Part shown: positions 1 through 64,000 of the stretch, piece after piece
Position numbering within the stretch: position 1 is the stretch's first letter
How the letters are laid out: the number at the start of each line of letters is the position of its first letter
DNA from: Clostridia bacterium
Lineage (GTDB): Bacteria; Bacillota; Clostridia; Oscillospirales; CAG-272
DNA: 64,000 nt
Assembly (NCBI GenBank): GCA_017938885.1
Contig: JAGBAS010000093.1
Span: 3,190-67,189, forward strand
Direction of reading: 5' to 3'
Program-made: the position numbers and the translations under genes
Notes under the pieces: model-generated
Database searches by the model: none
The model's input: only the letters and a program-made list of their open reading frames with translations
What the model was told of the DNA's origin: nothing

Positions 1-1250
1 CGACCAGAGGTGAGGTGACTTGACCAAACGGGACGTATCCAGCACTGCGGTCTCCCCCGATGCGAGAGCCTCGGACATGGAGGCCGTCAGGGGATCGTCG
101 GCGAAGAGGTCCTTCCCCGTGTGATCCAGCAGGGCCACGTCCACCCAAAAATCGGCGGGGATCTCGCCCGTGGTCTTGTTCAGAAGATCCACCGAGACGG
201 ACAGGGTGGCGTCGGTGTAGGTCTTGTCCAGATCGGTTTTGACGGTGTAGTCGTACAGCTGGACGCAGGGGGTGGAGTACAGCCAGACGTCACGGAAGAT
301 GCCCGCCAGACGGAGCATATCCTGGTTCTCGAAGTAACTGCCGTCGCACCAGCGCAGGACCATGACGGCCAGGAGATTTTCAGAGCCGTCCTTGTTGAGG
401 TAGGGGGTCAGATCGAACTCGGCCAGGTCGTAGCTGCTCTCGGCGTAGCCCACCTCGTAGCCGTTGACCCATACGTAGTAGCAGCTTTCCACGCCGCCGA
501 AGGCGATGTAGACCGAGCGGTCCGACTCCAACCACCGCTCATCCACCGTAAAGGAGGTGCGGTAGAAGCCCACGGGGTTGAGGGCCGTGGGGGCCTCGGG
601 GGTCTTCTCCTTGTTCTCGTCAAAGGAATGCCAGGGATAGATGGTATTGGAATAGATGGGGAAATCAAAGCCCTGGGTCTGCCAGGAGGCGGGCAGGGTC
701 ACCTCCTTGAAGCCGCCGTAGTAGGCCTTCTTCTCGGTGCCCACGGTGTTATCTCCTGTATACTTTGGTGCGCTTGCCATATCGTAATCGGGCTTATGGA
801 AGGCTCCGTATACGCCCGCCGATTTAGCCTTGTCCAGATTCTTATAGACCGCCAGTTGCCAGGGCTTCCCTTCCCCGGTCAGGAGTTGATAATAATTGGA
901 TTTTGCGTAGTCATAGTTCACAGCCCCCAGTCTCGCGGCCTCTGCGGATTGGTAGAACAGGGTCTCAGAGGAATGGGGGGCCATGCGGTTGGCACAGAAC
1001 ACCTCGGTCTGCCGCACGTTGGTCCCGTCAATGGAGGGAGACAGGGTCCCCGTCCACTCGTTCCCCGTAAAGATTTTGTCCCCTGCCTGATGGGCGGTGG
1101 TGACAGTATAGGGCAGGGCTACCGTTTGGTCGAGCAGCTCCGGAGGCTCTGTATCGGCTTCTGTCTGGGTGTCGGTGATCTCGGTTCTCCCGTCTGTCGC
1201 GGCATCAGTCGTCTCCTGGGGATTCACACCGGGACGGCATCCCGCTAACA
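1..1250 (-). CDS. Glycoside hydrolase family 2 (beta-galactosidase-like), N-terminal part; the 3' end lies beyond the left window edge
   Basis: My own minus-strand translation gives IYPWHSFDENKEKTPEAPTALNPVGFYRTSFTV...VYIAFGGVESCYYVWVNGYEVGYAESSYDLAEFDLTPYL...LLAVMVLRWCDGSYFENQDMLRLAGIFRDVWLYSTP, a typical GH2 sugar-binding-domain signature. It is missing from the ORF track because it runs off the edge. The first in-frame ATG is at 1250. A lipoprotein signal with a GGAG RBS starts at 1296 but is one base out of frame. Confidence 0.8.
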
Positions 1251-1377
1251 TCAGAATCGCCAGCAGGAGAACTCCTATCGTTATACGCTTTTTCATGCTT
1301 TGATTCTTCCTTTCTCCTATCCACGGAGTCCCTACATACATAGTAGGGACCCCGTTTGAATTGCGTCAAGGGAGGCT

Positions 1378-2193
1378 TTACTCGCCGTCCCTCTCCTTAC
1401 TCTTTCTCATAGCAAGGCAGGCTGCAATCACCGTGAGCAGTCCTACGACACGAACACCAAGAACCGAACCACAGCCCTTCTTCTCGCCCACGTTCGGGAC
1501 GGTGTCGCTCTCCTCCACGGAGGTATCCTCGGCAGGTGCGCTTGTGTCGGCAGGAACCGTCACCGCTTCGGTTTCGGTCGTTTCGTCCCAGGGAGTATCT
1601 GTGCCAGGGTCATCCGCACCGGGGACTCCTACCAAGATTTCGGGAGTAGGCGTTCCCTCACCGTCGGTGTAGATCACCACATCAGTGATCTTGGTCACGG
1701 AGTAGGTCTCACCCTGAATGGGGTTGGTCATGGTCTCATAAGAGGCGTTACTGACATTCTGCGGGTTGAGCAACAGTACCTTGACGTAGCGGTAGGTGCC
1801 CGCAAGTGGCTCGTTTCCACTTCCGGGATACGCAGCCTTACGGATTGAAGTATCCGTTATGACAGTCCAATGGATACCATCGTTAGAGCCCGACACACGG
1901 AAGTGTGGAATAACGGTCCCCTTGAGGGGCGAGATGGTGATGTAGGTCAGTTTGTGTGCCGCTCCTAAATCAAAGACGAAGGTCTGATAGACGGTGAAGC
2001 CCTTGGCCACGCGGTCGTTCACCATATGCTCGAACTGACTGCCGCAATCGCAACCGGGATAGTTGCAAATCGTGGTGGAGACATTGGAGAACGCCTGCCA
2101 GTTGGTGTCACCCAGCCAGAAGAAGGGGGTACCGTCGGCGTGCTTATAGTATCGCTCGCCCTTCTCTACAGTAAAAAAGCCGTGTTGGGACAC
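1378..2193 (-). CDS. Mosaic surface-protein remnant: short GH140/DUF4038-like N-terminal stub, F5/8 type C (discoidin)-like module, acidic T/E/P linker, C-terminal GCGS-TM-basic anchor
   Basis: GFFTVEKGERYYKHADGTPFFWLGDTNWQAF...RVAKGFTVYQT resembles the start of DUF4038 enzymes. It switches abruptly to a discoidin-like segment (HFRVSGSNDGIHWTVITD...TYRYVKVLLL). The ORF has a GTG start, no signal peptide and no spaced RBS, with a stop 10 codons upstream. The C-terminus is KKGCGSVLGVRVVGLLTVIAACLAMRKSKE. Confidence 0.5.
   Translation of the reverse strand: MSQHGFFTVEKGERYYKHADGTPFFWLGDTNWQAFSNVSTTICNYPGCDCGSQFEHMVNDRVAKGFTVYQTFVFDLGAAHKLTYITISPLKGTVIPHFRVSGSNDGIHWTVITDTSIRKAAYPGSGNEPLAGTYRYVKVLLLNPQNVSNASYETMTNPIQGETYSVTKITDVVIYTDGEGTPTPEILVGVPGADDPGTDTPWDETTETEAVTVPADTSAPAEDTSVEESDTVPNVGEKKGCGSVLGVRVVGLLTVIAACLAMRKSKERDGE
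1715..1759. repeat. 45-bp direct repeat, copy 1 (partner at 61156-61200, 44/45 identical)
   Basis: tgaatggggttggtcatGgtctcataagaggcgttactgacattc here, against the same string with A at the capitalised position at 61156-61200. Both copies are on the same strand. Confidence 0.9.
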
Positions 2194-2223
2194 CTCCGTG
2201 GTCTTTGGATCAGGAGATACTCA

Positions 2224-2660
2224 AACAGATTTTTACAGCAGGGCTCGTACTCCTCCCGTTCCTCTCTGGATTCACGGTAAATGCTGGATAACACGTCTCC
2301 AAAACCCGGGTTCAGCCCGCCTTTATAGTAAGGCGTATTCAAGAGGACCGATACGAGAGATCTTTCCTGCGCCGAATCCAGAAAAAAGCCTTACACGTAT
2401 CCGCTGCTTTTTGCCACAATACTCTCTTCGTACCACGCATCGGGACCGATCAGCAGCCATTCCCCAGCGGATACCGGGATCGCTCCACCAAAGTTCATGG
2501 TGTAGGACGTGGTTCCTTCGGTTATGTAATGAAACTCGTAGTATGAATGGACGTGATTATCCGTAAATAACTTATTCGAATGATAGATCAAGTGGATAAA
2601 AACAATTTGCGCGTCGGATATGCTGATCGTTTGTTCGGCCTCATAAGCGAATGCTCCCAT
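2224..2660 (-). pseudogene. AraC-family regulator remnant (cupin sensor domain only; in-frame TAA; no HTH domain)
   Basis: MGAFAYEAEQTISISDAQIVFIHLIYHSNKLFTDNHVHSYYEFHYITEGT... is an AraC-type cupin with a GGAAGGA RBS. The frame continues for about 55 codons past an in-frame TAA at 2391-2393, then ends at 2221-2223. No helix-turn-helix follows. Confidence 0.55.
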
Positions 2661-2691
2661 AAACAATTCCTTCCGATCAGTTTGTATATCT

Positions 2692-2720
2692 ATTATAGCA
2701 CAAAAGCCGCAGGAATGCAA
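2692..2720 (-). promoter_or_regulatory. Sigma-70-type promoter for the AraC remnant
   Basis: The minus strand reads TTGCAT-N17-TATAAT with a TGc extended -10, about 30 nt upstream of the ATG at 2660. Confidence 0.5.
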
Positions 2721-3011
2721 CCGTTTTCTGTTTCTTTTGACGGTCGCTCATAAACTTGTAAGGGTTGTCAGCGTTGGTACTGCTATGGGCGATCAGACCG
2801 TGCCTGGCCGTATGCACGCGGAGGTCTGTTTTTCTTTCACGTGGTATCTGGCAGGGCTTCCCCGATAAATACCGTAAACGGCACTGCGCACGGCGAACGC
2901 GATCCTTGACAGGGTCGGGGCGGAGCGGTCCGAATCGGGCAGTAGGAAAGTTGAATTATGAGGAGATAACCTTGTAGTATTTCGACTACGGGGGAAGATA
3001 GTCAACGCAGG

Positions 3012-3132
3012 AGAAAAAGGACCCGAACCGAACAGCAATGTGTTCGATTCAGGTCCTTTTTATGGCGGAGATGGAGGAACGCCGGTCATGTACACGACGG
3101 CTTTTTCTCCCTTAGAGAGCTATATTATAGCA
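3012..3132 (-). repeat. Hairpin+GGCGGAG module, subtype 1, degenerate copy (a)
   Basis: A 16-bp stem (ggacccgaaccgaaca / tgttcgattcaggtcc) is flanked by A- and T-runs. It is followed by tggcggagatggaggaacgccggtcatgtacacgac. A TGcTATAAT box lies on the minus strand at 3124-3132, but there is no -35. The module sits just downstream of the stop of 3152-4570. Confidence 0.6.
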
Positions 3133-3151
3133 TATGGACAGATGCCATAGG

Positions 3152-4570
3152 TTACTGAATCTCGAATTCGATGGCCACAGGATCATCGTAGCCACCGGTG
3201 GGATACCAAAGAATCTTATACTTGCCGGGGACAAAAGAGTACGCGCTTCCCGTGGTATAAACAACGTCTCGCAGATCAAATTCCTCGTCTACAGGGATAT
3301 TCCCTTCACCCACGTAGCACCAGCCATAACCGGCGTAAGCACCGTTCTGCTCAACGTGAAGCTCCAACCATGCCTGGGTGCCGGCGGCTGCCTTCGCGAT
3401 AATCGTCTCGTCGGAAGCAAAGACTGTTTTGTTGAGGGTAAACTGTCCTTCAACGCCGACGATTCCGGCCTCGGGCTCAGGGGTCTCGCCCCCTTCATCC
3501 TCAACGACCGTAAACGTGATCCATACATCGTCCAGCGAGGTGCCGGTTTTGTTAACTACAACGGTATACTCACCGGGAACAATGGCGAAGGTGCCTTGCA
3601 CGACCTGCGTGAGGTCACCGCTGGAATTGGGTCTGGGCAATACGTTCTTGTTCAAGCCGTAAGAGGCATTGCTGCCATCCACCAGGCACCACGCCCAACC
3701 GCCGCCTTGGGGGGCAGTGGGATGCTTGATGTTGAACTGAGCGCCGGCGGGCAGATCGCCAAAGGTGACCATGATCGGCTCGCCGACAACGTATTCTTTT
3801 TTGTCAATGTGGAAAAGCTCGACACCGTTGTAGGTAGGAGCATCAGGCTCGTCATCACCCCCATCATCTTCGCCGCCTTGGGCCTCAACGACCGTAAACG
3901 TGATCCATACATCGTCCAGCGCAGTACCCGTGTGGTTCACTACGATCGTATACTCACCGGGAACAATGGCGAAGGTGCCTTGCACGACCCGAGTGAGGTC
4001 ACCGCTGGCATTGGGTCTGGGCAAAGCATTCTTGTTCAAGCCGTAAGATGCATTGCTGCCATCCACCAGGCACCAGGCCCAACCACCGCCTTGGGGGGCA
4101 GTGGGATGCTTAATGTTGAACTGAGCGCCGACGGGCAGATCGCCAAAGGTGACCATGATCGGTTCACCAACCTCATATTCGGTTTTGTCAATGTGAAAGA
4201 GCTCGACACCGTTGTAGGCAGGAACATCGGGCTCAGGCTCGACGGGATCGGTCTCGGATGCATCGGTATTGACCTCCTCGGTGGTAACCTCCTCGGTGGT
4301 AACCTTTTCGGTGGTAACCTCCTCGGTGGCAACCTCCTCGGTGGCAACCTCCTCTGTGGTCGTTTCCTCGGTCGCGTTATCGTCGGTTGCAGCCTCTGCG
4401 GTAGGCTCCTCCGTAGGCTCCTCAAAAGACGTTTCAGACGAAGCCTCGGTAGGATTTCCGGCACCTGTACTGTCTGCGGTAGTATCAGAACCGACAGGAT
4501 CCTCTGTACACGCTGCGACAGTCAAAGCCACCGCCAGTGCCAAAAGAGTGACTATAAGCAGTTTTTTCAT
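3152..4570 (-). CDS. Lipoprotein of unknown function with a TEEV-type linker and three tandem copies of an uncharacterised beta-rich domain of about 110 aa
   Basis: Lipobox MKKLLIVTLLALAVALTVAAC. There are two near-identical units (YNGVELFHIDK.EY.VGEPIMVTFGDLP.GAQFNIKHPTAPQGGGWAWCLVDGSNASYGLNKN...) and a diverged third unit at the C-terminus. Confidence 0.8.
   Translation of the reverse strand: MKKLLIVTLLALAVALTVAACTEDPVGSDTTADSTGAGNPTEASSETSFEEPTEEPTAEAATDDNATEETTTEEVATEEVATEEVTTEKVTTEEVTTEEVNTDASETDPVEPEPDVPAYNGVELFHIDKTEYEVGEPIMVTFGDLPVGAQFNIKHPTAPQGGGWAWCLVDGSNASYGLNKNALPRPNASGDLTRVVQGTFAIVPGEYTIVVNHTGTALDDVWITFTVVEAQGGEDDGGDDEPDAPTYNGVELFHIDKKEYVVGEPIMVTFGDLPAGAQFNIKHPTAPQGGGWAWCLVDGSNASYGLNKNVLPRPNSSGDLTQVVQGTFAIVPGEYTVVVNKTGTSLDDVWITFTVVEDEGGETPEPEAGIVGVEGQFTLNKTVFASDETIIAKAAAGTQAWLELHVEQNGAYAGYGWCYVGEGNIPVDEEFDLRDVVYTTGSAYSFVPGKYKILWYPTGGYDDPVAIEFEIQ
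3490..4234. repeat. Tandem in-frame duplication inside the lipoprotein gene, period 384 bp
   Basis: accgtaaacgtgatccatacatcgtccagcg occurs at 3507 and again at 3891. The flanking DNA is near-identical by eye over more than 330 bp. Confidence 0.8.
4272..4361. repeat. Coding 15-bp tandem repeat x6 (T-E-E-V-T/A linker)
   Basis: The unit acctcctcggtggta is repeated six times with small variations. Confidence 0.9.
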
Positions 4571-4670
4571 GATTTTTCCTTTCTGTTTTTCTTTTTATAT
4601 CTCACGATCTCTATAACTCAGCAGAATTGGTATCAACGACATTCAATCGAAAAGGATTTTTCGGGACATA

Positions 4671-7600
4671 TCACTCGGTCAGCACGATCTGATCCCCGTC
4701 ATACGTATACCCGAGCTGATACAGCTCAACGTAGTCAATCTTGAAGCTGTTGGCACGCTCAAAGATGGCGCAGTTGCCTTCTACCGGCACAAGAGCGGTA
4801 TGGCCCTCGGTTGTCAGCACGACATTGCCCTCTGCATTCAAAATCTCGGCGTAGCGGTAGGTCTCTGCCTTCCAGCTTTGGACATCATCACGGCCTATGT
4901 CAGAAAGCTTGACGGTAGCAACCAATTCGCCCTCGACATAGATGATAACGGTATCGCCCTTGTCCTCATAGCGGACAGTTGCACCCTCGTCAAAGGACAC
5001 GCTTTCGGGCAGGGTGAAGGTATAGCCTATGGAGGTAGCCTTCCGTATGCGAGATGTATCCTTCACATGGATAGCAACCTCCAGCGAGTTGCCATAGGGA
5101 TAGAGGAAAATGCCGCTGACACCCAAGTAGGAGGAGGTGTCAAGGTCGCCGTTATCGGGCTCGTACATGGCGGCTTCTGTGTTGTTCAGCTCAACAGGGA
5201 TACGCAGACCGATGGCTGTGCGGTATGCATAACCGGTATTCGCATAACCGCCCGTAATCAAGTGAGTCTCGAAGGCATAGTAACGCAACTCGTTGAGGTA
5301 GCGAATACAACGACCCTTGCTCCACGTACCGCAGATCCAGCCATCCTCCATGGTGAGGTACTCAAGGACCTCTAACCCTAAAGCCTTATCCACATCGGAT
5401 ATGGTGCCGTCAAAGTCTTCACGAAGGATCAAACCCTCCTTCACAGGCTTCTTCCCGGTGTCAATGCAGACCAAGGTCCACTCGCCTTTCAAAGACAGGT
5501 GCGGATCTCCGCCCTTGACCTCGGCATATTCCACACGGATGGCGTGGTAGCCCTCGCTGAGGAGGATGCTTCCCTTGGCGGTTTTGATACCGCTCTTTGC
5601 CTCGGGGTCATAGGTGCCATCGACAACCAGACGTCCGTCGATGAAGAGCTTGGCACCATCGTCATAAGAAAGCGCAAACTCATAGCTCTTAGCCTCGGAA
5701 ACCTGTACGTAGCCTTCGTAGAGCAAGCCTATGTTGGCGGTGTATGGCAATCCCTCGGCGGTCAGGGTCTCCACCGCTTGACTGCCCTCACGGAGACCCT
5801 CGATCAAACGGAAATCGGGCTGGGCGGGGTAATTCTTCACCAGCGGATAGTAGGAAACGATCAGACCCGCCTGCAAGAGTGCCTTGTCCTCGTCCGAAAT
5901 GGTCACGGCGGGCATACCATCAATCACGTTGCCATCGCGGGCAGGAAGGATGGTCTCACCCTTACCCGTGTACCGGATAGCCTGCTCGTAGGCATAGTTA
6001 TTGCGGCGTTCGGGGGCGCTGTCGCCCGTGGTGAACCAGGATTCCAGATCATACACGTCGGTGACGTTGTCCATCCAGTGGAAGTTGACGGTAACACTCT
6101 CCCCTGTCAGACCTAGAAGAGAGCGGGGAATGGTCACGGTGAGCTTGTTGCCCGATGCGGCATACGCCACCGTACCGATCTCCTGCCACACGCCGTCCTT
6201 GTAGGCGCAGAGGGTGGTGACGGTGTCGGATACCACCTCGTAGTTGACAAGGTAGTCGTAGCCCTCCCAGCCCGTGGTCTTGTCGGCGTCGGCATCGATG
6301 AAGAGCAGCATCCAGCTCTTGCTATCCTTGTAGGCGGTCATCTCTTTCGCGGTGCGGACGTAGAAATAGATGCTTCCGCCGTCGGCGGTGATGCGGGATT
6401 CCACGATGTCGTTGCGCCCCGTAGTATTGACGTACTGAATGCGTCCCGTGGTGTCGGAGTGGTCGCGGTGGGTCGTGTCGTTTTCAAAGTCGGTGTAGAC
6501 GGGGGAGATCTTTTCCCAGCTCTCAAAGACAGCGGGATCGGTCTCAGCCATGGTGTGGGCACTCGATGTGCCGTCGGCGGGAAGAACGCCCTTGAAGCGG
6601 CGGATGATGGCGCACATCTGGTAGAAGTAGTTGTCGGTAAATCCGCCCTTCATGGGCTCAATGTCGCGGGAGAACTCGGGGTTGAACTGATCCACAAATC
6701 CCGTATCGGTACCCTTGTCATCGGGGTGGGTGAAATTCTGGGCCACCCATTCGTTCCAACGGGAAATGAGCAGGACCGGGCACTCGGGATACATATCCAT
6801 GAGCATATCAAAGCTCTTTTGAAAACGAATGCCCTGGCCCATGGTATCGGTTTCCAGAAAAGCATTCAGATACTTCTGAGCCGACAGGGCCTCGCTTCGA
6901 CCCTGCCCGTAGTTTGCAAAGCCCGCCGTGCTGATACCGGCACACTCCGTAACTCGCTTTCCATCCTGTCGTACAACGCCAACGTTGGGAGCGTGGGGCT
7001 CAAATCCGTTATCGACCCAGTAATTTTCCCATCTTCCGTTCACGACCCACGACTTGCGGAAGGTGAGCTTATCCTTGTAGTATTCGTCCTCCAGAATCGG
7101 AAATGAGTTGTACGGGGCTCCGCCCACGGGCTTAATGAGTGCCAGAGGCTTCCCCTCCCAGTAAAACCACATATCCTTGTACTTCTCATCGGCCATGAAA
7201 AGCTCATAGAATTTTCCGATATCGCCGTTCCCTTCAACAGCAGAGCCATAGCACCACGGCACCACATAGGGGGTCATAAGACCCTCGGCACGCATTTCCA
7301 GAGAAGTTTCCAGAAAGACCTTCATGGCATCCTCGTAGAGATACCCGTTGGTCATGTCGAAGTAGAGGAAATCCACGCCCGCCATGGCGAAGTAATACAG
7401 ATCGCGGCGGATCTGCCAAACGTCATCGGCGCGATGGTAGCCGGTTTCAGGCTCTGACCACCAACAGAACTGCCAGCGAGGGCTGTAATCGGGGTTGAAT
7501 GGATTTTCGGCCAATGACTTGGAGTTATCATACTGACAGCCCCCCGCTGCTGTCCAAAGGGTGTAGAACAGACCGACGTACTTCCCTTCCTTGGGGAGCC

Positions 7601-7937
7601 CCGCTTCTTCAGAGGTAGGCAGGACACGGCCCAGAGCATCAGTAGCGGTTTCGTTGTAGTTCCGGATAATGATCTGGGGGGAGCGTCCCTTCTCGGTCAA
7701 CACCTGACCCTCGGGGGAGGCGGGAGTAAAAGTCAAAAGATCCAAGCTCACACTCGGGGGTGTGGGATCCACCATATCCGTCTCTGTTTCGGGCGGATTC
7801 GTCTCGGAAGTGTCCGTCCCGGATGCCGTACCGGCGTCGGTATCCTCGGGAGGGCGATGGTTCGTACACGCCGTAGCCAGTAGCATCATGCCCGCCAACA
7901 AAACGGCTAAACATCTTTTTACAATACTATCTTTCAT
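4671..7937 (-). CDS. Secreted lipoprotein: family-unassigned TIM-barrel glycosidase-like domain (paralog of 20987-24460) plus a PA14 domain
   Basis: The start is reassigned to MKDSIVKRCLAVLLAGMMLLATAC (lipobox; GGAG 9 nt upstream). Motifs shared with 20987-24460 are EGKYVG.FY..W, FD.TNG, WFYWE.KPL, WNEW, SRDIEP and TGRND.VESR. PA14-like segment: SYYPL...YEFALSYDDGAKLFIDGRLVVDG...GYHAIRVEYAE. Confidence 0.8.
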   Translation of the reverse strand: MKDSIVKRCLAVLLAGMMLLATACTNHRPPEDTDAGTASGTDTSETNPPETETDMVDPTPPSVSLDLLTFTPASPEGQVLTEKGRSPQIIIRNYNETATDALGRVLPTSEEAGLPKEGKYVGLFYTLWTAAGGCQYDNSKSLAENPFNPDYSPRWQFCWWSEPETGYHRADDVWQIRRDLYYFAMAGVDFLYFDMTNGYLYEDAMKVFLETSLEMRAEGLMTPYVVPWCYGSAVEGNGDIGKFYELFMADEKYKDMWFYWEGKPLALIKPVGGAPYNSFPILEDEYYKDKLTFRKSWVVNGRWENYWVDNGFEPHAPNVGVVRQDGKRVTECAGISTAGFANYGQGRSEALSAQKYLNAFLETDTMGQGIRFQKSFDMLMDMYPECPVLLISRWNEWVAQNFTHPDDKGTDTGFVDQFNPEFSRDIEPMKGGFTDNYFYQMCAIIRRFKGVLPADGTSSAHTMAETDPAVFESWEKISPVYTDFENDTTHRDHSDTTGRIQYVNTTGRNDIVESRITADGGSIYFYVRTAKEMTAYKDSKSWMLLFIDADADKTTGWEGYDYLVNYEVVSDTVTTLCAYKDGVWQEIGTVAYAASGNKLTVTIPRSLLGLTGESVTVNFHWMDNVTDVYDLESWFTTGDSAPERRNNYAYEQAIRYTGKGETILPARDGNVIDGMPAVTISDEDKALLQAGLIVSYYPLVKNYPAQPDFRLIEGLREGSQAVETLTAEGLPYTANIGLLYEGYVQVSEAKSYEFALSYDDGAKLFIDGRLVVDGTYDPEAKSGIKTAKGSILLSEGYHAIRVEYAEVKGGDPHLSLKGEWTLVCIDTGKKPVKEGLILREDFDGTISDVDKALGLEVLEYLTMEDGWICGTWSKGRCIRYLNELRYYAFETHLITGGYANTGYAYRTAIGLRIPVELNNTEAAMYEPDNGDLDTSSYLGVSGIFLYPYGNSLEVAIHVKDTSRIRKATSIGYTFTLPESVSFDEGATVRYEDKGDTVIIYVEGELVATVKLSDIGRDDVQSWKAETYRYAEILNAEGNVVLTTEGHTALVPVEGNCAIFERANSFKIDYVELYQLGYTYDGDQIVLTE

Positions 7938-8073
7938 CCTGTGCTTCTCCTTTTTTGATATGTGCTTTATATGGACATCCTTCCTTGATCGACGTTCATA
8001 TACAGGCATCCGTAATGGATATATTCACATCCGATTTGGGCTTGCGAAATATCGGGAGACCATAAAGCTTTCT

Positions 8074-10161
8074 TTAAACGGATGATTTCAAACAGATCTT
8101 GTACTCGGCAAAGGACAATTTGGGCACAACGCAGTTGATCCTTCCGTTCTTCACGTCCAATGAGACAACGTCATTTCGAATTTGCCTGTCATTCAGTCGG
8201 TTCATCGACAAAAGACTGTCCGCCCGCAAGCCTTCTCCCCGCGCTTCTCCGTCAAGTACAGGAAACGCAGACAGATCGAGCTCCATTTCGCCATCCTCCT
8301 CTGAACGATTCAACAGATTCAGGATCAAAGCGTCTGCTTGTTCATTGATGGAAAGCTGTACCTGAATCGCGTCATTACGAGTCGGGTGATAATTCTCCAA
8401 AACAAGGGTCTGATACGCTTGCGTTTTCGAGAACATCCGCATAATCATGCCCGCCGCTGTGGGGAACGCTGCCTCCTTGGGGGTCTCAATAACGGATGCT
8501 GCGTGGGTATTGGCAAAATTGTTATAATTAATAAAGTCGATGTCCTGACCGTATCTTTGCCACATCATCATGATAGCGGCAGCGTCCAGCGCGTAGGACC
8601 ACTTACTGAACATGAAGCTCTTTCTATGGCTCAGCTGAGAACGAGGTACCATGTTGTAAACGTCCGCACCGTTGAGGGGAAGCCACTCGGTGTTGCAGTA
8701 GCGGATGGAGGTACCGTGTGCCTCGTTGAACTTGCGGATGATCGCAAGCTTTCTTTGGAGATCATGCTCCTCAAAGCCTCGGTCGGCCAGAAAATCAATA
8801 TCCATGCCCGCGATCTCCACCATGCGTTCAAGCGCTTCGTACCTCGAGCAGTAGGAGATCATTCCGATCTTGATGGTGGGATCGATCGCCTTCATGGTAC
8901 GGGAATACAGAACGCAGGCCTCGGCATATTCCTCGTCGGTGAACCAGCGGAACATCTCGTTGTCCATTTCCCAATATTTCACGTTGTAGGGCTTGACCCG
9001 ACCGTTGGCGATACGTGCGCGACCTCCCTCGGTGGTTTCGTCACCGTTGCAATATTCCACCCAAGCCGCCGCCTCGCGAGCCCCTTGCTCCAGATCAGCG
9101 AAATGAGGAAGATCTCTGCCGTGCTTGCCGCCGGGAATGTTGGGATCGTTCGGATCCGAATTCAAATGCTGAGCAGGAACAAACTCATAAAAACGCTTGA
9201 AAGGGTGGTGCATATTCACACAGATCATGGACTCCGCGCCCACTGCTTCCGCATACGTGGCCAGCTCATCGGTACCAATGTCGTTATACTGATAACCGCC
9301 CCAGAAGTATGAATAAGCAGGGGGACGATGTTGACCCACGCCGTCGCGCCAGTTATAAAAGGATGCAAAGCATCCGCCCGGCCAACGGATGACCTTGGGG
9401 GAAACGTACTTGCCTGCCTCCACGGCACTCTTCTTAAAGCCTCGGACGGCATCCGAGGGGGTGAGGGTGAAGTCGTCACAGACCACCGCCGTGTGGGGAG
9501 GCAGGAGCAGGGCGAAGGTATAGCGGCCCTCGGCGGGGACCTCAAAGGTGCTCTGCACGTCGGTGTACTCGATCCCGACGGGGTTCAGAGCACAGGTCAC
9601 GACGGGGTTTTCGGTGGTGCCTTCCTCATAGATGGCAACGGTCAGCCGCTCACTGCCCGTGATCCGCTTGATCTTACCCTTGAAGGTATAGGTGACGTCG
9701 GGGAAGCAATACTTGCCGTCTTGGGCAAGACCGCCAAGGACATCGCTGTGATTCGTCACCTTCATGGCATAATCCCCATGGCAGGCGTCGTCGCAGTAGC
9801 CGATCCTCACGTCAGCGGTGGGAGACTGCTCAATGACGAAGGTAGCTTCGTCGGTGATCTGTTGGTAGCCCGCCACGCCGGGGAAGGCGAACCAGGCGTT
9901 GTGCTCGTAGCCCGAGTGACACCAGTCGAACACCCGCCAATCCGTCTCATAGCGGGAGGTACGGTCTTTTTCATCCTCAAAGAGATCGTACCAGATCTTG
10001 TTAATCATGCGGTAGGGGAAAAAGGGCTCGAAGCTGCGGTTAAAAAACATCTCCGCTGCCATACCCTCCACCTGGATACCATAGCCCAATTCGATAAAAT
10101 TGGAGGACAGTTTTTTGCTAATCGGAGTGGAATGATAAAAACGGGTAGCCTTTACATTCAT
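8074..10161 (-). CDS. GH51-like alpha-L-arabinofuranosidase (cytoplasmic; no signal peptide)
   Basis: VIRWPGGCFASFYNWRDGVGQHRPP and KYWEMDNEMF match the GH51 RWPGG...W.DG.G and NE acid/base motifs. I prefer the ATG at 10161 (RBS gaaagagagg) over the RBS-less GTG at 10194. Confidence 0.7.
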   Translation of the reverse strand: MNVKATRFYHSTPISKKLSSNFIELGYGIQVEGMAAEMFFNRSFEPFFPYRMINKIWYDLFEDEKDRTSRYETDWRVFDWCHSGYEHNAWFAFPGVAGYQQITDEATFVIEQSPTADVRIGYCDDACHGDYAMKVTNHSDVLGGLAQDGKYCFPDVTYTFKGKIKRITGSERLTVAIYEEGTTENPVVTCALNPVGIEYTDVQSTFEVPAEGRYTFALLLPPHTAVVCDDFTLTPSDAVRGFKKSAVEAGKYVSPKVIRWPGGCFASFYNWRDGVGQHRPPAYSYFWGGYQYNDIGTDELATYAEAVGAESMICVNMHHPFKRFYEFVPAQHLNSDPNDPNIPGGKHGRDLPHFADLEQGAREAAAWVEYCNGDETTEGGRARIANGRVKPYNVKYWEMDNEMFRWFTDEEYAEACVLYSRTMKAIDPTIKIGMISYCSRYEALERMVEIAGMDIDFLADRGFEEHDLQRKLAIIRKFNEAHGTSIRYCNTEWLPLNGADVYNMVPRSQLSHRKSFMFSKWSYALDAAAIMMMWQRYGQDIDFINYNNFANTHAASVIETPKEAAFPTAAGMIMRMFSKTQAYQTLVLENYHPTRNDAIQVQLSINEQADALILNLLNRSEEDGEMELDLSAFPVLDGEARGEGLRADSLLSMNRLNDRQIRNDVVSLDVKNGRINCVVPKLSFAEYKICLKSSV

Positions 10162-10215
10162 CGTGACGGCCTCTCTTTCGAATAAAATCTGCACTTAAAA
10201 AATTGCTTTATACAG

Positions 10216-11637
10216 TCATTTTTGATTGAACAACCGATCCAACGACCGATTGGCCGTTTTGGTATTCGCTTGGAGGAATGATGCGTATCGGTCGATGCCA
10301 TCCACACAAAGGTTCGGAACCATATACAGGAGCGGATCCATACCGGCCAGATTTGCTGTGATCATACCAACGTCGCTGACGACAGACTCCCAAATAATAT
10401 CCAACATTTCAGCGTCCTGAGGTGCTTGTGCAATTTTCGAACCCAAAAGATCCTCGTAATATGCCGTCTTCACAGGAGCTGAGTAGTAAGCAAACAGCTC
10501 CATGACGTCGCTTACCATCTCCGTATTCTTTATGGATGACGGAATGATGATGACACCATTCCAATTCATAGCCCTGTACTTCTCCTGCGACTCATCATAC
10601 AAAGGATAGGGCAGCACGCCAAATTCAAAGGACGTATCTCGATACTTAGGCAGATCAGACGATGCCAGCAGATAAAACATCGACGTACCATCCCTGAAAT
10701 CCAAGCCCTCCCGAGACAATCTGGGGCTGGATAGGTAGGCATACTCGGAATGGAACATACCGTGTATTCTCTCAAGAAGATCGTATGTTTTTTCTGAATT
10801 ATTCTCGTATGCAATTCTGAAATAGCCATTGCTGTCCTTATCGACGACTTTAATATCACTGCTGGTTACAAAGGATATAAGCTCGATCCAACCATTTCCG
10901 GCGATCCCGTATGCGCCGTTGGATTCGCTGTTCCCTGTTGTTACCGTCGATGCCATGCCGAAAAACCTATCCAACGTCCATGTTTTGTTGATAACCTCGT
11001 CATAGGGATACTGCATCCGATACGTGTCCATCATCTCTTTATTGAACGTAATGCAATGCACGGAGGTTAAGCATAAGTCGTTATAGCCGACCAAATACTG
11101 ATCCTGAATCATCATCTCGCTCATAAATTCCGTGGCCCAATACGGCGCATCCAAATTGACACTTTCTAATTCTGCAAAGTCATACGCCACATCCGAGGTC
11201 AAAAACGATACAACGCCCTGATAGACGTGAGTCGAGACCATCTGGTATTCGTCGTCGCCGGATTGGACAGTCCGAATGACGTTGCTTGCATAGGACTTCC
11301 AATCGCCCGCATCCACGTCTACGATTTCCACACCGAGCTGCTCTTCGATTTTTAAATTCCGCTCATAAATGGTATCCATCAAGGGATCGCCCCTTTCCTC
11401 CTCGGATGCTATGGCGTGATTTCGGATACTATCAACGCCCGTAATGATAAACTCACTCCCGTAGTTTTTGGTATCAATGTCGGGCTTGAAGCTTGTTTCT
11501 GTTTCTTCAATCTCTTCGTGTGTCGCTGCATGGGTGGTTTCCGAGACATTTCCTGTATCATCCGCGCAGGCAACACAGGAAATCAGCAGGATACCCGCCA
11601 GCAGCAGAGCAAAAAATCGAATGAGTGTTACTTTCAT
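10216..11637 (-). CDS. Extracellular solute-binding lipoprotein (ABC-type sugar-binding family), orphan
   Basis: Lipobox MKVTLIRFFALLLAGILLISCVAC and a GGAGG RBS. Its size (473 aa) and N-terminal pattern (FIITG...YERNLKIEEQLGVEI) are typical of clostridial SBPs. There are no permease or ATPase genes in the window. Confidence 0.6.
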   Translation of the reverse strand: MKVTLIRFFALLLAGILLISCVACADDTGNVSETTHAATHEEIEETETSFKPDIDTKNYGSEFIITGVDSIRNHAIASEEERGDPLMDTIYERNLKIEEQLGVEIVDVDAGDWKSYASNVIRTVQSGDDEYQMVSTHVYQGVVSFLTSDVAYDFAELESVNLDAPYWATEFMSEMMIQDQYLVGYNDLCLTSVHCITFNKEMMDTYRMQYPYDEVINKTWTLDRFFGMASTVTTGNSESNGAYGIAGNGWIELISFVTSSDIKVVDKDSNGYFRIAYENNSEKTYDLLERIHGMFHSEYAYLSSPRLSREGLDFRDGTSMFYLLASSDLPKYRDTSFEFGVLPYPLYDESQEKYRAMNWNGVIIIPSSIKNTEMVSDVMELFAYYSAPVKTAYYEDLLGSKIAQAPQDAEMLDIIWESVVSDVGMITANLAGMDPLLYMVPNLCVDGIDRYASFLQANTKTANRSLDRLFNQK

Positions 11638-11706
11638 TTTTTATTCCTCCATTTGTTTTTTATGTATTTTTAAAAACGGCCTTATGATAAAGTATCTGAG
11701 CGCAAA

Positions 11707-12717
11707 TTATCCGAGCTTTTGAAAGCATCTCAGCATAGCCATCATGTTTTCGGTGGGTACATCCTGCGGAATGGCATGGGTAGGCGCGAGAATGAAGCCG
11801 CCTCCCTGCTTCATGATCGCTGCTGTATCCAACACGATGCTTTCGATCTCGGCCGGGGATAAGCACGGAAGTGCCTGCTGGGTGGAAATCGTGCCCCAGA
11901 AGCTCAGTCGGTCTCCGTATTTTGTCTTGATCTCCCGCAGGTTATAGATTTCGGGCTGAACGGTCTGGTAGCAGTCCAGTCCGATCTCAATGAGATCCTC
12001 AAAGACCTCCTGAATGTCACCGCAGGAGTGTTGGAGGACAAATTTCCCATTCTGCTTGGCACGGCGATACATGGCCTCCATGCGGGGCTTGATGAACTCC
12101 CTCCAGAGGGGCGCACCCATAATCATACCCTTCTGCTGACCCCAGTCGTCACCGAAGTAGATGCCGTCGAAGGGATACTCATTGAAGATATCGATGACCT
12201 TGAGATTGAATTCCAGTATCTTATCCAGCAGGGCGTGGACGAATTCAGGCTCCGTAATCATGTAGACCAACGCATTCTCCATACCGAGATAGCTCCACAA
12301 TCGCTCAAACACGGAAAAGCCAATACCCGCAAAGCAAAATTTATCTCCTTTGGTGGCAAGCAACTTCTCGCACTCCTCTCGGATACGTGCCTCGTTGAGG
12401 TAGGGTATCGGATACAGGGAAATGTCCGGCTCGTCTATAACCGGCTCATCCACCACACCGATATCCTTATCCACGCCGTTTCGGTTCCAGGTTACTCCGA
12501 AATCGTCGGTAAAGTAGCCTTTGCGATCCTTCTGCTCGTTGGGATAGCCCCAGTACTGGAAATAGTGGAGATAGCCGCCGTATTGGTTGTAAAACAACTC
12601 TTTGTCGGAGTTTTGCAGTACCTTCTCTTCTTCCTGGGCGGTGAGTTCAAAGTGATAGGGGATGCGGCCGGTCTCTTTATGCTGTAGTGCGCAAATGACG
12701 GTCTCTCTTCGGGTCAT
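11707..12717 (-). CDS. Uroporphyrinogen decarboxylase (URO-D)-family protein (MtaA/CmuA-like)
   Basis: 336 aa. MTRRETVICALQHKETGRIPYHFELT...FGDDWGQQKGMIMGAPLWREFIKP...HSCGDI..VFEDLIE.GLDCYQTVQPE is typical of the URO-D fold family. Confidence 0.65.
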   Translation of the reverse strand: MTRRETVICALQHKETGRIPYHFELTAQEEEKVLQNSDKELFYNQYGGYLHYFQYWGYPNEQKDRKGYFTDDFGVTWNRNGVDKDIGVVDEPVIDEPDISLYPIPYLNEARIREECEKLLATKGDKFCFAGIGFSVFERLWSYLGMENALVYMITEPEFVHALLDKILEFNLKVIDIFNEYPFDGIYFGDDWGQQKGMIMGAPLWREFIKPRMEAMYRRAKQNGKFVLQHSCGDIQEVFEDLIEIGLDCYQTVQPEIYNLREIKTKYGDRLSFWGTISTQQALPCLSPAEIESIVLDTAAIMKQGGGFILAPTHAIPQDVPTENMMAMLRCFQKLG

Positions 12718-12844
12718 GACAGTCGGCTCCTTCGGGTTATAGTAATTAGTTTACAAATCATCAATAGTATTTTAACACACTTCCATAAAAAATGCACTAT
12801 ACTATTATACAAATCAAGCACAATTAAACAGGAGATTGTCGTTT

Positions 12845-13648
12845 ATGCTTATTAGTAAAGACACACTCAACATCTTCCTTCGGAACTTTCATGTCATTGC
12901 GGGGGTACGAATTGGCTTATACGATGAATGGTACCGAGAGATTGCCGTATATCCGACTACCATGTGCGATTATTGCAACACACACAGAAAAGCCCCCGCC
13001 TTTGACCAATTGTGTCAAGCCTCGGATGCCAAAGCCTTTGAAACTGCGACCAACACCCGCCTGCCATACATTTATCAATGCCATGCCGGACTATACGAAA
13101 GCGTTTATCCGATCGTGTCAGACGGTGTGGTCATCGGGTTTCTCATGATCGGTCAATTCCTCGGCGAAGGCGATTCCTCAAAAGACCGTAACGGGGTGGA
13201 TTATGGCAACGAGATTCAAAAGCTTTCGATGGACAAGGTGCGAGCCATCGTATCCATCATGACCATTTGTGCCGAATACCTTTGCTTCAGCAAAACCATA
13301 TCCATCCGCCGAACAAATGATGCCGAGCGAGCCAAAGAATTTATCCGTGAAAATCTGGGCACCGCCCTAACCGTCCAGCACATTGCCGATGCCTTAGGGA
13401 TCTCTCGCACAGCTACACACACCCTGTTTCGCAAAAATTTCGGAAAAAGTGTCACAGAATATATTAATTGTGAAAAGATCGAATTGGCAAAGAAAATGAT
13501 TGCGGAAAGCCACACCACCGCAGAGATCATCGAGGCAACCCACATCTCCGATCCCAACTATTTTTACCGTATGTTCAAAAAGCACACGGGAATGTCTGTT
13601 TCGGAATACAAAGCATTAGAAAGGTCTCGGTTTTCAACCATAGTCTGA
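12845..13648 (+). CDS. PocR-sensor / AraC-HTH transcriptional regulator, divergent from the 12717-3152 gene string
   Basis: N-terminus YIYQCHAGLYESVYPIVSDGVVIGFLMIGQF is PocR-like. C-terminus LTVQHIADALGISRTATHTLFRKNFGKSVTEYI...ISDPNYFYRMFKKHTGMSVSEYK is an AraC HTH pair. The ATG at 12845 lies 11 nt after AGGAG; the ORF track starts at a TTG at 12836. Confidence 0.8.
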   Translation: MLISKDTLNIFLRNFHVIAGVRIGLYDEWYREIAVYPTTMCDYCNTHRKAPAFDQLCQASDAKAFETATNTRLPYIYQCHAGLYESVYPIVSDGVVIGFLMIGQFLGEGDSSKDRNGVDYGNEIQKLSMDKVRAIVSIMTICAEYLCFSKTISIRRTNDAERAKEFIRENLGTALTVQHIADALGISRTATHTLFRKNFGKSVTEYINCEKIELAKKMIAESHTTAEIIEATHISDPNYFYRMFKKHTGMSVSEYKALERSRFSTIV

Positions 13649-13692
13649 GCTGACACCGAGCACACGTCCTGTTGCAATCATTAAAGGCAAAA

Positions 13693-13753
13693 AAGAACCT
13701 AAAACAAACAACAGCCTGTGCCTAATGTTCGTTTTAGGTTCTTACCGGCGGAG
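13693..13753. repeat. Hairpin+GGCGGAG module (f), fused to a recombinase gene fragment
   Basis: Stem aagaacctaaaacaaaca / tgttcgttttaggttctt, then ccggcggag. The sequence after that differs from all other copies and runs into the recombinase fragment. Confidence 0.6.
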
Positions 13754-13799
13754 GGAGTAGGATTCTCATTGAACACCTGTCCAAGCTCCATCCAAACTC

Positions 13800-13988
13800 T
13801 ACAAGGAAGCCTTGGCTCTTGAAGCCCAGATGCTCATCAACTATCTGGTGGATGAGATCGTCATGTATGATGACAAAATAGAGATATTTTTCCATAAGCC
13901 TACGCGGAACAGTCCCGATGAAAGTCGGGGCTGTTTTGTTTATAAGGGGAGGAAGGAAAAATTCGATGTCGAGATATGGATCGTGTGA
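13800..13988 (+). pseudogene. Large serine recombinase, 3'-terminal 62-codon fragment
   Basis: YKEALALEAQMLINYLVDEIVMYDDKIEIFFHKPTRNSPDESRGCFVYKGRKEKFDVEIWIV* is collinear with the C-terminus of 42120-42986. The following 75 nt or so are also shared. Confidence 0.8.
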
Positions 13989-14063
13989 AACAAGCCGTAT
14001 AGACAATTCTGAGGGCGTAGAGCGGCACTTGGAAGCACCTATAAGCCTTACGGGTAAAAAGGG

Positions 14064-14212
14064 CAAAAAAATAAGAACCTAACCCAAACACCGGCTATGC
14101 CATGTGTTCGTTTTAGGTTCTTACCGGCGGAGATGGGGGGATGTCATTCATGTACACAACAGTTTCTTCTCCCCGGCGGGCTGTATTATAGCACAAAAAA
14201 CTATTATGTCAA
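14064..14212 (-). ncRNA. Candidate small transcription unit (b): consensus promoter, conserved box, intrinsic terminator; an sRNA or a proline-rich micro-ORF
   Basis: Minus strand: TTGACA (14207-14212), N16, TGcTATAAT (14185-14193), about 45 nt, ATGAATGACATCCCCCCATCTCCGCCG, a 17-bp hairpin, then a T-run. Same architecture as 43062-43212 and 62518-62650. Confidence 0.4.
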
Positions 14213-14375
14213 TGGTTTTCCATAGTAGCCGCTACAGGAACACACATCTTCACCCCCCGTTGTATATATCAACTCTATAGGTTGACATAAAAATTTTTCC
14301 GTATCATTTGGGCGGGTTCAGCAACAGTTCTCATAATTGACGGATTCGATTGCGGATCGGCTCACCATAAGCAAC

Positions 14376-14798
14376 CTAAATCGAATTATTCGGTTTAGGT
14401 TGTTTTTCTTTTTGTCTCAAAGCGTTTTCAGATGGTGATCGTAAGCCGTATATTCTTCCGTTTAGCTCATACGAGTTCTGGATATGCGCCGGTATGGTCG
14501 TTTCCCTGTCGCAAACAGAAAGGCCCTGACTTGCGTCAGGACCCGTCTGTAAGGGGTTATTGAAATAGATGTGTATTTCGTTGTCGAATACGATGATCTC
14601 GCTTATCAGGAAGTTTATGAGCATCTGAGGCTCCTTCAAGAAGGCAGACTCATAGTAGGCGCTGATTTCCTTTTCACTCACCTTGACCTGCATCTTGCTA
14701 GCCTCGCATGAACAATTTATACTATGCTGAACGTGCATATAGATTACTTGATTTTTTCTTTTACGAAGTGACAAGGCGACACCGCCTGACAGGATCAT
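14376..14798 (-). pseudogene. Diverged large serine recombinase, C-terminal fragment
   Basis: KEISAYYESAFLKEPQMLINFLISEIIVFDNEIHIYFNNPLQTGPDAS aligns with EEIKMYYKEALALEAQMLINYIVKEIVMYDDKIEIFFHKPTRNSPDES of 42120-42986. No catalytic resolvase domain is present. Confidence 0.6.
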
Positions 14799-14825
14799 TC
14801 CGGCACAAGTAACACCTACTATAGA

Positions 14826-17615
14826 TTACGAAATGATGCTTGTTTCGGCATGATTGACCGTCACCACGGTGGTCCCGCCGATGAGAGCGGAGAAGGTGAT
14901 CAGGACCACGCCGTTGTCGCAGGCGGCGGTGTCAAAGGCGAAGGGCAGACCGTCTGCGGCGTAGGCTTCGGCCTTTTGGAGACGGGTGAACTCCACGGTC
15001 TCGCCGTTTACCTCTACGGTGTCCACCGTAAAGCCCTCGGCTTCATGGATGCGGAGCGTGTAGGTACGGGTGGTGAAATCGGTGGCGTAATCGCCCTTGG
15101 CGGGGGAAATACGGAACGCAAGCTTTTGTCCGTCCTGTACCATACGGATGGGGGTGCGGCGGAAGTTGCCGTTCATATAATCCTCGGTGGTGCCATCGTC
15201 CTCATAAAGCTCGTAGGTAAAGTCAGCCTCTTTTGCATCGGGATATACATCCAAAGCCAGCTTGCCCCAATCCGAGGTAGACAGGGTTTCAGCATCGTCA
15301 GCCAGTACTGTAAAGCTACCGGTTCTCACGAAAATGGGGGACGTATAAACGGTATGGCCCACGGTGACGGTTTGCGGCCCCGTGAAGGTCTCACCCGACC
15401 AGACATCCATCCAGGTGCCGTCGGGAATGAAGACATCGCGGAACTCCTTGCCGTCAGACGACAGGACGGGGGCGTAGTACAAGTGTGCCTTTGCCTGCCA
15501 GGCACTCTCGTAGTACTCCACTACGATCTCACAAGTCTGACCGGGTTCGATCTGAAACGCGGTGTTCTCGGTCAAAATCGAATCCGAGTCCGCCCAGTTG
15601 TTGATGATCCACTTACCGTCCACGCTAACGCGGATGCCGTCGTCGGACAGGGTAGCGAGACGGACAGGGAACTCTGCTTTGTTGGTAAAGGTTGCCGTCC
15701 AGCGAATGCTGTAGTTATCGCTTGGGATACCGTTGGCAGGGGATCCGTCGCCCCAGTCAAAATCAATGGTTGGATCCACGCGGGTGAGATAGGGGTTGCC
15801 CGAGAGGTTGGTATTGCAGTAGTATTCGGCGGTAAAGCCTTGGGATCCATCCAAGGCGGTGAGCCATTCGGCGGGGAGTGGTTGGTAGTCGGGATCGACG
15901 GTGATGGGGGCAACCAGAATGTTGTCGCCCAGCAGATACTGGTCGTTGCGGCGAGCCTCCTCATACTGCGGATAGACGAAGTCCAGCCGCTTCATGATGG
16001 GTAGGCCGGTATCGTAATTATCCCGTGCCAGGCTATAATACAGGGGCATGAGGCGGTAGCGCATACGGATGTAGACGCGGGAAATATCCTGGGCGGTCTT
16101 TCCCTTGATCCAAGGGGAACGGTCAGGACCGCAGGCATGGAAGCGCATGATGGAGGACAAAGCGCCGTACTGCACCCAGCGGACGTAGAGATCGGGATCG
16201 GGATCTCCAAAATGGCCGCCGATGTCGCTGATGACGTAGGGCATGGCGGCTGCCGCGCCCGCATAGACTGCGTTCTCCAATTCCCTATGAAGCGCTTGGC
16301 TGTGGCTCTGGATGTCACCTGTCCATTGTAGGCTATAGCGGTGGGAGGAGACATGGGGAGGGGATGAAATTGCGGCGTTGGTAATCCAATAGACATTGGA
16401 AAGCATCCATGTGCGGTTGTTTCCATTGACTGCATCGGTCAGGGTGTAGTACATATCCTGACCCAGAAGATCGCCATGGAAGCCGTGGAAGGGGGAATTC
16501 AGATGGTAGCTCCAGTTTCGGTCGTACCACCAGGCGCTCATGCCCTGATTGAGCTTTTTCCGGAGATTTTCGGTGAACCAATTCAGCTGATCGGCCTCCA
16601 GCATGGAGCCGCCGTAGTCACGGACATGGTCGTTCATGAGGGTCAATACCCCCAGCTCGGCGGCTGTGGCATAGAATTCCTCGATGTCCGGGAAGTATGT
16701 GGTATTAACATCATAGCCTGTGGAGCTTCCCAAGCGCCAATCCGTATCCACCACAAAGACATCCAACGGAAAGTCACGACGATGGTAGGTTTTGATGAGG
16801 GTATAGATGTTCTTATCCGACAAGGCAGTGAAGCGGGAGTACCACAGTCCCAATGTCTTGACGGGCACCATCTCGCAGGCACCTGTCAGTTTGTTGAAGT
16901 CGTAACGGAGTTTGGCGGCATCCCCATGGGGGACGAATATGTAGTGGTCCTGGATCGTATCGGTATAGTCCCAGCCGTTGTTCCGCTCATTGTTGGCGGT
17001 ATAGGGATCCTCAGTCTTGATAAGGCGAGGGGAGTCGTTGAATGACCAAACGGTGGGGGTGGCGTAGGGCTCAGGGAGGTAACATTCTGCCGTATGGTTA
17101 GCCGAACTGGGAGTCCAAATGTTTTCACCGGCGCTGTCCAAAAGCTTCACATCCTGATAAGAGGCGGCACCTTTTTTGATGGATACGGTATAGTACGGGG
17201 TAGAGATGAGCAAGAGACCGTTCTGTTCGGTCTGCTTTACCTGCTCGGGAGGTATCCCTGCAAAGCTGTCCCGTCCTGTGACCGAGAAGGTGGGGCGATC
17301 CTCAAAGTCACCGTCCTTGGCCTCCTCGAGCCGCAAAAGGGAGGGGGAATACAGCACGACCCGCACATTTCCCTCAATCACCGAGATTACCTCGGGCTCT
17401 CCCGTGGTTTCCTCCTCGGTTTCTGGGGGAAGGGGCTCCGCAGGTGACGATCCCTCGGTTGATTCCTTAGTCGGCGTCTCTGTAACAGGGACAACCGTAG
17501 TGGCTTCAGTCAAATTCGGCAACGTGTCCTCGCCGTCGGGCTTGGAGGTACAGGCGGCAACTGCGACGATCAGTAGCAGGCAGAGTATACAGAGCAGAAA
17601 GGTCAGTTTTTTCAT
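14826..17615 (-). CDS. GH31 alpha-glucosidase/alpha-xylosidase-family lipoprotein with an inserted PA14 domain
   Basis: Lipobox LLLIVAVAAC. GH31-like motifs: DFPLDVFVVDTDWR, WTGDIQSHSQAL, ISDIGGHFGDPDPDLYVRWVQYGALSSIMRFH. PA14-like segment: GFTAEYYCNTNLSG...IRWTATF...LSDDGIRVSVDGKWIINNW. Confidence 0.8.
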   Translation of the reverse strand: MKKLTFLLCILCLLLIVAVAACTSKPDGEDTLPNLTEATTVVPVTETPTKESTEGSSPAEPLPPETEEETTGEPEVISVIEGNVRVVLYSPSLLRLEEAKDGDFEDRPTFSVTGRDSFAGIPPEQVKQTEQNGLLLISTPYYTVSIKKGAASYQDVKLLDSAGENIWTPSSANHTAECYLPEPYATPTVWSFNDSPRLIKTEDPYTANNERNNGWDYTDTIQDHYIFVPHGDAAKLRYDFNKLTGACEMVPVKTLGLWYSRFTALSDKNIYTLIKTYHRRDFPLDVFVVDTDWRLGSSTGYDVNTTYFPDIEEFYATAAELGVLTLMNDHVRDYGGSMLEADQLNWFTENLRKKLNQGMSAWWYDRNWSYHLNSPFHGFHGDLLGQDMYYTLTDAVNGNNRTWMLSNVYWITNAAISSPPHVSSHRYSLQWTGDIQSHSQALHRELENAVYAGAAAAMPYVISDIGGHFGDPDPDLYVRWVQYGALSSIMRFHACGPDRSPWIKGKTAQDISRVYIRMRYRLMPLYYSLARDNYDTGLPIMKRLDFVYPQYEEARRNDQYLLGDNILVAPITVDPDYQPLPAEWLTALDGSQGFTAEYYCNTNLSGNPYLTRVDPTIDFDWGDGSPANGIPSDNYSIRWTATFTNKAEFPVRLATLSDDGIRVSVDGKWIINNWADSDSILTENTAFQIEPGQTCEIVVEYYESAWQAKAHLYYAPVLSSDGKEFRDVFIPDGTWMDVWSGETFTGPQTVTVGHTVYTSPIFVRTGSFTVLADDAETLSTSDWGKLALDVYPDAKEADFTYELYEDDGTTEDYMNGNFRRTPIRMVQDGQKLAFRISPAKGDYATDFTTRTYTLRIHEAEGFTVDTVEVNGETVEFTRLQKAEAYAADGLPFAFDTAACDNGVVLITFSALIGGTTVVTVNHAETSIIS

Positions 17616-17703
17616 GGTGGCTATCTCCTTTGAATTGACTTTCTGTTGGGAACCAATTTTTTAGATGTTCCCTTTCTTTTTAATCGTTCCTTTACTATGC
17701 TTA

Positions 17704-17729
17704 CTCCCCCACCCTTACGGGCGGGGGAG
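17704..17729 (-). repeat. 11-bp GC-rich stem-loop with a GNRA loop, copy 1 (intergenic, within about 50 nt of conserved context)
   Basis: The minus strand reads CTCCCCCGCCC-GTAA-GGGTGGGGGAG. The flank gggagc.gctccc is also shared with 20877-20925. Confidence 0.7.
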
Positions 17730-17825
17730 CAGCTCCCATTTGAAAGGAGAGACATGAGCCAAATCAACAGTTCCAAAAGACAACAAAATGGTGCGATGAA
17801 TTTGTTTTATTCATCAAATAAATGA

Positions 17826-20822
17826 CTATTGGGTTTCTTTCTTTTTCCTAAGCGCTACGGCGGCACCTGTCGTCAGAACAATCCCAGTACAGGTAATCCC
17901 TATGGCAGAAGAACAACCGGATTTCGCTACGTTGTCTTCGGTAACCGTTTCCGCTGTTTTCAAAGCTTCCTCGGTAGCAGTCAATCGAGCCACCAGATCA
18001 TTGACTGCGTTCTGGGTCACGGGACCAGTACGACTGAAAGCTTCAGCTTCAGCAAGAATCTGTTCAACAGCATTTCGCGTTTCTTCGCTTATACCCGACA
18101 TATCATATGCCTTAAGAGAAGCAATGGCAACATCCAATGCAGTAAAGTCAATACCCGTGGGATTTAAGGCGTTTATTTTTTCCATTAGGAACACGGCTGC
18201 CACGGTTACGGCATTTTGCGGAACATCGGCATCCATAAGCCCCAAGGCATTTTCATAAGCTTGTTCGGCCTCAGCCCACGTTTCGGGAGAATAATCCTCT
18301 TCTCTGAGGGATGCCATAAGATAAATGGCATCATTTAGCTCAGTACGATCAGGGTTATGGAGAATGATAAGCGTGCAACGGAGAGACAGTTGCAAAGGAT
18401 TTACTGTCAAGCTTCCATCGGGAATGACAGGATAGCCCTTCAGAACATATGTTCCACCCGAAGTTGTATCAAGTTCCTCCATTTCCCATGTCAAGGTATA
18501 TCCCGCCGTTTTTCCTTCCTCATCTGAAAACTTGGCCGTTTCGGGCAGTTTTTCGAGGAGTTCCTCTTTGGAGATACCGCGATTCACAACAAGAGTCAAG
18601 GGATTGTCTTGTACCTTGATCATCGCGATCTGTATCTCGGGAGCGGCAGATGCCAAAGGTGTAAAATAGACCGATTCGGCGGTAAAAACACCGTTCTCCG
18701 TAGCATTGACCCCTACACAACCTTGGATGGCGAACTGATCCGATACGGTTTCGCTGAGCAGTTGTCCGTTGGCTTCAATTCGCAGACGCTTCCCTGCGAG
18801 CGTTACACATAGAGTGAATCCATCCAACACATTTACGGTCTTACCTTGAACATCCGGAAGCTGGATCCGTTTACCGTTGCAATATACGTTAAGATTACCT
18901 CCTCGCGTAATACCGACATAGAGATGACCATCTCCCTCGGAGGCTTTTATGAAAAAGCCGGCAGAGGCATTTGAACCGCATCCCTCGTTAAAGCGGAAAT
19001 GACCTGTAGCATGGAAATTTTCGTAGGTCTCAGACGTGTCTATAAAGAAATTCAACAATGCATCGTCAGCGCCGCCCTTGAGTGTAGTTTTTCCGTCTGA
19101 GGTACTCCAATTACCCACAGAAAGCACCTTATCAAGGGGTACTTTGGCAAGAGAATGTGCCTCTGAACCGTCTGTGGAAATATCGCTGATGACATAGTGG
19201 CGGGTCAAAACCTTACTAATAGAAGCACCTCTGACGGTCGCCACACGGAGCGTGTGGAAGGAAGCTTCACCAGCTTTACCGATGGTGATGGGACCTTCAT
19301 AAAGAGTAGACTCTGCTGTGGGATACGAACCATCCAGCGTATAGTAGACCTTTGCGCCCTCAACAGGTGGAGTGATCGTCACGGTTTGAGGTCCATCGTA
19401 AAGGCCGCTCGCAAGATCAACCGAAGGTACCTCGGGAGGCGTTTCGCTCAATGCGAAGTCACCCTTCAGACGATAAAGCTTACCTTGACCGATCTCAAAA
19501 GAATCGGTGAGCTTTCCCTCCGAAATATCCATGGGAATGTACTCGCCCGTATATGGATCCAGATATTCGATCGCTTCAATCCCCGTAGACAGATCCACAA
19601 AGAACTCCATATCGGCGCCACGTCGCAGGGACTTATTGAAAAGCATCATATAGGGTTCGGTACCGTCTTTGGCCACCATATAACTGATAACAAATTCTGC
19701 TCGGCCGTCGGGGACGATAAAAAAGTCAGCGGGCAAATATTCCACACCTGACACGGCGTTGTCTGTATGATATGCGTGAACTGTATCCAAATTCATGAGC
19801 GCATCGGACAGACCTCGGATCTCCCAGTTCAATTCGCTCCATGCGGCGAAAAGCTCGGGATCTCGAATGGTACCGTCTCTGTAGATCAAACTATCTCGGA
19901 ATCCCTCACCCTCGGTGTCGGAATTTCCGGGGCAGACAAGATTGAACCAAGAAAGCGCCTTGAAGCCATAAGAAAGATAAGCATAAACGTTCCAGCGCAT
20001 TTCATCAATGTTAGGCATTCGCATGCCGTTCCATGCTGTCGATTGCGGAAAAGCATGGGTTTTAAGTTTACCGTTTTCGTAGGCTACCGAGCGAAGCACT
20101 TCCATGTCGGCAAAAATGCCGAGGTTGTTGGCTCTTTCTTGGAAGGGATAATAATCATGGGAGAGGTATGCCAGATTTTCTGCCCCTACCAATTCGACGT
20201 AACGCTCAACGTGCTCTCGATATGATCCTCCTAACCAAGCGCTTCCCGCATAGCTGGGGAGGAGATTGGTATAGGGATAGCGGGCAGGATCTGCTTTGCG
20301 GTACTCACGCATAATATCCGCAACGCTTTGTAAAGCTGCACCGCCCGGCTCATCTACGATATGATAGCCGATACAATGCTCTTTGCCCGCAGCATATTCA
20401 ACGCCTACGGCAATATTGGCCGCATCCATGTTGCCATTCATAAGATAGACCATATTTCGCCTGGCATACTGCTCTTCCACGTTGTTCCAATATTCCGCGT
20501 CATACATAGCCCCCGCGCCAAAATCGCGTGGGAACATATTGAAATTGATACCGGCTGCGGCCATCTGATCCAACTGCTCTTCGTAACTATCCGTTTCAAA
20601 AGAATAGAAGGATACCCATGAACCTATGAGCAGATCATCGGTAGTAACATCATCATTTTTTAGTTTCTCACGATACGCTGCTTTTTTTGCCTCATAATCG
20701 GTTTCTTCCGCAAAACTCTGCAAGGGGGGTAAAATAGCGGGTATTAAAGTAGACACAAGCATAACCCCAGCAACTAGCTTACAGAGGGCTAAAAGCCACC
20801 CGCTTTTATTTGGATGTTTCAT
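17826..20822 (-). CDS. Secreted multidomain glycosidase-like protein (TIM barrel paralogous to 43640-46330; chitobiase-C-like module, LamG-like module, FIVAR-like helices) with a C-terminal GCSS-TM-RKKKE anchor
   Basis: Signal peptide ending SFAEE. GYHIVDEP, YLSHDYYPF and AYLSYGFKALSWF are collinear with GYHLIDEP, YLSFDNYPF and ALAYGFKWVKYWSWF in 43640-46330. KVYYTLDGSYPTAESTLYEGPITI is a chitobiase/FN3-associated motif. The C-terminus is SGCSSAIGITCTGIVLTTGAAVALRKKKETQ. Confidence 0.75.
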   Translation of the reverse strand: MKHPNKSGWLLALCKLVAGVMLVSTLIPAILPPLQSFAEETDYEAKKAAYREKLKNDDVTTDDLLIGSWVSFYSFETDSYEEQLDQMAAAGINFNMFPRDFGAGAMYDAEYWNNVEEQYARRNMVYLMNGNMDAANIAVGVEYAAGKEHCIGYHIVDEPGGAALQSVADIMREYRKADPARYPYTNLLPSYAGSAWLGGSYREHVERYVELVGAENLAYLSHDYYPFQERANNLGIFADMEVLRSVAYENGKLKTHAFPQSTAWNGMRMPNIDEMRWNVYAYLSYGFKALSWFNLVCPGNSDTEGEGFRDSLIYRDGTIRDPELFAAWSELNWEIRGLSDALMNLDTVHAYHTDNAVSGVEYLPADFFIVPDGRAEFVISYMVAKDGTEPYMMLFNKSLRRGADMEFFVDLSTGIEAIEYLDPYTGEYIPMDISEGKLTDSFEIGQGKLYRLKGDFALSETPPEVPSVDLASGLYDGPQTVTITPPVEGAKVYYTLDGSYPTAESTLYEGPITIGKAGEASFHTLRVATVRGASISKVLTRHYVISDISTDGSEAHSLAKVPLDKVLSVGNWSTSDGKTTLKGGADDALLNFFIDTSETYENFHATGHFRFNEGCGSNASAGFFIKASEGDGHLYVGITRGGNLNVYCNGKRIQLPDVQGKTVNVLDGFTLCVTLAGKRLRIEANGQLLSETVSDQFAIQGCVGVNATENGVFTAESVYFTPLASAAPEIQIAMIKVQDNPLTLVVNRGISKEELLEKLPETAKFSDEEGKTAGYTLTWEMEELDTTSGGTYVLKGYPVIPDGSLTVNPLQLSLRCTLIILHNPDRTELNDAIYLMASLREEDYSPETWAEAEQAYENALGLMDADVPQNAVTVAAVFLMEKINALNPTGIDFTALDVAIASLKAYDMSGISEETRNAVEQILAEAEAFSRTGPVTQNAVNDLVARLTATEEALKTAETVTEDNVAKSGCSSAIGITCTGIVLTTGAAVALRKKKETQ

Positions 20823-20876
20823 AATTTTTGATATTCCTTAGTACATATATTCTGATATATCCCCGATTCATGTAGA

Positions 20877-20902
20877 CTCCCCCACCCTTGCGGGCGGGGG
20901 AG
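20877..20902 (-). repeat. 11-bp GC-rich stem-loop with a GNRA loop, copy 2
   Basis: The minus strand reads CTCCCCCGCCC-GCAA-GGGTGGGGGAG. It lies between the stop of 20987-24460 and the start of 17826-20822. Confidence 0.7.
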
Positions 20903-20986
20903 CGGCTCCCTTAAGAAAGGAAGGGTAATTTGTTTGGTTAACAATCCGCCCGTATCCGACGCGGACATCTACCTACCGGTATATCC

Positions 20987-23900
20987 TTACACTTCAGATT
21001 CTTTTTTCTTGCGCAAGGTCAGAGCGGAAGCACCCATAACAGCTACAACTACCAAACCACCAACGGCCACAGACGACTTACAGCCCTTCTTCTTGGGAGG
21101 CTCTGTGGGATCGGTGGGCGCCTCGGTGGGAGTCTCAGTGTCGGGCGTAACGGTAGTATCCGACTCGACGGGCTCCGTCTCGATACCGGGAGCCTGTGCA
21201 CCCAGGGTGGTGAAGCTATACTTGAAACGCTCACCGGGAGCCACGTCACCGCTGACGTAGAACTCCATGATGTCGCCGTCCTTTTGCATATTGTCGCTCC
21301 ACTTGAAATTCACGGTGAAGTCACCCTCACCGATACCAAGTGCGGAACGGGGGATGGTCACCACCATGGTATCGCCGCTGACGGTGTAGGCTACCTCGGC
21401 CGCCTTCTCCCAGTTCCAGCCGCCTGTGGATCTCTCCAGGGTCGCCTTGTCGGCGGTGGGATTTTCGCGGTTGAGCATATACTCAAAGGTCTCCCAGCTC
21501 TTGTCATCTTCCACGCCGACCACGTCGATGAACAGTCTCATCCACGCTTTGTTGGTGTAAGGAGTGATGTCCTCAGCGGTCTTGACCATGAAGTACAGGT
21601 TTTCAGCGTCGTAGGTCACGCGTGACTCCACGAAGTCGTTACGACCCGTGGTGTTGGTGTAGTGGTAATCCTTATAGCCGTCGTAATCGCGGTGGAGGGT
21701 GTTGCCCTCGTAGGCGCGATAGACGGGAGTGACAGCAGACCAGTCGATGGAGGCGGCGGAATCCACCTTGACGGCGCCCGAGGATACGGGCTGGGAATCC
21801 ATGCCCTTGAACTTGCGGATGTAGGATACCATCTGATTGTAGAAGTGATCCTTGAGCATGCCCGTGGAGGGTTCGATATCGCGGGAGTAGCCGTCGGTGG
21901 CGTTGTCGGGCAGGGCGTTAGGATAGCCCCACATATCGGTGGTACGACCCACCTGCCACTCGTTCCAGCCGGTGATGTACACGAAGGTGGGATCAACTTC
22001 AAGTACGTACTCCCATTGCTCGGCAATGTTCAGACCCGCCATCACAGCCTCATCCGAGGTGTTGACGCCGTACTTGTTTGTATATCCGCGGCCAAAGACC
22101 ATGTCACCCGCGTTCATGGGGGTAAGGCCTTGCTTATCCGACCAGTTCTGCGCCACGCAGACGCACATTTCCTCTACATCCTTGGTGCCCCTCAGATACA
22201 TCTTCTCCTGAGGATAGACCGAGATCCACTTCCATTGTGTATATCTGCGGAAGCCTGCGGGAGGAGCAAAGGTGATGCGGTCAGATACGTCACTTTCCTT
22301 GATCAGCTCTTGATTTTCATTGTAAGAGGGATTGATGGGGCGATAGGAGAAAAACTCGTAAGCCTCCTTGCCGCCCTCCAGCTTTTTCAGTTCCTCGGGA
22401 TAGCCCAGCAGCAGAGGCTTATCCTCCCAGTAGAACCACAGATCCTGATAGAGCCCCTTGGAGTAGATCTTGTCGTACAGCTCCTTGATCTGAATGGCCG
22501 TCTCATTGTAGGCATACATATTCAGCATGGCAGAGATCTGCGGAGTCTTGACTCCGTCAGCTCTTGCCTCTGCCCAGACCTCGCAGAGGGTGAGAATGGC
22601 GTCGATGAAGTTCATGGTACCGTTGGTGTTATCGAAGAACACCACATCCACGCCCGCGTCGGCCAGAAGCTCGGCTTGCTTACGGAGTACCCAACGATCG
22701 ATGCCGTTGTTGTAGTAGCCCCACAGGGGCTCATTCCAGAAGCAGTTGGTCTGGCCATTCCATGCGGGATGATAAAAATCGTTCTTTGCCTCGGGGTACT
22801 GCTTGAGCAGCTCGGTGACGTTGATAACGTCGCGGTAGGCGAAGGCAGAGTGCCAGGTGTGGTAGAAAATACCTACATACTTCCCTTCGCGCTTCTCGCC
22901 CGTTTCTGAGGCATTGGGTAGCACACGGTCAAGACCGTCGGTACCCACCCAGTAAACAGAATCATCGGTGATGAAATCCTGGGCGGTGGGGGCGGTGGGG
23001 ACTGTGACCTCCGCGTTACCCACAGTACGGGCAACAAGGCTGATGCCAGCTTTGGAAGTGTAGAGATAATGGTTGGCCTTGTCGGAGGCCTGCTCCACCA
23101 TGGCGACCGTCATGCCCTCGGTGCCGCCGCTGACCACGAACAGATATTCGCCCGCGGCAAATTCACCGCTGAGGGTCGCCCAGCTGCTACGCGACACATT
23201 GCTCAGGGCTGCCTTAGCCAAAGGCTGTCCCTTGACGCTTTGGCTGTAGTTGCCGTCCCACTTGTAGAGGGATAGGGTCAGGGTGTTATCTCCCGTGGGA
23301 ACGGTGGGGATGAACACCTCACAGCCGCCGAAAGCCTTGGTAGCCTTGAACTGTACGCCGTATTTAGCGTCGGCGTTCATCTTGTATTCCACCGTGTCTC
23401 CCCAAGGATAGAAATCGGACTCGGAGGGAGCCAGTTCTACGGCATTGGGATCCACGTCGCTGATGGGACCGAAGGGTGCTTCCGCGTCGGATCTGTACTT
23501 CAGCCACACAGCGGGGCAGAAATCCGAGATCGCGTCGGCGTGGTAGCTTCTGACGTTCTCACGGGGCTTTTCATTACCCCAAGAGCCCACCTCCTCGGCG
23601 GAATTTACGGAAATATTCTTGATGTACAACAGATATTCACCTGCTTCCATATCGTCAAAACTGAAAGTCAAGACTGTATTATCGGGGAAATCTATATAGT
23701 CCTTGGAGGCGAGAGGCTCGCCCTTCAGGGTCTTGTCATAGGAAGTGTCCCACTTATACAGGGATAAACGGAGAGAGCCGATATTGTTGTTCCAGCTGGC
23801 GGAGGCAAGATCCAACGCGAAAAATGTAGCGGTGCAATTGAACTGGATGGCCGCGTTGGAGGAGATCACCTTGGCTCCGGCAGAAGAATTCTCATCCTGC

Positions 23901-24460
23901 AAAGCGGCGTCATGAACTGTGTTGGTATTGTTACCGCCGGATACGCTGCCTGCAGGCATGATCTTCATAGAATACAGATTGGGACCATCGCATCCCATGG
24001 TGACGCGGATCGTATGCTTGCCTTGGGAAAAATTAACTTGCGCATGCGACGAATCGCACCAGGTTCGCCAGCCGCGACCTGCGATTGTATTTTGCAAACG
24101 GATCGGCTCGCCGCCGTCCACGGAAATGTTATAGGTGCCTGTCTTATCAAGCCACCCGAAGGAGAAGCACAGATCATAATCCCCTGCCATCTCCACATTG
24201 ATTTCAAATTCAAAAAAGTCCCCATTGCGTACACCGTCAAAATATGCGGGGCCCATGGATTTTTCAAGATAAAGATTGCCGCCGAAAGCGGTGCCCTTAT
24301 CGTCATCGGTAAAAATCTCACCGAAGACGATTTCGGTAGTTTGTGAGCCGCTGACCGAAGTCGCGTCTTCCGCGATGACGGGCAGAACGGCGAAATTGCT
24401 CATGATGAGCAAAACGGCCAGAGTTGCTGCCAGAATTCGTTTAAAATTTAGCTTTTTCAT
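20987..24460 (-). CDS. Secreted multidomain glycosidase-like protein: CBM6/35-like module, repeated beta-sandwich modules, TIM-barrel-like domain paralogous to 4671-7937, C-terminal GCKS-TM-RKKKE anchor
   Basis: Signal peptide MKKLNFKRILAATLAVLLIMSNFAVLPVIAED. CBM-like segment: FGEIFTDDDKGTAFGGNLYLEKSMGPAYFDGVRNGDFFEFEINVEMAGDYDLCFSFGW...GKHTIRV. The paralog motifs are listed under 4671-7937. The C-terminus is KKKGCKSSVAVGGLVVVAVMGASALTLRKKKESEV. Confidence 0.8.
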   Translation of the reverse strand: MKKLNFKRILAATLAVLLIMSNFAVLPVIAEDATSVSGSQTTEIVFGEIFTDDDKGTAFGGNLYLEKSMGPAYFDGVRNGDFFEFEINVEMAGDYDLCFSFGWLDKTGTYNISVDGGEPIRLQNTIAGRGWRTWCDSSHAQVNFSQGKHTIRVTMGCDGPNLYSMKIMPAGSVSGGNNTNTVHDAALQDENSSAGAKVISSNAAIQFNCTATFFALDLASASWNNNIGSLRLSLYKWDTSYDKTLKGEPLASKDYIDFPDNTVLTFSFDDMEAGEYLLYIKNISVNSAEEVGSWGNEKPRENVRSYHADAISDFCPAVWLKYRSDAEAPFGPISDVDPNAVELAPSESDFYPWGDTVEYKMNADAKYGVQFKATKAFGGCEVFIPTVPTGDNTLTLSLYKWDGNYSQSVKGQPLAKAALSNVSRSSWATLSGEFAAGEYLFVVSGGTEGMTVAMVEQASDKANHYLYTSKAGISLVARTVGNAEVTVPTAPTAQDFITDDSVYWVGTDGLDRVLPNASETGEKREGKYVGIFYHTWHSAFAYRDVINVTELLKQYPEAKNDFYHPAWNGQTNCFWNEPLWGYYNNGIDRWVLRKQAELLADAGVDVVFFDNTNGTMNFIDAILTLCEVWAEARADGVKTPQISAMLNMYAYNETAIQIKELYDKIYSKGLYQDLWFYWEDKPLLLGYPEELKKLEGGKEAYEFFSYRPINPSYNENQELIKESDVSDRITFAPPAGFRRYTQWKWISVYPQEKMYLRGTKDVEEMCVCVAQNWSDKQGLTPMNAGDMVFGRGYTNKYGVNTSDEAVMAGLNIAEQWEYVLEVDPTFVYITGWNEWQVGRTTDMWGYPNALPDNATDGYSRDIEPSTGMLKDHFYNQMVSYIRKFKGMDSQPVSSGAVKVDSAASIDWSAVTPVYRAYEGNTLHRDYDGYKDYHYTNTTGRNDFVESRVTYDAENLYFMVKTAEDITPYTNKAWMRLFIDVVGVEDDKSWETFEYMLNRENPTADKATLERSTGGWNWEKAAEVAYTVSGDTMVVTIPRSALGIGEGDFTVNFKWSDNMQKDGDIMEFYVSGDVAPGERFKYSFTTLGAQAPGIETEPVESDTTVTPDTETPTEAPTDPTEPPKKKGCKSSVAVGGLVVVAVMGASALTLRKKKESEV

Positions 24461-24516
24461 ATGCGCTCCTTATGATGAAAGACAACCTTGAGCGTACAAG
24501 GTATGGAAGATGCGGC

Positions 24517-24553
24517 AAAAAAATGCAAAGGAGGGGGACAAGCGTCCCCCTCC
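24517..24553 (-). terminator. Intrinsic terminator after 24624-27194
   Basis: The minus strand reads GGAGGGGGAC-gctt-GTCCCCCTCC followed by tttgcattttttt. Confidence 0.75.
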
Positions 24554-24623
24554 GAAAATGAATGTCATATGGAGTGTCAGAAGAAACAAATTCTCCAAAC
24601 GTTTCCATTTAAGGAGATAGACG

Positions 24624-27194
24624 TTACTGAACGGGATATACGTACAATTCGTAAATGGAGAACCAGTAGTCAACGTTATCGTCGACGGCACTGCGAGTAA
24701 TCTTGATATAGCGGCCGGTAGCACCGTTCATATCAAATTCCAGCGTGAACGCAACAGGAGACATAGGCTTGCCCTCGCAGGCGCAAACCTCGGTATAATC
24801 CTCACCGTTTTCAGAAACGGAAATCGTGAAATCGCCCATAGCGTTCTCCAGCAGGAGATAAATTTTATCCAGTGTATAAACCGCCTCAAGGTCAAGAATC
24901 AGATTTGCTTCACCCTTAGGCAGAGCGCACCAACGGGTGTTCTCATCACCGTCGTTTGCGTAAATCGCCTCGTGCTGGGGCTTCTCAACGCTGTCGGCGG
25001 AAATGGGCTTATTCAAAGCAATGCTTTCGGGCATGGGTTCAACGTATGTAAACTTGATGCCATACACGTTGGGACCGTCGGAGCCCATGACCACACGAAC
25101 GGTATGCTCGCCCTCTGTCAAATTGATCTTGACAGGGCTGGAATCGCCCCATGCTCTCCAGTCTGTGCCGGGAATGGTGTTCACAATTTTGCCTGCCTCT
25201 GCGCCGTCCACGAGGATGGTGTACACACCGGTGTGATCCAGCCAACCGAAGACCATGCAAACGTTGTAGTCGCCTGCTGTCTTTACGTTGATCTTAAACT
25301 CCATCCAGTCATTGGTGCGTACTCCGTCGAAGTATGCGGGACCAAGGTTCTTCTCAATGTGCAGGTTGCCGTCAAAGAGAGTACCCTTGTCAGCATCCTC
25401 GTAGATCTCACCGAATACGACCTGAGTGGATTCCTCACCACTCACATCAATAATCGTTTCCTCGTCGGGATTCTCGGGTCTCTCAGCCTTTACTCCAACG
25501 GTAATAGTGGCAGCGAAAGCACCTTCCTTCAACTGACCATTGACGTAGGTCTCCAAACCGGCAACAACATCGGTCGCAGGCCAAGCCGTAAAGCAACCGC
25601 TACCTGTCAGATACTCAATCTCATAATAAATGTCGCCGCCGATAAAGAGCTCAACGGGAATATCCATCACAAAGGTAGCGTTATCCTGATGGTTTTCGCC
25701 GGTGATTGCAAACAAAGGTTCGCCCGCAACAGTGGTTGCGTAGTCGGTGTTCCACTGCCAAACCTTGAAGGACCAGGTGTTGGTATTACCATCGGTGTAA
25801 GTAGCCAGATCCATGATGGTGACCTTTTTCAGGATATTCTCACCAATCTGACCTCTCTGACCAAACTTCATGTCGGGGGCACCGCTGAAGGGCGCGCCGG
25901 CGGGATCACGGAGGCCAAGAATCAAGGTCTCATCCTTATGGTAAGGAACAATGACCACCTTCAATTCTTCACGGAGACGAACCACAGTACCGTCCTCCAA
26001 CATAGCCACGAAGCCAACGGTATGTACGCCGCTTTCCAGCTCTGACAGGGGAACCAGAATCTCAAAACGAGAAGCGTGCTCACCGCCGGCGGCCTTAACA
26101 TCGTCTCCGGTATCAGCTGCAAAATCCTTGTAGATCATCTTGTAGCTATCAATGTAATAGCCAAAGCTCGCAATGGACTGAGTAAATCCAATCCATCCGC
26201 GAAGCATCATAGAATCGCAAAGATCGTCCATACCGAAGGTGACTGTATTGTTCTGAGCGGTCAGCTTATCGCCCGCACCGCCGTCCTCGGGGAAATACAT
26301 CTGGCCGTTCACATAGAAAGTGTCGAAGGAAAGATTGACCTTCCCTGCTGCATCGGGCTCAACGTAAGGAGGATTGACCTTCAACTCATACGCTTCAGCT
26401 GCCTCGATCGAATGGAAGAAAGCGACATAGCTCACGTCTACGGAGCAGCCCTCAGGAAGCTCGTAGCGAGCGTAGGCAAGACCGTCAGGCTTATAGGGCT
26501 GACCGTTCTCGTCTAATTTGTAACCAGCCTCAATAGGATCAAGTCGGAAGAAGGAAACGTGCTGGCCGTTATAAATGCCTGCATCGATCAGAGATTGGGT
26601 ATCAAAAATTGCAAGATGCCATTCACCGTCAACAATCGCGGGCTGACGGAGCATAGAACCGTCATCAACAGGAGCAGTTCCGTGAGAACCAATGTAGAGC
26701 TGTACGTCTGCGCCAACTGCATCTGCGGTCCGATAACGGATCACCACGTAGCGCGCACCCTTTACATTCGCAAAGGGATACCAATAGGGATCGGGTCCCT
26801 TGGGAACTACATGCAGGTATCCGTTGACAACCTCGGTAGCCTCAATCTCATTTGCGCCGGTCAGCGTATTCAAAGCTTCGGCATCAAATACGTTCACAGG
26901 CTCCATAGGATCCGCCGTGGTTTGCTCCTCGGTGGGATCCTCAGGCTTATCGGTAGGAGTCTCAGGCTTGTCTGTAGGCGCCTCTGTGGGATCCTCAGGC
27001 TCAACAGTAGGAGCCTCGGTGGGATCGTCGGGCTCAGCAGTAGGAGCCTCGGTGGGATCGTCAGGCTCTACGGTAGGAGTCTCGACGGTGGTATCGCCAA
27101 TCGTGGTGTCTTCGGGGTTCTTATCACCGGTACAAGCCACAGCGGTAATCACCAGAGCGAGCATGAGAATTGCGATCAAAAGCAGTTTCTTCAT
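24624..27194 (-). CDS. Lipoprotein with carbohydrate-binding-type modules (CBM6/35-like, F5/8 type C discoidin) and no recognisable catalytic domain
   Basis: Lipobox LALVITAVAC, with a repeated EPDDPTEAPT linker. The CBM segment is close to that of 20987-24460 (FGEIYEDADKGTLFDGNLHIEKNLGPAYFDGVRTNDWMEFKINVKTAGDYNVCMVFGW). C-terminal discoidin: ANDGDENTRWCA...GRYIKITR...WFSIYELYVY. Confidence 0.75.
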   Translation of the reverse strand: MKKLLLIAILMLALVITAVACTGDKNPEDTTIGDTTVETPTVEPDDPTEAPTAEPDDPTEAPTVEPEDPTEAPTDKPETPTDKPEDPTEEQTTADPMEPVNVFDAEALNTLTGANEIEATEVVNGYLHVVPKGPDPYWYPFANVKGARYVVIRYRTADAVGADVQLYIGSHGTAPVDDGSMLRQPAIVDGEWHLAIFDTQSLIDAGIYNGQHVSFFRLDPIEAGYKLDENGQPYKPDGLAYARYELPEGCSVDVSYVAFFHSIEAAEAYELKVNPPYVEPDAAGKVNLSFDTFYVNGQMYFPEDGGAGDKLTAQNNTVTFGMDDLCDSMMLRGWIGFTQSIASFGYYIDSYKMIYKDFAADTGDDVKAAGGEHASRFEILVPLSELESGVHTVGFVAMLEDGTVVRLREELKVVIVPYHKDETLILGLRDPAGAPFSGAPDMKFGQRGQIGENILKKVTIMDLATYTDGNTNTWSFKVWQWNTDYATTVAGEPLFAITGENHQDNATFVMDIPVELFIGGDIYYEIEYLTGSGCFTAWPATDVVAGLETYVNGQLKEGAFAATITVGVKAERPENPDEETIIDVSGEESTQVVFGEIYEDADKGTLFDGNLHIEKNLGPAYFDGVRTNDWMEFKINVKTAGDYNVCMVFGWLDHTGVYTILVDGAEAGKIVNTIPGTDWRAWGDSSPVKINLTEGEHTVRVVMGSDGPNVYGIKFTYVEPMPESIALNKPISADSVEKPQHEAIYANDGDENTRWCALPKGEANLILDLEAVYTLDKIYLLLENAMGDFTISVSENGEDYTEVCACEGKPMSPVAFTLEFDMNGATGRYIKITRSAVDDNVDYWFSIYELYVYPVQ

Positions 27195-27312
27195 GGGGGG
27201 ATTTCCTTTCTTGATTTTTTTAGCTTCAGCTTACGCCGACCGCTTATAGTGTCGCTTCCTTTGATCAAAAAACTTTTGCGATATACGGCATGCAAAGCTT
27301 TAGCGTATATAT

Positions 27313-27385
27313 ATTATATCACGACATAATTTGCCCGTCAATCCAGTTTTTCTTGCCATTATTGTGTCGCCATTTTACTTTTTTA
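27313..27385 (-). promoter_or_regulatory. Promoter plus conserved upstream operator of 24624-27194
   Basis: Minus strand: TTGACG (27336-27341), N17, TGaTATAAT (27313-27321). It is preceded by GTAAAATggCGACACaATaaTgGCAAgAaAAACtGGA, which recurs at 30077-30118. Confidence 0.65.
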
Positions 27386-27536
27386 CAGATTTATCTGTTA
27401 CCCTTCGTGTATGTATAAAAAAGAAGGCTCCCGCCTCTTTCTCCGACGAGTTCGGAGTGTTGAAGCGAGAGTCTCTTCGTTTTCTTTTTTTATTTCAGGG
27501 ACATAACTTTTGACTTCTTTCCATAATGATTTTGCA

Positions 27537-28325
27537 TCAGATTTGGTTACGTTGACGGTACTCGGTAGGACTGCATCCAATCAACTCCTTAAAATTATGA
27601 TGGAAGGTAGCCAAGGAAGTGTATCCGCATTGAGTCACAATATCCGCTATCTTGCTGTTGGTATTCTTCAAAAGATAGCAAGCGCGGTTGACCTTCGCGT
27701 TTCGGACGTAAGCCGTGTAAGGGATCCCAACCATGGTGCTGAATGCCCGTGATAAGTAAGAGGCGGAGTATCCAAGCTCCTCTGCCACGATCGTCAAGGC
27801 GCACGGCGTGTGAATGTTTTGCTCTACATAATACAGGACTTCCCGAAGCATACGGTCTCGTCCCATCAGCTTCTCCTCTTGGGTAGGATCCAATTTCTCG
27901 TAGAAAAGAGCGCAAACACTGTACAGGAAACCCTTGATCTTACTGATTGATGAGGATCTATCAATCCCTTTGAGGAGTTCCCAGTACACCGACGGAACAT
28001 CATGGATCACGGGTGAGGTCAAGGGATACTGCTTGAAACGAGAGGAAACCGTTCCGATCAGTTCAGGAGAAAAAATGCAAACTCCGGCAAGGCTTGTTTC
28101 GTCGGTTGATATACTGTGCAAAAAATTTGACTTCACAAGAAGCATATCTCCCTCTTTCAGCTCGTACTCCTCCTTTTCAACGCGCATCTTTATAGTACCC
28201 TCGTAAACAAGAATGAGTTCAAAGGTACGGTGCATATGCATAGGAAAACTTAAACCATAGTAATACTCAAGCGAGAAATACTCCGGTCCGATATCATGAT
28301 CCCAATCGTAAAAGAAATTATGCAT
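27537..28325 (-). CDS. AraC-family transcriptional regulator (cupin + HTH), last gene of the 29897-27537 pair
   Basis: FPMHMHRTFELILVYEGTIKM is the cupin. TIVAEELGYSASYLSRAFSTMVGIPYTAYVRNAKVNRACYLLKNTNSKIADIVTQCGYTSLATFHHNFKELIGCSPTEYR is the AraC HTH pair. Confidence 0.85.
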   Translation of the reverse strand: MHNFFYDWDHDIGPEYFSLEYYYGLSFPMHMHRTFELILVYEGTIKMRVEKEEYELKEGDMLLVKSNFLHSISTDETSLAGVCIFSPELIGTVSSRFKQYPLTSPVIHDVPSVYWELLKGIDRSSSISKIKGFLYSVCALFYEKLDPTQEEKLMGRDRMLREVLYYVEQNIHTPCALTIVAEELGYSASYLSRAFSTMVGIPYTAYVRNAKVNRACYLLKNTNSKIADIVTQCGYTSLATFHHNFKELIGCSPTEYRQRNQI

Positions 28326-28340
28326 GGTATCCTCCTTTCC

Positions 28341-29897
28341 TCAGCCAATGGCCTCCAGCAACTCTTGGCGGACGCTGTCCAGCGTCTCGGAGGAAAATTC
28401 ATAATCATCGAAGGTGCGGCAGACCTTGTCGATGAGTGCCAGAGCCTGGGCCTTGTCTCGCTTACCCAGGATGTGGAGCAGCTCGTAGTCAATTGCACCT
28501 GCTCGTTGCAGGTGAGCACGGACGCCGTACCAGACCGTATCCCCCATGGGGTAAACCACGTGGCCGTTGCCTGCGGGGTAATTAAGCCCATCGGGATGGT
28601 AGTTGGTGTCGTAGCGGCCCTCGGGGTTGTGGACATGGTAACCCCAATGGAGGAAGCCGGGGGCATCGTACTTATAGCACATCCACATGGGCAGACGGCT
28701 GGCCGTCAGGGGCAGGTCGATGATGCGGTTCATACAGTAGCCTCCGGGGAAGCCGCAGGTGTAGATCCACATGGTCTCGCCGCAGGCCTGGAGACGCTTG
28801 TAGTCCTCGATGTACTTCTCAAACACCGCCTGCTTGACCACCCAGACGTCGCAGGCACCCGCCAGCTCGGAGGATTCCACCGGATCGTTAATGATGACAC
28901 CGGGGATGCATTTGCGGCAGATGCCCGACAGGGCGCGGTAGGTCAGGCTGTTGGGGAACTGGGGCTCGTCCACCAGGCACTGCATATAGTTCTTCTCCCA
29001 ACCGTTGCGCTTGATGCACTCATAGGCGCGGGTGAAGTAGATCTTGAGCTGGCGGTAGCCCTCGATGGAGGAGGCGGTGATATTTCTGTCCCACAGAAGG
29101 AAGTGATCGGGGTCGTCCCAAACCTTGAAGCGGGCCACGAAGCCGCCCATGATATATTTGAAGCCATGAGACAGAGCGCGGTTGCCAACCAATTCGGCGG
29201 CGGTGAAGTCGAAATCCACTACCTTCCCTTCCCCGTCGCGGATGGGTGAACCCGAGGGGATCATGAGGTAATCGTTGCGCATATCGATCTGGTTGTCCAG
29301 ATAGCGATCCAATATCTCCATGTACTTATCGGAATAGGCCTCCACCTTGTGGTCGTTTGCCAAACGGCCGTAGTAGATCCAGTTGACCATATGGAACTCC
29401 GACTCCGGGAGGGCGGGGACACGGACGTTGTAGATCTTGACCGAAACGGGCACGGTCAGGGTCTCGTCACCCATACGGATGGTGAGGTCACTTGCAAACA
29501 CACCAACGGGAGCATTGGCGGCCACGTTGATACGGACATAGAAAGCGGCTCTGCCCTCCTCTGTTTCCCCTTCGTCCAAAGGGCGGGTGATCTCGTAGAC
29601 GTCGAAGGGTGCCTTGCGGGTGACGAAATGCTTGACCGATTCGTAATCGGTGGTGCAGAGCATCTTGGCGTCGCTGTTCAGGGGGACTGTGGCGGTCAGG
29701 AGTTGGTAGACCACGGCCTCACAGCCCTCCATGGCAAAGTCAGCGGTGATGGTCTCGCCGCCTTTCAGCGCGCAGTCGGTCAGCACCTGAAAGCAGACGT
29801 CAGCCCCACGGGGAGCATACAACTCGGCTCTATTGGGGCAAGTCAGCTCAGTGTCGGGATAAATCCATTGATTTTCAGAGAATACTTGGTATTTCAT
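28341..29897 (-). CDS. DUF4091-domain protein (GH123-related glycosidase-like), cytoplasmic
   Basis: Start at MKYQVFSENQWIYPDTEL (RBS aaagga). The length and the W.YPD N-terminus are typical of the DUF4091 family as I remember it. This has not been confirmed by a search. Confidence 0.55.
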   Translation of the reverse strand: MKYQVFSENQWIYPDTELTCPNRAELYAPRGADVCFQVLTDCALKGGETITADFAMEGCEAVVYQLLTATVPLNSDAKMLCTTDYESVKHFVTRKAPFDVYEITRPLDEGETEEGRAAFYVRINVAANAPVGVFASDLTIRMGDETLTVPVSVKIYNVRVPALPESEFHMVNWIYYGRLANDHKVEAYSDKYMEILDRYLDNQIDMRNDYLMIPSGSPIRDGEGKVVDFDFTAAELVGNRALSHGFKYIMGGFVARFKVWDDPDHFLLWDRNITASSIEGYRQLKIYFTRAYECIKRNGWEKNYMQCLVDEPQFPNSLTYRALSGICRKCIPGVIINDPVESSELAGACDVWVVKQAVFEKYIEDYKRLQACGETMWIYTCGFPGGYCMNRIIDLPLTASRLPMWMCYKYDAPGFLHWGYHVHNPEGRYDTNYHPDGLNYPAGNGHVVYPMGDTVWYGVRAHLQRAGAIDYELLHILGKRDKAQALALIDKVCRTFDDYEFSSETLDSVRQELLEAIG

Positions 29898-30047
29898 AGG
29901 CTGAATCCTTTCGTAGTGGATTTGTTGAAAAAATATCAAACGTATTGCTGTACAAATCAAGCTTCTTCTTACACATTGTAACATACTTTCGACTTGATTT
30001 CAAGATGTATCTTGTAAATGAAGCATTAGAATGACAAATATATTTGT

Positions 30048-30120
30048 ATTATACCATGGCCAACATTGCTCGTCAATCCGGTTTATTTTGCAAAAATCGT
30101 GTCGATATTTTACCTTTTCA
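30048..30120 (-). promoter_or_regulatory. Promoter plus conserved upstream operator of 28341-29897
   Basis: Minus strand: TTGACG (30071-30076), N17, TATAAT (30048-30053). It is preceded by GTAAAATatCGACACgATttTtGCAAaAtAAACcGGA, which matches 27342-27385. Confidence 0.65.
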
Positions 30121-30377
30121 AAATTATATGCCATTCTTAATTTCATGCATAAATTGATAATTGATTGTATCAGAACGCCCCCGCCCCCGTCAAGCGTTAC
30201 AGGGGGAAAAAGTATCGCTGAAAATTCATAGAGCCGATTTGGTTGACAGAAAAACTGTCTTTCAAATCAGCTCTTTTTTCATGACATGACTGCAATACTT
30301 TTTCCTTTTTCCCTTGACGGCTTCGGTGGGTTTTGATGGTGGGAAGGTGTAAAGAGAGAATGGAGGAAAAGAATAGG

Positions 30378-30446
30378 TTGTGAAAAAGTTGTAATAGATT
30401 GTAAAAATTGTGAAAACTTGGAATTGGTTGAAAAGATGTGAAAGTG
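30378..30446 (+). repeat. Seven helically phased repeats of about 10 bp (TTGTRAAAAN), an A-tract array
   Basis: ttgtgaaaaag ttgtaataga ttgtaaaaa ttgtgaaaac ttggaattgg ttgaaaaga tgtgaaagtg, ending about 15 bp upstream of the -35 at 30462. Confidence 0.7.
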
Positions 30447-30461
30447 TTTAGGCTGGGTTGC

Positions 30462-30599
30462 TTGTTTTCGCTTTTAGAATCTGTTATAATGCAAGCACAT
30501 AGAAAATCGTGTAGCAGTGACAAGCCGCGATTTCCGCATAGGGACAGAGGTTGCACCAAGGGCGTAGTACGAATCCATCAGCCGTACTATGCCTTTTTT
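30462..30599 (+). promoter_or_regulatory. Promoter plus a leader of about 100 nt ending in an intrinsic terminator (candidate attenuator, riboswitch or sRNA)
   Basis: TTGTTT (30462-30467), N17, TGtTATAAT (30482-30490). Terminator GGCGTAGTAC (30561-70) / GTACTATGCC (30584-93) plus TTTTTT. A strong RBS and an ATG at 30632 follow. Confidence 0.55.
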
Positions 30600-30631
30600 C
30601 TATGCTCAAAAAAGAAAAAGAAAGGAGAAGA

Positions 30632-31138
30632 ATGACCACATTCGATCATAAAACATTGGTGAGCGGAGAAGTCAACCTACCATAACAGAATAAGCTGATC
30701 GATTTTTCCCGCGGCCCGTGTATTCCCGAAATCAAGAAGGCAGGCGCCGACGAATGGGTGCGGTTTCCCAAGGAAAGTGACATAGATATTTTGGGATTGG
30801 TTCATACCGATCTCTGTGGCGTAACCTTCGCGCTTTGCTCCGAGTGGATTACCGAGACCGAAGAAAAGATACGGGAGCTTCCCACCGAAAACCCATCGTT
30901 TTTTGAAGTTGAGGAGTATGAGGAGATAGCGGACGAGTATTTGGAGTATTCCTTTTTACTCCTCTATAAAAACGGCTGGATCGCGACACACGCGAAGCGA
31001 ACCCTCGCCGAACTTTACGCGGAAATTCCTTCCATAACGAAAAAGCATACGTTGCATGAGTCAGAGACAAGCCGCAACGACAAATCATCCTATAGACTTC
31101 GCTGTGAATACAAAAAGAGACGCGAGATATGGGACTGA
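30632..31138 (+). pseudogene. Hypothetical acidic protein interrupted by an in-frame TAA
   Basis: aaaggagaagaATG gives MTTFDHKTLVSGEVNLP, then TAA (30683-30685). The same frame continues QNKLIDFSRGPCIPEIKKAGADEW into the 30758-31138 ORF of the track. Confidence 0.4.
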
Positions 31139-31232
31139 ACCGGCGAATACAAGACAGGATAGCCAAGAACATTGTGTAAGCTCTTTCCCCTTTATTCTTA
31201 CGAACGGTATTATTGTTTTTCGGAGGTAACCA

Positions 31233-31550
31233 ATGAAAGTAAAGATTTATTCAAGAAGCGTAATGGAAAAGCTGCTTGCGGCAGGTAGGATTGAAAATGC
31301 CGCCATCATCAGCTTTCACGATCCCGTCGGTTGCGGGCGCAGACGGCTCGAAGACTACAGTCCCATTGACTTTTCGGGTAAGTGCGACCGTGTGATGCAG
31401 ATCGCCATTCACGATCTTGATCCCGAGGCACTTTCGGATTTCGGTCTGACGGTAGAGTCCTATTTTCCCGAAGCCGAGGGATTGCGGTTTTCACGGATTA
31501 CCGATACTATCCCAATCAGCTTGTGTATCATAAGGTATTTGACGCCTTAG
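31233..31550 (+). CDS. Hypothetical protein
   Basis: GGAGG RBS 7 nt upstream. 105 aa, with no family recognised with confidence. Confidence 0.45.
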   Translation: MKVKIYSRSVMEKLLAAGRIENAAIISFHDPVGCGRRRLEDYSPIDFSGKCDRVMQIAIHDLDPEALSDFGLTVESYFPEAEGLRFSRITDTIPISLCIIRYLTP

Positions 31551-31853
31551 AGAAATACAGGGCAGACCATATTGGGCACAAAGAACAAAGTTCCAAGTAA
31601 AGAGCATCATCTGTCACGCGTGAAAATCTTTGACCAAACGCAAGGCAACGTCGGCGATCTGCTGAACCGTACTACGGTGAATTGAAGTAACGCACAATGT
31701 GGGTGGGCAAAGGCGGTCTTATTGAAATCTTGTGATGTGCTCAACAGTCTTGAGGATCTTTGTCAAAATGATTTTGCGGAAATTATGATGAAGGTCAACG
31801 CGGTTGTGTGGGCACATGTGGAGTTAACTAATGTTTGTTACGGCGATCCATAG

Positions 31854-31906
31854 AAAAAGGCCCGAACCGAACAAATCACGTTCGATTCGTGTCCTTTGTG
31901 GCGGAG
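31854..31906. repeat. Hairpin+GGCGGAG module (g)
   Basis: ggcccgaaccgaaca / cgttcgattcgtgtcc hairpin with A/T-run flanks, then tggcggagatggag. Confidence 0.6.
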
Positions 31907-32014
31907 ATGGAGAGATATTGAACCTCCTCGCTCCGCTCGGGGCAAGCCGCCCCGGGGCTTATCTTCAACCGATTTCTCTTGCGGCTTGCAGAGATTTCAA
32001 GCGGCTCCCCAGCC

Positions 32015-32100
32015 CCGCCAATAAAAAAGACACCGACGAGCGGTGTCTTTTTTATTGGCGGAGGGAGTGAAACGTAAAACGACCCTTTTTGAATCATCTA
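32015..32100 (-). repeat. Hairpin+GGCGGAG module, subtype 2 (h): perfect 21-bp inverted repeat plus conserved 3'-UTR box
   Basis: ccgccaataaaaaagacaccg-acgag-cggtgtcttttttattggcgg (32015-32061), then agggagtgaaacgtaaaacgaccctttttgaatca. It lies about 70 nt downstream of the stop of 32171-38854 and works as a bidirectional terminator. Confidence 0.7.
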
Positions 32101-32170
32101 CATTCCACACCTCCGCTCAAACCCGCAGGGACAAGCCTCACAGGTCATACCGGCATTCGGAAGCCTTGCG

Positions 32171-35100
32171 TCAGGCTCGTTTCAAATAATAACCCTTGTA
32201 GGTGGTGACCATAGCCGTCGCTGCGCTTGCAGGATCGGACAACAGCGCGCTATCAATGGCCGTACCGCTCGTCGCGGTGGAGGAGGAGGTATACCACCAG
32301 CCCTCGGTGGTCTCAAAGCGGATCTCGGTCAACGCCGAGCAGTTGGCAAAGACGTTATAGCCAAACTTGACCACGCTGGCGGGAATGGTGATCGAAGTCA
32401 GCGCCTTGCAGTTGTAGAAGGTGCCGTTCTCCAGTGCCGTCACGCCCGCAGGGATATTCACCGTGGTCAGGGATGTACAGCCCGAGAAGGCACTCTCGCC
32501 AATGCTCACGAGTCCTTCGGGGAGGGTGATCTCGGTGAGGGATGTACAGTTTCTGAACGCATGCTTTCCGATGGAGGTAACGGTACTCGGGATGGACACC
32601 ATTGCGAGGGACTGGCAGTTGTCGAATACGCCCTCGGCAATACTCGTGACTCCCTCGGGGATGAGAATGGCGGTCAGCTTTCGACAGTCGTACAAGAGGT
32701 TGTATTCCAGAGCCGTCAGACTTGCGCTGAGCTTGACAGACTCCAGGGACCGACAGGTCGCAAAGGCGGAGGAGCCGATGGAGGTGACCGAATCGGGGAT
32801 CACGATCTCTCGGAGCTTGGTGTTGTTGAACGCCGAGGATCCGATGGTGAGAAGCCCCTCGGGGAGCGTCACCCGCTCCAGAGCGGTGCAGACATAGAAT
32901 GCGTTACCTCCCACAGAGGTCACACCGACGGGAATGGCGATCTCGGTCAGGCTCGTACAACTGTCAAAGGCGTTATTGCCGATGGAGGTCACCCCGTCGG
33001 GAATGATGATGGACGTCAAGGCCTTACAGGATCTGAAGGCGCTCGCGCTGATGGCCGTGATGTTTTTGCTGAGGGTAACGTTTGCCAGCTTTTCGCAGTA
33101 AGCGAAGGCGTGCTCGTCGATCAGGGTCACGCTGTCGGGGATCACGATGGCGGTGAGGGACTTACAGCTATTGAACGCGCTGTAGCCGATCTTGATCAAG
33201 CCATCGGGCAGGTCGATGGAGGTGAAGGGACAGTTGTTGAAGGCGTACCGTTCAATGCTGATAAGGGTGCTCGGCAATGTGACCGAGGTAAGATCATAGC
33301 AGTATTGGAAGGCGTTTTCGGGGATGACGGTGACACCCTCGGGAATGGCGATGGAGGTAAGGGCATTGCACTTGTAAAACGCATATTTCCCGATGGTCCT
33401 GAGGGTACAGGGCAGGGTGATATCCGAAAGCAGGGTACACTCGGAGAACGCTTTCTCGCCGATGGTCACGAGTCCTTCGTGCAGGGTCAGGTCGGTGAGC
33501 TTGACACACTTTTCGAATGCGGCCTGTCCGATCTCGGTGACGTTCGCGGGGATCTCCAGAGAGGCAAGAGCGGAGCAGTTGGAGAATGCCCACGTGGGAA
33601 GCACTTTGACACCCGAGCCAATGGTAACACTCGTTAAAGCGTTGCAATCGCTGAATACACTTTGTCCTAGGGAGGTCACACTGTTGGGAATGACGATGGA
33701 AGAAAGTGCCTTACAGTAACGGAAGGCGTCCTTACCAATGGCAGTCACGCCCGCAGGGATCTGAATGCTCGCGAGGGCATGACAGCTGTTAAAGGCGGAT
33801 TCGTCAATGCTCGTCAGGGTCGCGGGGAGAGTCACCGAAGTCAACGCCTTACAGTTTTGGAAGGTGCTGCGCTGAATACTCGTAACTCCCTCGGGGATAA
33901 CGATCTCGGTCAGCACCGAGCAGTTGTTGAAGGCGTATGACCCAATGGAGGTAAGGGTGTCGGGGAGCCGGACGCTCGCGAGCTTGCTACAGCCGTTGAA
34001 GACCGATTGACCGAGGCTGACGAGACCATTGGGAAGGATTACGGCGGTCAGCGCGGAGCAGTTGGAGAAGGCTTCATAGCCGATGCTTTCAAGACCCTCG
34101 TTGAACACGATGGATCCCAACGCGCGGCAATCCGTGAAGGCCCTTTGACCGATACTGCGCACGCTTGCGGGGACGGTGACGGTCGTCAGCGCCCTTGCGC
34201 TACTGAACGCGTAGTCCGAGATGATCGTGAGGCTTTCGGAGAGGGTGATCCTCTCCAGAGCGGTACAGCCGTAGAAGGCGTAGGCATCCATAGAGGTAAT
34301 GCTGTCGGGAAGGATGATCTCGGTGATGCGGGAGCAGCCCGAGAAGGCGGAATAAGACAGATTGGTGAGATTTTCGGAGAGGGTGATCTTCTCCAGCGCG
34401 CTACAGCCGTTGAAGGCGTGGCCCTCCATGAAGGTAATGCTGTCGGGAAGGATGACCTCGGTGATGAGAGTACAGCCATAGAACGCGTGGTATGCCAGAG
34501 TGGTCACCGCCGCTCCATTGTAGGTGGCGGGGAGCAGGATCCTCGACGGCATATCGTTCTTGCTCTTCATCTTGATGGAGTAGGTGCCGTCGGCAAGCTC
34601 TGTAAAGGTGAAGTAATCCGAGTGAGTCAGTCCACAGTATACGCAGTTGCCGCCCTCGTATTCGTGATCCCTGACCTCCACAAAGCTGTCCACGCGCACG
34701 TCGCCGCAAAGGTTACAGGTGTGGGTGGTGTAGCCTCGCTCACCGCAGGAGGCAGGAGTGACAACGGCCGTATAAGTGTGCCCCGTGGCAGGGATCGTCT
34801 GCTGAGCGGCGAGGACTTCGCCGCAGACCGAGCATTTCTTGCCGGCGGTCAGACCGGAGGCGGTACAGGTAGCGTTCACGGCGGGGATGATCTCTTCGGT
34901 GTGGCCAAGAGCCAATACGGTGTGCTGTGTTTCAAGAACCGCATGGCAAACCGAGCATTTCACGCCCTCGGTCAGTCCCTCCTCAGTACAGGTAGGCGCG
35001 ACGGCGGGGATGGTTTCATGGGTATGACCCGTTGCAGGGACGGTCTGCTGCGCGGTGATGATCTCGTCGCACACCGAGCATTTCGTGCCCTCGGTCAATC

Positions 35101-38100
35101 CCTCCTCGGTGCAGGTGGAGGCTACGGCGGGGATAACAACCTCGGTGTGACCCGTGGCGGTCACCTCGCTGTCGGTGTAGGCATGACCGCAGACCGAGCA
35201 GGTATGGGTGGTGTAGCCGCCCGTGGTACAGGTGGGAGACATCACGACAGAGCCGTAGCTGTGTCCCGTGGCGGGGATCCGTCCCTGGGAGGTGAGGATC
35301 TCACCGCAGACCGCGCACTTCACGCCCTCGGCAAAGCCGTCCTCGGTACAGGTGGGGGGAACGGCGGTCAGGGTCTGCTCGGTGTGTCCCTTGGCGGCGG
35401 TTTGCCCGTCGGTGTACATATGGCCGCATACGGAGCAGGTATGGGTGGTATAGCCGCCCGCCGTACAGGTGGGTGCGGTTACAACGCTTTGGTAATCGTG
35501 CCCCTTAGCGGGAACGGATTGCTGAGCCGTAAGAATCTCGCCGCAAACAGCGCATTTTTCGCCCTTGGTAAGACCCGCTTCGGTACAGGTAGCGTCAGCA
35601 GCGGGGAGGACTGCGGGAGTATGCCCCTTGGCGGGTACGATCTGTTGTGCGGTGATGATCTCATCGCATACCGAGCATTTGATGCCCTCGGTTAGTCCCG
35701 TTTCGGTACAGGTCGCCTCCATAGCGGGAAGCGTCTCGTGTGTGTGTCCCGTAGCATTCACACGGTCATCCGTGTAACGATCGCCGCAGGTACAGGTATA
35801 TGTGGTATACCCTTCAGCCATACAGGTGGGGGCGGTGATCGCGGCTTCGTAGGTGTGCGCAAGCTTAGGGATCTCTTTGGCTTCAACGTGTCCGCAATGC
35901 TCGCAGTCTCGTTTGCTTTGACCGAGCTCTGTGCAGGAGGGAGCTTTGAACTCATACCATTCCCCAAACTCATGGGGAATTCTATCTACGTAATTACCTA
36001 TGTACGAGTCACCGCATTCGCTACAGGTGTAGGTAGTATAGCCCCGTTCCGTACAGGTAGGAGGTGTTATGACAGCGTCGTAGGTATGGCTCAGCATACC
36101 GATGATCTCGGTCTCAAAGTAATCGCAATAGGCGCAATCGCGTCTCTTTTCGCCGTTTGAATCATAGGTAGGCGCAACCGTTTCTCTCCATTCACCCATG
36201 GCATGGGGAACGGTATTCGTATAATCCGCCACATAATGGTAGCCACAGGCACAGGTGTAGGTGGTATAGCCCTGCGCGGTACAGGTGGGAGCGGTCACAA
36301 CGGCGGCATAGCTGTGTCCCGTTGCGGGCGTATGCTCGCCAACGTAACTGTCGCCGCAAGCACAGGTATAGGTAGTATAGCCATCTGCCGTACAGGTGGG
36401 GGCGGTCACCACGGAATCATAGCTGTGTCCCGTGGCGGAAACCATCGTCTGCGCGGCGAGAATCGCGTGACAAACGGAGCAGTGCTTGCCCTCGGTCAGT
36501 CCCGTCTCGGTGCAGGTGGGAGCCACGGCGGCGTCGATCACCTCGGTGTGACCCGTAGCGGCTACCGTCTGCTGTGCCGCAAGGACTTCGCCGCAGACCG
36601 AGCATTTTTCGCCCTCGGTCAAGCCCGTCTCGGTACAAGTGGGCAGAACGGCAGGGATGGTCACCTCGGTGTGACCCTTGGCGGGTGTCTGTCCGTCGCT
36701 GTAGGCATGGTCGCACTTGGTACAGGTGTGGGTGGTGTAGCCATTCGTGGTACAGGTGGGGGCGGTCACCACGGAATCATAGCTGTGTCCCGTGGCGGAG
36801 ATGGCCCGGAGCTCGGTCTTTCCGCACTTATTGCAGGAACGAACTCTGGTTCCTTCTTCGGTGCAGGTTGCTTCCTGAACGGTTTTCCATTTTCCGAACG
36901 CATGGCTACATTCAGGCTCGGACACTCCCGAAAAGTGCATGGTGGCGTTCAGGAGCGGATCATTATACAGCCCGATGTCGATTTGATTCCACTCTGCTTG
37001 GGTGCCGTCATAGTACACGTCGGTGAGGTGATCGGTGTTGAAGAAGGCGGCCTCTCCGATAGCCGTTACGCCGGCGGGAACAGAGATCTCAGTCATGGCA
37101 GGACAGTTCGAGAAGGCGTACTCGTCAATGAAAGTCAGGCTGTCGGGAAGGGTGACGGTTGCGAGGAGACTGCAATCCATGAAGGCATCATGACCGATGG
37201 AGGTCACGCCCTCGGGGATCGTGACGGACACTATGCGATCGCAATCGTAGAAGGCGTATTCCGGAATGGCGGTCAAGCCCTTGGACAGCTTGACGAATGA
37301 CATAGAGTAGCAAGCGTAGAACGCGTAGGCTCCGAGAGACGTGACGCTGTCGGGAAGGGTGATGAGGGGAAGGGCTTCACAATTCTGGAAAGCACCCTGT
37401 CCGACGTGGGTGAGGGTATCGGGGAGGATCACTCTGGTCAGGCTCGTGCAGAGGAAGAAGGCATTATATCCGATGGAGGTGATGCCCCTCGGGATCATGA
37501 CGGTTTTGATGCTCGCACAAACCGCGAAGGCCTGATCGCCGATGGCCGTCACGGTATCCCCCTTGGGGCTGACCGTGGGAATCACCACGACAGTATCCCT
37601 GCAAGTACCCATGCCGCTGACATAGCAGGTACCGTCGCCGTTGGAGGTGAATGCCAATCCGACCGAGGGAGACAGACTGAACTCCCCGCACAAATAGCAA
37701 ACGCCCTCAATAAATACGTGGTCAATGGCCGCGATCTGGCGGATCTCTATGGAACCGCAGGCAAGGCAGGAACGGGACGCCGAGCCCTCCTGACCGCAGG
37801 AGGGGGCCTTGACCTCGTGCCACTTGCCCATCTCGTGCCCCAGAGCGTCCACGTAGTTGCCCACGGTGGTCAAGCCGCAAACGCAGCTTCGGGTGGTGTA
37901 GCCCTGCTCGGTACAGGTGGGGGGCGTGACTACACTGGTGTATTTATGCCTGATACGGGGGGTAAAGTTACTCTCATAGGTATGCCCGCAGGTACAGGTA
38001 TAGGTGGTGTAGCCCACCGAGCTGCAGGTAGCGGGAGTTACCTCGGTTTGATACTGATGTTCTGTGGTCGGGGTGTAATCATCCCGATAGGTGTGTCCGC

Positions 38101-38854
38101 AGGCGCAGGTGTAGGTAGTATAGCCCTCGGTGGCGCAGGTGGGCTCTGTGACCGCCGTCTCGTACTGATGCCCTTCGGCGATGACGAAATCATCCCGATA
38201 GGTGTGTCCGCAGGCGCAGGTATAGGTGGTGTAGCCGTCCAGGGCGCAGGCGGGCGGGGTGACGGCGGTCTCGTACCGGTGCCCCGTGGCGGGGATGTAA
38301 TCACCCCGATAGGTATCCCCGCAGGCGCAGGTATAGGTAGTGTAGCCGTCCTGCGCACAGGTGGGCGGTGTGACCTCGGTTTCATACTGATGCCCCGTGG
38401 CGGGGATATAATCCTCCCGATACAGATCCCAGCAGTGGCATATGTAGGTGGTGTAGCCATCTTCGGTACAGGTGGGAGGCACCACCTGGGCGGTGTAGGT
38501 GTGTCCCGTAGCGGGCACGGAACGGGTCTCGGCCAGGTTACAAACCTGACAAACCGAGGACTCCTCTCCCGCCTCGGTGCAGGTGGCGGGCTTGGTCTCC
38601 GTCCACTCCCCCATGGTATGCCCGAGCCTGTCGATCAGCTCCAGCTCAAACTGCTGACAGCCCTCCACGGTGCACAGCTTGGCCCGCACGCCCTGGGTGG
38701 AGCAGGTCGGAGCCAGCACCTCCTGCCATTCGCCGAGGATATGCTCGTGCTCGGGAACTTCTACGTTGGGATCCGTCTCGTCACAAGCTGTAAGCGTGCA
38801 TAAGAAAAGCAACGCCGTCAGGATCATGCACAGCATCAAAAATTTCTTTTTCAT
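32171..38854 (-). CDS. Giant (2227 aa) lipoprotein: two blocks of about 33-aa His/Cys repeats alternating with two BspA-type leucine-rich-repeat blocks
   Basis: Lipobox LFLCTLTAC. About 28 repeats of two types: ATGH.Y..VVT.PTCT..GYTTYTC.CG and ATGHTE.I.AV.PTCTE.GLTEG.KCSVC. LRR units: IPEGVTSIG..AF..C..LTSVTLP..L. The C-terminal 80 aa or so are non-repetitive. Confidence 0.85.
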   Translation of the reverse strand: MKKKFLMLCMILTALLFLCTLTACDETDPNVEVPEHEHILGEWQEVLAPTCSTQGVRAKLCTVEGCQQFELELIDRLGHTMGEWTETKPATCTEAGEESSVCQVCNLAETRSVPATGHTYTAQVVPPTCTEDGYTTYICHCWDLYREDYIPATGHQYETEVTPPTCAQDGYTTYTCACGDTYRGDYIPATGHRYETAVTPPACALDGYTTYTCACGHTYRDDFVIAEGHQYETAVTEPTCATEGYTTYTCACGHTYRDDYTPTTEHQYQTEVTPATCSSVGYTTYTCTCGHTYESNFTPRIRHKYTSVVTPPTCTEQGYTTRSCVCGLTTVGNYVDALGHEMGKWHEVKAPSCGQEGSASRSCLACGSIEIRQIAAIDHVFIEGVCYLCGEFSLSPSVGLAFTSNGDGTCYVSGMGTCRDTVVVIPTVSPKGDTVTAIGDQAFAVCASIKTVMIPRGITSIGYNAFFLCTSLTRVILPDTLTHVGQGAFQNCEALPLITLPDSVTSLGAYAFYACYSMSFVKLSKGLTAIPEYAFYDCDRIVSVTIPEGVTSIGHDAFMDCSLLATVTLPDSLTFIDEYAFSNCPAMTEISVPAGVTAIGEAAFFNTDHLTDVYYDGTQAEWNQIDIGLYNDPLLNATMHFSGVSEPECSHAFGKWKTVQEATCTEEGTRVRSCNKCGKTELRAISATGHSYDSVVTAPTCTTNGYTTHTCTKCDHAYSDGQTPAKGHTEVTIPAVLPTCTETGLTEGEKCSVCGEVLAAQQTVAATGHTEVIDAAVAPTCTETGLTEGKHCSVCHAILAAQTMVSATGHSYDSVVTAPTCTADGYTTYTCACGDSYVGEHTPATGHSYAAVVTAPTCTAQGYTTYTCACGYHYVADYTNTVPHAMGEWRETVAPTYDSNGEKRRDCAYCDYFETEIIGMLSHTYDAVITPPTCTERGYTTYTCSECGDSYIGNYVDRIPHEFGEWYEFKAPSCTELGQSKRDCEHCGHVEAKEIPKLAHTYEAAITAPTCMAEGYTTYTCTCGDRYTDDRVNATGHTHETLPAMEATCTETGLTEGIKCSVCDEIITAQQIVPAKGHTPAVLPAADATCTEAGLTKGEKCAVCGEILTAQQSVPAKGHDYQSVVTAPTCTAGGYTTHTCSVCGHMYTDGQTAAKGHTEQTLTAVPPTCTEDGFAEGVKCAVCGEILTSQGRIPATGHSYGSVVMSPTCTTGGYTTHTCSVCGHAYTDSEVTATGHTEVVIPAVASTCTEEGLTEGTKCSVCDEIITAQQTVPATGHTHETIPAVAPTCTEEGLTEGVKCSVCHAVLETQHTVLALGHTEEIIPAVNATCTASGLTAGKKCSVCGEVLAAQQTIPATGHTYTAVVTPASCGERGYTTHTCNLCGDVRVDSFVEVRDHEYEGGNCVYCGLTHSDYFTFTELADGTYSIKMKSKNDMPSRILLPATYNGAAVTTLAYHAFYGCTLITEVILPDSITFMEGHAFNGCSALEKITLSENLTNLSYSAFSGCSRITEIILPDSITSMDAYAFYGCTALERITLSESLTIISDYAFSSARALTTVTVPASVRSIGQRAFTDCRALGSIVFNEGLESIGYEAFSNCSALTAVILPNGLVSLGQSVFNGCSKLASVRLPDTLTSIGSYAFNNCSVLTEIVIPEGVTSIQRSTFQNCKALTSVTLPATLTSIDESAFNSCHALASIQIPAGVTAIGKDAFRYCKALSSIVIPNSVTSLGQSVFSDCNALTSVTIGSGVKVLPTWAFSNCSALASLEIPANVTEIGQAAFEKCVKLTDLTLHEGLVTIGEKAFSECTLLSDITLPCTLRTIGKYAFYKCNALTSIAIPEGVTVIPENAFQYCYDLTSVTLPSTLISIERYAFNNCPFTSIDLPDGLIKIGYSAFNSCKSLTAIVIPDSVTLIDEHAFAYCEKLANVTLSKNITAISASAFRSCKALTSIIIPDGVTSIGNNAFDSCTSLTEIAIPVGVTSVGGNAFYVCTALERVTLPEGLLTIGSSAFNNTKLREIVIPDSVTSIGSSAFATCRSLESVKLSASLTALEYNLLYDCRKLTAILIPEGVTSIAEGVFDNCQSLAMVSIPSTVTSIGKHAFRNCTSLTEITLPEGLVSIGESAFSGCTSLTTVNIPAGVTALENGTFYNCKALTSITIPASVVKFGYNVFANCSALTEIRFETTEGWWYTSSSTATSGTAIDSALLSDPASAATAMVTTYKGYYLKRA

Positions 38855-38882
38855 ATCTGTTTCTCCATAAAATCAAAGTATA

Positions 38883-39209
38883 TCAGGTTTTGCTCATACA
38901 TTCGATGCATAAGCCGTCCGTGTCGTGATAGCAGTCATCACATACCCGCCTTTGGCAGACGGGACAGCGGTTGACGTGCAGCAGGACCTCCTTGTTCGCC
39001 CGATCATACGCGCTTGCGTGGTCGCTCTGCCAGATCAACTCTCTTGCTTTTTGCTCCGACCTTGAGATAAAGACTTTCGCTTTGAACGGCGGCTTGTACG
39101 GATAGGTGATCCGGGAGACCTCACGCCCGCACAGGTCGCAAAAAAAAGTAAATCTGAATACCTCAAGCGTGGAGCCGTCCTCATACTTTTTCGTTACGGG
39201 TTCCAGCAT
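38883..39209 (-). CDS. Small cytoplasmic protein with four CxxC motifs (zinc-ribbon-like), 28 nt upstream of the giant LRR gene
   Basis: Start at MLEPVTKKYEDG (RBS aaagggggg). Motifs: CDLC, CPVC, CDDC, CIEC. No signal peptide. Confidence 0.6.
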   Translation of the reverse strand: MLEPVTKKYEDGSTLEVFRFTFFCDLCGREVSRITYPYKPPFKAKVFISRSEQKARELIWQSDHASAYDRANKEVLLHVNRCPVCQRRVCDDCYHDTDGLCIECMSKT

Positions 39210-39356
39210 TCTTTTCCCCCCTTTCATTACGGACATCATACTGTTCTCCCATTATATAGGATCTTGACGGTTCTGTGACCCTCCCGACGGGGGGGTAAGT
39301 GGGGGGGAGCAGGTTTTTTTCGCCGAAACGGGAGAAATATGATCGACTTCAGGCAG

Positions 39357-39387
39357 ACAAAAAGAGCAGCCGATCACTCGACTGCTC
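39357..39387 (-). terminator. Intrinsic terminator after 39400-41793
   Basis: The minus strand reads GAGCAGtCGAgtgaTCGgCTGCTC followed by TTTTT. Confidence 0.65.
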
Positions 39388-39399
39388 TGTGTGTATGCC

Positions 39400-41793
39400 T
39401 TAGGGATCCTTGCGATGCCTTCCGTCGATCCGCTCGAACAGCTCGTTCTTGCTTCCGACACCCAGCTTCCCGTAGACCTTTCGTGTGTATTCCTTGACGG
39501 TGTTGACCGTGATACCGAGATAGTAGGCGATCTCGCTCTGCTTTCTGCCCTTGAGCAGCTCGCGCAGCACGTCCAGCTCGCGGTCTGTCAGAAGATTGAC
39601 CTCCTCCGTATCCCGCAGGATGCGGTCGATCTCTTCATCCGTGTAGCGCATGCGAACAATGATGGGAGGCGGGACGGTTGCCGTGCCCTCGGCGGGGACT
39701 GCGTCAGAGACGGCAGGGATGGGCTCGCGCTCCTTGCGGTTGCGTCTGAAAAGGAGCAGAACGCAGACGACACCAAGCACCGACACGGCAACCGACAGGA
39801 GCACAATGGGAAGGAGAGGAAAGCGGGGAGGCTCCTCGCCGGGAGGTGCCGTCGAAGGCGTGACAGGCTCGGTGGCGGGAGTTGAAGTCACTTCGGTATC
39901 AGGCAATATGACAGGCTCCGTATCCGGCGTTGTGACAGGCTCAGTTACCGGCGTTGTGACAGGCTCCGTTACCGGCGGCTCGGGGGGAGCCGTCACGGGC
40001 GGCACTTCGGTCTCGTTAAGACGGTAGCAGGCGTAATAGGTGACGTCGCCTGCGGTACTGTGCACCGCACCCTCCGCGATAGGCTCTCCCTCACCGTCAG
40101 CCGTGGCGAACCATCCCGAGAAGGTATAGCCCTCCTTGGCCTCTGATTCAGGGAAGAGGATCGGTGCGCCGAAGTCGCAGGACACCCTCGTTTCCGTCTC
40201 TCCCATCACAAAGGTGATCTTGTAGGTGTTGGGTGTCCAGACCGCGTACAGATCGACGTACTCGGTGCCGCCTCCTACGGAGAGCCGCGTATCGGGGGCG
40301 TAGTCCCCTCCGTCACCGAATTGCCAACGGTCGAAGGTATAGCCGTCCTTTTGGTATTCGGGAAGGGTGGGTATCTCGCCATAGCAGACCGTGACGGTAT
40401 CCTTTACCTCTCCGTCCACAAGGAAACGGTAGGTCATATCGGAACGGGCATTGTTGCCTGCGTGGAAAACGCCGTGGCGGTTATCAAAGCGGTTACCCGA
40501 GACGCCCTCCAAAGCATCGCCGTCGATCTCCACGCTGCCCTCCATATGCTTATAAGGATCGCCCAAGTGATTGGTTTCGGTCATGTAACAGTATTGATTT
40601 GCTTCGCTCGGCATCGCTTCTGTGCGACCTTCGCCGTGAAGGGCACATCCGAACAAGGAAAGGCGTTCCGCATCGTATTCCTTCATAGCAGGCGTGTTGC
40701 CCGACAAGGTGGAGAGAACCAGGAAGGTCTTGCCCACACCTCCGCTACCGAGCTCCGCTTGGTTTTCGGATATGTAAAGCGCGCCGCCGGATGCGGCAGT
40801 ATTGTTTGCGATCGTGCCGTTGACAACGGTAACGAGGTTATTGCCGTAATTCTCGTTCCAGATACCGCCTCCGTTCTCGGTTGCACGATTGCCCGAGATC
40901 ACACAGCCGTCCAGTACGCTTTCGGTGTAAGAAAGCGCAATGCCTCCGCCGTTTCTGGCTTGGTTATCGAAAACGTAACAGTTCTTCATATGGAGCGTTC
41001 CGCGCCCCACGTAGACACCGCCGCCCTTGGTCAGCGTGTCGGGATAGAAATTCTCAAAGCGGTTTCCGCTGATCTTGCAGCTTTCAAGGGTAACGGTCGC
41101 CTGATCTGCCCATATCGCGCCGCCGTAACCCGATACGTTGCGGGAAAGCTCGCAGTTTTTCATATCAAGAAAGATATTGCCCGCGCCGGAAAGATAAATC
41201 GCGCCGCCATAGCCGCCTGCGTTGGCGTTCAGCGAACAGTCCTCAAAAGAGACGGACAAACGGTGACCTACGCTGTCGGCAGAAGAATAAATGCCGTAGA
41301 CCGCGCCGCCGTTTGCCATACTGTAACCCGAAAAATCACAGTTTACAAAGGCTGCATCGACACAGCGGGAGAAAAATACCGCCGGGCGGATCTTGGTCGC
41401 CGTCATGATCTGTTTCCCCGTAAAGTCGGTTTTGTCGATGTCATTCACGCCCGCAAAGGTGATATTTTCAAAACGGATATGTATGGTATCCTGCTCGGAC
41501 GCGCCGCCCATCACAGCAAACGCGCCGCCCGAAAAGACAGCAGGCGTATTCTTACCGCTTTTAATGGTCACTCCCTTAGAAAGTGTCATCCCCATCGGGG
41601 AGTAGGCAAATTCGATATCGCCGACAAGGATCGTATCGCCCTCACTTGCATGATGAAGTGCCTCCTTCAGCTCTGACTCTGTGGTGATCAGCTTGGGCTC
41701 GGCGGCGAACGCTCCCGTGCTCATCGCCGCAAGCACTGCCGCGACTGCCCAGATCGTCAAAAAAACGCATATGACTGTTTTTTTACGGTTCAT
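39400..41793 (-). CDS. Type I membrane protein: signal peptide, beta-helix with GGA[IV][YW] (Pmp-like) repeats, two Listeria-Bacteroides (Flg_new) repeats, P/T linker, one TM helix, C-terminal cytoplasmic LuxR/GerE HTH
   Basis: Signal peptide ...STGAFA/AE. Seven NGGA/YGGAI-type motifs. GYTFDRWQF and GYTFSGWF. TM FPLLPIVLLSVAVSVLGVVCVLLLF followed by RRNRKER. The C-terminus is LTDRELDVLRELLKGRKQSEIAYYLGITVNTVKEYTRKVYGKLGVGSKNELF. Confidence 0.8.
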   Translation of the reverse strand: MNRKKTVICVFLTIWAVAAVLAAMSTGAFAAEPKLITTESELKEALHHASEGDTILVGDIEFAYSPMGMTLSKGVTIKSGKNTPAVFSGGAFAVMGGASEQDTIHIRFENITFAGVNDIDKTDFTGKQIMTATKIRPAVFFSRCVDAAFVNCDFSGYSMANGGAVYGIYSSADSVGHRLSVSFEDCSLNANAGGYGGAIYLSGAGNIFLDMKNCELSRNVSGYGGAIWADQATVTLESCKISGNRFENFYPDTLTKGGGVYVGRGTLHMKNCYVFDNQARNGGGIALSYTESVLDGCVISGNRATENGGGIWNENYGNNLVTVVNGTIANNTAASGGALYISENQAELGSGGVGKTFLVLSTLSGNTPAMKEYDAERLSLFGCALHGEGRTEAMPSEANQYCYMTETNHLGDPYKHMEGSVEIDGDALEGVSGNRFDNRHGVFHAGNNARSDMTYRFLVDGEVKDTVTVCYGEIPTLPEYQKDGYTFDRWQFGDGGDYAPDTRLSVGGGTEYVDLYAVWTPNTYKITFVMGETETRVSCDFGAPILFPESEAKEGYTFSGWFATADGEGEPIAEGAVHSTAGDVTYYACYRLNETEVPPVTAPPEPPVTEPVTTPVTEPVTTPDTEPVILPDTEVTSTPATEPVTPSTAPPGEEPPRFPLLPIVLLSVAVSVLGVVCVLLLFRRNRKEREPIPAVSDAVPAEGTATVPPPIIVRMRYTDEEIDRILRDTEEVNLLTDRELDVLRELLKGRKQSEIAYYLGITVNTVKEYTRKVYGKLGVGSKNELFERIDGRHRKDP

Positions 41794-41832
41794 GTATACA
41801 CCTCGTCTTTCACAAACATCATCATTGGCTTA

Positions 41833-41861
41833 ATTATAACATAATACATGCTTTTTTTCAA
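41833..41861 (-). promoter_or_regulatory. Promoter of 39400-41793
   Basis: The minus strand reads TTGAAA-N17-TGtTATAAT, about 40 nt upstream of the ATG at 41793. Confidence 0.6.
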
Positions 41862-42119
41862 TATGTTTGAAAGGAAATGTTGTGTAAATCCAAATCAGGA
41901 AGAATCATTTTGCTTTAGTCCCCGATTTTTGCCTTTCGTCCGTGTCCGGTGTAGCATAGCTCTCGCAGCTGTCAACGTGAAAAATTATCGCTGAAAAATG
42001 AAATATCATTGAGAAAGTCAAGTAGCCATATTTGACTTTTTCTTTATCTCCACGCACTATTTTTTCGTGTACTGAAAACTGACCATACCTCTCGTTGACA
42101 TCTGCACACTATACCTCAA

Positions 42120-42986
42120 ATGAGCATACCCAACACCCGACCTATGCTCCCCCGACCCTGCCGAAATGGCTCGCGAACAGCGAAGCTGTTCAGAAAATCG
42201 GGAGGTATAGAAGAGGTATTTGAGAATATGTATCCGCAAATCGTGCCCCGGGAGATTTTCGACCGCGTGCGAAGCAAGATCACCGCCAACAAGTACGGCA
42301 AGCTAAGCGTGGAGGTGGTCTACCTACTCCGTCACAAGCTCAAATGCGGTTACTGTGGCCAGCCCATCAGCGCAGAAACGGGTACATCCAAGACAGGAGC
42401 CAAAAAGCGCTACTACAAATGCTACGGTCGCAAAAATCACAACGGATGCCAAAAGTCCATGATGCGGAAGGATCAGCTTGAAAATCTGGTGGTATCCACC
42501 ATCATCGACGAGTTATCCAAGCCCAAGACCCTTGACCAGATCGTAGCCGGGCTTCTGGAGGAACAGGAACGGTACATCAAGGAACACTACATGCTGAACG
42601 TACTACTCCGCGAGCAGCGGCAAGTCGAAACCTCCATTGAGAACGTCATGGAGGCCATCGAGCGAGGTGTGATCACCAACACGACCACCAAGCGTTTGAA
42701 GGATTTGGAGGCGAGACAGGAAGAGCTTGACAGGCAGATCCTCATAGAGAGAAGCAAAAACGCAGTGAGGGTATCCGTCGAGGAAATCAAGATGTACTAC
42801 AAGGAAGCCTTGGCTTTGGAGGCCCAGATGCTCATTAACTATATCGTGAAGGAGATCGTCATGTACGATGACAAGATCGAAATCTTTTTCCATAAACCTA
42901 CACGGAACAGTCCCGATGAAAGTCGGGGCTGTTTTGTTTATAAGGGGCGGAATGAAAATTTCGATGTCCAGATATGGATCGTGTGA
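42120..42986 (+). pseudogene. Large serine recombinase lacking the N-terminal catalytic (resolvase) domain
   Basis: VFENMYPQIVPREIFDRVRSKI is the end of the recombinase domain. KCGYCGQPISAETGTSKTGAKKRYYKCYGRKNHNGC is the zinc ribbon, followed by a coiled coil. The first 25 codons or so look unrelated, and there is no Ser-nucleophile domain. Confidence 0.75.
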
Positions 42987-43061
42987 AACAAGCCGTATAG
43001 ACGATTCTGAGGGCGTAGAGCGGCACTTGGAAACGCCTATAAGCCTTACGGGTAAAAAGGG

Positions 43062-43212
43062 CAAAAAAGAAGAACCTAAGACAAACAACAGGCTATGCCT
43101 AGTGTTCGTTTTAGGTTCTTACTGGCGGAGATGGGGGAATGCCATTCATGTACACAACACCCTGTACTCCTTAAGGTGGCAATATTATAGCATAAAAGGG
43201 ATTTTATGTCAA
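43062..43212 (-). ncRNA. Candidate small transcription unit (c): consensus promoter, conserved box, intrinsic terminator
   Basis: Minus strand: TTGACA (43207-43212), N17, TGcTATAAT (43184-43192), ccttaaggag..., ATGAATGGCATTCCCCCATCTCCGCCA, a 17-bp hairpin, then a T-run. It is convergent with the recombinase fragment. Confidence 0.45.
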
Positions 43213-43271
43213 CAAAATTTTCCTCTCGTTATCGTAGAGGAACAATCATCAAACTTCAATATTTCGAAAGA

Positions 43272-43313
43272 ACAAAGGGCTGTTATTTCCATCAAGAAAT
43301 AACAGCCCTTTGT
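43272..43313. repeat. Perfect 18-bp inverted repeat with a 6-nt loop
   Basis: acaaagggctgttatttc-catcaa-gaaataacagccctttgt. Confidence 0.85.
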
Positions 43314-43508
43314 CATTCAACACTTCGAATGCGTTTTTCGATTTCAGCTCCAGGCAGCCTTAGCGACTGTTTTTCAATCCAATGTTTACGTTGCTTCTTG
43401 GCAGTCTCATGGACCTTTATCAAAACACCCTTACTGAAATTATGATGAAAGTAAATACAAATGTGTGAGCACACCTAGCGTTAAGCTAATCTTTTTTTTA
43501 AGTTTAGC

Positions 43509-43600
43509 AAAAAAAGAACCCGAACCAAACAACAATGTGTTCGATTCAGGTCCTTTTTGTGGCGGAGGGTGTGAGACGTAAAACGACCCTTTTGAATCGT
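43509..43600 (-). repeat. Hairpin+GGCGGAG module, subtype 2 (i), in the 3' UTR of 43640-46330
   Basis: gaacccgaaccaaaca / tgttcgattcaggtcc hairpin with A/T-runs, then tggcggagggtgtgagacgtaaaacgacccttttgaatcg. Confidence 0.7.
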
Positions 43601-43639
43601 TTCCGTTTCCCGTCTCCTCATCCACCTCAACCGAGCGGA

Positions 43640-46330
43640 TCAGTTCCAGTAGACCTCGATCTCGGAGACCTGCATGAGGTATCCGCCCAGATTGGCCTCA
43701 TAGTTGCCTGTCAGCTTACGGGCGACGATGCGGACGAAGCGTGCCTGCTTGTCGCTATCCAGCTTAATGAAGCGGCCGACGCCCTTTGTCTCGGTGTCGT
43801 TGTCGATGGAGTAGACCGTCTCCCAGGTGTCGCCGTCCGAGGAGATCTGGATCTCGTAGGCAGAGGGGAAATAGCCGCCGTTCTGGCGAGGGTAGATATG
43901 GACTTCATTGACGGTATAGGTTGCGCCCAGATCCACACCGCCCCAGCAGGTATCGGGCTCGCACTCTCTCTTGGGCATACCCTGGGCCATCCAGCCGTTG
44001 GTGCCGCCGTCCTTGCCTGTCAAAAGCTTCTTGCCGTCGGTGAGGTAAGCCAGCCCCCAGGCGTCAATGGTATGCTCGTAGGCCGAGCCGCTGGCGATGG
44101 GGGTCTTGCCCAGGGCGTAGTTGACACCCTTCTCCTGCACCAACTCCTCATAGGAAGTAGCGGGAGGGGCGGGGATCGAGCCGTCGTCGTTGTAGATCTC
44201 GATCTCGCAAAGCTCCACGGACAGACTGCCGCCAGAGATCTCGATTCTGACGCGGGATGCGGTGACGGCGTCAAAGCGGAGGACGGGCACCTCGGTGGTG
44301 GGTCGGGCGATTCCGCTCTGCTCATAGATCACCGTCCACTCGTCGGGCGTTTCGGCGGAGGCCACCGAGATCTTGATCTCCGTGGGGAACTGCGCCGCGA
44401 AGCTCACGCCCTCTCCCGTGGGGTAGAGATCCATGCGGTTGAAGGTCACCGGGGTATTGAAAATAAAGGTCATCTCCCCTGTCTGCCCGGCGGGCACCCT
44501 CCAGCCCTGTCTTTCGTCGGTGGAGGTGCGCTGACCGTCCAAAGCGCAGGCGATGAAATAGCCGTTCGAGCCGTGAGAGGTAGTGGCGGTGACTTTACCT
44601 GCCGAGGCGGCCAAATTGGCGGTAGGCTCGGCGGGGGTGCGGTGATCTCCCGCGGGGAGCTTGTAGAAGGCGTAGTCGCCGGCCTTGAGGGTCACCGACA
44701 GGAGCCCGCCCGCAAGGGTCACTTCCTTGCCCACCCCCGTGCGGGTGTCGATCTCCACCACCGAGGCCACGTCCTTCAGGATGAATTCAAGGGTAGACTC
44801 GGATTTCATGTTCTTGTTGACAAGCATGAGGTACTGCTCCCCCGTCTCGCCGTTGTGGAGCAGAGAGACAATGGCATACTCGTTGCCCTTGGGCTGGGCA
44901 AAGAAGGAGGCGGGCACCTTCTCGTAGACTACGCTGGTGGAGCGGTTGCCGCTGTGGTAGACCTCCACGGCCTCGCAGTCCACCAGAATGGGGCCGATGG
45001 TGTGGGCGCGGAGATGGAGATCCGTGGCTATGGGATAGAGGTCGGTGGGTTTGCCGTCTTTTCCGATGATGGCGTCGGTGTAGTCGTTGTAGGTGGTGTT
45101 CTCGGGGTCAGCGCCGTAATCGGGCACGAACCACGACCAGTACTTCACCCACTTGAAGCCGTAGGCCAGAGCCGAGGCCATGTGATAGGTGAGCTGCGCC
45201 TCATCGGGACGGCGGTAGGAGTTTCCGAAGCCGCCCACGGCCTGAATGTAGAAAGCGGTGGGCACGCGGTTGCGGAGTCCCGCACGGCGGCAGGCCTCAA
45301 GGTTGCCGAACAGGGCTGCCTCATCCACCGAGCCGTCCACAGGGCCGAAGGGGTAGTTGTCAAAGGAAAGGTAGGTCACACTCTCCTCACCCAGCAGCTT
45401 GCAGTAGTCATCCATGCGCAGCTCGTACTCCAGCATGGAGGGGTAAGCACCGCCGGGGAGGAAGTTGACGTCGGTGATGGCATCGGGATCCAGCACACCC
45501 AGCTTTCTCTGGATAGCGGCGTAGGGAGAGCAATCGTAGGGCTCGTCAATGAGGTGGTAACCCGCCATAGCGGGGTGGCCGTCAAAGCGGCTCACCAGGC
45601 GTTCCAAATCACGGTCGGTATCGTCCAGAATATTGCCCAGCATGTCGTTGGTGGAATGGACCAGCACGCGGATGCCGTTTCCTCCCGACCAGGTGTTCAG
45701 GGCGGTCTTCAGCATATTGTTGCTGACGGTATAGTCGGCGGTCTCAATGCCCGAGACAGCCACCACCATGTCCACGCCCGCGTCCTTCATGTAGCCGAGC
45801 TGCTCGTCGTTGACCCATTTTCCGCGCCAGACGGGAACGGAAATGATAATGTTATCCCGCAAATCACCCACGATATGCAGGGTCGCTTGTGCCTCGGTGC
45901 CGTACTTCTCCTCGCGGACGGTCAGAGTATAGTCACCCGCCTTGAGCGCGGTGATCCTTCCGTCCTCGGCCACCGAAATAACACCTTCCTCCTCCACGCG
46001 AGGGGTCAGGGCAACGGTATCGGGCTCGTTGAAGCTGAACTTGCCCTCGGGCATGAAGGAACCGCCCACCACGAGGTAGTAGGTATCCTGCGTCAGAGAA
46101 AAGCTGCCGTCACCGATATCGGCGTATTCCTTGTCGGGGGTGGTATCGCTCTCACCCTCGTTAACGGTGGGGGCTTCTGTGACGCTGTCGGCGTCAGGCG
46201 TGTCGCTCTCGGGAGCGGGCGTGTCACTCTCGCCGGGGGTATCGCCGTTACAGGCGGTGATACACAGGAGCAGGGCCAGCAGCAGGCCCATCACCCCAAG
46301 GGCGCGCTTCAGAATACGGGTGCGTTTCAT
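43640..46330 (-). CDS. Lipoprotein: Big_2-like module, TIM-barrel glycosidase-like domain (paralog of 17826-20822), two C-terminal F5/8 type C discoidin domains
   Basis: Lipobox LLLCITAC. The paralog motifs are listed under 17826-20822. The discoidin ends are VRIEISGGSLSVELCEIEIY and FVRIVARKL...YLMQVSEIEVYWN. Confidence 0.8.
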   Translation of the reverse strand: MKRTRILKRALGVMGLLLALLLCITACNGDTPGESDTPAPESDTPDADSVTEAPTVNEGESDTTPDKEYADIGDGSFSLTQDTYYLVVGGSFMPEGKFSFNEPDTVALTPRVEEEGVISVAEDGRITALKAGDYTLTVREEKYGTEAQATLHIVGDLRDNIIISVPVWRGKWVNDEQLGYMKDAGVDMVVAVSGIETADYTVSNNMLKTALNTWSGGNGIRVLVHSTNDMLGNILDDTDRDLERLVSRFDGHPAMAGYHLIDEPYDCSPYAAIQRKLGVLDPDAITDVNFLPGGAYPSMLEYELRMDDYCKLLGEESVTYLSFDNYPFGPVDGSVDEAALFGNLEACRRAGLRNRVPTAFYIQAVGGFGNSYRRPDEAQLTYHMASALAYGFKWVKYWSWFVPDYGADPENTTYNDYTDAIIGKDGKPTDLYPIATDLHLRAHTIGPILVDCEAVEVYHSGNRSTSVVYEKVPASFFAQPKGNEYAIVSLLHNGETGEQYLMLVNKNMKSESTLEFILKDVASVVEIDTRTGVGKEVTLAGGLLSVTLKAGDYAFYKLPAGDHRTPAEPTANLAASAGKVTATTSHGSNGYFIACALDGQRTSTDERQGWRVPAGQTGEMTFIFNTPVTFNRMDLYPTGEGVSFAAQFPTEIKISVASAETPDEWTVIYEQSGIARPTTEVPVLRFDAVTASRVRIEISGGSLSVELCEIEIYNDDGSIPAPPATSYEELVQEKGVNYALGKTPIASGSAYEHTIDAWGLAYLTDGKKLLTGKDGGTNGWMAQGMPKRECEPDTCWGGVDLGATYTVNEVHIYPRQNGGYFPSAYEIQISSDGDTWETVYSIDNDTETKGVGRFIKLDSDKQARFVRIVARKLTGNYEANLGGYLMQVSEIEVYWN

Positions 46331-46375
46331 ACAGGATCCTTTCCCGCCGCGAGGGCGTGGGGATTTTTCTTGTCC

Positions 46376-46404
46376 ATTATATCAAATCATACCACGATTG
46401 TCAA
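46376..46404 (-). promoter_or_regulatory. Perfect-consensus sigma-70 promoter of 43640-46330
   Basis: The minus strand reads TTGACA-N17-TATAAT, about 45 nt upstream of the ATG at 46330. Confidence 0.7.
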
Positions 46405-46455
46405 GAGCAGCTCTGTTTTTTTGGTCACTTCCACCAGGAATTCTTTGGAAATCCC

Positions 46456-46484
46456 TTGACAAATCCCCCGTCTGTCGGTATAAT
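46456..46484 (+). promoter_or_regulatory. Perfect-consensus sigma-70 promoter of 46515-48662
   Basis: TTGACA (46456-61), N17 (aatcccccgtctgtcgg), TATAAT (46479-84). RBS gaaaggag at 46501. Confidence 0.7.
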
Positions 46485-46514
46485 GAAATCACCACTCCGA
46501 GAAAGGAGCTTTCT

Positions 46515-48662
46515 ATGAACCGTACCGTTACACGCCGCGCCCTGCCGTGGCTTCTTGCTCTGCTCATCCTCTGCCCGCTCACCGCCTGCGACAGAGGCAT
46601 TGATCCTGCCGAAACCGCGTCGCCTACCGATGAGGTGACTTCAACCGTCGGAGACCCTGTGGAAACGCCCGAGGACTCCGAAAGCGGCGCCGAGTCCCCC
46701 ACCGAATCCCCCACCGAGACACCCACCGAGACCCCCACCGAGGACGAGACCCAACCGCCCGAGGCCGACGACGGCACCATCCGCTTTGCCGTCCTCAGCG
46801 ACGTGCACATCGGCAAGTCCAACCTCCCCACCGATCCCGCCGATAAATTCGCCGCCGCGCTGGACACCGTCCACCGTGTGATGGGGACTCCCGATGCCAT
46901 CGTCATTGCAGGAGATCTCACCGATCTGGGCACCGATGCCCAGTATCAGGCGTTCAATACCGTTCTGTGGGATCACGTCCCCGGGGACACGGCGGTCTGT
47001 ACCGTCATGGGCAACCACGAGTATTTCCGTGACGGCGTGGTGCGCTTCGGCGGTGAGAGCGCGGCATTCATCAAGGAATGTCAGGATGCCTACCGCGGGG
47101 TTTTGGGTGAGCTGCACACCGATACCGTTGTGGACGGGATGCACATCATCGGCGTCTCCCCTTTGAGCAGCGCAGCTGACTATACCGCCGCCACCGACTT
47201 TCTCTGCGAGCACGTCCGCGCCGCCGCCGAGGAGGATCCCGTCATGCCCATCATCGTCTTCTCCCACGAGGGCTTCGGCTCCCTCCACGCCACGGGAGGC
47301 GGCCGCTTCGGAGCGGAGCTGGACAAGCTCATGCGGGAATACCCTCAAATCATCGCTTTTTCGGGGCATACCCACTACGCGCTGAACGATCCCCGCATGA
47401 TCCGTCAAAGCCTTATCACCTCCATCCAGACCTCTACCGTGGGCGCGGATTTCTGGAACTACAGCGGCATGGATCCCGCCCAGCCCGAGGGACGGGAGAC
47501 CGCCTCCCAGGGTCTTTTCGTAGAGGTCAGTCCCGACAAGGTGGTGACCGTCACCCGCTATGATTTCACCAACGATACCGCTATCGGGGAGGCGTGGGTG
47601 ATCGATGTCCCCGCCGTGGTGGAGTCCCGCGAGTCCTTTGCCTACACCGATGCCCGCAAGGATGCCGCAGAGGCTCCCTTATTCCCCGCGAACGCCAAGG
47701 CCGAGGTGAGGGGGATCACCTCCTATACCGCCACCCTCACCTTCCCCGCCGCTACGGTGGAGGATACGGTCTCAGACGGCTGTATCACCGCTTACTGCGT
47801 CGAGGTCAAGGATAGGGAAAGCGGCGCGGTCTACTTCTCCAAGTCCTTCCCTGCCGACAGCCACATGGGCAATGCCGCCAAAGAGCAGCTTACCGTTGAG
47901 TTGACAGGGCTGGAGCACGGGGTTGACTATACCCTCACGGTCACGGCCGAGAGCGCGTGGGGCAAGGTCTCCCGGCCCTTGACGGTGAACTTCTCCACCC
48001 CCAAGGATGAGAGCGCGGCTCCCGAACAGATGCCCGACAGGCTTCTCCACGTGGATTACACCACGGGTTCCCCCGCCGACACCGTCTCAGGGCTGACTAT
48101 GGAAACCTTTGGCACCCCCGTTCTGAAGGACGGCATGGCTGTTCTGGATAAGGAGAGCGTCTACGGCTACCACCTCACCGATAAAGAATACGCTGCCCTG
48201 ACGAATCAAGTCTCCATCGAGGCCACCGTCTACATTGACCGCGATCAGACCTACCCCTGGGGTTACGTCATGATCGTGGGCAACGCCGAGGCCGGGGGCT
48301 ATGACATCGCCGTGGTCAATGGCAAGGGAATGCAGTTCGAGGTCAATATCGGCGGCACCTACAAGCAGGTCGTCGTCCCCACGCCCTTCGGCCGCTGGGT
48401 TCACATCATCGCCTCCTACGATGGGCAGAACCTTCGTATCTACCTGGATGGTGAACTGGCCGCCTCCACCCCCTGCTCGGGAAGCATCAAGCACGTGGGA
48501 GAGAAGTCCCGCAAGCTCATGGTGGGTGCCGACGTCAACCAGGACGGTGTTCCCCAGTGCATCTCCAACATCAAGATCACCAAGGTCTCCCTCTACGCGG
48601 GCGGGATCTCGGCGGAGCAGGCAGCGGTTCTCTTTGCGGAGGCCGAGGTACCTACCGCATAA
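46515..48662 (+). CDS. Secreted lipoprotein: calcineurin-like metallophosphoesterase with C-terminal LamG/concanavalin-like domain
   Basis: Start at MNRTVTRRALPWLLALLILCPLTAC (lipobox); the 128-codon upstream extension in the ORF track is rejected. FAVLSDVHIG, IVIAGDLTD, VMGNHEY and FSGHTHY are phosphoesterase motifs. C-terminal LamG-like segment: WVHIIASYDGQNLRIYLDGEL. Confidence 0.8.
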   Translation: MNRTVTRRALPWLLALLILCPLTACDRGIDPAETASPTDEVTSTVGDPVETPEDSESGAESPTESPTETPTETPTEDETQPPEADDGTIRFAVLSDVHIGKSNLPTDPADKFAAALDTVHRVMGTPDAIVIAGDLTDLGTDAQYQAFNTVLWDHVPGDTAVCTVMGNHEYFRDGVVRFGGESAAFIKECQDAYRGVLGELHTDTVVDGMHIIGVSPLSSAADYTAATDFLCEHVRAAAEEDPVMPIIVFSHEGFGSLHATGGGRFGAELDKLMREYPQIIAFSGHTHYALNDPRMIRQSLITSIQTSTVGADFWNYSGMDPAQPEGRETASQGLFVEVSPDKVVTVTRYDFTNDTAIGEAWVIDVPAVVESRESFAYTDARKDAAEAPLFPANAKAEVRGITSYTATLTFPAATVEDTVSDGCITAYCVEVKDRESGAVYFSKSFPADSHMGNAAKEQLTVELTGLEHGVDYTLTVTAESAWGKVSRPLTVNFSTPKDESAAPEQMPDRLLHVDYTTGSPADTVSGLTMETFGTPVLKDGMAVLDKESVYGYHLTDKEYAALTNQVSIEATVYIDRDQTYPWGYVMIVGNAEAGGYDIAVVNGKGMQFEVNIGGTYKQVVVPTPFGRWVHIIASYDGQNLRIYLDGELAASTPCSGSIKHVGEKSRKLMVGADVNQDGVPQCISNIKITKVSLYAGGISAEQAAVLFAEAEVPTA

Positions 48663-48684
48663 TGGTTCCCAATCGTTCATATAG

Positions 48685-48722
48685 AAAGAACCTCCCACGG
48701 CAATCGTCGTGGGAGGTTCTTT
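48685..48722 (+). terminator. Intrinsic terminator after 46515-48662
   Basis: gaacctcccacg-gcaatcgt-cgtgggaggttc followed by ttt. Confidence 0.65.
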
Positions 48723-48975
48723 GGGGAGGTTAGCGAACAAAAACGGAACCGTTTGTTTAAAGCAAAACACAGCCTCACCATCGCGGTGGGGCTGTGGTTT
48801 TTGTTGTAGAGATCACTTATAATTACACCGATAACAAAGAAGATCCCGACGACGATCGCCGGGATTTTTTATTATGCGAAACAACTTTTGAAACGCCATT
48901 GTATGAGAACAAAACGGCAAGGACGTTTACACAGACCATGCAGGTGTTTATTTATTTCTAAAAAGCAAAAAAGGC

Positions 48976-49062
48976 GCAAAAAAAGAGCGAGTCGGACACT
49001 TTTTAGGTGTTCAACTCGCTCTGACTTGGCGGAGATGGGGGAATGCCATTCATGTACACAAC
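48976..49062 (-). repeat. Hairpin+GGCGGAG module, subtype 1 (d), without an intact promoter
   Basis: gagcgagtcggacac / gtgttcaactcgctc hairpin, then tggcggagatgggggaatgccattcatgtacacaac, identical to the box in copy c. Confidence 0.65.
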
Positions 49063-49206
49063 ATTCTTTCCCCCTCAGATGTCCATACGAGCATCCGATG
49101 CCCCCCTTGTTCTCGTCAACCCTCAGCTCGAAAACTCATGCGACCGAATATACTCGATAAAAGCCCTCAGACTCTTTGACATCCATTTATTCTTATGATG
49201 GATCAA

Positions 49207-49497
49207 CTACTTCCAGATGTCGATATTCACGTCCGCAACGTCCAGGTAGCAGAGCGTTCCCGCCTCGACCTGCTCTCGGGCCACGAAATCGGGAAGGAAC
49301 GAGATCATGTCGCTGTGCGCCAATATGCTCGTAATGATACCGGTCCGCCCGATCTCCAGAACGGGTGTGATCTCCAAAGACTTTTTCACAAGCTCCTTAT
49401 CGAACACATGGAGATCCCCTTGACTGTACTCGGTCAGGATGAAGGGCTCGCCCGCTATATCATTCACAACTGAATCGTAACAAAGACTATGATGAAG
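49207..49497 (-). pseudogene. LysR-family regulator, C-terminal substrate-binding fragment
   Basis: GEPFILTEYSQGDLHVFDKELVKKSLEITPVLEIGRTGIITSILAHSDMISFLPDFVAREQVEAGTLCYLDV. The upstream part of the tracked ORF is antisense nonsense. Confidence 0.5.
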
Positions 49498-49722
49498 ACG
49501 GAAGCCGCAACGATTTTCACAGAGAGTCGGGGACGGTGCGATCCCGATAAAGGACTGCGGATTTCCTATCCCTTCTGAGCCGGAAGCCCCAAAGGTTTGG
49601 CCCTCGGGCCGGGCACCCGGCAGACGCTTCCCGTGCATGCTGCGTGAATGCATAGAGGTTATACGACCTCGAAGAGGTGGCGGAGCATTTGTATCCACAA
49701 TTTGAATGGTACCGCGAGTAAG

Positions 49723-49948
49723 GAGGCGCTGATGAATGCCTTGATCGTGGATATGGCCCTGGGGTGCTCCACCAACAGTATGCTCCATTTGCCCGCCATC
49801 TCCCACAAGTGCGGTGTGGAGCTGAATACGGATATCGCCAACGGGATCAGCGCGGTCACGCCCAATCTTTTCCATCTTACGCCCGCGGGCCATACCTACA
49901 TGGAGGATCTGAACAAGGCGGGCGATGTCTATGCGGTCATGGACACAT
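49723..49948 (+). pseudogene. ilvD: Dihydroxy-acid dehydratase internal fragment
   Basis: EALMNALIVDMALGCSTNSMLHLPAISHKCGVELNTDIANGISAVTPNLFHLTPAGHTYMEDLNKAGDVYAVM matches the conserved IlvD core (DMALGGSTN..LHL.AIA...G). The flanks are unrelated. Confidence 0.6.
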
Positions 49949-50288
49949 CACTCCGGCTCCTTCAGATAACCATATCGGCTGTCTTGTGAGGAGGTGCCGG
50001 GCCGTTAACGGCACCGTCCCACGCACCGTCGGGCACAGAGTAACGGCCATTTTTCATTGGTCAGCAGTCCTCGCCTTCTCTGCGCTTCACGGCAAACCCG
50101 GAGCAGCCCTTCCCCGAAGGCTCAGTGTCTGCGACCCAATCACTCGCAGTGTGTCCCTTGGATGGTCTCCGTGTAAGATAAACGGAAAGAGCAAGCCGGG
50201 CGCGATGACCGTGCCGGACTTGCTCTGCGTTGGCTGAGACCGCGTCACGCGGTACCCGGCTCACTCCTTCGGGCTGAGTCCTCTCGGT

Positions 50289-50558
50289 TCAGTCCTCGAT
50301 GATAAGCCCCAGGGCCTTGAGCTTTTCAATGATCGCCGCGACGTCCGCCCGGATGACCGCGGGATCCTCCCCGTAGTCCTCGCTCATGATGCTCACGATG
50401 TCTTCGACGTCCTTACCTTCGGCCAGCATATCCCAGATCTCCCCTCCGGTCGGTGTCAGGACGTACAGTCCGTTCATTTCGCCGGCGGCCTCGCCAACGG
50501 GCACCAGCATATCCTCGTCTGCGACACAGCGATGGATCACGTTTTCATTCACCTTCAT
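50289..50558 (-). CDS. PqqD-family protein (RiPP recognition element)
   Basis: MKVNENVIHRCVADEDMLVPVGEAAGEMNGLYVLTPTGGEIWDMLAEGKDVEDIVSIMSEDYGEDPAVIRADVAAIIEKLKALGLI is a typical PqqD pattern. The start overlaps the rSAM stop by 14 nt. Confidence 0.8.
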   Translation of the reverse strand: MKVNENVIHRCVADEDMLVPVGEAAGEMNGLYVLTPTGGEIWDMLAEGKDVEDIVSIMSEDYGEDPAVIRADVAAIIEKLKALGLIIED

Positions 50559-51681
50559 AACAATCCTCCTTGAGGGGGTATTTTTTCCGAATGGCCTCGG
50601 CCAGCTCATGGGTCATGCGGCAGACGTACTCGGGGCGGATATCGGTCCTCCCCGTTTCGGACAGGCAGGCCGCCGCGCAGAGGGGGCATTGTGCTCGAAG
50701 GGCGCACTCGCGGCAGGCGGCAGGTAGCAGGATCGCGGCGGTATCCCGTCGGGTAGCCTCCCAGGCCTCCGCGAAGCTCATGTGCTTCAAATCATACCCG
50801 TCGGTGGGGAACATCCCGCAGGGGAGCATACGGCCGTCCCACGTGACCCAGAAATTGGTCTTGCCCGCCCGACAGCTCATCCGTTCCCCCTGCCCGTCGG
50901 TACAGTCCTCCGTGGGGTCGTGGGGCTCCGTCGGAACCATATCTCGGATCTGCTCGGGATCCATGTATTGCTCGCGGCAGAGCAGTGTATGAGCGGCGGC
51001 CTCCTCCGCCGTAAAGCGACACGCCGCCTCTCCGTACGCGCCGCCGTTGATCCGGGACGGAGGGAACATATAGGCAGTCCCCTTGACCACCAGGTCATTC
51101 TCCCGCGCGAAGCGGTAAATCTCCGGGACGTCCTTGGCATTGATCGGAGTCACGGAAGCATTCAGGCGGACCTGGATCCCCGCCTCCCGCAGCATACGGA
51201 TATTGGCCGCAACGGTATGAAAGCTTCCCTGCCCGCACAGCGCTCGGTAGGTCTCGTCCGAGGCGCCGTACAAGGAGATGTTCATTCGCAAGGGAGGGTC
51301 CTTTTTGAAGAACGCCACCCAATCGGGATCGATCAGGGAAGCGTTGGTATTGATGGAGATGAGCAGGCCCAGCCTCTTGAGCCCGCTGTAGATCTCCCGA
51401 AAGTCCTTTCGGATCAAGGGCTCCCCTCCCGTCAAAAGGAGGAACACCATGCCGGCGTCACGGGCCACCCGCCCCAGCTCCAGCCATTCCCGGGCCGTCC
51501 ATTCCTCCTCGGCTCGCACGGTCTGGTGAACGTAGCACATACGGCAGTTGAAATTGCATCGGGGCGTCAGCTCAAAATTGCCCGAAAGGGGGATGCCCCT
51601 CGCGGAAGCCTTCGCGTGGATGTATTGGTTCCACAGGGGCTCGATCCCGCGGGGCGTTTTCATTTTTTCATTCATATCCAT
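50545..51681 (-). CDS. Radical SAM / SPASM-domain peptide-modifying enzyme
   Basis: CNFNCRMC (CX3CX2C, residues 42-49). LLLTGGEPLIR. SPASM region: CRAGKTNFWVTWDGRMLPC (C-x12-G-x4-C) and CRECALRAQCPLCAAAC. The start overlaps the stop of the upstream gene. Confidence 0.85.
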   Translation of the reverse strand: MDMNEKMKTPRGIEPLWNQYIHAKASARGIPLSGNFELTPRCNFNCRMCYVHQTVRAEEEWTAREWLELGRVARDAGMVFLLLTGGEPLIRKDFREIYSGLKRLGLLISINTNASLIDPDWVAFFKKDPPLRMNISLYGASDETYRALCGQGSFHTVAANIRMLREAGIQVRLNASVTPINAKDVPEIYRFARENDLVVKGTAYMFPPSRINGGAYGEAACRFTAEEAAAHTLLCREQYMDPEQIRDMVPTEPHDPTEDCTDGQGERMSCRAGKTNFWVTWDGRMLPCGMFPTDGYDLKHMSFAEAWEATRRDTAAILLPAACRECALRAQCPLCAAACLSETGRTDIRPEYVCRMTHELAEAIRKKYPLKEDCYEGE

Positions 51682-52445
51682 TTTTCCAGATCCTCTACGG
51701 CGGAGGGATGGTCGATACAGTCGTAGGAGAAGATCGGCACGTGAGCGATCAGATCCATCAGGAGGGAGAACATACGGTCCACGCTCCTCCCGTCGGTCTC
51801 GTCATAGGAGCACTGGGGCATGAGCCGCGTCAAGGCTTGGGACGGCCTGCACCGCTCCACACAGTTTTCCGCGCCCTGTCCCAGCAGGATGATGGCGCGG
51901 ATCGGAGCGGTAACATTCGCCGTCAGATGGGCGCTTCCCGTTGCCCATGCGCCCGACGCCATATAGATCCCGTCCTTCTTATGGATCATCACCCGATCCT
52001 CGTTGACCACGGTGCTTCCCCGTTCCCTTTCCCAGTAGCGGGCCTGGGTCGATTTCCCCGTCCCGCTGGGCGCGGAAAACAGGATGGCCTTGCCCTCGTG
52101 CAACACGTAGGAGGCATGGAGCAGGCAGGCACCGTGCTCCGGGAGCAGATCCGCCACGCGGGCGGCGATGAACAGGTTGGCCACCGTGATCTCGGGGAGC
52201 AGCTCGGTCCTCATATATACGGTGATCTCGCGTCCGTTCCTTTCGGTGATCACGGGCCAGGCATCCACGGGATGTCGATCGGGACCAAGGGGACGGACGA
52301 GCAGGACGTGATCGGGCAGCTCCGAGGGCTCCGAGGAAAACGCCTCGAAGCGGGCATCCTCCCGCATGGGGACAGGCGTCTCCACCCGAAAGGTCAGATC
52401 TCCGAAGGTATACTGCTTAATGATGGGGGGATGTCTCTCGTTCAT
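51672..52445 (-). CDS. HPr-kinase-C-terminal-like P-loop protein (HprK-related)
   Basis: CLLHASYVLHEGKAILFSAPSGTGKSTQARYWE...VVNEDRVMI has the HprK-like fold pattern with a P-loop. Confidence 0.65.
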   Translation of the reverse strand: MNERHPPIIKQYTFGDLTFRVETPVPMREDARFEAFSSEPSELPDHVLLVRPLGPDRHPVDAWPVITERNGREITVYMRTELLPEITVANLFIAARVADLLPEHGACLLHASYVLHEGKAILFSAPSGTGKSTQARYWERERGSTVVNEDRVMIHKKDGIYMASGAWATGSAHLTANVTAPIRAIILLGQGAENCVERCRPSQALTRLMPQCSYDETDGRSVDRMFSLLMDLIAHVPIFSYDCIDHPSAVEDLEKWI

Positions 52446-52460
52446 AGTTCCATATGGGCG

Positions 52461-52495
52461 AAAAGCACCTCCCCTCTACGTGGGGGAGGGCTTTT
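52461..52495 (-). terminator. Stem-loop with a short U-run between precursor and maturase genes (candidate leaky terminator or attenuator)
   Basis: The minus strand reads AAAAGC-CCTCCCC-cacgtaga-GGGGAGG-t-GC-TTTT. The core is 7 bp of perfect GC-rich stem, extended by 2 bp and A-U pairs. Confidence 0.55.
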
Positions 52496-52506
52496 CTCAG
52501 GTATCA

Positions 52507-52746
52507 TTATGATTCGAATACGTTGTTATCCGCGGTGGGAACATGATAGCAGAACTCGCTGTCAGATGTGATGTCACAGCCTTTCATGAAAATGATGAAA
52601 CCGTTATCGTCATATCCGCAGCTTTGCCCGTCAGAAAAGGTTCCCACGTGACGGCAGCCGGACGATGCGTTGGAACTCAAAGAAAATTCAACGGCCATGA
52701 CGTCAGGCTTGGTATAAACTTTCGTCTTCTTACTGTTGTTCTTCAT
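52507..52746 (-). CDS. Candidate RiPP precursor peptide (79 aa; Lys-rich leader; core with 4 Cys and many Asp/Glu/Ser/Thr)
   Basis: MKNNSKKTKVYTKPDVMAVEFSLSSNASSGCRHVGTFSDGQSCGYDDNGFIIFMKGCDITSDSEFCYHVPTADNNVFES, with Cys at residues 31, 43, 57 and 66. RBS gaggaaagga. It is the first gene of the cassette. Confidence 0.6.
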   Translation of the reverse strand: MKNNSKKTKVYTKPDVMAVEFSLSSNASSGCRHVGTFSDGQSCGYDDNGFIIFMKGCDITSDSEFCYHVPTADNNVFES

Positions 52747-52780
52747 AGTGTTCTTATCCTTTCCTCAAAGGTCGTACCGA

Positions 52781-55700
52781 TCAAGAGCGCTTACGGCCTA
52801 CGAAAACGTAGGCTGCAAGCATGGCAATCGCAACCAGAGATCCCGTGCCGATCACGGAGCCGCATCCGGCCAGATCCTCGGTCGGTTCCTCCGTCAGGCC
52901 TTCGGTTTCACGCGCACCGTCAGTTTCGACAGGCGCAGGATCCGTATCTGTCACAGGCGCGTTTCCATCGGCAGGTTCGGTCTCGTCCGCGGTCTCGTCC
53001 TCAGCGGTCTGTTCCCCGTCGGGCTGACCCAGGTTGTCAACGGGAGGCTGACCGTCTCCGTCGTCGGGCAGGGGCTCGACTGCGGGGGGAGCGATCTCGG
53101 TCTCATCGCCGTCCACAGGCTTATCCCCGTCGGAAGCACCGCCGTCCGCCTCGGGAGCGCCGGAGCTGTACAGCAGGGCCATGACCTCGATACCCTCCGA
53201 AAGAGTCTCGGGATCCACCACGGGCCGGACCATGACGCCGTCCTGCTCAAAGGTGAACTTGAAGCCCGTGAAGGAGATCACGGAGGAGGTGTCGTGGAAG
53301 TACTCCCGATCGCTGTGGGAGAAGGTGATGACAGGGGTCTCGTAGTAGGCCACCTCACCGTTCTCGTCGGTCACGGGGGTCCAGGTGATGTGGTTCATAG
53401 GATAGAACATATTGGCTGCGCCATGGACGTGGAGGAAGTCGTGGGCACCGTGCTTGATGACGCCGTCGGTACCGACGGCCATCTTCACGCCGATGTGGGT
53501 GGCAGTCGGAATGGCCGTAGCGGTGAGCTTGAAGGAGATGCCCTGGCCCTTGGCGAGATAAAGCTCATTGTTGGGGCCGGGATTCTCGTAATCCTTGATG
53601 CTGACCGTAGCGTCCTTACCGTCGATGAAAACCACACCGGGGAGGGTCTCCTGATCCCGGATCTCACCGATCCCCAGGACCAGATCCTTCATGGTCATGT
53701 AGAAGGGAGCATACTCCTTATCGGCCTTATGGGCATTGTCCGCGGTCTCGTTGCCCTTGGCGGGATCGTAAATGCGGATGGAGTCCAGCACGAAGGTACT
53801 GGTGCCGTCGGGATACAGGTAGTCCACACTCTCCAGGAAGATCACGCTGATCTTCACGGTGTAGGCGGCCTGCTCCAGTCCGCTGAGCTTGATCACAGGG
53901 ACCTGCCATACCGTATCCTCGGAGGAAGCGTTGGGCTGCCAGCCCTCTTCCTCGGAGTAGGTATAGCCGTAGTAGTTGTTGACCGACTTGGAGGCGACCT
54001 TATGGCCATCCTTGTCGTATACCGTCACCAGGATGGTGGCGCCCACGTTATCAGTCAGGGAGATGATATCGAAGCCGGTCCCCGTGAAGGTAAAGGTAGC
54101 GGTGGGAGCGGTCCGGGGATTACCCAGATCGAGGTTCACGGTGACGGCCTTGGCACCGCCGTTACTGAAGGTGGCGCAGGAGGTGTAGGAGGGATCGAAG
54201 CCGTAGACGTTATTGGCGTCGAGGCTGGCGAGATTATTGAAGCCGGGACGGTCCACGCTCTGAGGAGCGTTGGGATCGGCCGTACCCACGTCGGTCCACA
54301 CGCCCAGGGTATCGGTGGCGGCGGAGGAATCCTCAAAGGTGAGGAAGTCCTCCTCAAAGTACATATTGGCGGCGGGGATGACCGTGATGGTACCGTAGTA
54401 GTAGCGACTCTCGTACAGCACCGCATAGGAGAAGATCTCCGGCTCGGTCATGTTGGTGCCCACGCCCTGTCGGAGGGCGTAGCGGATCCCGTTCGGGGTG
54501 ATGGTGGCGGTGCCGAACTTGCCCTCATAGACGGTGCGCAGAGTACCATCCGCGACGAAGGAGGCGGACAGATGAGCCTCGCCGTTGACGCTGGCCGACG
54601 TGGTGTGGGGACCGACGGCGACGATACCGCCCTTGTTGTAGAACATATCGTTCAGAAGGGCCTGGATGTTCACGGGCTGACCGTAGTCGATGACTACCAC
54701 GTCGCTGACGGGCTTGACGGTGTAGACCACGGCGAACCACACGATGGTGTGGGTGTAATCGTAGGCGGGATCGTCCTCCTCCAGCTCGTTGGTGAACTGG
54801 TAGCTGTCGTGACCCGTTACGTAGGTAGAGGAGGTGGGGACGTTGCCCTTACCGATGGTCCAGGCGCTGGCACCCAGAGCGGATCTGACGTGGACGGTAT
54901 AGGTCGCGTCCTTATCGTAGAGCTCGTAGCCCTCGGGCAGATCCTGCGCGGCCAGCTCGGCGGCGTTCAAGGACACCGTGGAGTTGAGCAGGGCATAGAA
55001 GGTGGGGGTGGTGATATTCAGGCGGTTGGCGAAGGAGCCGGTCATGCCCATCTCCTGATTGACCAGGGACAGACCGTTCTCATCTACCAGGTAGAAGGCA
55101 TAGCGGACGGACGCGGCCTGCCACGGGATCTGGGGAGACACGGTCTCGCGGTAGGCATCGTTACCCAGCCAGTTGGTGTAGTACAGGATCGCGCTCTGGT
55201 TGGTATTGTAGGTGCCGGGCTCCAGCTCGCCCTCCATGGAGCCGTCCAGATAGACGTAGTAGGACAGCACCATGTCATGCTGGTTGATGGTACCCATATC
55301 CCAGTAGAAGGACTCGTTGGCCAGCAGGTAGTCCTCGGTGCCGTCCAGATCCGAGTCGATCATCACGGAGTAGTCGTTGGTGTTGTACCAGAAGTGACGG
55401 GCATAGATAACGCCGTTTTGCATGATGTTTCCGCCGAAGATGCTGGAGTATGCCTCGGTACCGTCGGCGTTGAAGGTGACGGTCTCCACCACGGTGCTCA
55501 TTCCGTTACGGGTACCGATCTTATCGTGGGGGATGATACCCGCCTCCACGTCGGCGTGGGTGTACAGACCGTACAGGGTGAACTTGATCTCGGGCAGGAT
55601 GCTGCGGTTCTCGAAGCGGCCCTCGCTGTTCAGGAACCTGTAATCCACCCGGGACATCTGAAGGTCGAACTGCTTGCCCATGGTGTCCACGAAGTAGGCA

Positions 55701-58700
55701 TCGGTGGCGGCGTAGTTGATCTCCTGACCGATCATGTGGAAGGCATTGTGGAGATCGTCGGCGGTGTTGGCCTCGTAGTACAGAAGATCCTTGTTGGAGG
55801 AGATATTGCGAAGGACAGTCCGCATGGTCTCCAGCTCGATCCTGTTATCCTTGGCCAAGCAGAAGCCGATGGAGAACATGGTCGCGCCCAGACCGGGCAA
55901 GGTATAGATGTTCTGCTTGTCGGTAGCCTCCAAATAGCCCTCCAAGCCATTGGTATTCTTACGGACAACGGTGTAGCGCTGCGCGGGATCGCCCTTGATG
56001 GCCTCGGCCATCCAGTGCTTGCCCTCGGGGTTGTAGTAATTCTTGTTGGCGTTCCGATCGAACATGGAGTCGGTCACGGTACCCGTGAGCCAGTTGTTCC
56101 AGTTGGAATTGGAGGACGAGCCGCTGAAGTAGTTGTACTGGTAGGGCGCACCGTCGGACATGAAGATCACGAAGAGGTCGCGGTCCTCATGGGCCTCCTC
56201 ATTCGCCTGCTTCACAGAGGAAGTGATCTGGTAGACCACATCAAAGGCGTAGTCATAGTTGGTACCCGAATGGGTCGTCTGCAGGCGGATGGGCGTTTTG
56301 CCCTCGTCCTTATACAGAACACCGTTGCGCACGTCCAGATCGTGCACGCTGACCAGCGAGTCCGCGGTCATAGTGCCTTTTCCGGTATACACGTTACCGC
56401 CCACGCTGCTCGACGTACCCTGCGTAGAGGCATTCACAAGGTGATCCTTGCTCTCCAGGTAGTAGGGGTAGCCGGAGCCGAGGTAGTTGTTGAAGTCGGC
56501 GATGGAAACACGGATATCCATGGGCTCGCCGTCCTCACCATCTCTTTGCAGCTCGGCGATCAGCTCGGACAAGGACTCGGTGAGGACCTCCTGACGGGAG
56601 ACACCGTTCAGGTAATTGTTTCTCATGGAGCTGGAGGTATCCAGCATGATAATGACGTCAGCGCCTCGCTTCACGGGAACGCCCGTGGCGGACAGCTCGA
56701 CTCTGGCCACGCCCGTGTTGTTGAAGTCGATGGCGGTCGTGCCCTTGTTGACGCGGATGGAGCCCTCGTGGGGGAACTCGGGGTAGTTGTTGACGTAGAC
56801 GTTCAGGGTGTAGCCGGGGATGCGCTGATCGGCGTAGACGATGGTCAGATCCTCATAGACACCGGGCTTGCGGAGGTTGAAGTCACCCTCCAGCATATCC
56901 GTCGTAACGTGCTGACGGGCGGAGGTGCCGTCGGAATAGGTCACGTGCAGGATGGAGCCGGTGTTGGTGTTGTCACTGGAGGCAGAGCCCACCATAGGAT
57001 CGCAGGTGATGGAAGAGATGGCGCGGGCCTTGACGGTGACCACGTACTTGGTGATCTCCACACCGTTGTACCGAATGGACAAGGTGTAGTTTCCTGCCGT
57101 AGTGGGATCCGCGGTGCCCTCGATGGTGTAATCGTGGACGATCTTCTTGTTCGTGCCCTTAGTATCAGTAGCGGTGAAGATGGAGAAGGACTCGCGGATG
57201 ACGTGCTTGAGGGCATCGTAGCTGCCGTATACCCCCGCAGGGATGGTCACGCCCGAGGAGCCCAGGAAGCTGGCGTACAGGGAGGGGGTGGAGGTCGTCT
57301 CCTCAGCCATCAGGTACACGCGGTTGGTTCGGCTTCCGCCGCCCATCACAAAGGTATTGCGGATATAATACTTTTGGTTGCCGGAACCCGTGTACAGACC
57401 GTATTTACTGTCGAGCTTCCAGGTCGTATAATTATCGTTCTTGTTCGTCGTGAAGCTCAGTGCCTGCTTCCTGTCATTTCCCATGAGGTAGTACACGGTG
57501 CCGTCTTCAGCGGTGTGGGTGAATCTGCTGCCGTCGTACGTCCAGATCATGCTGTCCGTAGCCGACTCAATGTAGTTACCGTCGTGGTTGTTCTGAAGAA
57601 CGGTGACGGTCTCCTGCGTCAGCTTATTCTCGCCGAAGGCAATGACCTTGCGGTCGCCCCGGCTGTAGCTGTTCGAGATCAGGTAGCGCTCACCTTTGGT
57701 CAGCGACTGCGAATACCGCCAGATGGAGGTCTCCGAGGAATCCACGTGGATCCAACCGTGATCCACGGTCTCGGGGCCGTACTCGGGAGACTGTACGTTG
57801 TTGCTTACCTTCAGCGAAATGGTCTCGCTATTCTCGTAGATGCGGGCGGAGGGATCGTACATGGTGCGCTCCACCTCGTCCAGACCGTAGTCCGCGCCGT
57901 AGTTGCCCTTGGCCTTCAGATTATGAAGGCCGCTCGCATCGAAGCGGTTGATCTCCACGCGATCCTCATAAATGGCAAAGGTGGTCATGGTCAGGGCAGT
58001 ATCGACACCACTGCCCATGTCCTCGTAGTAGCCGGTAAAGCCGGCGTTCATGTAGGTGAACTTCAGGGTATAGCGATCGTAGCCCGTCTTGGTGCCGTCG
58101 GCAACGGGGAGGACGTTACCGGGGCGCAGGAACACGGAGGAGCCGCCCAGGTAATCATCCCAGCCGTGGGAGTGATCGTGACCGTACAGGTAGATGATAT
58201 CCAGGCCATCCCCTGCCGCGTGGTTGTTGAGCACCTTGATCAGCTTGTCCGCATAGCGGGCATCACCGTCGCGGTAGGTACGCATGGAGTAATGCAGGGG
58301 CAGGTGGGACACCACGAAAATGGGCTTCTTGTAGCCCTCGGCGGCCTTGGCGGACAGGTACTTGTCTAGAGCCTCGGCGGTGGCGGCGACCGTCGCCTCG
58401 TCGGTGTTCTGGTGCATATAGTCCTTCTCGTTGATGACGAACACGCCGTAGTGGTCCGTATCGTTGTTCCCGCTGGGGGACAGGACACCGCTCGACACCA
58501 GTTCGTCGGGGTCGTGGTTGCCCTGAGTGAAGACGTAATCCTCAATGCCCAGTCCGCTTCCCTCCACGGTCTGGGCTAAGGTATCCTTGCCCTGCTCAGA
58601 GGTGTCGTAGTCATAGTCATAGTCGCCCGCGAACAGAAGGCCGTACGCCGAGGGATACTTCTGGCGTATGGCGATCAGGATGGCGTTCACGTTGGCAGAG

Positions 58701-58876
58701 CTCTGCCCGTGACCGTTGGGGCTCTGGAAGTCCGAGCCGGCCACGACGACAATGGGCTCCTCTGCGGCGGAAAGGGCCGCAGAAAGTCCCTCCGCGAAAA
58801 CGCCGAGGGGCAGGACGCCCACGATCATAACGATGGCGAGCATGGCGGATGCGTATCGTAGGAATCTCTTTTTCAT
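52781..58876 (-). CDS. Giant (2031 aa) surface protein: N-terminal metallophosphoesterase, long beta-rich region, vWA domain with MIDAS, acidic tail, C-terminal GCGS-TM-RKRS anchor
   Basis: Signal peptide ...GVFAEG. GSDFQ, FAGDYDY, QGNHD and YGHDHSHGW. vWA: VIIMLDTSSSM (DTSSS at 56627-56641) ...VIFMSDGAPY. The C-terminus is LAGCGSVIGTGSLVAIAMLAAYVFVGRKRS. Confidence 0.85.
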   Translation of the reverse strand: MKKRFLRYASAMLAIVMIVGVLPLGVFAEGLSAALSAAEEPIVVVAGSDFQSPNGHGQSSANVNAILIAIRQKYPSAYGLLFAGDYDYDYDTSEQGKDTLAQTVEGSGLGIEDYVFTQGNHDPDELVSSGVLSPSGNNDTDHYGVFVINEKDYMHQNTDEATVAATAEALDKYLSAKAAEGYKKPIFVVSHLPLHYSMRTYRDGDARYADKLIKVLNNHAAGDGLDIIYLYGHDHSHGWDDYLGGSSVFLRPGNVLPVADGTKTGYDRYTLKFTYMNAGFTGYYEDMGSGVDTALTMTTFAIYEDRVEINRFDASGLHNLKAKGNYGADYGLDEVERTMYDPSARIYENSETISLKVSNNVQSPEYGPETVDHGWIHVDSSETSIWRYSQSLTKGERYLISNSYSRGDRKVIAFGENKLTQETVTVLQNNHDGNYIESATDSMIWTYDGSRFTHTAEDGTVYYLMGNDRKQALSFTTNKNDNYTTWKLDSKYGLYTGSGNQKYYIRNTFVMGGGSRTNRVYLMAEETTSTPSLYASFLGSSGVTIPAGVYGSYDALKHVIRESFSIFTATDTKGTNKKIVHDYTIEGTADPTTAGNYTLSIRYNGVEITKYVVTVKARAISSITCDPMVGSASSDNTNTGSILHVTYSDGTSARQHVTTDMLEGDFNLRKPGVYEDLTIVYADQRIPGYTLNVYVNNYPEFPHEGSIRVNKGTTAIDFNNTGVARVELSATGVPVKRGADVIIMLDTSSSMRNNYLNGVSRQEVLTESLSELIAELQRDGEDGEPMDIRVSIADFNNYLGSGYPYYLESKDHLVNASTQGTSSSVGGNVYTGKGTMTADSLVSVHDLDVRNGVLYKDEGKTPIRLQTTHSGTNYDYAFDVVYQITSSVKQANEEAHEDRDLFVIFMSDGAPYQYNYFSGSSSNSNWNNWLTGTVTDSMFDRNANKNYYNPEGKHWMAEAIKGDPAQRYTVVRKNTNGLEGYLEATDKQNIYTLPGLGATMFSIGFCLAKDNRIELETMRTVLRNISSNKDLLYYEANTADDLHNAFHMIGQEINYAATDAYFVDTMGKQFDLQMSRVDYRFLNSEGRFENRSILPEIKFTLYGLYTHADVEAGIIPHDKIGTRNGMSTVVETVTFNADGTEAYSSIFGGNIMQNGVIYARHFWYNTNDYSVMIDSDLDGTEDYLLANESFYWDMGTINQHDMVLSYYVYLDGSMEGELEPGTYNTNQSAILYYTNWLGNDAYRETVSPQIPWQAASVRYAFYLVDENGLSLVNQEMGMTGSFANRLNITTPTFYALLNSTVSLNAAELAAQDLPEGYELYDKDATYTVHVRSALGASAWTIGKGNVPTSSTYVTGHDSYQFTNELEEDDPAYDYTHTIVWFAVVYTVKPVSDVVVIDYGQPVNIQALLNDMFYNKGGIVAVGPHTTSASVNGEAHLSASFVADGTLRTVYEGKFGTATITPNGIRYALRQGVGTNMTEPEIFSYAVLYESRYYYGTITVIPAANMYFEEDFLTFEDSSAATDTLGVWTDVGTADPNAPQSVDRPGFNNLASLDANNVYGFDPSYTSCATFSNGGAKAVTVNLDLGNPRTAPTATFTFTGTGFDIISLTDNVGATILVTVYDKDGHKVASKSVNNYYGYTYSEEEGWQPNASSEDTVWQVPVIKLSGLEQAAYTVKISVIFLESVDYLYPDGTSTFVLDSIRIYDPAKGNETADNAHKADKEYAPFYMTMKDLVLGIGEIRDQETLPGVVFIDGKDATVSIKDYENPGPNNELYLAKGQGISFKLTATAIPTATHIGVKMAVGTDGVIKHGAHDFLHVHGAANMFYPMNHITWTPVTDENGEVAYYETPVITFSHSDREYFHDTSSVISFTGFKFTFEQDGVMVRPVVDPETLSEGIEVMALLYSSGAPEADGGASDGDKPVDGDETEIAPPAVEPLPDDGDGQPPVDNLGQPDGEQTAEDETADETEPADGNAPVTDTDPAPVETDGARETEGLTEEPTEDLAGCGSVIGTGSLVAIAMLAAYVFVGRKRS

Positions 58877-59044
58877 CGTACACTCCTTATATTGTCAAAC
58901 TATATGGACATTGATCGATAGAGGCAGAAAAGCACTTAGATATGAATAGGAGGCAACGAAGCATGGGCAAGCCGCACCTGCGTACCGCCGACGGCCCATC
59001 CCTTGTATCACAATGCCGTTTCATGCTCTTCTTCTGCGAAAAGG

Positions 59045-59073
59045 ATTATACCACGAATAGACGGATTTGTCAA
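59045..59073 (-). promoter_or_regulatory. Perfect-consensus sigma-70 promoter of 52781-58876, with a 5' UTR of about 160 nt
   Basis: The minus strand reads TTGACA (59068-73), N17 (aatccgtctattcgtgg), TATAAT (59045-50). Confidence 0.65.
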
Positions 59074-59314
59074 TAACATTCCCAAAAAAACGCATAAATC
59101 ATCTATATGAACAGATCGGTCTCCACAACGCAACCGATCCGCCTCCGCTGGAGAGGAGCAGGTGACCGGGCATCCAAAAGGGCGCAGCCAAATGCTTTTC
59201 AGAAAAGCAAACGGCAGAGCCCTTGGTTTGACAAAAGAAACAGATGCAAAGTAACGATTCCAGTTATCATCGCTTAAGACGGCTTTCGGCGGAACACCGT
59301 CCGATGCGCTTCTC

Positions 59315-60216
59315 TCAGAGCTTTTCCTTTTTGCTATATGCGGAAGGAGAGATCCCGTGCGCTTTGGTAAAGGAATTGATGAAGAAAAAGTAATCCTCAA
59401 AGCCGCAGTCGCGGGCGGTATCCTGTACCGACCTCCCCAGGCTGAGCAGCTGCGCCGCGTGATCCATGCGGATACGCATATGATACTGCTTGGCTGTACA
59501 GCCGAATTGGGTTTTAAAGACCTGGTTGATATGGTGATAGCTCCGATCCAAAGCCTGCTCATAGTCCTGCACCCGTAATGGGGCACAGGCATTTTTTTGT
59601 ATAAAAAACAACGTCTGCTCAGCCAGGGTGCCGTGCTTCTCCAGCTTCGGATTCTTTTGACAGCTCAGGCTGATCAGCGACAGCAGGGCCCGAAGCTGCT
59701 GTGTCAGAAAGCCGCGGTCGGCATAGGGACTGAGGTAAAGGCTGTACAGGATCTCTGCGTAGGCCAAGCAGTCGATCTCGCAGGGGAGCGATCCGATCAT
59801 GGGGAGAAGCAGTCGGGAGGCATCGACCCGCATCGGCGCTTCGACTGCTTTGCCTTGCATAGAAAAATGGAAAAAAACGCCGCATGATCGTCGTACTCCA
59901 ACGGATCGACTTGTGTATGGGGAGGAAGAAGGAAGAATTCATTCATTCCGATGCGGAGCTTTTCTCCGTTCAGCAACAATGTCCTCTGTCCTTTTTTCAC
60001 GATCACGAAGATCCAGAAAGGAAGCTCCTTACAGGAAGGATGTCGGGAAACCGTATCGACGAATCCCATATCCCGAAGGTTCAGATCGCCCTCCAACAAA
60101 TGCCATGTACTGTGATGCACCGTGTTTGCCTCCCGTTTTCCTATAGATACGTTTTCCGCGGATGCGCTTTTTTGTGAAACAGAAAGAAATATTTCATGTC
60201 TTTCGGAAACCGACAT
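59315..60216 (-). pseudogene. AraC-family regulator split by a frameshift at a homopolymer
   Basis: The cupin half (59797-60216) and the HTH half (59315-59860; ...HINQVFKTQFGCTAKQYHMRIRMDHAAQLL...DCGFEDYFFFINSFTKAHGISPSAY) overlap in different frames. One extra T in the T7 run (59871-59877 on the plus strand) would join them as ...DDHAAFFFHFSMQGKAVE... Confidence 0.75.
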
Positions 60217-60335
60217 CCAATTTTTCTATAAATATTAGACACAATTTCCATATGAATGTCAAGGGGAATGTGTTATTATGAAAACGATCCTTCAGATCTT
60301 GATCCGCGAGAAACCACAAAAAGGAGATACCCAAA

Positions 60336-61205
60336 ATGAACAGAGCAGAAGCGGTTCGCCGTGGCAATATCATCTCAACTTGTTGGAACGGTGAGCATAC
60401 CGTCGGATGTTATCTGGGTAACGGGCGATTCGGGGCGATCTTGTCCGGCTTGGGATTGAATCTGCATCCGGAATTTCAGAAGGACCGTTCCTTTGGCCCC
60501 TCCCACTTCAAGCACATGGACCATTGGGGAAGATTCCGCTTTTTTTCCAACCACGTGCAACAGGAAAGCAGTGCGGATTACCTGCTCCCGCTGTTTCGCC
60601 TCCACTGGGAAAGGAATTTTGACCGGATCGGTGCGTACAGGCAATGCCACGATCTGTATGACGGCTTGCTGGATACGGCATTTCAGACCGATCCTTTGCA
60701 CAGCATCCACACGACCGCATGGTTCGACGGGGTAAAACGGAATATCTTCGGTGTGACGGTCGAGGTGGGGGAAAACGACGGGTTTTCCGAACGGATCTGC
60801 CTGTCGTCCCTGACACCCATTTCTCCGTATTGGGTCTGCGGCGGCTCCTATGTCCAGCATACGGTGGTGGAGCGGGTCGGAGAGGAATGGCGGATGGCCA
60901 TTACCTGTGAAGGAACCGAAAATGACAACACGGTAAGCCTGTATATCGCCACCAATATGGAGGCGGAGGTAGCTGAAGCAGGGTTGATCTTTCGTCCTTT
61001 ACCCGGCCGAAGCTATCTGCTGCTCTCTGTCGATGCGCCGATCGACGGCGACACGCCCGACGCGTCCTTGGAGCGTACGAAAGCGTGGTGGCACAAGACC
61101 TGGCAGGAGATCGGCTGGATCGAGTATCCCGATGACCAGATGCAGAAGGTACTGGTGAATGGGGTTGGTCATAGTCTCATAAGAGGCGTTACTGACATTC
61201 CGTAA
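60336..61205 (+). CDS. N-terminal part of a glycoside-hydrolase-like protein, truncated at the 45-bp repeat
   Basis: CYLGNGRFGAILSG is the N-terminal motif type seen in GH95/GH65-like enzymes. The last 16 codons or so (NGVGHSLIRGVTDIP*) are encoded by the 45-bp repeat, and an IS66 remnant follows. Confidence 0.5.
   Translation: MNRAEAVRRGNIISTCWNGEHTVGCYLGNGRFGAILSGLGLNLHPEFQKDRSFGPSHFKHMDHWGRFRFFSNHVQQESSADYLLPLFRLHWERNFDRIGAYRQCHDLYDGLLDTAFQTDPLHSIHTTAWFDGVKRNIFGVTVEVGENDGFSERICLSSLTPISPYWVCGGSYVQHTVVERVGEEWRMAITCEGTENDNTVSLYIATNMEAEVAEAGLIFRPLPGRSYLLLSVDAPIDGDTPDASLERTKAWWHKTWQEIGWIEYPDDQMQKVLVNGVGHSLIRGVTDIP
61156..61200. repeat. 45-bp direct repeat, copy 2 (partner at 1715-1759)
   Basis: tgaatggggttggtcatAgtctcataagaggcgttactgacattc. 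Confidence 0.9.
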
Positions 61206-61236
61206 CTGGGTGTTAACTTTCGATTGAGCTTTGATT

Positions 61237-61593
61237 TCAGTATAATACTCCGGGTTTGCTTTCCCGTATAGCTTTGGGCTGTTCGATCTCCAGCCCCTCC
61301 AAAAGCAAGCGGATCTCCTACTCGGTGAGGAGTCTTGCCTCGGTCTCGTTTCGAGACCAGCGGAAGGCACCGTTATCCAGCCGTATATACAGGAGCAGGA
61401 ACCCGTCTCCTTCCCAGAGTAGACCTTTGATGCGGTCCCGTCTGCGACCACAGAACAAATACAGACTCTTGTTGAAGGGATCCAAAGACAAACTGCCTTG
61501 CACTACAGCGGCAAATCCCTCGATCCCCTTCCTCAAGTCGCTGTAGCCTGTGACAAGGTACACGGCGGTGGATTGCGTTAATTCCCTCAGCAT
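61237..61593 (-). pseudogene. tnpB: IS66 Orf2 (TnpB) with an in-frame TAG
   Basis: LVTGYSDLRKGIEGFAAVVQGSLSLDPFNKSLYLFCGRRRDRIKGLLWEGDGFLLLYIRLDNGAFRW is the IS66 Orf2 signature. After the TAG at 61318-61320 the frame continues EIRLLLEGLEIEQP, the conserved LLEG tail of the family. Confidence 0.75.
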
Positions 61594-61979
61594 GACCGCA
61601 ACGCCTCAATAACTGCTCTCAGCGCCGATGGAAACGTTTCTCCGACAAACGAGATCCGAAGATCTCCGCTGACGATCTCAACGCGGCTTTCGGAGACGAT
61701 CTCTGCGCCCATGCGTATGGGCACGACCTGTTGTTTGCTCGATGATCCCGACGGCAATTCGGGTAATAGCCCCGCGCTCCGGCACAGATGCTCCCGAACC
61801 TTTCTCAATCTGTAGTAATACGTAGTTTTGCTGATCCCCTGCTGCTCGCAATAGGCGGCTATACTGAGTCCGGCTGCTTGTCTGTTTTCAATATCCTTTT
61901 TCCACCGATCTAACTGAACCCGTTCCTTGATTTCCGCAATGGCCTTAGTGGCAGGAGTCTGCTCTTTCTTGTTATTCAT
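61587..61979 (-). CDS. tnpA: IS66 Orf1 (TnpA-like HTH protein)
   Basis: MNNKKEQTPATKAIAEIKERVQLDRWKKDIENRQAAGLSIAAYCEQQGISKTTYYYRLRKV. GGAGG RBS 7 nt upstream of the ATG at 61979. Confidence 0.65.
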   Translation of the reverse strand: MNNKKEQTPATKAIAEIKERVQLDRWKKDIENRQAAGLSIAAYCEQQGISKTTYYYRLRKVREHLCRSAGLLPELPSGSSSKQQVVPIRMGAEIVSESRVEIVSGDLRISFVGETFPSALRAVIEALRSC

Positions 61980-62021
61980 GTACGTTCCCTCCGATATTTT
62001 TGTATGGTACAATCCGCTCTG

Positions 62022-62064
62022 ATTGGAGCAGTTTGAAGTACAGGTTACTTCAAACTGCTCCAAT
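62022..62064. repeat. Perfect 19-bp inverted repeat with a 5-nt loop, upstream of IS66 orf1
   Basis: attggagcagtttgaagta-caggt-tacttcaaactgctccaat. Confidence 0.85.
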
Positions 62065-62241
62065 TGGACGGTTTTGTACTATTATACCTGAGGTTGACGC
62101 GTAAGAGTAGACGGGGGGTTATTTGGAGCTTACGATATGTGGTCATGCAAGGCTGATTTGATTTATACATAAACACAAAAGGGAGCTTTACGACTCCCTA
62201 ATGTTATGTCATACTGTAAGAACGCGCTGGCGGGGCATTAT

Positions 62242-62496
62242 TTACTTGCCTTCATTCTCTAAAAAAGCTAATAGTGCTTGGCCTTCTATAGACAGCGATA
62301 GTGCTTGAGCCGCTGTTTTTATATATTTAATGATTGGTGTTTTTAGGGACATTATTTGACACACAAGCCCCTGCTTCAAATGTACATCATCATGTTTACC
62401 ATTAACATTAATAACAGCCGCTAGCATCTTTATATTATTATTCACGCCCATGTATCTTTCTATTACTAAAAGGTTAGTAATAGTGTTCCCTTGCAT
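62242..62496 (-). CDS. Hypothetical small protein in an AT-rich insert
   Basis: 84-aa ORF in a segment visibly more AT-rich than its surroundings. It starts about 20 nt after the terminator of unit e. The RBS is weak. Confidence 0.3.
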   Translation of the reverse strand: MQGNTITNLLVIERYMGVNNNIKMLAAVINVNGKHDDVHLKQGLVCQIMSLKTPIIKYIKTAAQALSLSIEGQALLAFLENEGK

Positions 62497-62517
62497 ATAT
62501 TCGGATACCCCAACACG

Positions 62518-62650
62518 AGAAAAGGACCGAACAACAACGTGTTCAATTTAGGTCCTTTTGTGGCGGAAATGGGGGAATGCCATTCATGTACACAACATCC
62601 CATACTCCTTAAGATGGCTATATTATATCACAGAAATCCTTCCCTGTCAA
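62518..62650 (-). ncRNA. Candidate small transcription unit (e): consensus promoter, conserved box, intrinsic terminator
   Basis: Minus strand: TTGACA (62645-50), N17, TGaTATAAT (62622-30), ccttaaggag..., ATGAATGGCATTCCCCCATTTCCGCCA, a hairpin (ggaccgaacaaca / tgttcaatttaggtcc), then a T-run. Confidence 0.45.
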
Positions 62651-62885
62651 CAGATTCTTCCCACCGTCGCCCCGCGGGGAATCACTCTTCCGCTTGCCTT
62701 TTCTTCCACATCGCCGCCGCGATCACATCGTTCACATTGTCTTGCTTGATGGTAGCAGGATACTTCTTGATCATTTCAGCAAGCGCTGCCCTCGCAGCCC
62801 GTTCATCCTCGCTGAGCTCCACGAACAGGGCAGAGAGATCCTCGCAGGCAAGGATCCTCTGCCATTATTTTAACTTAATGGCATT

Positions 62886-62950
62886 GCCGACGAGCGGTGT
62901 CTTTTTTATTGGCGGAGGGTGTGGGACGTAAAACGACTCATTCGAATCAT
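62886..62950 (-). repeat. Hairpin+GGCGGAG module, subtype 2 (j), with the left hairpin arm truncated
   Basis: gccgacgagcggtgtcttttttattggcggagggtgtgggacgtaaaacgactcattcgaatcat is collinear with 32033-32098 but lacks the aagacac left arm. It lies in the 3' UTR of 63004-64000. Confidence 0.65.
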
Positions 62951-63003
62951 TCATATTCTACAATTCTGACCTAAACCCCAAGACAAGCTGTATAAGGGAA
63001 CCT

Positions 63004-64000
63004 CTAATCTTGAATTGAATCATTAGTCAGCACCAAATTCAGCCTCACATCCCGAATGTCTACACGATCTCGAATTGCCTTTGCAATGTAATATCCTGCG
63101 TTTTCTCCCATTTGTGCACAGTTTCCCGTGACGCGGTAAGATGCCATTGCTTCTCGAGAACCTGAAATACATCTGCCTGCCACAACGATTCCGTCGTATC
63201 CCTTCGGAATCAAAGCTCGCATCGGGATGTCATAAGGTTTTACATTGAAACATTTTTGCCCCTTATTGGCTTTCGTATGAAAATCTACGTTAAATGTTAC
63301 ACGAGCCACGGGATCGTGAAACCGTGATCCATTCAATATATCGTCAAGCGTCATATAGTATTCGCCGATGATCCGTCTGGATTCTCTGACTCCCAGCATG
63401 GCAGACGATGTAATTAACTCCAGATCATGAAATTCTTCATCGTATGCTTTCAAAAATTCAAAAGCGTCGATGATCTGCGCTCTGCCCTCCATGGTTGCCT
63501 CCGTTAGGGCTTTGGCACACAAGGGATCATAATCATACATATGTGTAAATTGGACGACGCCAAAATGGGAGTGAGGCACGGGGATCAGGTACGGAACTTT
63601 GAAAGGGATCTGCTTGCCGGCTTTCTCGTAGGCCGCCCCCAATTTTTCATAGAGCATCAAGCCGTTTCTGTATTTTTCGGGGATGTTGCCGACCAAAAAC
63701 ATTAAGGTCATTGCCTGGCAGGCGGTGTAATCCCCGTTTTCACCCAATTCAAACGAACAGCCCGCATTGGCCGCCACGTTTCCGTCTCCCGTACAGTCCA
63801 CGATCATTTTTGCCATGACAGCGAAACGTCCACTGATATTTTCTGCAATGATCCCATAAACTCTTTTTTGTTCGACCAGCGTTCGAGAATACGTTGTATT
63901 ATATAAAACCTCCACATTGGCTTCCTGCATTTTTCGTTCCAGAATTCTCTTCATATACTCGTAATTAAAACTCATATTGCCAAAGCCGCCAAACTGATTG
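63004..64000 (-). CDS. FAD-dependent oxidoreductase (FAD_oxidored-type), C-terminal part; the 5' end lies beyond the right window edge
   Basis: IVDCTGDGNVAANAGCSFELGENGDYTACQAMTLMF... The frame stays open upstream of the tracked Met to the window end (NQFGGFGN-MSF), and no GxGxxG is seen yet. The GC content is lower than in the main region. Confidence 0.65.
   Translation of the reverse strand, partial: NQFGGFGNMSFNYEYMKRILERKMQEANVEVLYNTTYSRTLVEQKRVYGIIAENISGRFAVMAKMIVDCTGDGNVAANAGCSFELGENGDYTACQAMTLMFLVGNIPEKYRNGLMLYEKLGAAYEKAGKQIPFKVPYLIPVPHSHFGVVQFTHMYDYDPLCAKALTEATMEGRAQIIDAFEFLKAYDEEFHDLELITSSAMLGVRESRRIIGEYYMTLDDILNGSRFHDPVARVTFNVDFHTKANKGQKCFNVKPYDIPMRALIPKGYDGIVVAGRCISGSREAMASYRVTGNCAQMGENAGYYIAKAIRDRVDIRDVRLNLVLTNDSIQD

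Follow-up and report, generated by a model that had tools for sequence, protein, structure and literature searches.

Genomic islands stacked in tandem at tRNA genes and composite islands driven by large serine recombinases (LSRs), of the SCCmec type, are already known. In SCCmec and in the Enterococcus cassette chromosome (ECC), Ccr LSRs act at the 3′ end of rlmH; the cassettes stand in tandem, with direct repeats of the target 3′ end, and some of them lack a recombinase. The attP and attB sites of phage-type LSRs (Bxb1, phiC31, A118) are 40–50 bp long and have only a 2-bp core in common. In the tycheposons of Prochlorococcus, tandem integrations at tRNA genes leave partial tRNAs and fragmented integrases (bioRxiv 10.1101/2020.12.28.424599).

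We analyzed a 64-kb stretch of DNA (hereafter the window) in which a small unit, located on the minus strand at 43062–43212 (mini-gene copy b), occurs in several copies centered on a 36-nt box. An earlier note on this DNA had presented the unit as an unclassified sRNA or micro-ORF family. We do not favor that headline. In related LSR-carrying contigs, the place of the unit is occupied by tRNA-Ser. We consider it probable (at roughly 0.6) that the mini-gene is a chimeric pseudo-tRNA(Ser) module which forms the joint (att core) between neighboring integrative islands, now mostly decayed and stacked head-to-tail. So read, the locus resembles Islander-type islands and tycheposons in the apparent repeated integration at one type of tRNA site, in the tRNA 3′-end direct repeats between islands, and in its fragmented integrases, scattered partial tRNAs and cargo between joints. 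It differs from them in that the commonest repeat is a chimera (consensus promoter, GGAG, a hairpin foreign to tRNA and 16 nt of tRNA-Ser 3′ end), in that the block of identity is 36 nt long and extends 20 nt beyond the tRNA-like part, and in that the recombinases are mainly large serine enzymes and not tyrosine integrases. With SCCmec and ECC it has LSRs, tandem cassettes and target-3′-end repeats in common; unlike in those systems, the repeat mimics the 3′ end of tRNA-Ser and has its own promoter and terminator, and the recombinases belong to a different family, that of 485-aa LSRs with a REP_ORF2-G2P replication protein as a frequent partner. As with phage attP and attB, the site is no more than a few hundred bp away from the 3′ end of the recombinase gene, and in tRNA-linked relatives a GTTCGA/TCGAAC pair is symmetric about the CCA; in contrast to them, 36 bp are identical here and the left part of the box has no dyad relation to the right arm. 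As canonical LSRs need identity over 2 bp only, their chemistry does not demand an identical core of 36 bp. Like tRNA genes and minihelix RNAs, the unit has a stand-alone promoter, a predicted RNA ending in G-CCA and a terminator, and its 5′ GGAG(AAG/AUA) can pair with a 3′ (CAU)CUCC in the manner of an acceptor stem, giving with the stacked inner helix about 13 bp in total. Unlike a tRNA, it has no D-arm, anticodon arm, variable arm or T-loop, and it is seen neither by ARAGORN nor by Rfam. What would appear to be new is the promoter-bearing chimeric pseudo-tRNA joint, the extension of the identity block past the tRNA-like part, and serine enzymes apparently reading the T-loop and CCA end.

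The mini-gene, its copies and the adjoining recombinase genes

The box (TGTTGTGTACATGAATGRCATYCCCCCATYTCCGCC, 36 nt) occurs in the window in four copies with 0 mismatches, none being expected from 100 shuffles. All four are on the minus strand, at 14126–14161 (copy a), 43124–43159 (copy b), 62562–62597 (copy c) and 49028–49063 (copy d), and a fifth, diverged copy (copy e) is found on the same strand at about 3063–3098. The recurrence of the box beyond the three complete units, identical in copy d and diverged in copy e, had been claimed before and is confirmed, and so is the common layout of 14064–14212, 43062–43212 and 62518–62650. These three units (a, b and c) contain all the elements in the order TTGACA, spacer of 16 or 17 nt, TGnTATAAT, GGAG 11 nt 5′ of the box, and hairpin plus T-run. 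Altogether, four of the five window copies have an extended −10, three of those four also have a TTGACA −35, and an intrinsic terminator is present in all five.

In copy b, the −35 TTGACA corresponds to 43207–43212, the TG-extended −10 to 43184–43192 and GGAG to 43167–43170. The end of the box is part of a tRNA-Ser-like 3′ end (TCCCCCATCTCCGCCA, 43123–43138), followed by a terminator which is the recombinase-proximal arm D1 (43063–43122) and has ACCTAAAACGAAC inside at 43104–43116. Copy a (14064–14212, minus strand) has its promoter at 14185–14212 and GGAG at 14169–14172; its box ends in GCCG and not in GCCA, and is also followed by a D1 arm with terminator. Copy c (62518–62650, minus strand), with promoter at 62622–62650 and GGAG at 62605–62608, continues into a D2-like terminator with ACCTAAATTGAAC inside. 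Copy d (48976–49090, minus strand) consists of a GGGGGA leader, the box and a D3 terminator arm with GAACAC, and no convincing promoter was found for it. Copy e (3012–3132, minus strand) has only an extended −10 (3124–3132) as promoter, GGAG at 3107–3110 and a D2 arm after the box.

A scan of 185,579 species genomes yielded 19 further copies of the box, a metagenome scan four more, all of them canonical, and one more lies beside a recombinase fragment (L029). This makes at least 24 copies outside the window and, with those of the window, 29. The hosts are exclusively uncultured gut Clostridia/Eubacteriales, a narrow set of about ten MAGs plus the window; several genomes hold 4–5 copies each, and many copies lie at contig ends. 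The box scan gave 0 matches in viral contigs, and BLASTN of the mini-gene unit against phage and plasmid collections gave no match. Rfam gave 0 matches over the whole window at the gathering score; when the unit alone was searched at an E-value threshold, there was no tRNA match at E ≤ 10, and the SpF19 hit (E = 0.19) covers the terminator only. The absence of the unit from Rfam, which had been supposed, thus holds at both settings. The left part of the box, searched for on either strand as a possible antisense target, is present only within box copies.

The association of the unit with serine-recombinase elements was also substantiated, once two labels had been corrected. Recombinase fragments had been placed beside copies b and c; it is copies a and b that have them, and c does not. 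Likewise, the copy about 20 nt upstream of the AT-rich ORF (62242–62496), said to be e, is c. At copies a and b the recombinase genes are convergent with the mini-gene, their stops lying 75–100 nt past its terminator. Next to copy b, the plus-strand ORF 42120–42986 codes for the C-terminal 288 aa of an LSR whose catalytic domain has been lost, and is 95% identical to an intact protein of 486 aa (P0002, locus L028); intact homologues are of 485–486 aa and contain the Resolvase, Recombinase and Zn_ribbon_recom domains. Next to copy a, the last 58 aa of an LSR of the same type remain at 13812–13988 (plus strand, 88% identical to P0002), cut off by the next joint at 13753. A C-terminal fragment of a second LSR lineage at 14376–14798 (minus strand), which the earlier note had missed, runs in the direction of copy a, its end lying about 165 nt before the promoter of that copy; this second lineage lies upstream of class A arms. 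All the recombinase genes adjoining boxes in the window are fragments. Outside the window, a tyrosine integrase (PF00589, 8.8e-27) begins right after the terminator in locus L002, and P0002 is accompanied by the arm of copy b.

Box edges, shuffled arms and tRNA-Ser loci

Pairwise BLAST comparisons of 24 copies, all set in the orientation of the box, show where homology breaks. Where two copies have the upstream flank in common (over up to 2.1 kb), their homology ends at +33, which is the final C of the box; where they have the downstream flank in common (over up to 1.15 kb), it sets in at −4. The box itself is near-identical in the 29 copies, and the sequence 5 nt outside it is unrelated. The arms are shuffled: upstream class C is joined to at least six downstream arms and class A to at least four, and downstream arm D3 is joined to four upstream classes. 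Across the 29 copies we thus find a common core with unrelated, shuffled flanks. The segment between copies d and b (49059 to 43155) has a counterpart in JAZNJA010000183.1, where it is likewise enclosed by two boxes (L012, L006) and the flanks outside them are different. Neither an intact recombinase-bearing element with a box at each end, nor an empty site, nor a circular junction was found.

The LSRs of other contigs show what stands at the corresponding place when the mini-gene is not there. Contigs with intact LSRs 74–78% identical to 42120–42986 have a genuine tRNA-Ser where the window has the mini-gene. That tRNA-Ser (anticodons GCT, GGA and TGA) is convergent with the LSR, lies 330–500 nt past its stop and has in each case its own TTGACn-17-TATAAT promoter; behind it stands (g/a)t(a/t)(a/g)gaAACCTAAATCGAAC / ..gaAACCTAAATCGAACAC.., which is the arm class of copies a and b. 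The terminator arm motif ACCTAAAWCGAAC is common to the tRNA-linked loci and copies a and b. No box with up to 7 mismatches occurs within 10 kb of the intact LSR homologues (L020–L023), which have tRNA-Ser instead. Locus L028, that of P0002, carries the exact arm of copy b joined to a fragment made of T-arm and acceptor 3′ strand in place of the box. Only fragments of the second LSR lineage are present in the protein database, and hence the native context of this upstream-arm enzyme was seen only in distant relatives adjoining tRNA-Glu; one such relative shows the same placement and the same arm motif.

The sequence of the box itself agrees with this collinearity. Its last 16 nt (TCCCCCATCTCCGCCA) equal the 3′ end of tRNA-Ser(UGA) minus one base: TCCCCCATC-TCCGCCA matches the tRNA-Ser(UGA) sequence TCCCCCATCCTCCGCCA save for the missing base. 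A tRNA-Ser fragment of the window, at 31906, ends CCATCTCCGCCA, with the last 12 nt identical to the box. We therefore recognize T-stem, acceptor strand, discriminator G and CCA of a tRNA 3′ end, together with a complementary 5′ strand: the GGAG:CUCC pairing is found in 92–96% of rows, as G-C pairs, and its extension to 7 bp in some classes only. A full cloverleaf is not found, ARAGORN detecting 0 tRNAs in the window, in L001–L019 and in L024–L029. The tRNA-Ser relationship, absent from the earlier note, accounts for the layout of promoter, GCCA-ended RNA and terminator, and for GGAG being placed like a 5′ acceptor strand.

In the tRNA-linked loci, the arm motif TCGAAC mirrors GTTCRA of the T-loop, both lying at the same distance from the first C of CCA. 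We saw this geometry in four contexts: tRNA-Ser with anticodons GCT, GGA and TGA, and tRNA-Glu CTC. The TCGAAC motif is thus probably a recombinase half-site, a candidate that we derive from this symmetry. Being part of the TCGAAC motif that mirrors the T-loop GTTCGA would also explain the conservation of GAACAC in otherwise different terminators. In the box copies, the right half-site of the dyad is present and the left part of the box is without a matching motif; when compared manually, the 5′ 20 nt of the box (GTGTACATGAATGGCAT) resemble neither the T-arm half-site of tRNA nor the inverted half-site of the terminator arm.

The array of joints

When the window was searched for the arm motif and CTCCGCC(A/G), five joints without the 36-nt box were found, which had not been described before. 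In total the 64 kb contain ten joints resembling a tRNA-Ser 3′ end, all on the minus strand, by truncated recombinases, and behind each of the boxless joints stands an arm of a type also seen at the box copies. Three of them constitute a second hairpin family (box2) ending CCCTCCGCCA, at 62918, 43568 and 32064. The box2 joint at 43512–43628 (minus strand) has no promoter and begins just past a gene stop; its hairpin, which differs from that of the box, has ...CACACCCTCCGCCA as its end, and a D2 arm (ACCTGAATCGAAC) comes next. The one at 32020–32124 (minus strand) is followed by the same arm that follows the box in L015 and L026, and the one at 62885–62978 (minus strand) lies just upstream of the arm of copy c. 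The remaining two are fragments of tRNA-Ser 3′ ends. In that at 31854–31929 (minus strand) the T-arm is recognizable (GGTTCAATATCTCTCCATCTCCGCCA), the acceptor 3′ strand CATCTCC is in common with the box, and a D2-like arm follows. The other, at 13689–13778 (minus strand), is degenerate and T-arm-like (..GGTGTTCAATGAGAATCCTACTCCCTCCGCCG), continues into a D1 arm and cuts off the recombinase remnant 13812–13988.

Between the joints lie genes for glycoside hydrolases, carbohydrate-binding proteins, a 2227-aa BspA-type LRR protein and regulators, and IS66 remnants. Ten co-oriented joints with partial tRNAs, three LSR fragments and cargo have the composition of a tandem array, which extends past both ends of the window. 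The window contains no full tRNA-Ser, so that the postulated array would begin outside it.

These data can be combined as follows. The flanking LSRs would be members of a family whose integration target is the 3′ CCA end of tRNA genes, tRNA-Ser for the lineage of arm D1 and tRNA-Glu for the second lineage. The recombinase-proximal end of an island would provide a replacement terminator, the 5′ half of which, with ACCTAAAWCGAAC(AC), is probably a half-site mirroring the T-loop. The distal end would provide promoter, GGAG and box, the last 16 nt of the box copying T-stem, acceptor 3′ strand and GCCA of tRNA-Ser, and the downstream arm of each copy would be the proximal end of the neighboring island. 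As the proximal end brings the terminator and the distal end promoter and box, the unit would be rebuilt at every joint: both in the circular element and at each internal tandem joint, the two ends would reconstitute promoter, short RNA and terminator. Recombinases would act at the box, with the crossover at about the CCA, and recombination there, either site-specific or homologous, would shuffle upstream and downstream arms. The transcript would be an acceptor-stem-like hairpin ending in GCCA, with a secondary role, if any. Of the three alternatives offered in the earlier note, that of a DNA-level recombinase site comes closest to this reading; its corollary that the promoter-like sequence is incidental does not stand, the promoter being conserved in 11 upstream classes.

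Promoter, RNA fold and rival explanations

The conservation of the promoter is the point that a pure DNA site does not predict. When the 11 diverged upstream classes are aligned, homology begins exactly at the −35; the GAC of the −35, the TAT.AT of the −10 and the GAG are invariant, and spacer and leader vary. No other positions of the upstream arm are as well conserved as −35, −10 and GGAG, and selection for transcription is therefore probable. The part of the earlier proposal of an sRNA carried by recombinase elements that concerns the element link and transcription hence stays alive, although not as the headline. The conserved promoter and GGAG also suggest a transcript of the unit that would form a hairpin resembling a tRNA acceptor and ending in GCCA. 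In all five window copies the predicted fold has GGAG:CUCC enclosing an inner hairpin (UGUUGU/AUGGCA, loop GUACAUGA), after which comes the terminator; fold z-scores range from −3.9 to −6.6 in four copies, and copy c is marginal (−2.1).

Conservation of the promoter across the 11 classes leads us to retain as main rival a functional small RNA gene on mobile elements, a mimic of about 48 nt of the tRNA-Ser acceptor/T-helix (GGAG...hairpin...CUCC-GCCA) that islands merely target. Such an RNA might serve as a decoy for enzymes or toxins acting on the acceptor end of tRNA-Ser, or as a processing-competent 5′ module by which host genes severed from the tRNA promoter are expressed again. Besides the promoter and the fold, it would account for the intrinsic terminator of every copy, even on arms unrelated to the recombinase arm, and for the three G-U pairs that make the inner hairpin strand-specific; in copy e, one U-A pair of this hairpin has become C-G, a compensatory change, and two G-U pairs have become G-C. 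In class C arms, the genes immediately upstream code for an HTH protein and a DUF6036 nucleotidyltransferase, a pair that would be in keeping with this rival. We nevertheless regard this rival as rather unlikely. Covariation over 25 distinct sequences, analyzed for two alternative structures, is not significant in a nearly invariant box: double-change cells amount to 2/325, and the observed pairing is reached by 76/500 shuffles. The four metagenome copies, all canonical, add no diversity in this respect. Loop and unpaired bases of the box are equally invariant, which a protein-bound DNA site fits as well. Several copies have lost the promoter, through deletion or in another way, and kept the box (d, L002, L003, L026, L010, L007, L018, L025), three have GCCG at the end where the others have GCCA, no protein accompanies the copies consistently as a partner, and the distribution is very narrow. 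That the mini-genes are passive scars, i.e., decayed tRNA-Ser pseudogenes and remains of att sites, multiplied through segmental duplication and homologous recombination and devoid of present function, seems quite improbable to us. It would agree with the finding of only recombinase fragments beside the window copies, of other degenerate tRNA-Ser 3′ fragments in the same array and of no tRNA by ARAGORN or Rfam; it is at odds with a box near-identical in 29 copies from about ten MAGs plus the window and flanked at 5 nt by unrelated sequence, and with promoter hexamers that persist in arm classes with diverged spacer and leader. Moreover, those joints of the window that could be neutral scars (13753, 31906, box2) are visibly diverged.

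The idea of a stalling leader peptide or attenuator, in which ribosomes translating MNGIPPSPP would decide whether transcription passes the terminator into the genes beyond, we reject as very improbable. It is true that ahead of the terminator there is a GGAG and a proline-rich ORF with a GTG or ATG in frame, and in L002 an integrase gene lies directly past it. The ATG ORF exists as had been described; however, it does not always begin MN(G/D)IPP, copy e reading MTGVPPSPP, and its length of 9–16 codons holds within the window only, the stop being not fixed and much farther away in L004, L013 and L015, so that length (9 to >30 codons) and position of the stop relative to the terminator vary. 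The spacing of 17 nt between GGAG and ATG is indeed poor, as had been remarked, and that to the GTG is 11 nt. Box substitutions show no bias to synonymous sites. At copies a and b the downstream gene is convergent, and there is consequently nothing there to regulate. Neither a suitable Shine-Dalgarno spacing, nor a stop fixed with respect to the terminator, nor a regulated gene was thus found. The PPSPP codons are the C-rich 3′ end of tRNA-Ser (CCCCC/AUCUCC/GCCA), so the "PPSPP" ORF is explained as the translation of T-stem, acceptor strand and GCCA.

Returning to the pseudo-tRNA joint, if it is correct then a family of LSRs uses the CCA end of tRNA genes, the T-loop being one half-site, a niche usually ascribed to tyrosine integrases, and what is rebuilt at every island joint is a promoter-bearing pseudo-tRNA and not a bare tRNA fragment. 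The 64-kb tract of carbohydrate-degrading and surface-protein genes of a gut Clostridium would apparently have been built by repeated insertion at such joints. For annotation, a caution follows: a promoter, a short conserved RNA and a terminator beside recombinase fragments can be att modules and not regulatory RNAs. A 36-bp core along with 485-aa recombinases may also interest those mining for integrases with defined targets. A more speculative extension, which we hold to be unlikely, is that the transcribed mimic of about 48 nt ending in GCCA is the attachment site and the RNA itself functional. It might give back to the host genes beyond the invaded tRNA locus a promoter and an RNase-P/Z-processable module, or act as a decoy for the tRNA-Ser 3′ end towards enzymes that modify the acceptor end (such as the DUF6036 nucleotidyltransferase), and would also serve as portable landing pad for an integron-like capture and reshuffling of recombinase-less cassettes.

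As for the distal end (attR) of tRNA-integrated elements with both replication protein and LSR (L020, L036), a search by tRNA 3′-end repeats and contig comparison gave no clear joint; it yielded only a 70-nt palindrome common to them and an internal promoter. Genes located on the arms, other than the HTH/DUF6036 pair of class C, also include a primase and an IS200 transposase.

Genes and promoters upstream of the main box

Class C, one of the upstream-arm types of the main box (the near-invariant 36-nt repeat), encodes at loci L004, L008 and L016, located on other contigs, an HTH_XRE protein of 196 aa and a DUF6036 nucleotidyltransferase of 244 aa. This gene pair, which may be toxin-antitoxin-like, stops 91 nt ahead of the box. 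A remnant of the same arm is present on the minus strand of the window (62682–62822), where only the last 46 codons are left. Identical small deletions between -35 and -10 are found at four loci on other contigs (L002, L003, L026 and L010), the spacer being now of 6–7 nt, a length predicted to abolish the promoter. Despite the spacer deletion the box is intact in all four of them, and a further locus, L024, contains the arm of L010 in its undeleted form.

Other genes located near the joints

Reading frames similar to orfA and orfB of the IS66 family were assigned from their translations at window positions 61318–62063, on the minus strand. They lie downstream of box copy c and of an AT-rich, unannotated 84-aa ORF (62242–62496) that has no Pfam match. 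Also on the minus strand, positions 32171–38854 encode a 2227-aa BspA-type LRR protein; PF13306, the model for leucine-rich repeats of the BspA type, matches it in nine stretches (E = 1e-291). The protein has the C-terminal sequence ...YYLKRA, as does the large protein that L004 and L008 encode upstream of their class C arms. At L013, a locus on another contig, a TnpA-like reading frame of the IS200/IS605 type, identified from sequence only, extends from about 680 to 1390; it starts directly downstream of the box and is preceded by a hairpin, which takes the place of the usual terminator arm (the segment downstream of the joint).

A second repeat family and short stretches between joints

The window includes a second repeat family, box2, with three copies on the minus strand (62885–62978, 43512–43628 and 32020–32124) that end in GATTCAAAAGGGTCGTTTTACGTCTCACACCCTCCGCCA and have no promoter. 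A gene stop lies at most about 70 nt before the start of every copy, and the terminator arms located downstream are of the same kinds as those behind the main box. As in the main box, GGAGG or GAGACG at the box2 5′ end can pair with its 3′ end. One box2 joint and the promoter of box copy b are only about 340 nt apart; the stretch comprised between joints at 43313–43474 (minus strand) contains an ORF of 53 aa, has a terminator of its own and looks like an island shrunk to almost nothing. A further minus-strand stretch, 31854–31990, contains GC-rich hairpins followed by the terminal GAGGAGGTTCAATATCTCTCCATCTCCGCCA and looks like a decayed tRNA-Ser gene; no tRNA was called in it by ARAGORN or Rfam. 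It might be what is left of an original target.

Small Rep and LSR elements at tRNA genes

Small elements in which a REP_ORF2-G2P replication protein is paired with a 485-aa large serine recombinase (LSR; 407 aa in L035/L036) were located on other contigs, at L020 (8922–11458), L023 (8902–11458), L031 (358–2879) and L035/L036 (2893–5224). In all contigs reaching beyond the LSR stop, they adjoin the CCA end of tRNA-Ser or tRNA-Glu. In four different tRNA contexts, each taken with the 25 nt that follow (L020 11788–11882, L022 2323–2414, L030 1764–1852 and L036 5461–5535), the motif TCGAAC of the arm is the mirror image of GTTCRA in the T-loop, and a 15-nt spacer lies between either motif and the first C of CCA. 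This symmetry is a candidate for the recognition geometry of the recombinase family associated with these elements. A 70-nt palindrome (L020 7877–7946) is common to L020, L021 and L023, three loci with intact LSRs.

Follow-up and report, generated by a model that had tools for sequence, protein, structure and literature searches.

What does a gene cassette that joins an HPr-kinase-like protein, a PqqD-type protein and a radical SAM/SPASM enzyme make, and what is its product for? To our knowledge, such ScmC-type cassettes have so far been known as comparative-genomics families only, with no substrate and no function. One of them lies on the minus strand of the 64,000-nt stretch of a Clostridia bacterium genome analysed here (the window), where a preliminary description had proposed an uncharacterised RiPP-type system comprising a radical SAM/SPASM enzyme, a discrete PqqD-type protein, an HprK-like P-loop protein and a Cys-bearing precursor. 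We find that this reading stands, and that the module is an uncharacterised peptide-modifying system of gut Clostridia. Its relatives come from Oscillospiraceae, Ruminococcus, Lachnospiraceae and similar MAGs, in keeping with the Clostridia-like genome that had been proposed. Additionally, conserved linkage suggests that the precursor is the modified mini-protein partner of a large surface protein rather than an ordinary antibiotic peptide.

Cassette genes and the conserved precursor

The four cassette genes are confirmed as real genes, co-directional on the minus strand: the precursor A (52746-52507, 79 aa, with a Lys-rich N-terminus and four Cys), the ScmC-family P-loop protein B (52445-51672, 257 aa, carrying SAPSGTGKST), the radical SAM/SPASM enzyme C (51681-50545, 378 aa, with CNFNCRMC, SPASM cysteines and no fused recognition domain) and the discrete PqqD-type RiPP recognition element D (50558-50289, 89 aa). 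B overlaps C at 51672-51681 and C overlaps D at 50545-50558; these overlaps, like the reading frames and motifs, are as first described. The 89-aa reading of D starts at an ATG at 50558 that is preceded by AAGGAGG, and a 106-aa reading from 50609 is less likely.

A is a real, conserved coding gene. It is under strong purifying selection (dN/dS 0.04-0.11, at saturated dS), its family comprises 537 clusters at 50% identity among 1.84 billion cluster representatives, and its gene order is unchanged in all close relatives examined. Lack of conservation of the 79-aa reading frame at syntenic loci had been named in advance as grounds for rejecting the proposal; that refutation test fails because A is both conserved and syntenic across relatives. 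Nearly all family members are 72-95 aa long and match end to end, which fits the earlier idea of a crosslinked mini-protein. Searches of A against the NCBIfam and Pfam models gave no match.

At a predicted boundary, A divides into a leader (about aa 1-30) with Y11-T-K13-P14-D-V16 and a core (aa 31-79) with C31, C43, C57, C66-Y67-H-V-P70 and a C-terminal F77-E-S79. Across 146 family representatives, C31, C57 and C66 are conserved at 100% and C43 at 98%, alongside Y11 (100%), P14 (99%), Y67 (99%), F77 (97%) and S79 (99%). The leader positions Y11, K13, P14 and [IV]16, which form a lasso-type Y-x-K-P-x-[IV] motif, are 91-100% conserved in the same set. F-x-S-COOH is found in 139 of the 146 and Ser is the last residue in 141, and Ser79 is the sole invariant Ser/Thr of the core.

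The P-loop, radical SAM and recognition proteins

Profile searches proposed in the preliminary description returned Radical_SAM for C (8.9e-26) and PqqD for D (4.8e-16), and the SPASM match to C scored 18.0 bits, under the Pfam gathering threshold of 21.5. The SAM cluster motif of C is C42-x3-C46-x2-C49 (CX3CX2C), and its SPASM cysteines (C270-x12-G-x4-C288, C323-x2-C326-x5-C332-x2-C335 and C354) are invariant in 21 orthologues; they make up the seven-Cys SPASM motif, with the spacing C332-x2-C335 departing from the canonical x3. The solved structure nearest to C by sequence is SkfB (2e-11). Its best full-length curated matches include the thioether-forming maturases StsB, SkfB and AlbA, all with low scores that lie under the NCBIfam cut-offs for these maturases (76 vs 625, 54 vs 300 and 47 vs 850 bits, respectively). 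Among PADLOC defence models, only the generic radical SAM core at the N-terminus of C (aa 35-184) gave a match, to pVip, and A, B, D and G gave none.

The best NCBIfam matches of D are lasso PqqD chaperones (31 bits vs cut-offs of 70-80), and among solved structures it is nearest to TbiB1, a leader-binding protein of lasso systems (5v1u; 5e-4, full length). Discrete lasso recognition proteins bind the motif [Y/W]xxPx[L/V/I/F/A] (PMC13381572).

B is far below every curated HprK-related NCBIfam cut-off: its best matches are weak, namely HprK_rel_B (1.2e-7, 31.2 bits vs 200), ScmC (TIGR04249; 6.1e-5, 22.5 vs 125) and HprK_rel_A (4e-4, 19.7 vs 200). Its placement in the Pfam family PF27840 'ScmC' comes via homologues, 93% and 51% identical to B, that carry a precomputed match. 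A Foldseek search with a structural model of B (pLDDT 93) returned ATP-dependent PEP carboxykinase (3e-8) as well as HPr kinase/phosphatase (1.6e-5). H110, the P-loop A125-A135 (K131) and N148-x-D150-R151 are invariant. As matched by motif order, not by residue-level structural alignment, H110, K131 and D150 correspond to three of the four lasso-kinase residues His-Lys-Asp-Asp, which are reported to be essential for catalysis in those kinases (PMC9266682). D150 is preceded by Glu or Gly where the lasso-kinase motif has Asp, and the kinase activity of B is therefore not assured. HprK-like RiPP kinases target a precursor Ser, which in paeninodin-type clusters is a conserved C-terminal Ser (PMC9266682); LppK modifies Ser3 in LPPs, and S3T and S3Y variants are left unphosphorylated (PMC13381572). 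The precursors of three related ScmC cassettes (L034, L054, L060) do not end in Ser; thus, phosphorylation of a C-terminal Ser is not the general function of ScmC proteins.

A larger module with a surface protein

The cassette is less compact than the four genes first described, as the upstream gene G (58876-52781, minus strand) belongs to the conserved module. G encodes a 2031-aa secreted surface protein with an N-terminal signal peptide, a C-terminal GCGS motif, a TM helix and an RKRS tail. The module was found in at least 27 loci, in the order G, A, a terminator-like hairpin, an optional membrane protein X, B, C and D. X, which is absent here, is the only gene that related loci add to this set; genes outside the G-to-D span vary by locus. 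A lies 3-133 nt from the G-module reading frame, and the adjacency of the two outlasts changes in gene order (B-C-G-A in L028 and L037, B-A-G in L019). In the reverse direction, five of five sampled relatives of the G module adjoin A-(X)-ScmC-rSAM-PqqD. A conserved peptidase, transporter (ABC exporter) or immunity gene was found in none of the loci examined; the preliminary description had noted no leader protease or exporter in the window.

A coverage profile identifies about aa 1390-1880 of G (54709-53237, minus strand) as the single stretch common to all cassette-linked G proteins, and this conserved module has 140 relatives in the protein collection. AlphaFold predicts an all-beta fold for it (pLDDT 84), which weakly matches jelly-roll/CBM-like domains. 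Searches of Pfam, NCBIfam and PDB sequences gave no match to G bar a weak Big_3, and none of them recognised the conserved beta-rich module. The relative of G in L085 is split by gene calling, and its pieces match VWA and GBS104-like Ig Pfam families.

Between A and B lies a GC-rich, terminator- or attenuator-like hairpin followed by a T-run (52489-52460, minus strand). In 24 of 26 loci, a strong hairpin (z of -3 to -6.7) comes right after the stop codon of A, and the hairpin sequences are unrelated to one another. Upstream of G is a putative promoter (59073-59045, minus strand; TTGACA, 17 nt, TG-TATAAT), a consensus match alone, with 12 of 12 consensus positions and no second perfect match within 49800-59600; the G start codon is 169 nt downstream. 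G is probably co-transcribed with A. The preliminary description overlooked the larger module with G, the lasso-type leader motif and the invariant C-terminal F-x-S.

Comparison with known systems

As judged from sequence, the paeninodin-type kinase/RRE module is the closest tested analogue of the cassette, because A has a lasso-type leader motif and a C-terminal F-x-S. Paeninodin-type lasso clusters (kinase PadeK, ThcoK or PsmK, and B1) likewise pair a discrete PqqD-type recognition protein with an HPr-kinase-like P-loop enzyme, and their precursors share with A the Y-x-x-P-x-[LVI] leader motif and a strictly conserved terminal Ser, the residue that is phosphorylated in paeninodin (PMC9266682). 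However, a radical SAM/SPASM enzyme here takes the place of the lasso cyclase and B2 protease, and no Asn-synthase or transglutaminase Pfam match occurs among the called neighbours, at this or related loci. The core of A is also distinctive, with about 50 aa and four Cys, as is the linkage to a surface protein, and B is distant from the paeninodin-type kinases (NCBIfam 20-31 bits vs cut-offs of 200).

LPP clusters (LppA/K/B/S; Popov et al. 2026, PMC13381572), also from Bacillota, again combine an HprK-like kinase with a discrete recognition protein; their precursors of 35-200 aa have a Y-x-x-P-x-V leader, and the product stays a sizeable polypeptide (PMC13381572). Unlike the cassette here, they have no radical SAM enzyme, and they are phosphorylated at core Ser3 and have highly variable C-termini (PMC13381572), whereas the C-terminus of A is invariant.

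The SynChlorMet (Scm) and HPr-rel-A cassettes, to which the preliminary description had pointed, contain the same trio of HprK-like, PqqD-like and radical SAM/SPASM proteins. The Scm link survives at the Pfam-family level only (PF27840), as the NCBIfam Scm equivalogs are not reached by B (ScmC 22.5 vs 125), D (ScmD 16.4 vs 100) or C (ScmE 77.1 and ScmF 53.1, each vs 400), and Scm has two radical SAM/SPASM proteins (ScmE and ScmF) where the cassette here has one. Membership of HPr-rel-A is likewise not supported, with scores far under the NCBIfam cut-offs both for the two HprK-related models given above and for PqqD_rel_X (20.1 vs 35).

Sactipeptide and ranthipeptide maturation (SkfB, AlbA, StsB, PapB, CteB) resembles the cassette in acting on a Cys precursor with a radical SAM/SPASM enzyme and a recognition element. 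That element is a fused domain there and a separate protein here; A is longer and conserved end to end, an extra P-loop enzyme is present, and no protease or exporter is found. In sactipeptides the Cys sulfur is bonded to the C-alpha of an acceptor residue, and in ranthipeptides to its C-beta or C-gamma. Of this chemistry, the sequence prerequisites alone are present, namely the core Cys of A and the SPASM enzyme C, so that thioethers would be a prediction. A conceptual likeness is offered by QhpC/QhpD: a small protein of 80-110 aa has its Cys crosslinked by a radical SAM/SPASM enzyme and then becomes a subunit of a larger extracytoplasmic complex, quinohemoprotein amine dehydrogenase. QhpC differs in having a dedicated protease (QhpE), an exporter (QhpF) and redox-enzyme partners, and no sequence relationship to the cassette was detected.

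Proposed mechanism and alternatives

We propose that A is bound through its leader by D, crosslinked at its Cys by C and phosphorylated at Ser79 by B, and that the product acts with G; we put even chances on this model as a whole. The promoter-like site at 59073 would drive G and A together, with the hairpin passing part of the transcripts to B, C and D. By homology and motif, D would recognise Y-x-K-P-x-V in the leader of A, just as lasso B1 proteins recognise Y-x-x-P-x-L, and hand A to the enzymes. C, which has a single SAM cluster and a complete SPASM domain, is predicted to crosslink the core of about 50 residues within the molecule, most likely through thioethers from the four near-invariant Cys. 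B would be an ATP-dependent phosphotransferase of the HPr-kinase/PEP-carboxykinase fold that most likely phosphorylates Ser79, like the paeninodin-type lasso kinases. Gene linkage suggests, as the most likely role of the modified mini-protein (about 80 aa), that it joins forces with the conserved beta-rich C-terminal module of G, either as its stoichiometric partner or as its ligand. Against this model, A has no signal peptide and no linked exporter, while G and X are extracytoplasmic. The low HprK-related scores of B, the residue before its D150 and the ScmC-cassette precursors that do not end in Ser also count against it, and the Cys of A could form disulfides, with C acting on other residues.

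A conventional secreted RiPP, such as a sactipeptide- or ranthipeptide-like bacteriocin or signal, would also be crosslinked by C, with its leader cut and the product exported by unlinked housekeeping proteases and transporters, and the adjacency of G would reflect shared regulation or co-transfer. A radical SAM/SPASM enzyme, recognition protein and Cys precursor followed by an attenuator-like hairpin is a classic RiPP operon layout, and the three ScmC/rSAM/PqqD cassettes named above have no G and short precursors of 43-56 aa. We nevertheless think such a peptide unlikely: the loci examined share no peptidase, ABC exporter or immunity gene, bacteriocin cores are hypervariable whereas A is conserved at full length with a fixed size range and C-terminus, and the pairing of G with A persists through rearrangement and in the reverse test. 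Because no protease, exporter or immunity gene is linked and G always is, the product most likely works with G and not as a free bacteriocin.

The chemistry may also differ from that proposed. C could make C-C cyclophanes on F77-E-S79 and/or Y67-H-V69, as in triceptides, or attach a Cys to the carbon that adjoins the C-terminal carboxylate, and B could be an ATP-binding scaffold or activate something else. F77, S79 and Y67 are conserved as much as the Cys, the second acidic residue of lasso kinases is not conserved in B, and an 'FxSxx-COOH' radical SAM system of actinobacteria counts as a precedent. Triceptide synthases, which also belong to the radical SAM/SPASM enzymes, modify aromatic-X-X motifs (PMC11499958), and PapB is able to bond Cys to the carbon in the alpha position to a C-terminal carboxylate (PMC12373016), which would account for the need for Ser in the last position. 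The resemblance of A to triceptide and FxSxx-COOH substrates is in the F-x-S motif only, and triceptides do not require Cys, whereas A has four that are 98-100% conserved. The thioether-forming maturases among the curated matches of C, albeit low-scoring, and the absence of any cyclophane-synthase model from its best 25 NCBIfam matches speak for the Cys, and the invariance of the P-loop, H110, D150 and R151 in B argues for catalysis over a scaffold. We give these other modifications a small chance.

A last reading, which we find very improbable, is that A is a cofactor precursor, as for PQQ or mycofactocin, where C would modify the invariant C-terminal residues and a small molecule would be freed for use by G. 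PqqE and MftC are radical SAM/SPASM enzymes with a PqqD-type partner, and MftC targets an invariant C-terminal dipeptide. Both are among the NCBIfam matches of C, which scores far under their cut-offs (MftC 70.4 vs 265, PqqE 63.6 vs 381). No peptidase or further tailoring gene is linked, the whole 50-residue core is conserved with its four Cys, and the beta-sandwich domains of the conserved G module have no recognisable redox or enzyme fold.

Implications

The mechanism that we favour, taken further, could define a new kind of system. A radical-SAM-crosslinked, C-terminal-Ser-phosphorylated ribosomal mini-protein (about 80 aa) would pair obligatorily and stoichiometrically with the large adhesin-like surface proteins found in gut Clostridia, whether as subunit, plug, ligand or anchor, and would get to them with no dedicated protease or exporter. 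Rather than a natural-product antibiotic, it would be an accessory protein 'welded' after translation; we offer this wider reading tentatively and hold it to be doubtful.

The locus gives ScmC-type cassettes a defined substrate family, whose 537 clusters share a fixed length, an F-x-S C-terminus and four Cys. It also supplies a site at which each enzyme can be tested and an unexpected, very consistent genetic partner, the large surface protein G with its conserved beta-rich module. If our model is true, the leader, recognition and kinase logic of lasso systems has been recombined with radical SAM chemistry, and the function of the ScmC family would be directly testable by simple co-expression. 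RiPP machinery would then prove capable of supplying cell-surface structures with accessory proteins in abundant Clostridia of the gut and rumen.

Organization and family assignment of the cassette

ORF calls reproduce exactly the four co-directional genes on the minus strand proposed in the preliminary description: the precursor A (52746-52507; 79 aa, with a Lys-rich N-terminus and four Cys), the HprK-like protein B (52445-51672; 257 aa, with the P-loop SAPSGTGKST), the radical SAM enzyme C (51681-50545; 378 aa, with CNFNCRMC) and the PqqD-type recognition protein D (ATG at 50558, end at 50289). The 89-aa form of D proposed there is the one we adopt, because AAGGAGG precedes this ATG, and the start/stop overlaps measure 10 nt for B/C and 14 nt for C/D. 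No paralogues of A-D, or of the surface protein G encoded upstream of A, were found within the window.

C matches Pfam Radical_SAM at 8.9e-26 and D, as claimed, matches Pfam PqqD at 4.8e-16; the closest solved relative of D is TbiB1, a lasso leader-binding protein. The SPASM region of C scores 18.0 against a Pfam threshold of 21.5, just below it, but we consider the domain real because its cysteines are invariant across 21 orthologues (C270-x12-G-x4-C288, C323-x2-C326-x5-C332-x2-C335 and C354, besides C42/C46/C49). B has weak NCBIfam matches, all far under cut-off (HprK_rel_B 1.2e-7, ScmC 6e-5, HprK_rel_A 4e-4), and its homologues carry a precomputed Pfam match to PF27840 (ScmC). Searched by sequence against the PDB, the ScmC profile gave only marginal PEPCK/P-loop matches, and a fold comparison was therefore needed to settle the fold of B. 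Its AlphaFold model (pLDDT 93) matched ATP-dependent PEP carboxykinases (3e-8) and HPr kinase/phosphatases (1.6e-5), in keeping with the HPr-kinase-like P-loop first read from the sequence. H110, K131, D150 and R151 are invariant in B, with either Glu or Gly directly preceding D150.

Judged by NCBIfam criteria, the Scm and HPr-rel-A systems with which it had been compared do not include the locus, and neither do the lasso, mycofactocin, PQQ or named sactipeptide systems. A role in defence was rejected, as the PADLOC match covers the generic viperin core only. Our literature searches retrieved no paper in which an HPr kinase occurs together with PqqD and a radical SAM enzyme, none using 'SynChlorMet' and none on ScmC-type cassettes ('ScmC' retrieved unrelated acronyms only), and kinases go unmentioned in a compendium of radical SAM enzymes associated with RREs.

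Linkage of the cassette to a surface protein

The compact four-gene unit originally described is part of a larger one that includes G and often a membrane protein, X. We surveyed the relatives of B across several metagenome contigs and 80 genome loci. One subclass runs G, A, (X), B, C, D; its G, large and secreted, is a homologue of the 2031-aa ORF (58876-52781, minus strand) that lies directly upstream of A in the window. Profile searches placed an ORF bearing the G module (aa ~1390-1880, the sole part common to all cassette-linked G proteins) within 4 kb of B in 27 loci, in nearly all of which A sits 3-133 nt from that ORF. The adjacency of G and A persists despite rearrangement to B-C-G-A (L028, L037), B-A-G (L019) or a divergent arrangement (L084). 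Searching with the G module alone recovered 140 relatives, and in the reverse test all five with fetched contigs adjoin an A-like gene (80-95 aa), ScmC, radical SAM and PqqD genes, with X present in four of the five; one of these five G proteins is only 887 aa long. Synteny of the 79-aa ORF with the trio, suggested earlier as a check, is found across loci, together with G. Genes beyond the G to D interval vary, and in the loci examined no gene for a peptidase, an exporter or immunity is conserved among them.

Cassettes of ScmC, radical SAM and PqqD genes without G (L008, L011 and L013, at ~9200-9690; L034, L054 and L060) have precursors with the same leader type, MKxxYxxPxM/F...VAAC, and quite different cores. 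The precursors measure 130-148 aa in some and just 43-56 aa in others. ScmC-type machinery seems to serve several precursor families. A PqqD partner with no radical SAM gene nearby accompanies 24 of 93 ScmC-like genes; at one such locus (L057, 9663-10640) the pair adjoins groES/groEL and a 489-aa protein, and no precursor is obvious.

A perfect promoter-like consensus match (TTGACA-17-TG-TATAAT, minus strand) lies 169 nt upstream of G, the G-A gap is 34 nt, and a GC-rich hairpin with a T-run (52489-52460, minus strand) follows the stop codon of A. Comparable hairpins, unrelated in sequence, follow A in 24 of 26 loci (z -3 to -6.7). Most simply, G and A would share a transcript that in part reads through the hairpin into B, C and D.

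The precursor family

The protein collection contains 12 close relatives of A, and conservation of this ORF is strong: dN/dS is 0.04-0.11 against L087 and L001, with synonymous sites saturated, and a profile search of 1.84 billion cluster representatives recovered 537 clusters (50% identity). Almost all members are 72-95 aa long and align from residue 2 through the last residue. Among 146 representatives of this family, conservation covers the leader (Y11 100%, K13 91%, P14 99%, I/V16 91%), further positions along A (F21 97%, I27 90%, A28 92%, F53 90%), the cysteines (C31, C57 and C66 100%, C43 98%; exactly four Cys in 124 representatives) and the C-terminal part (Y67 99%, P70 97%, F77 97%). 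Ser is the final residue in 141 of the 146, and 139 end in F-x-S-COOH. A has no meaningful match in Pfam, NCBIfam or, by profile, the PDB. A Sec or lipoprotein signal was rejected by inspection, as the residues before C31 are non-hydrophobic and position -1 is often Asp/Asn.

Two variants were also observed. In a Selenomonadaceae locus (L009, 7305-8896) three tandem A paralogues follow G; the C66-Y-H motif is missing in two, and each of the three has F-N-S-L at its end in place of F-x-S. The metagenomic protein P0317 (457 aa) has an A-like C-terminus joined in frame to an apparently truncated G module. An artefact of assembly or gene calling is the probable cause, and the protein was left out of the evidence; if natural, such a fusion would be informative.

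Proteins G and X and the surrounding window

G carries a signal peptide and ends here (52781-52870, minus strand) in a GCGS motif, a TM helix and a GRKRS tail. Most homologues compared (L003, L009, L017, L021, L022, L024, L025, L028, L030, L037, L038, L045, L086) end in an acidic Pro-rich linker and a short amphipathic tail; among these tails are KKxxKKLFGWLF-type forms, KKIVKKLFGWLFG and RDMWDWFKGWF. Such an end may represent a so far undescribed signal for C-terminal anchoring or sorting. Some homologues have dockerin or SLH domains. G matches no curated NCBIfam or Pfam family, and nothing meaningful in the PDB by sequence. In L085, where gene calling split G, the pieces match VWA and GBS104-like Ig domains, which points to G as adhesin-like. 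The G-module model (pLDDT 84) consists of beta-sandwich domains with only low-TM fold matches (Cry, Vip3, GH101, CBM51), a weak likeness to carbohydrate-binding or toxin jelly-rolls that suggests no enzymatic function for this predicted structure. By eye, the N-terminal ~330 aa of G show calcineurin-like phosphoesterase motifs (GSDFQ, GDYDYDYD, GNHD, SHLPLH, GHDH) and aa ~740-910 a VWA-like DxSxS stretch (DTSSSM). Pfam scores neither, and the N-terminal region is common to only 6 of 18 homologues.

In most G-linked loci (L003 5284-6147, L025 8950-9720, L086 9598-10332 and others), A is separated from B by X, a conserved membrane-anchored or lipoprotein-type protein of ~240-280 aa. X belongs to no known NCBIfam or Pfam family and shows motifs such as YMEDGS...QYA...YYKN...YGGITYR. 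By tblastn it is absent from the window, and it is also missing from the window's own clade.

Directly downstream of D (49207-49989) lie gene remnants, a LysR substrate-binding fragment (minus strand) and an IlvD N-terminal-domain fragment (plus strand; it spans positions 217-296 of a 316-position profile), which suggest decay or rearrangement at the module edge. Large secreted proteins and glycoside hydrolases dominate positions 1-48662, with GH31, GH123, apiosidase-like, PA14 and F5/8 type C domains, a 2227-aa BspA-type LRR protein (32171-38854) and a second metallophosphoesterase/fn3/LamG protein (46518-48662). A 797-aa protein (39400-41793, minus strand) joins Listeria-Bacteroides repeats and a PMP-like repeat to a C-terminal LuxR-type GerE DNA-binding domain, an unusual combination. 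The reported lack of a leader protease and exporter agrees with our result for 1-48662, where neither an ABC exporter nor a peptidase turned up in the ORFs scanned.

Proposed chemistry and role

The leader motif Y-x-K-P-x-[IV] of A has the same spacing as [Y/W]xxPx[L/V/I/F/A], the motif to which discrete recognition proteins of lasso systems bind (PMC13381572). As C has no fused recognition domain, D presumably delivers A to C. The reaction of C is not readable from its sequence, because C is equidistant from many curated NCBIfam maturases, all far under cut-off, and its nearest structure is SkfB; given the four near-invariant Cys of A, the most economical guess is that C would install thioether crosslinks through them.

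HprK-like RiPP kinases target a precursor Ser, which in the paeninodin type is an extremely conserved C-terminal residue, and paeninodin-type kinases require a His-Lys-Asp-Asp motif (PMC9266682); LppK modifies Ser3 and refuses Thr and Tyr (PMC13381572). On this precedent, together with the invariant H110, K131, D150 and R151 of B and the terminal Ser79, the sole invariant hydroxyl residue of the A core besides Y67, we propose with moderate confidence that B phosphorylates Ser79. The F-x-S-COOH end might be invariant for other reasons, namely a cyclophane spanning three residues, like those of triceptides (PMC11499958), or a Cys link to the carbon adjoining the terminal carboxylate, which PapB is able to form (PMC12373016). 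If B acts as a kinase on Ser79, the locus would work most like the paeninodin type, whose leader, recognition and kinase module it most resembles, with radical SAM/SPASM in place of the lasso enzymes. The locus is also distinct from LPP clusters, which have a SipW-like peptidase, an NTP transferase and an exporter (PMC13381572), all lacking here, where a radical SAM enzyme is present.

Four features argue that modified A works with G and is not a diffusible bacteriocin: genes for a protease, an exporter or immunity are absent; A keeps a fixed length and is conserved from end to end; it stands with G ahead of the hairpin; and the two genes are reciprocally linked. Topology speaks against such a role, since G and X are extracytoplasmic and A has no export signal. 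The closest concept for A acting with G is QhpC, a Cys-crosslinked small subunit produced by a radical SAM/SPASM enzyme, to which A shows no sequence relationship. If A is phosphorylated, a candidate extracellular phosphoesterase domain on its partner G would be of interest. The truly unexpected element of this cassette is its association with a surface protein.

Follow-up and report, generated by a model that had tools for sequence, protein, structure and literature searches.

The precursor gene and its neighbours

The window, a 64,000-nt stretch of a Clostridia bacterium contig (JAGBAS010000093.1, assembly GCA_017938885.1), carries on its minus strand a gene for a giant surface protein, a 79-residue reading frame, a hairpin and three genes for a putative modification pathway (Table 1). 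Translation of the small reading frame, P0001, gives MKNNSKKTKVYTKPDVMAVEFSLSSNASSGCRHVGTFSDGQSCGYDDNGFIIFMKGCDITSDSEFCYHVPTADNNVFES, with Cys at residues 31, 43, 57 and 66 at spacings of 12, 14 and 9, and with the strings SDGQSC, GYDDNG and CDITSDSEFC, all as the original prediction had read them from the DNA. That prediction had also taken the frame for a precursor gene, and its relatives support this view. A word-indexed search returned 13 relatives, 11 of them at 70-94% identity, and a profile search of 1.84 billion cluster representatives returned 710 proteins at E <= 1e-3, including 115 at E <= 1e-10. Among the matches listed, nearly all are 73-95 residues long. When the gene was compared with three relatives, changes fell mostly at third codon positions (33, 41 and 45, versus 6-15 at positions 1 and 2), and synonymous codon changes outnumbered non-synonymous ones. 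Together, the homologues, the large family and the third-position bias argue that P0001 is a genuine, selected precursor-type gene.

Table 1. Features of the locus, with positions numbered along the window
Feature	Positions	Strand	Basis or remark
Giant surface-protein gene (2031 aa)	52781..58876	minus	ends 35 nt before the precursor ATG
Precursor peptide gene P0001 (79 aa + stop)	52507..52746	minus	translation, homologues, family, third-position bias
Leader motif Y11-T-K-P-D-V16 (YxKPx[IV]), putative RRE-binding site	52699..52716	minus	conservation in 162 members
Cys-bearing core	52549..52656	minus	Cys codons 52656-52654, 52620-52618, 52578-52576, 52551-52549
C-terminal motif C66-Y-H-V-P...N-x-F-x-S79	52510..52551	minus	conservation in 162 members
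Intrinsic-terminator-like hairpin GAAAAGCCCUCCCC/loop/GGGGAGGUGCUUUUC	52460..52496	minus	folding, scan, equivalents in 16 loci
ScmC/HprK-like P-loop kinase-fold protein P0002 (257 aa)	51672..52445	minus	NCBIfam, Pfam of homologues, profile, AF2 fold
Radical SAM/SPASM enzyme P0003 (378 aa)	50545..51681	minus	Pfam; overlaps the kinase-like gene by 10 nt
Discrete PqqD-type RRE (89 aa from M18)	50289..50558	minus	Pfam PqqD 4.8e-16
Candidate operon-end terminator (stem AGAGCAAGUCCGG.../...CCGGCUUGCUCU, then UUCCGUUUAUCUU)	50188..50226	minus	fold

The family has gone without a name. Every named cluster member examined is labelled 'hypothetical protein', and neither Pfam nor NCBIfam holds a peptide model for the precursor. 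The hosts given in the named records are Acutalibacteraceae, Candidatus Fimenecus and other uncultured Clostridia, several of them from ruminant-gut samples. One family match of 457 aa, P0052, carries the precursor domain at residues 380-457, and may be either a gene call that fuses the end of the giant protein with the peptide or a real fusion. An AlphaFold2 (AF2) model of the precursor, built from a 150-sequence alignment, was predicted to be disordered (mean pLDDT 59, pTM 0.20), and its sole secondary structure was a short beta-hairpin at residues 44-53. This low confidence led us to reject a folded mini-protein, and a disordered chain agrees better with a flexible substrate for enzymes than with a mini-protein folded around disulfides.

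Conserved residues of the peptide

The original prediction had proposed an alignment of homologues as a test of which residues are invariant, and we drew up a conservation map from 162 family members. The leader has the consensus MKKxYxKPxIxFExFxLS(T/S)xIA, in which Y11 is conserved in 100% of members, K13 in 91%, P14 in 99%, I/V16 in 94% and F21 in 98%. Discrete RREs of lasso peptides and linear polyphosphorylated peptides (LPPs) bind the motif [Y/W]xxPx[L/V/I/F/A] (PMC13381572), a pattern into which the YxKPx[IV] of the precursor leader falls. In the core the four Cys proved to be nearly invariant (C31 100%, C43 98%, C57 99% and C66 100%), F53 is kept in 93%, and exactly four Cys occur in 140 of the 162 members. 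Non-conserved Cys positions, which the original prediction had named as grounds for its refutation, are thus not what the homologues show. The tail is similarly constrained, with Y67 at 99%, H68 at 87%, P70 at 97%, F77 at 98% and the terminal S79 at 99%. Among the four Cys, C66 is the only one with a fixed neighbourhood (Y67, H68 and P70). The acidic and hydroxyl residues near the Cys, which had been put forward as the acceptors of Cys cross-links, did not hold up in this comparison: the residue found in the window is matched in 20% of members at D39, 17% at D46, 25% at D47, 19% at D58, 11% at T60, 15% at D62 and 9% at E64.

Downstream enzyme genes

The first gene downstream of the hairpin encodes P0002, which matched the NCBIfam models HprK_rel_B (1.2e-7) and ScmC (6e-5), both under the curated cut-offs, with HprK_rel_A as a further weak match; homologues of P0002 carry the precomputed Pfam annotation PF27840 (ScmC). 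A 10-sequence profile of the protein aligned to the Lactobacillus casei HPr kinase structure 1JB1 with an E-value of 0.004, placing the catalytic His, the P-loop Lys and the D-R pair in register. H110, K131 and D150 are invariant, and the first Asp of the His-Lys-Asp-Asp motif is replaced by Glu or Gly (N-[EG]-D-R). The AF2 model (pLDDT 90) has a fold that matches PEP carboxykinases (PEPCK) and HprK/P.

P0003 matched Pfam Radical_SAM at 8.9e-26 and SPASM at 0.0037, and it carries a CNFNCRMC motif and a C-terminal Cys cluster. Its closest sequence in the PDB is SkfB (2e-11). Its match to the model of the sactipeptide maturase StsB is full-length and weak, and the protein lies far under all the NCBIfam cut-offs for peptide maturases (76 bits vs 625 for StsB, 54 vs 300 for SkfB and 47 vs 850 for AlbA). 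For the third protein, the best NCBIfam matches were lasso PqqD chaperones, and a PqqD-type RRE is also encoded in related loci. The longest open reading frame of this gene reaches 50609 (106 aa), where it would overlap the radical SAM gene by 65 nt. As the homologues are 89-90 aa long, the true start is probably the ATG at 50558 (M18), which leaves an overlap of 14 nt.

The cassette of the window contains neither a lasso macrolactam cyclase (C) nor a B2 leader peptidase, and it encodes no protease or exporter. Several related loci depart from its layout. An extra gene of about 230-300 aa, without a Pfam match and with an N-terminus that is hydrophobic by eye, lies between the hairpin and the kinase-like gene in most distant loci and in L031 and L032 (for instance, L019 6302-6973 and L024 6316-7005); the clade of the window has no such gene. 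In L019 the PqqD gene is followed by an ABC exporter (9231-10955; ABC_membrane and ABC_tran), and L032, read as its reverse complement, has an unannotated 618-aa open reading frame at the equivalent position (4972-6828). L022 and L023 show a reduced layout in which the radical SAM gene (6307-7452) comes straight after the hairpin of the precursor, with no adjoining kinase-like or PqqD gene, and their peptide ends in ...NVFES. The kinase-like gene is absent beside the precursor in L022/L023 and L028, yet the terminal Ser persists.

The upstream giant surface-protein gene

We compared 16 distinct loci: the window; L009, L012 and L015, which stand for contig families with precursor identities of 70-82%; ten species-level genomes among L018-L030, at 33-41%; and L031 and L032, two copies in one congeneric genome. 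In 15 of the 16, a giant gene on the same strand lies directly upstream of the precursor. This upstream gene fills the available sequence, extending to at least 1,286 aa in 14 loci and to 717 aa in L031, and in six distant loci its stop codon overlaps the precursor start as ATGA. The encoded proteins are homologous to that of the window, at 31% identity over 1246 residues (E = 6e-114), 33% (6e-77) and 35% (9e-39), in alignments that span 320 to 1246 residues at identities of 31-35%. A search at a threshold of at least 9/12 consensus matches gave no promoter at the 3' end of the giant gene or ahead of the precursor in the window, L009 or L015. On this layout the precursor appears not to be promoter-proximal and instead to be transcriptionally fused to the giant surface-protein gene, a point that the original prediction had missed. 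Since these two genes form a tight pair with no promoter between them, the hairpin would separate two structural genes from the enzymes.

The giant proteins differ in their C-terminal ends. In the clade of the window, the tail (window 52781-52870, minus strand; also L009, L012, L015 and L031) has a G-C-x-[SA] motif, a hydrophobic helix and RKR, and resembles a C-terminal sorting signal. In distant loci the tail is instead amphipathic, as in SIFSRIIEFIKKIINFIRGLFA.

A hairpin follows the precursor gene

The hairpin RNA, GAAAAGCCCUCCCC-CACGUAGA-GGGGAGGUGCUUUUC, begins 11 nt past the precursor stop codon and combines a GC stem with an A-tract/U-tract extension. It lies in the 61-nt gap (52506-52446) that separates the precursor from the next gene, which starts at 52445. 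The GC-rich CCUCCCC/GGGGAGG core and the roughly four U that had been described for this gap were confirmed: the U-tract has exactly four U, at 52464-52461, and the hairpin ends in CUUUUC, with UUUU followed by CGCCC. These four U are enclosed in the extended stem, which a G-C pair closes; by textbook standards, such a U4 tract would terminate poorly. For the 73-nt intergenic RNA the folding energy is -27.7 kcal/mol, compared with -14.3 ± 2.9 kcal/mol for 200 dinucleotide shuffles, of which none folded as well (z = -4.6). The hairpin was kept when folded in a 200-nt context, and no competing antiterminator was evident in this 201-nt fold. A consensus scan called it terminator-like on both strands. 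The sequence occurs once in the window and once in the 3.03-Mb genome and matches no Rfam family, and we therefore rejected a repeat element or a known RNA family as its identity. A weak pairing that encloses the hairpin (52440-52512, minus strand) can also form between the bases around the precursor stop (UCAUAAUGAUA) and the beginning of the kinase-like gene (UAUGGAACUAUGA); it was seen in the window only, and not in L009.

The layout of precursor, hairpin and downstream gene that had been proposed for the window recurs in relatives. A hairpin of -15.5 to -27.9 kcal/mol follows the precursor in 16/16 loci, a count that overstates independence because the loci are related. It starts 3-11 nt past the stop codon, or 31 nt past it in L032. 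Its stems belong to at least seven unrelated types (GCCCUCCC, CAGAGCCUGUCUU, GCCGAGUCACC, GCCGUAUC, GGGUGCGGUG, CCUGCCUG and CCGACGGU); this evidence comes from independent folding of each locus, as MAFFT placed the divergent stems badly. In 13 of the 16 loci, the 60 nt that follow the stop fold more stably than 98% or more of 300 segments of this length drawn at random from that locus. The hairpin is also kept whichever gene comes next: the kinase-like gene in the window clade, in most distant loci a gene whose product of about 230 aa is hydrophobic at its N-terminus, and in L022 the gene of the radical SAM enzyme. The position of the hairpin is thus conserved despite the change in its sequence. 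In the relatives its U-tract is typically 4-6 U long, which suggests leakiness, and often pairs with an A-tract upstream; the strong stem of L018 has no U-tract. When internal terminators were set against those at operon ends, the terminal hairpins were heterogeneous, with uncertain cluster ends. L015 has two tandem hairpins past the precursor in a 142-nt spacer (5650-5791), one of them new and the other homologous to that of the window.

Termination and read-through

In 11 of the 12 loci with an assigned next gene, the next start codon lies 54-83 nt past the precursor stop, the exception being L015 (142 nt), and about 15-35 nt separate the hairpin from that start codon. We found no sigma-70-like promoter in this interval; the sole promoter-like match in the region, at 52572-52543, lies upstream of the hairpin. 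Successive enzyme genes overlap, by 10 nt and by 14 nt. Since these genes follow closely, overlap and have no promoter of their own, transcription would reach them only through the hairpin, and read-through would be needed. A spacing of 54-83 nt leaves no room for a promoter, so the hairpin most likely acts as a partial terminator or a 3' stabiliser.

We favour an arrangement in which the hairpin is a weak intrinsic terminator. Transcription would enter from the upstream giant surface-protein gene, most transcripts would end, or be stabilised, at the hairpin, and a minority would read through into the three overlapping enzyme genes, providing more template for the giant protein and the peptide than for the catalysts. 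The regulatory part of this reading, a leaky hairpin after the precursor, appears well supported by comparative anatomy. We consider it probable that the explanation as a whole is correct, namely a precursor of an RRE/radical SAM/HprK-like pathway followed by a weak terminator that would give more structural than enzyme template; the same degree of confidence applies to the precursor being leader-dependent and belonging to a large family, so far without a name, of gut and rumen Clostridia.

The same stem could instead be a 3' exonuclease barrier or processing landmark that causes no termination, in which case the part carrying the giant gene and the peptide would be stabilised after cleavage of a full-length transcript, and precursor excess would arise from differential decay. 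The window hairpin, with just four U enclosed in an extended stem, and L018, with its strong stem lacking a U-tract, are consistent with this possibility, and transcript stability contributes to the excess of the mccA transcript too (PMC4231749). However, most loci have 4-6 U straight after a GC stem, together with an upstream A-tract, which is the canonical form of an intrinsic terminator, and termination and stabilisation are not mutually exclusive. We therefore regard stabilisation with no termination at all as unlikely. Efficient termination, with the hairpin closing an operon of giant gene and peptide and the enzyme genes forming a separate unit that is either driven from an unrecognised promoter or hardly expressed, would agree with the terminator-like call on both strands and with the tight, conserved pairing of the giant gene and the peptide. 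It is quite improbable given the 15-35 nt without a promoter-like site that lead to the next start and the position of the only such match on the far side of the hairpin, and the enzyme genes stay beside the precursor across distant loci.

The weak-terminator arrangement has a counterpart in the microcin C operon, where an intrinsic terminator between mccA and mccB yields short and long transcripts at a ratio of about 20:1 through an estimated 65% termination together with transcript stabilisation (Zukher et al. 2014, PMC4231749). In both cases a small precursor gene is immediately followed by the hairpin, beyond which lie maturation genes on the same strand that lack their own promoter. In mccA-mccB this arrangement gives an abundant short transcript and a minor read-through transcript, as we would predict for the present locus. 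The precursor studied here also differs in following a 6-kb giant gene, rather than being promoter-proximal, and its host is a Gram-positive anaerobe. Similar inverted repeats follow the structural genes of lantibiotics and subtilosin.

Predicted maturation of the peptide

In the maturation scheme that we propose, the discrete PqqD-type recognition protein would dock at the YxKPx[IV] leader motif, the radical SAM/SPASM enzyme would probably act on the four invariant Cys, and the HprK-like kinase-fold protein would probably act on the CYHxP...F-x-S tail, with its invariant terminal Ser. HprK-like kinases with such substrates are known. PadeK, ThcoK, SyanK and PsmK phosphorylate the hydroxyl of an 'extremely conserved' C-terminal Ser in lasso precursors with YxxP leaders, before cyclisation (PMC9266682), and in linear polyphosphorylated peptides, which have YxxPxV in the leader, LppK adds a phosphate to Ser3 of the core (PMC13381572). 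The window cassette shares with the paeninodin-type lasso systems (PadeK, ThcoK, SyanK, PsmK) and with LPPs (LppK/LppB) an HprK-like kinase-fold enzyme, a discrete PqqD-type RRE, a YxxPx[VIL] leader and a near-invariant C-terminal Ser (PMC9266682, PMC13381572). As the YxKP leader, the discrete PqqD and the 99% terminal Ser are those of HprK-like RiPP kinase systems, we consider that the kinase-like protein most likely serves to phosphorylate Ser79. Unlike those systems, the cassette has no lasso cyclase, B2 protease or SpI peptidase, and it adds a radical SAM/SPASM enzyme and four invariant Cys. Kinase activity is predicted here, and in contrast to PadeK and LppK, the His-Lys-Asp-Asp motif has Glu or Gly in place of its first Asp.

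Given the resemblance of P0003 to SkfB and StsB, it is plausible that the radical SAM enzyme forms thioethers from the four Cys, with no conserved acceptor to name. A Cys-bearing precursor together with a SPASM radical SAM enzyme is what the locus has in common with sactipeptide and ranthipeptide systems (SkfB/SkfA, StsB and AlbA; CteB/SCIFF and PapB). It differs from them in that its RRE is a stand-alone protein and not an N-terminal domain, the Cys spacings are wide (12, 14 and 9) with no fixed acceptor positions, no family cut-off is reached and a kinase-like partner is present. The specific chemistry that had been suggested follows ranthipeptides and QhpC: the radical SAM enzyme would join the sulfur of every Cys to a nearby Asp, Glu, Ser or Thr, at a carbon other than the alpha carbon. 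This chemistry would suit the four invariant Cys and an enzyme whose closest solved relative is the thioether-forming SkfB and which matches StsB weakly over its full length. We find it highly doubtful, as the named Asp, Glu and Thr match the window residue in just 9-25% of members, a fixed neighbourhood exists at C66 only, and P0003 falls under every ranthipeptide and sactipeptide family cut-off. It is more doubtful still that the 79-aa product serves the giant surface protein as a small partner or subunit, its Cys forming disulfides or a metal site, while the three enzymes act on another target: strict pairing with the giant gene, ATGA overlaps in distant loci and a cassette without protease or exporter would fit, but no signal peptide is evident by eye in the precursor, disorder is predicted even with a deep alignment, and the YxKP leader is of the kind bound by PqqD-type RREs, one of which the cassette encodes.

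The trio of an HprK-like ScmC, a PqqD-like protein and a radical SAM/SPASM enzyme also recalls the SynChlorMet (SCM) cassette, which was defined in silico as NCBIfam TIGR04248-04251 (ScmC, ScmD, ScmE and ScmF). The window proteins lie far under the equivalog cut-offs of that cassette (22.5/125 bits for ScmC, 16.4/100 for ScmD and 77.1/400 for ScmE/F). Further differences are that the window has a single radical SAM gene where the SCM cassette has two, and that it has a defined precursor with four Cys and a giant protein as partner. A literature search found no paper on the combination of HprK-like, PqqD and radical SAM/SPASM proteins in the window cassette. On its gene content, the pathway appears to be an undescribed variant of RRE-dependent RiPP systems, in which a radical SAM enzyme and an HprK-like kinase would act on a Ser-terminated four-Cys peptide that is tied to a giant adhesin.

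Implications for gut and rumen Clostridia

As a regulatory device, the hairpin is an ordinary, textbook way to obtain more substrate than enzyme, and it adds little new biology in itself. Its value is as comparative evidence that the 79-aa open reading frame is the structural product of a widespread, unnamed peptide-modification pathway of gut and rumen Clostridia. This pathway would join a radical SAM/SPASM enzyme, an HprK-like kinase and a lasso-type recognition protein, and it would have a transcriptional tie to a giant cell-surface protein. The conservation map names the first residues to mutate, namely the four Cys, F53, the CYHxP motif and the terminal Ser; the Asp, Glu and Thr residues are poor candidates.

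A further possibility, which we offer tentatively and hold to be rather unlikely, is that the four-Cys peptide is an obligate partner of the giant vWA surface protein and is translated together with it, in keeping with their conserved adjacency and the ATGA overlaps in distant lineages. The hairpin would split one long operon into structural genes with high output and enzyme genes with low output. After cross-linking by the radical SAM enzyme and phosphorylation of its terminal Ser by the HprK-like kinase, the peptide would work together with the surface protein or act upon it, for instance as an accessory that is bound tightly or attached covalently. If this is true, it would be a role for a RiPP-type peptide that has not been described so far.
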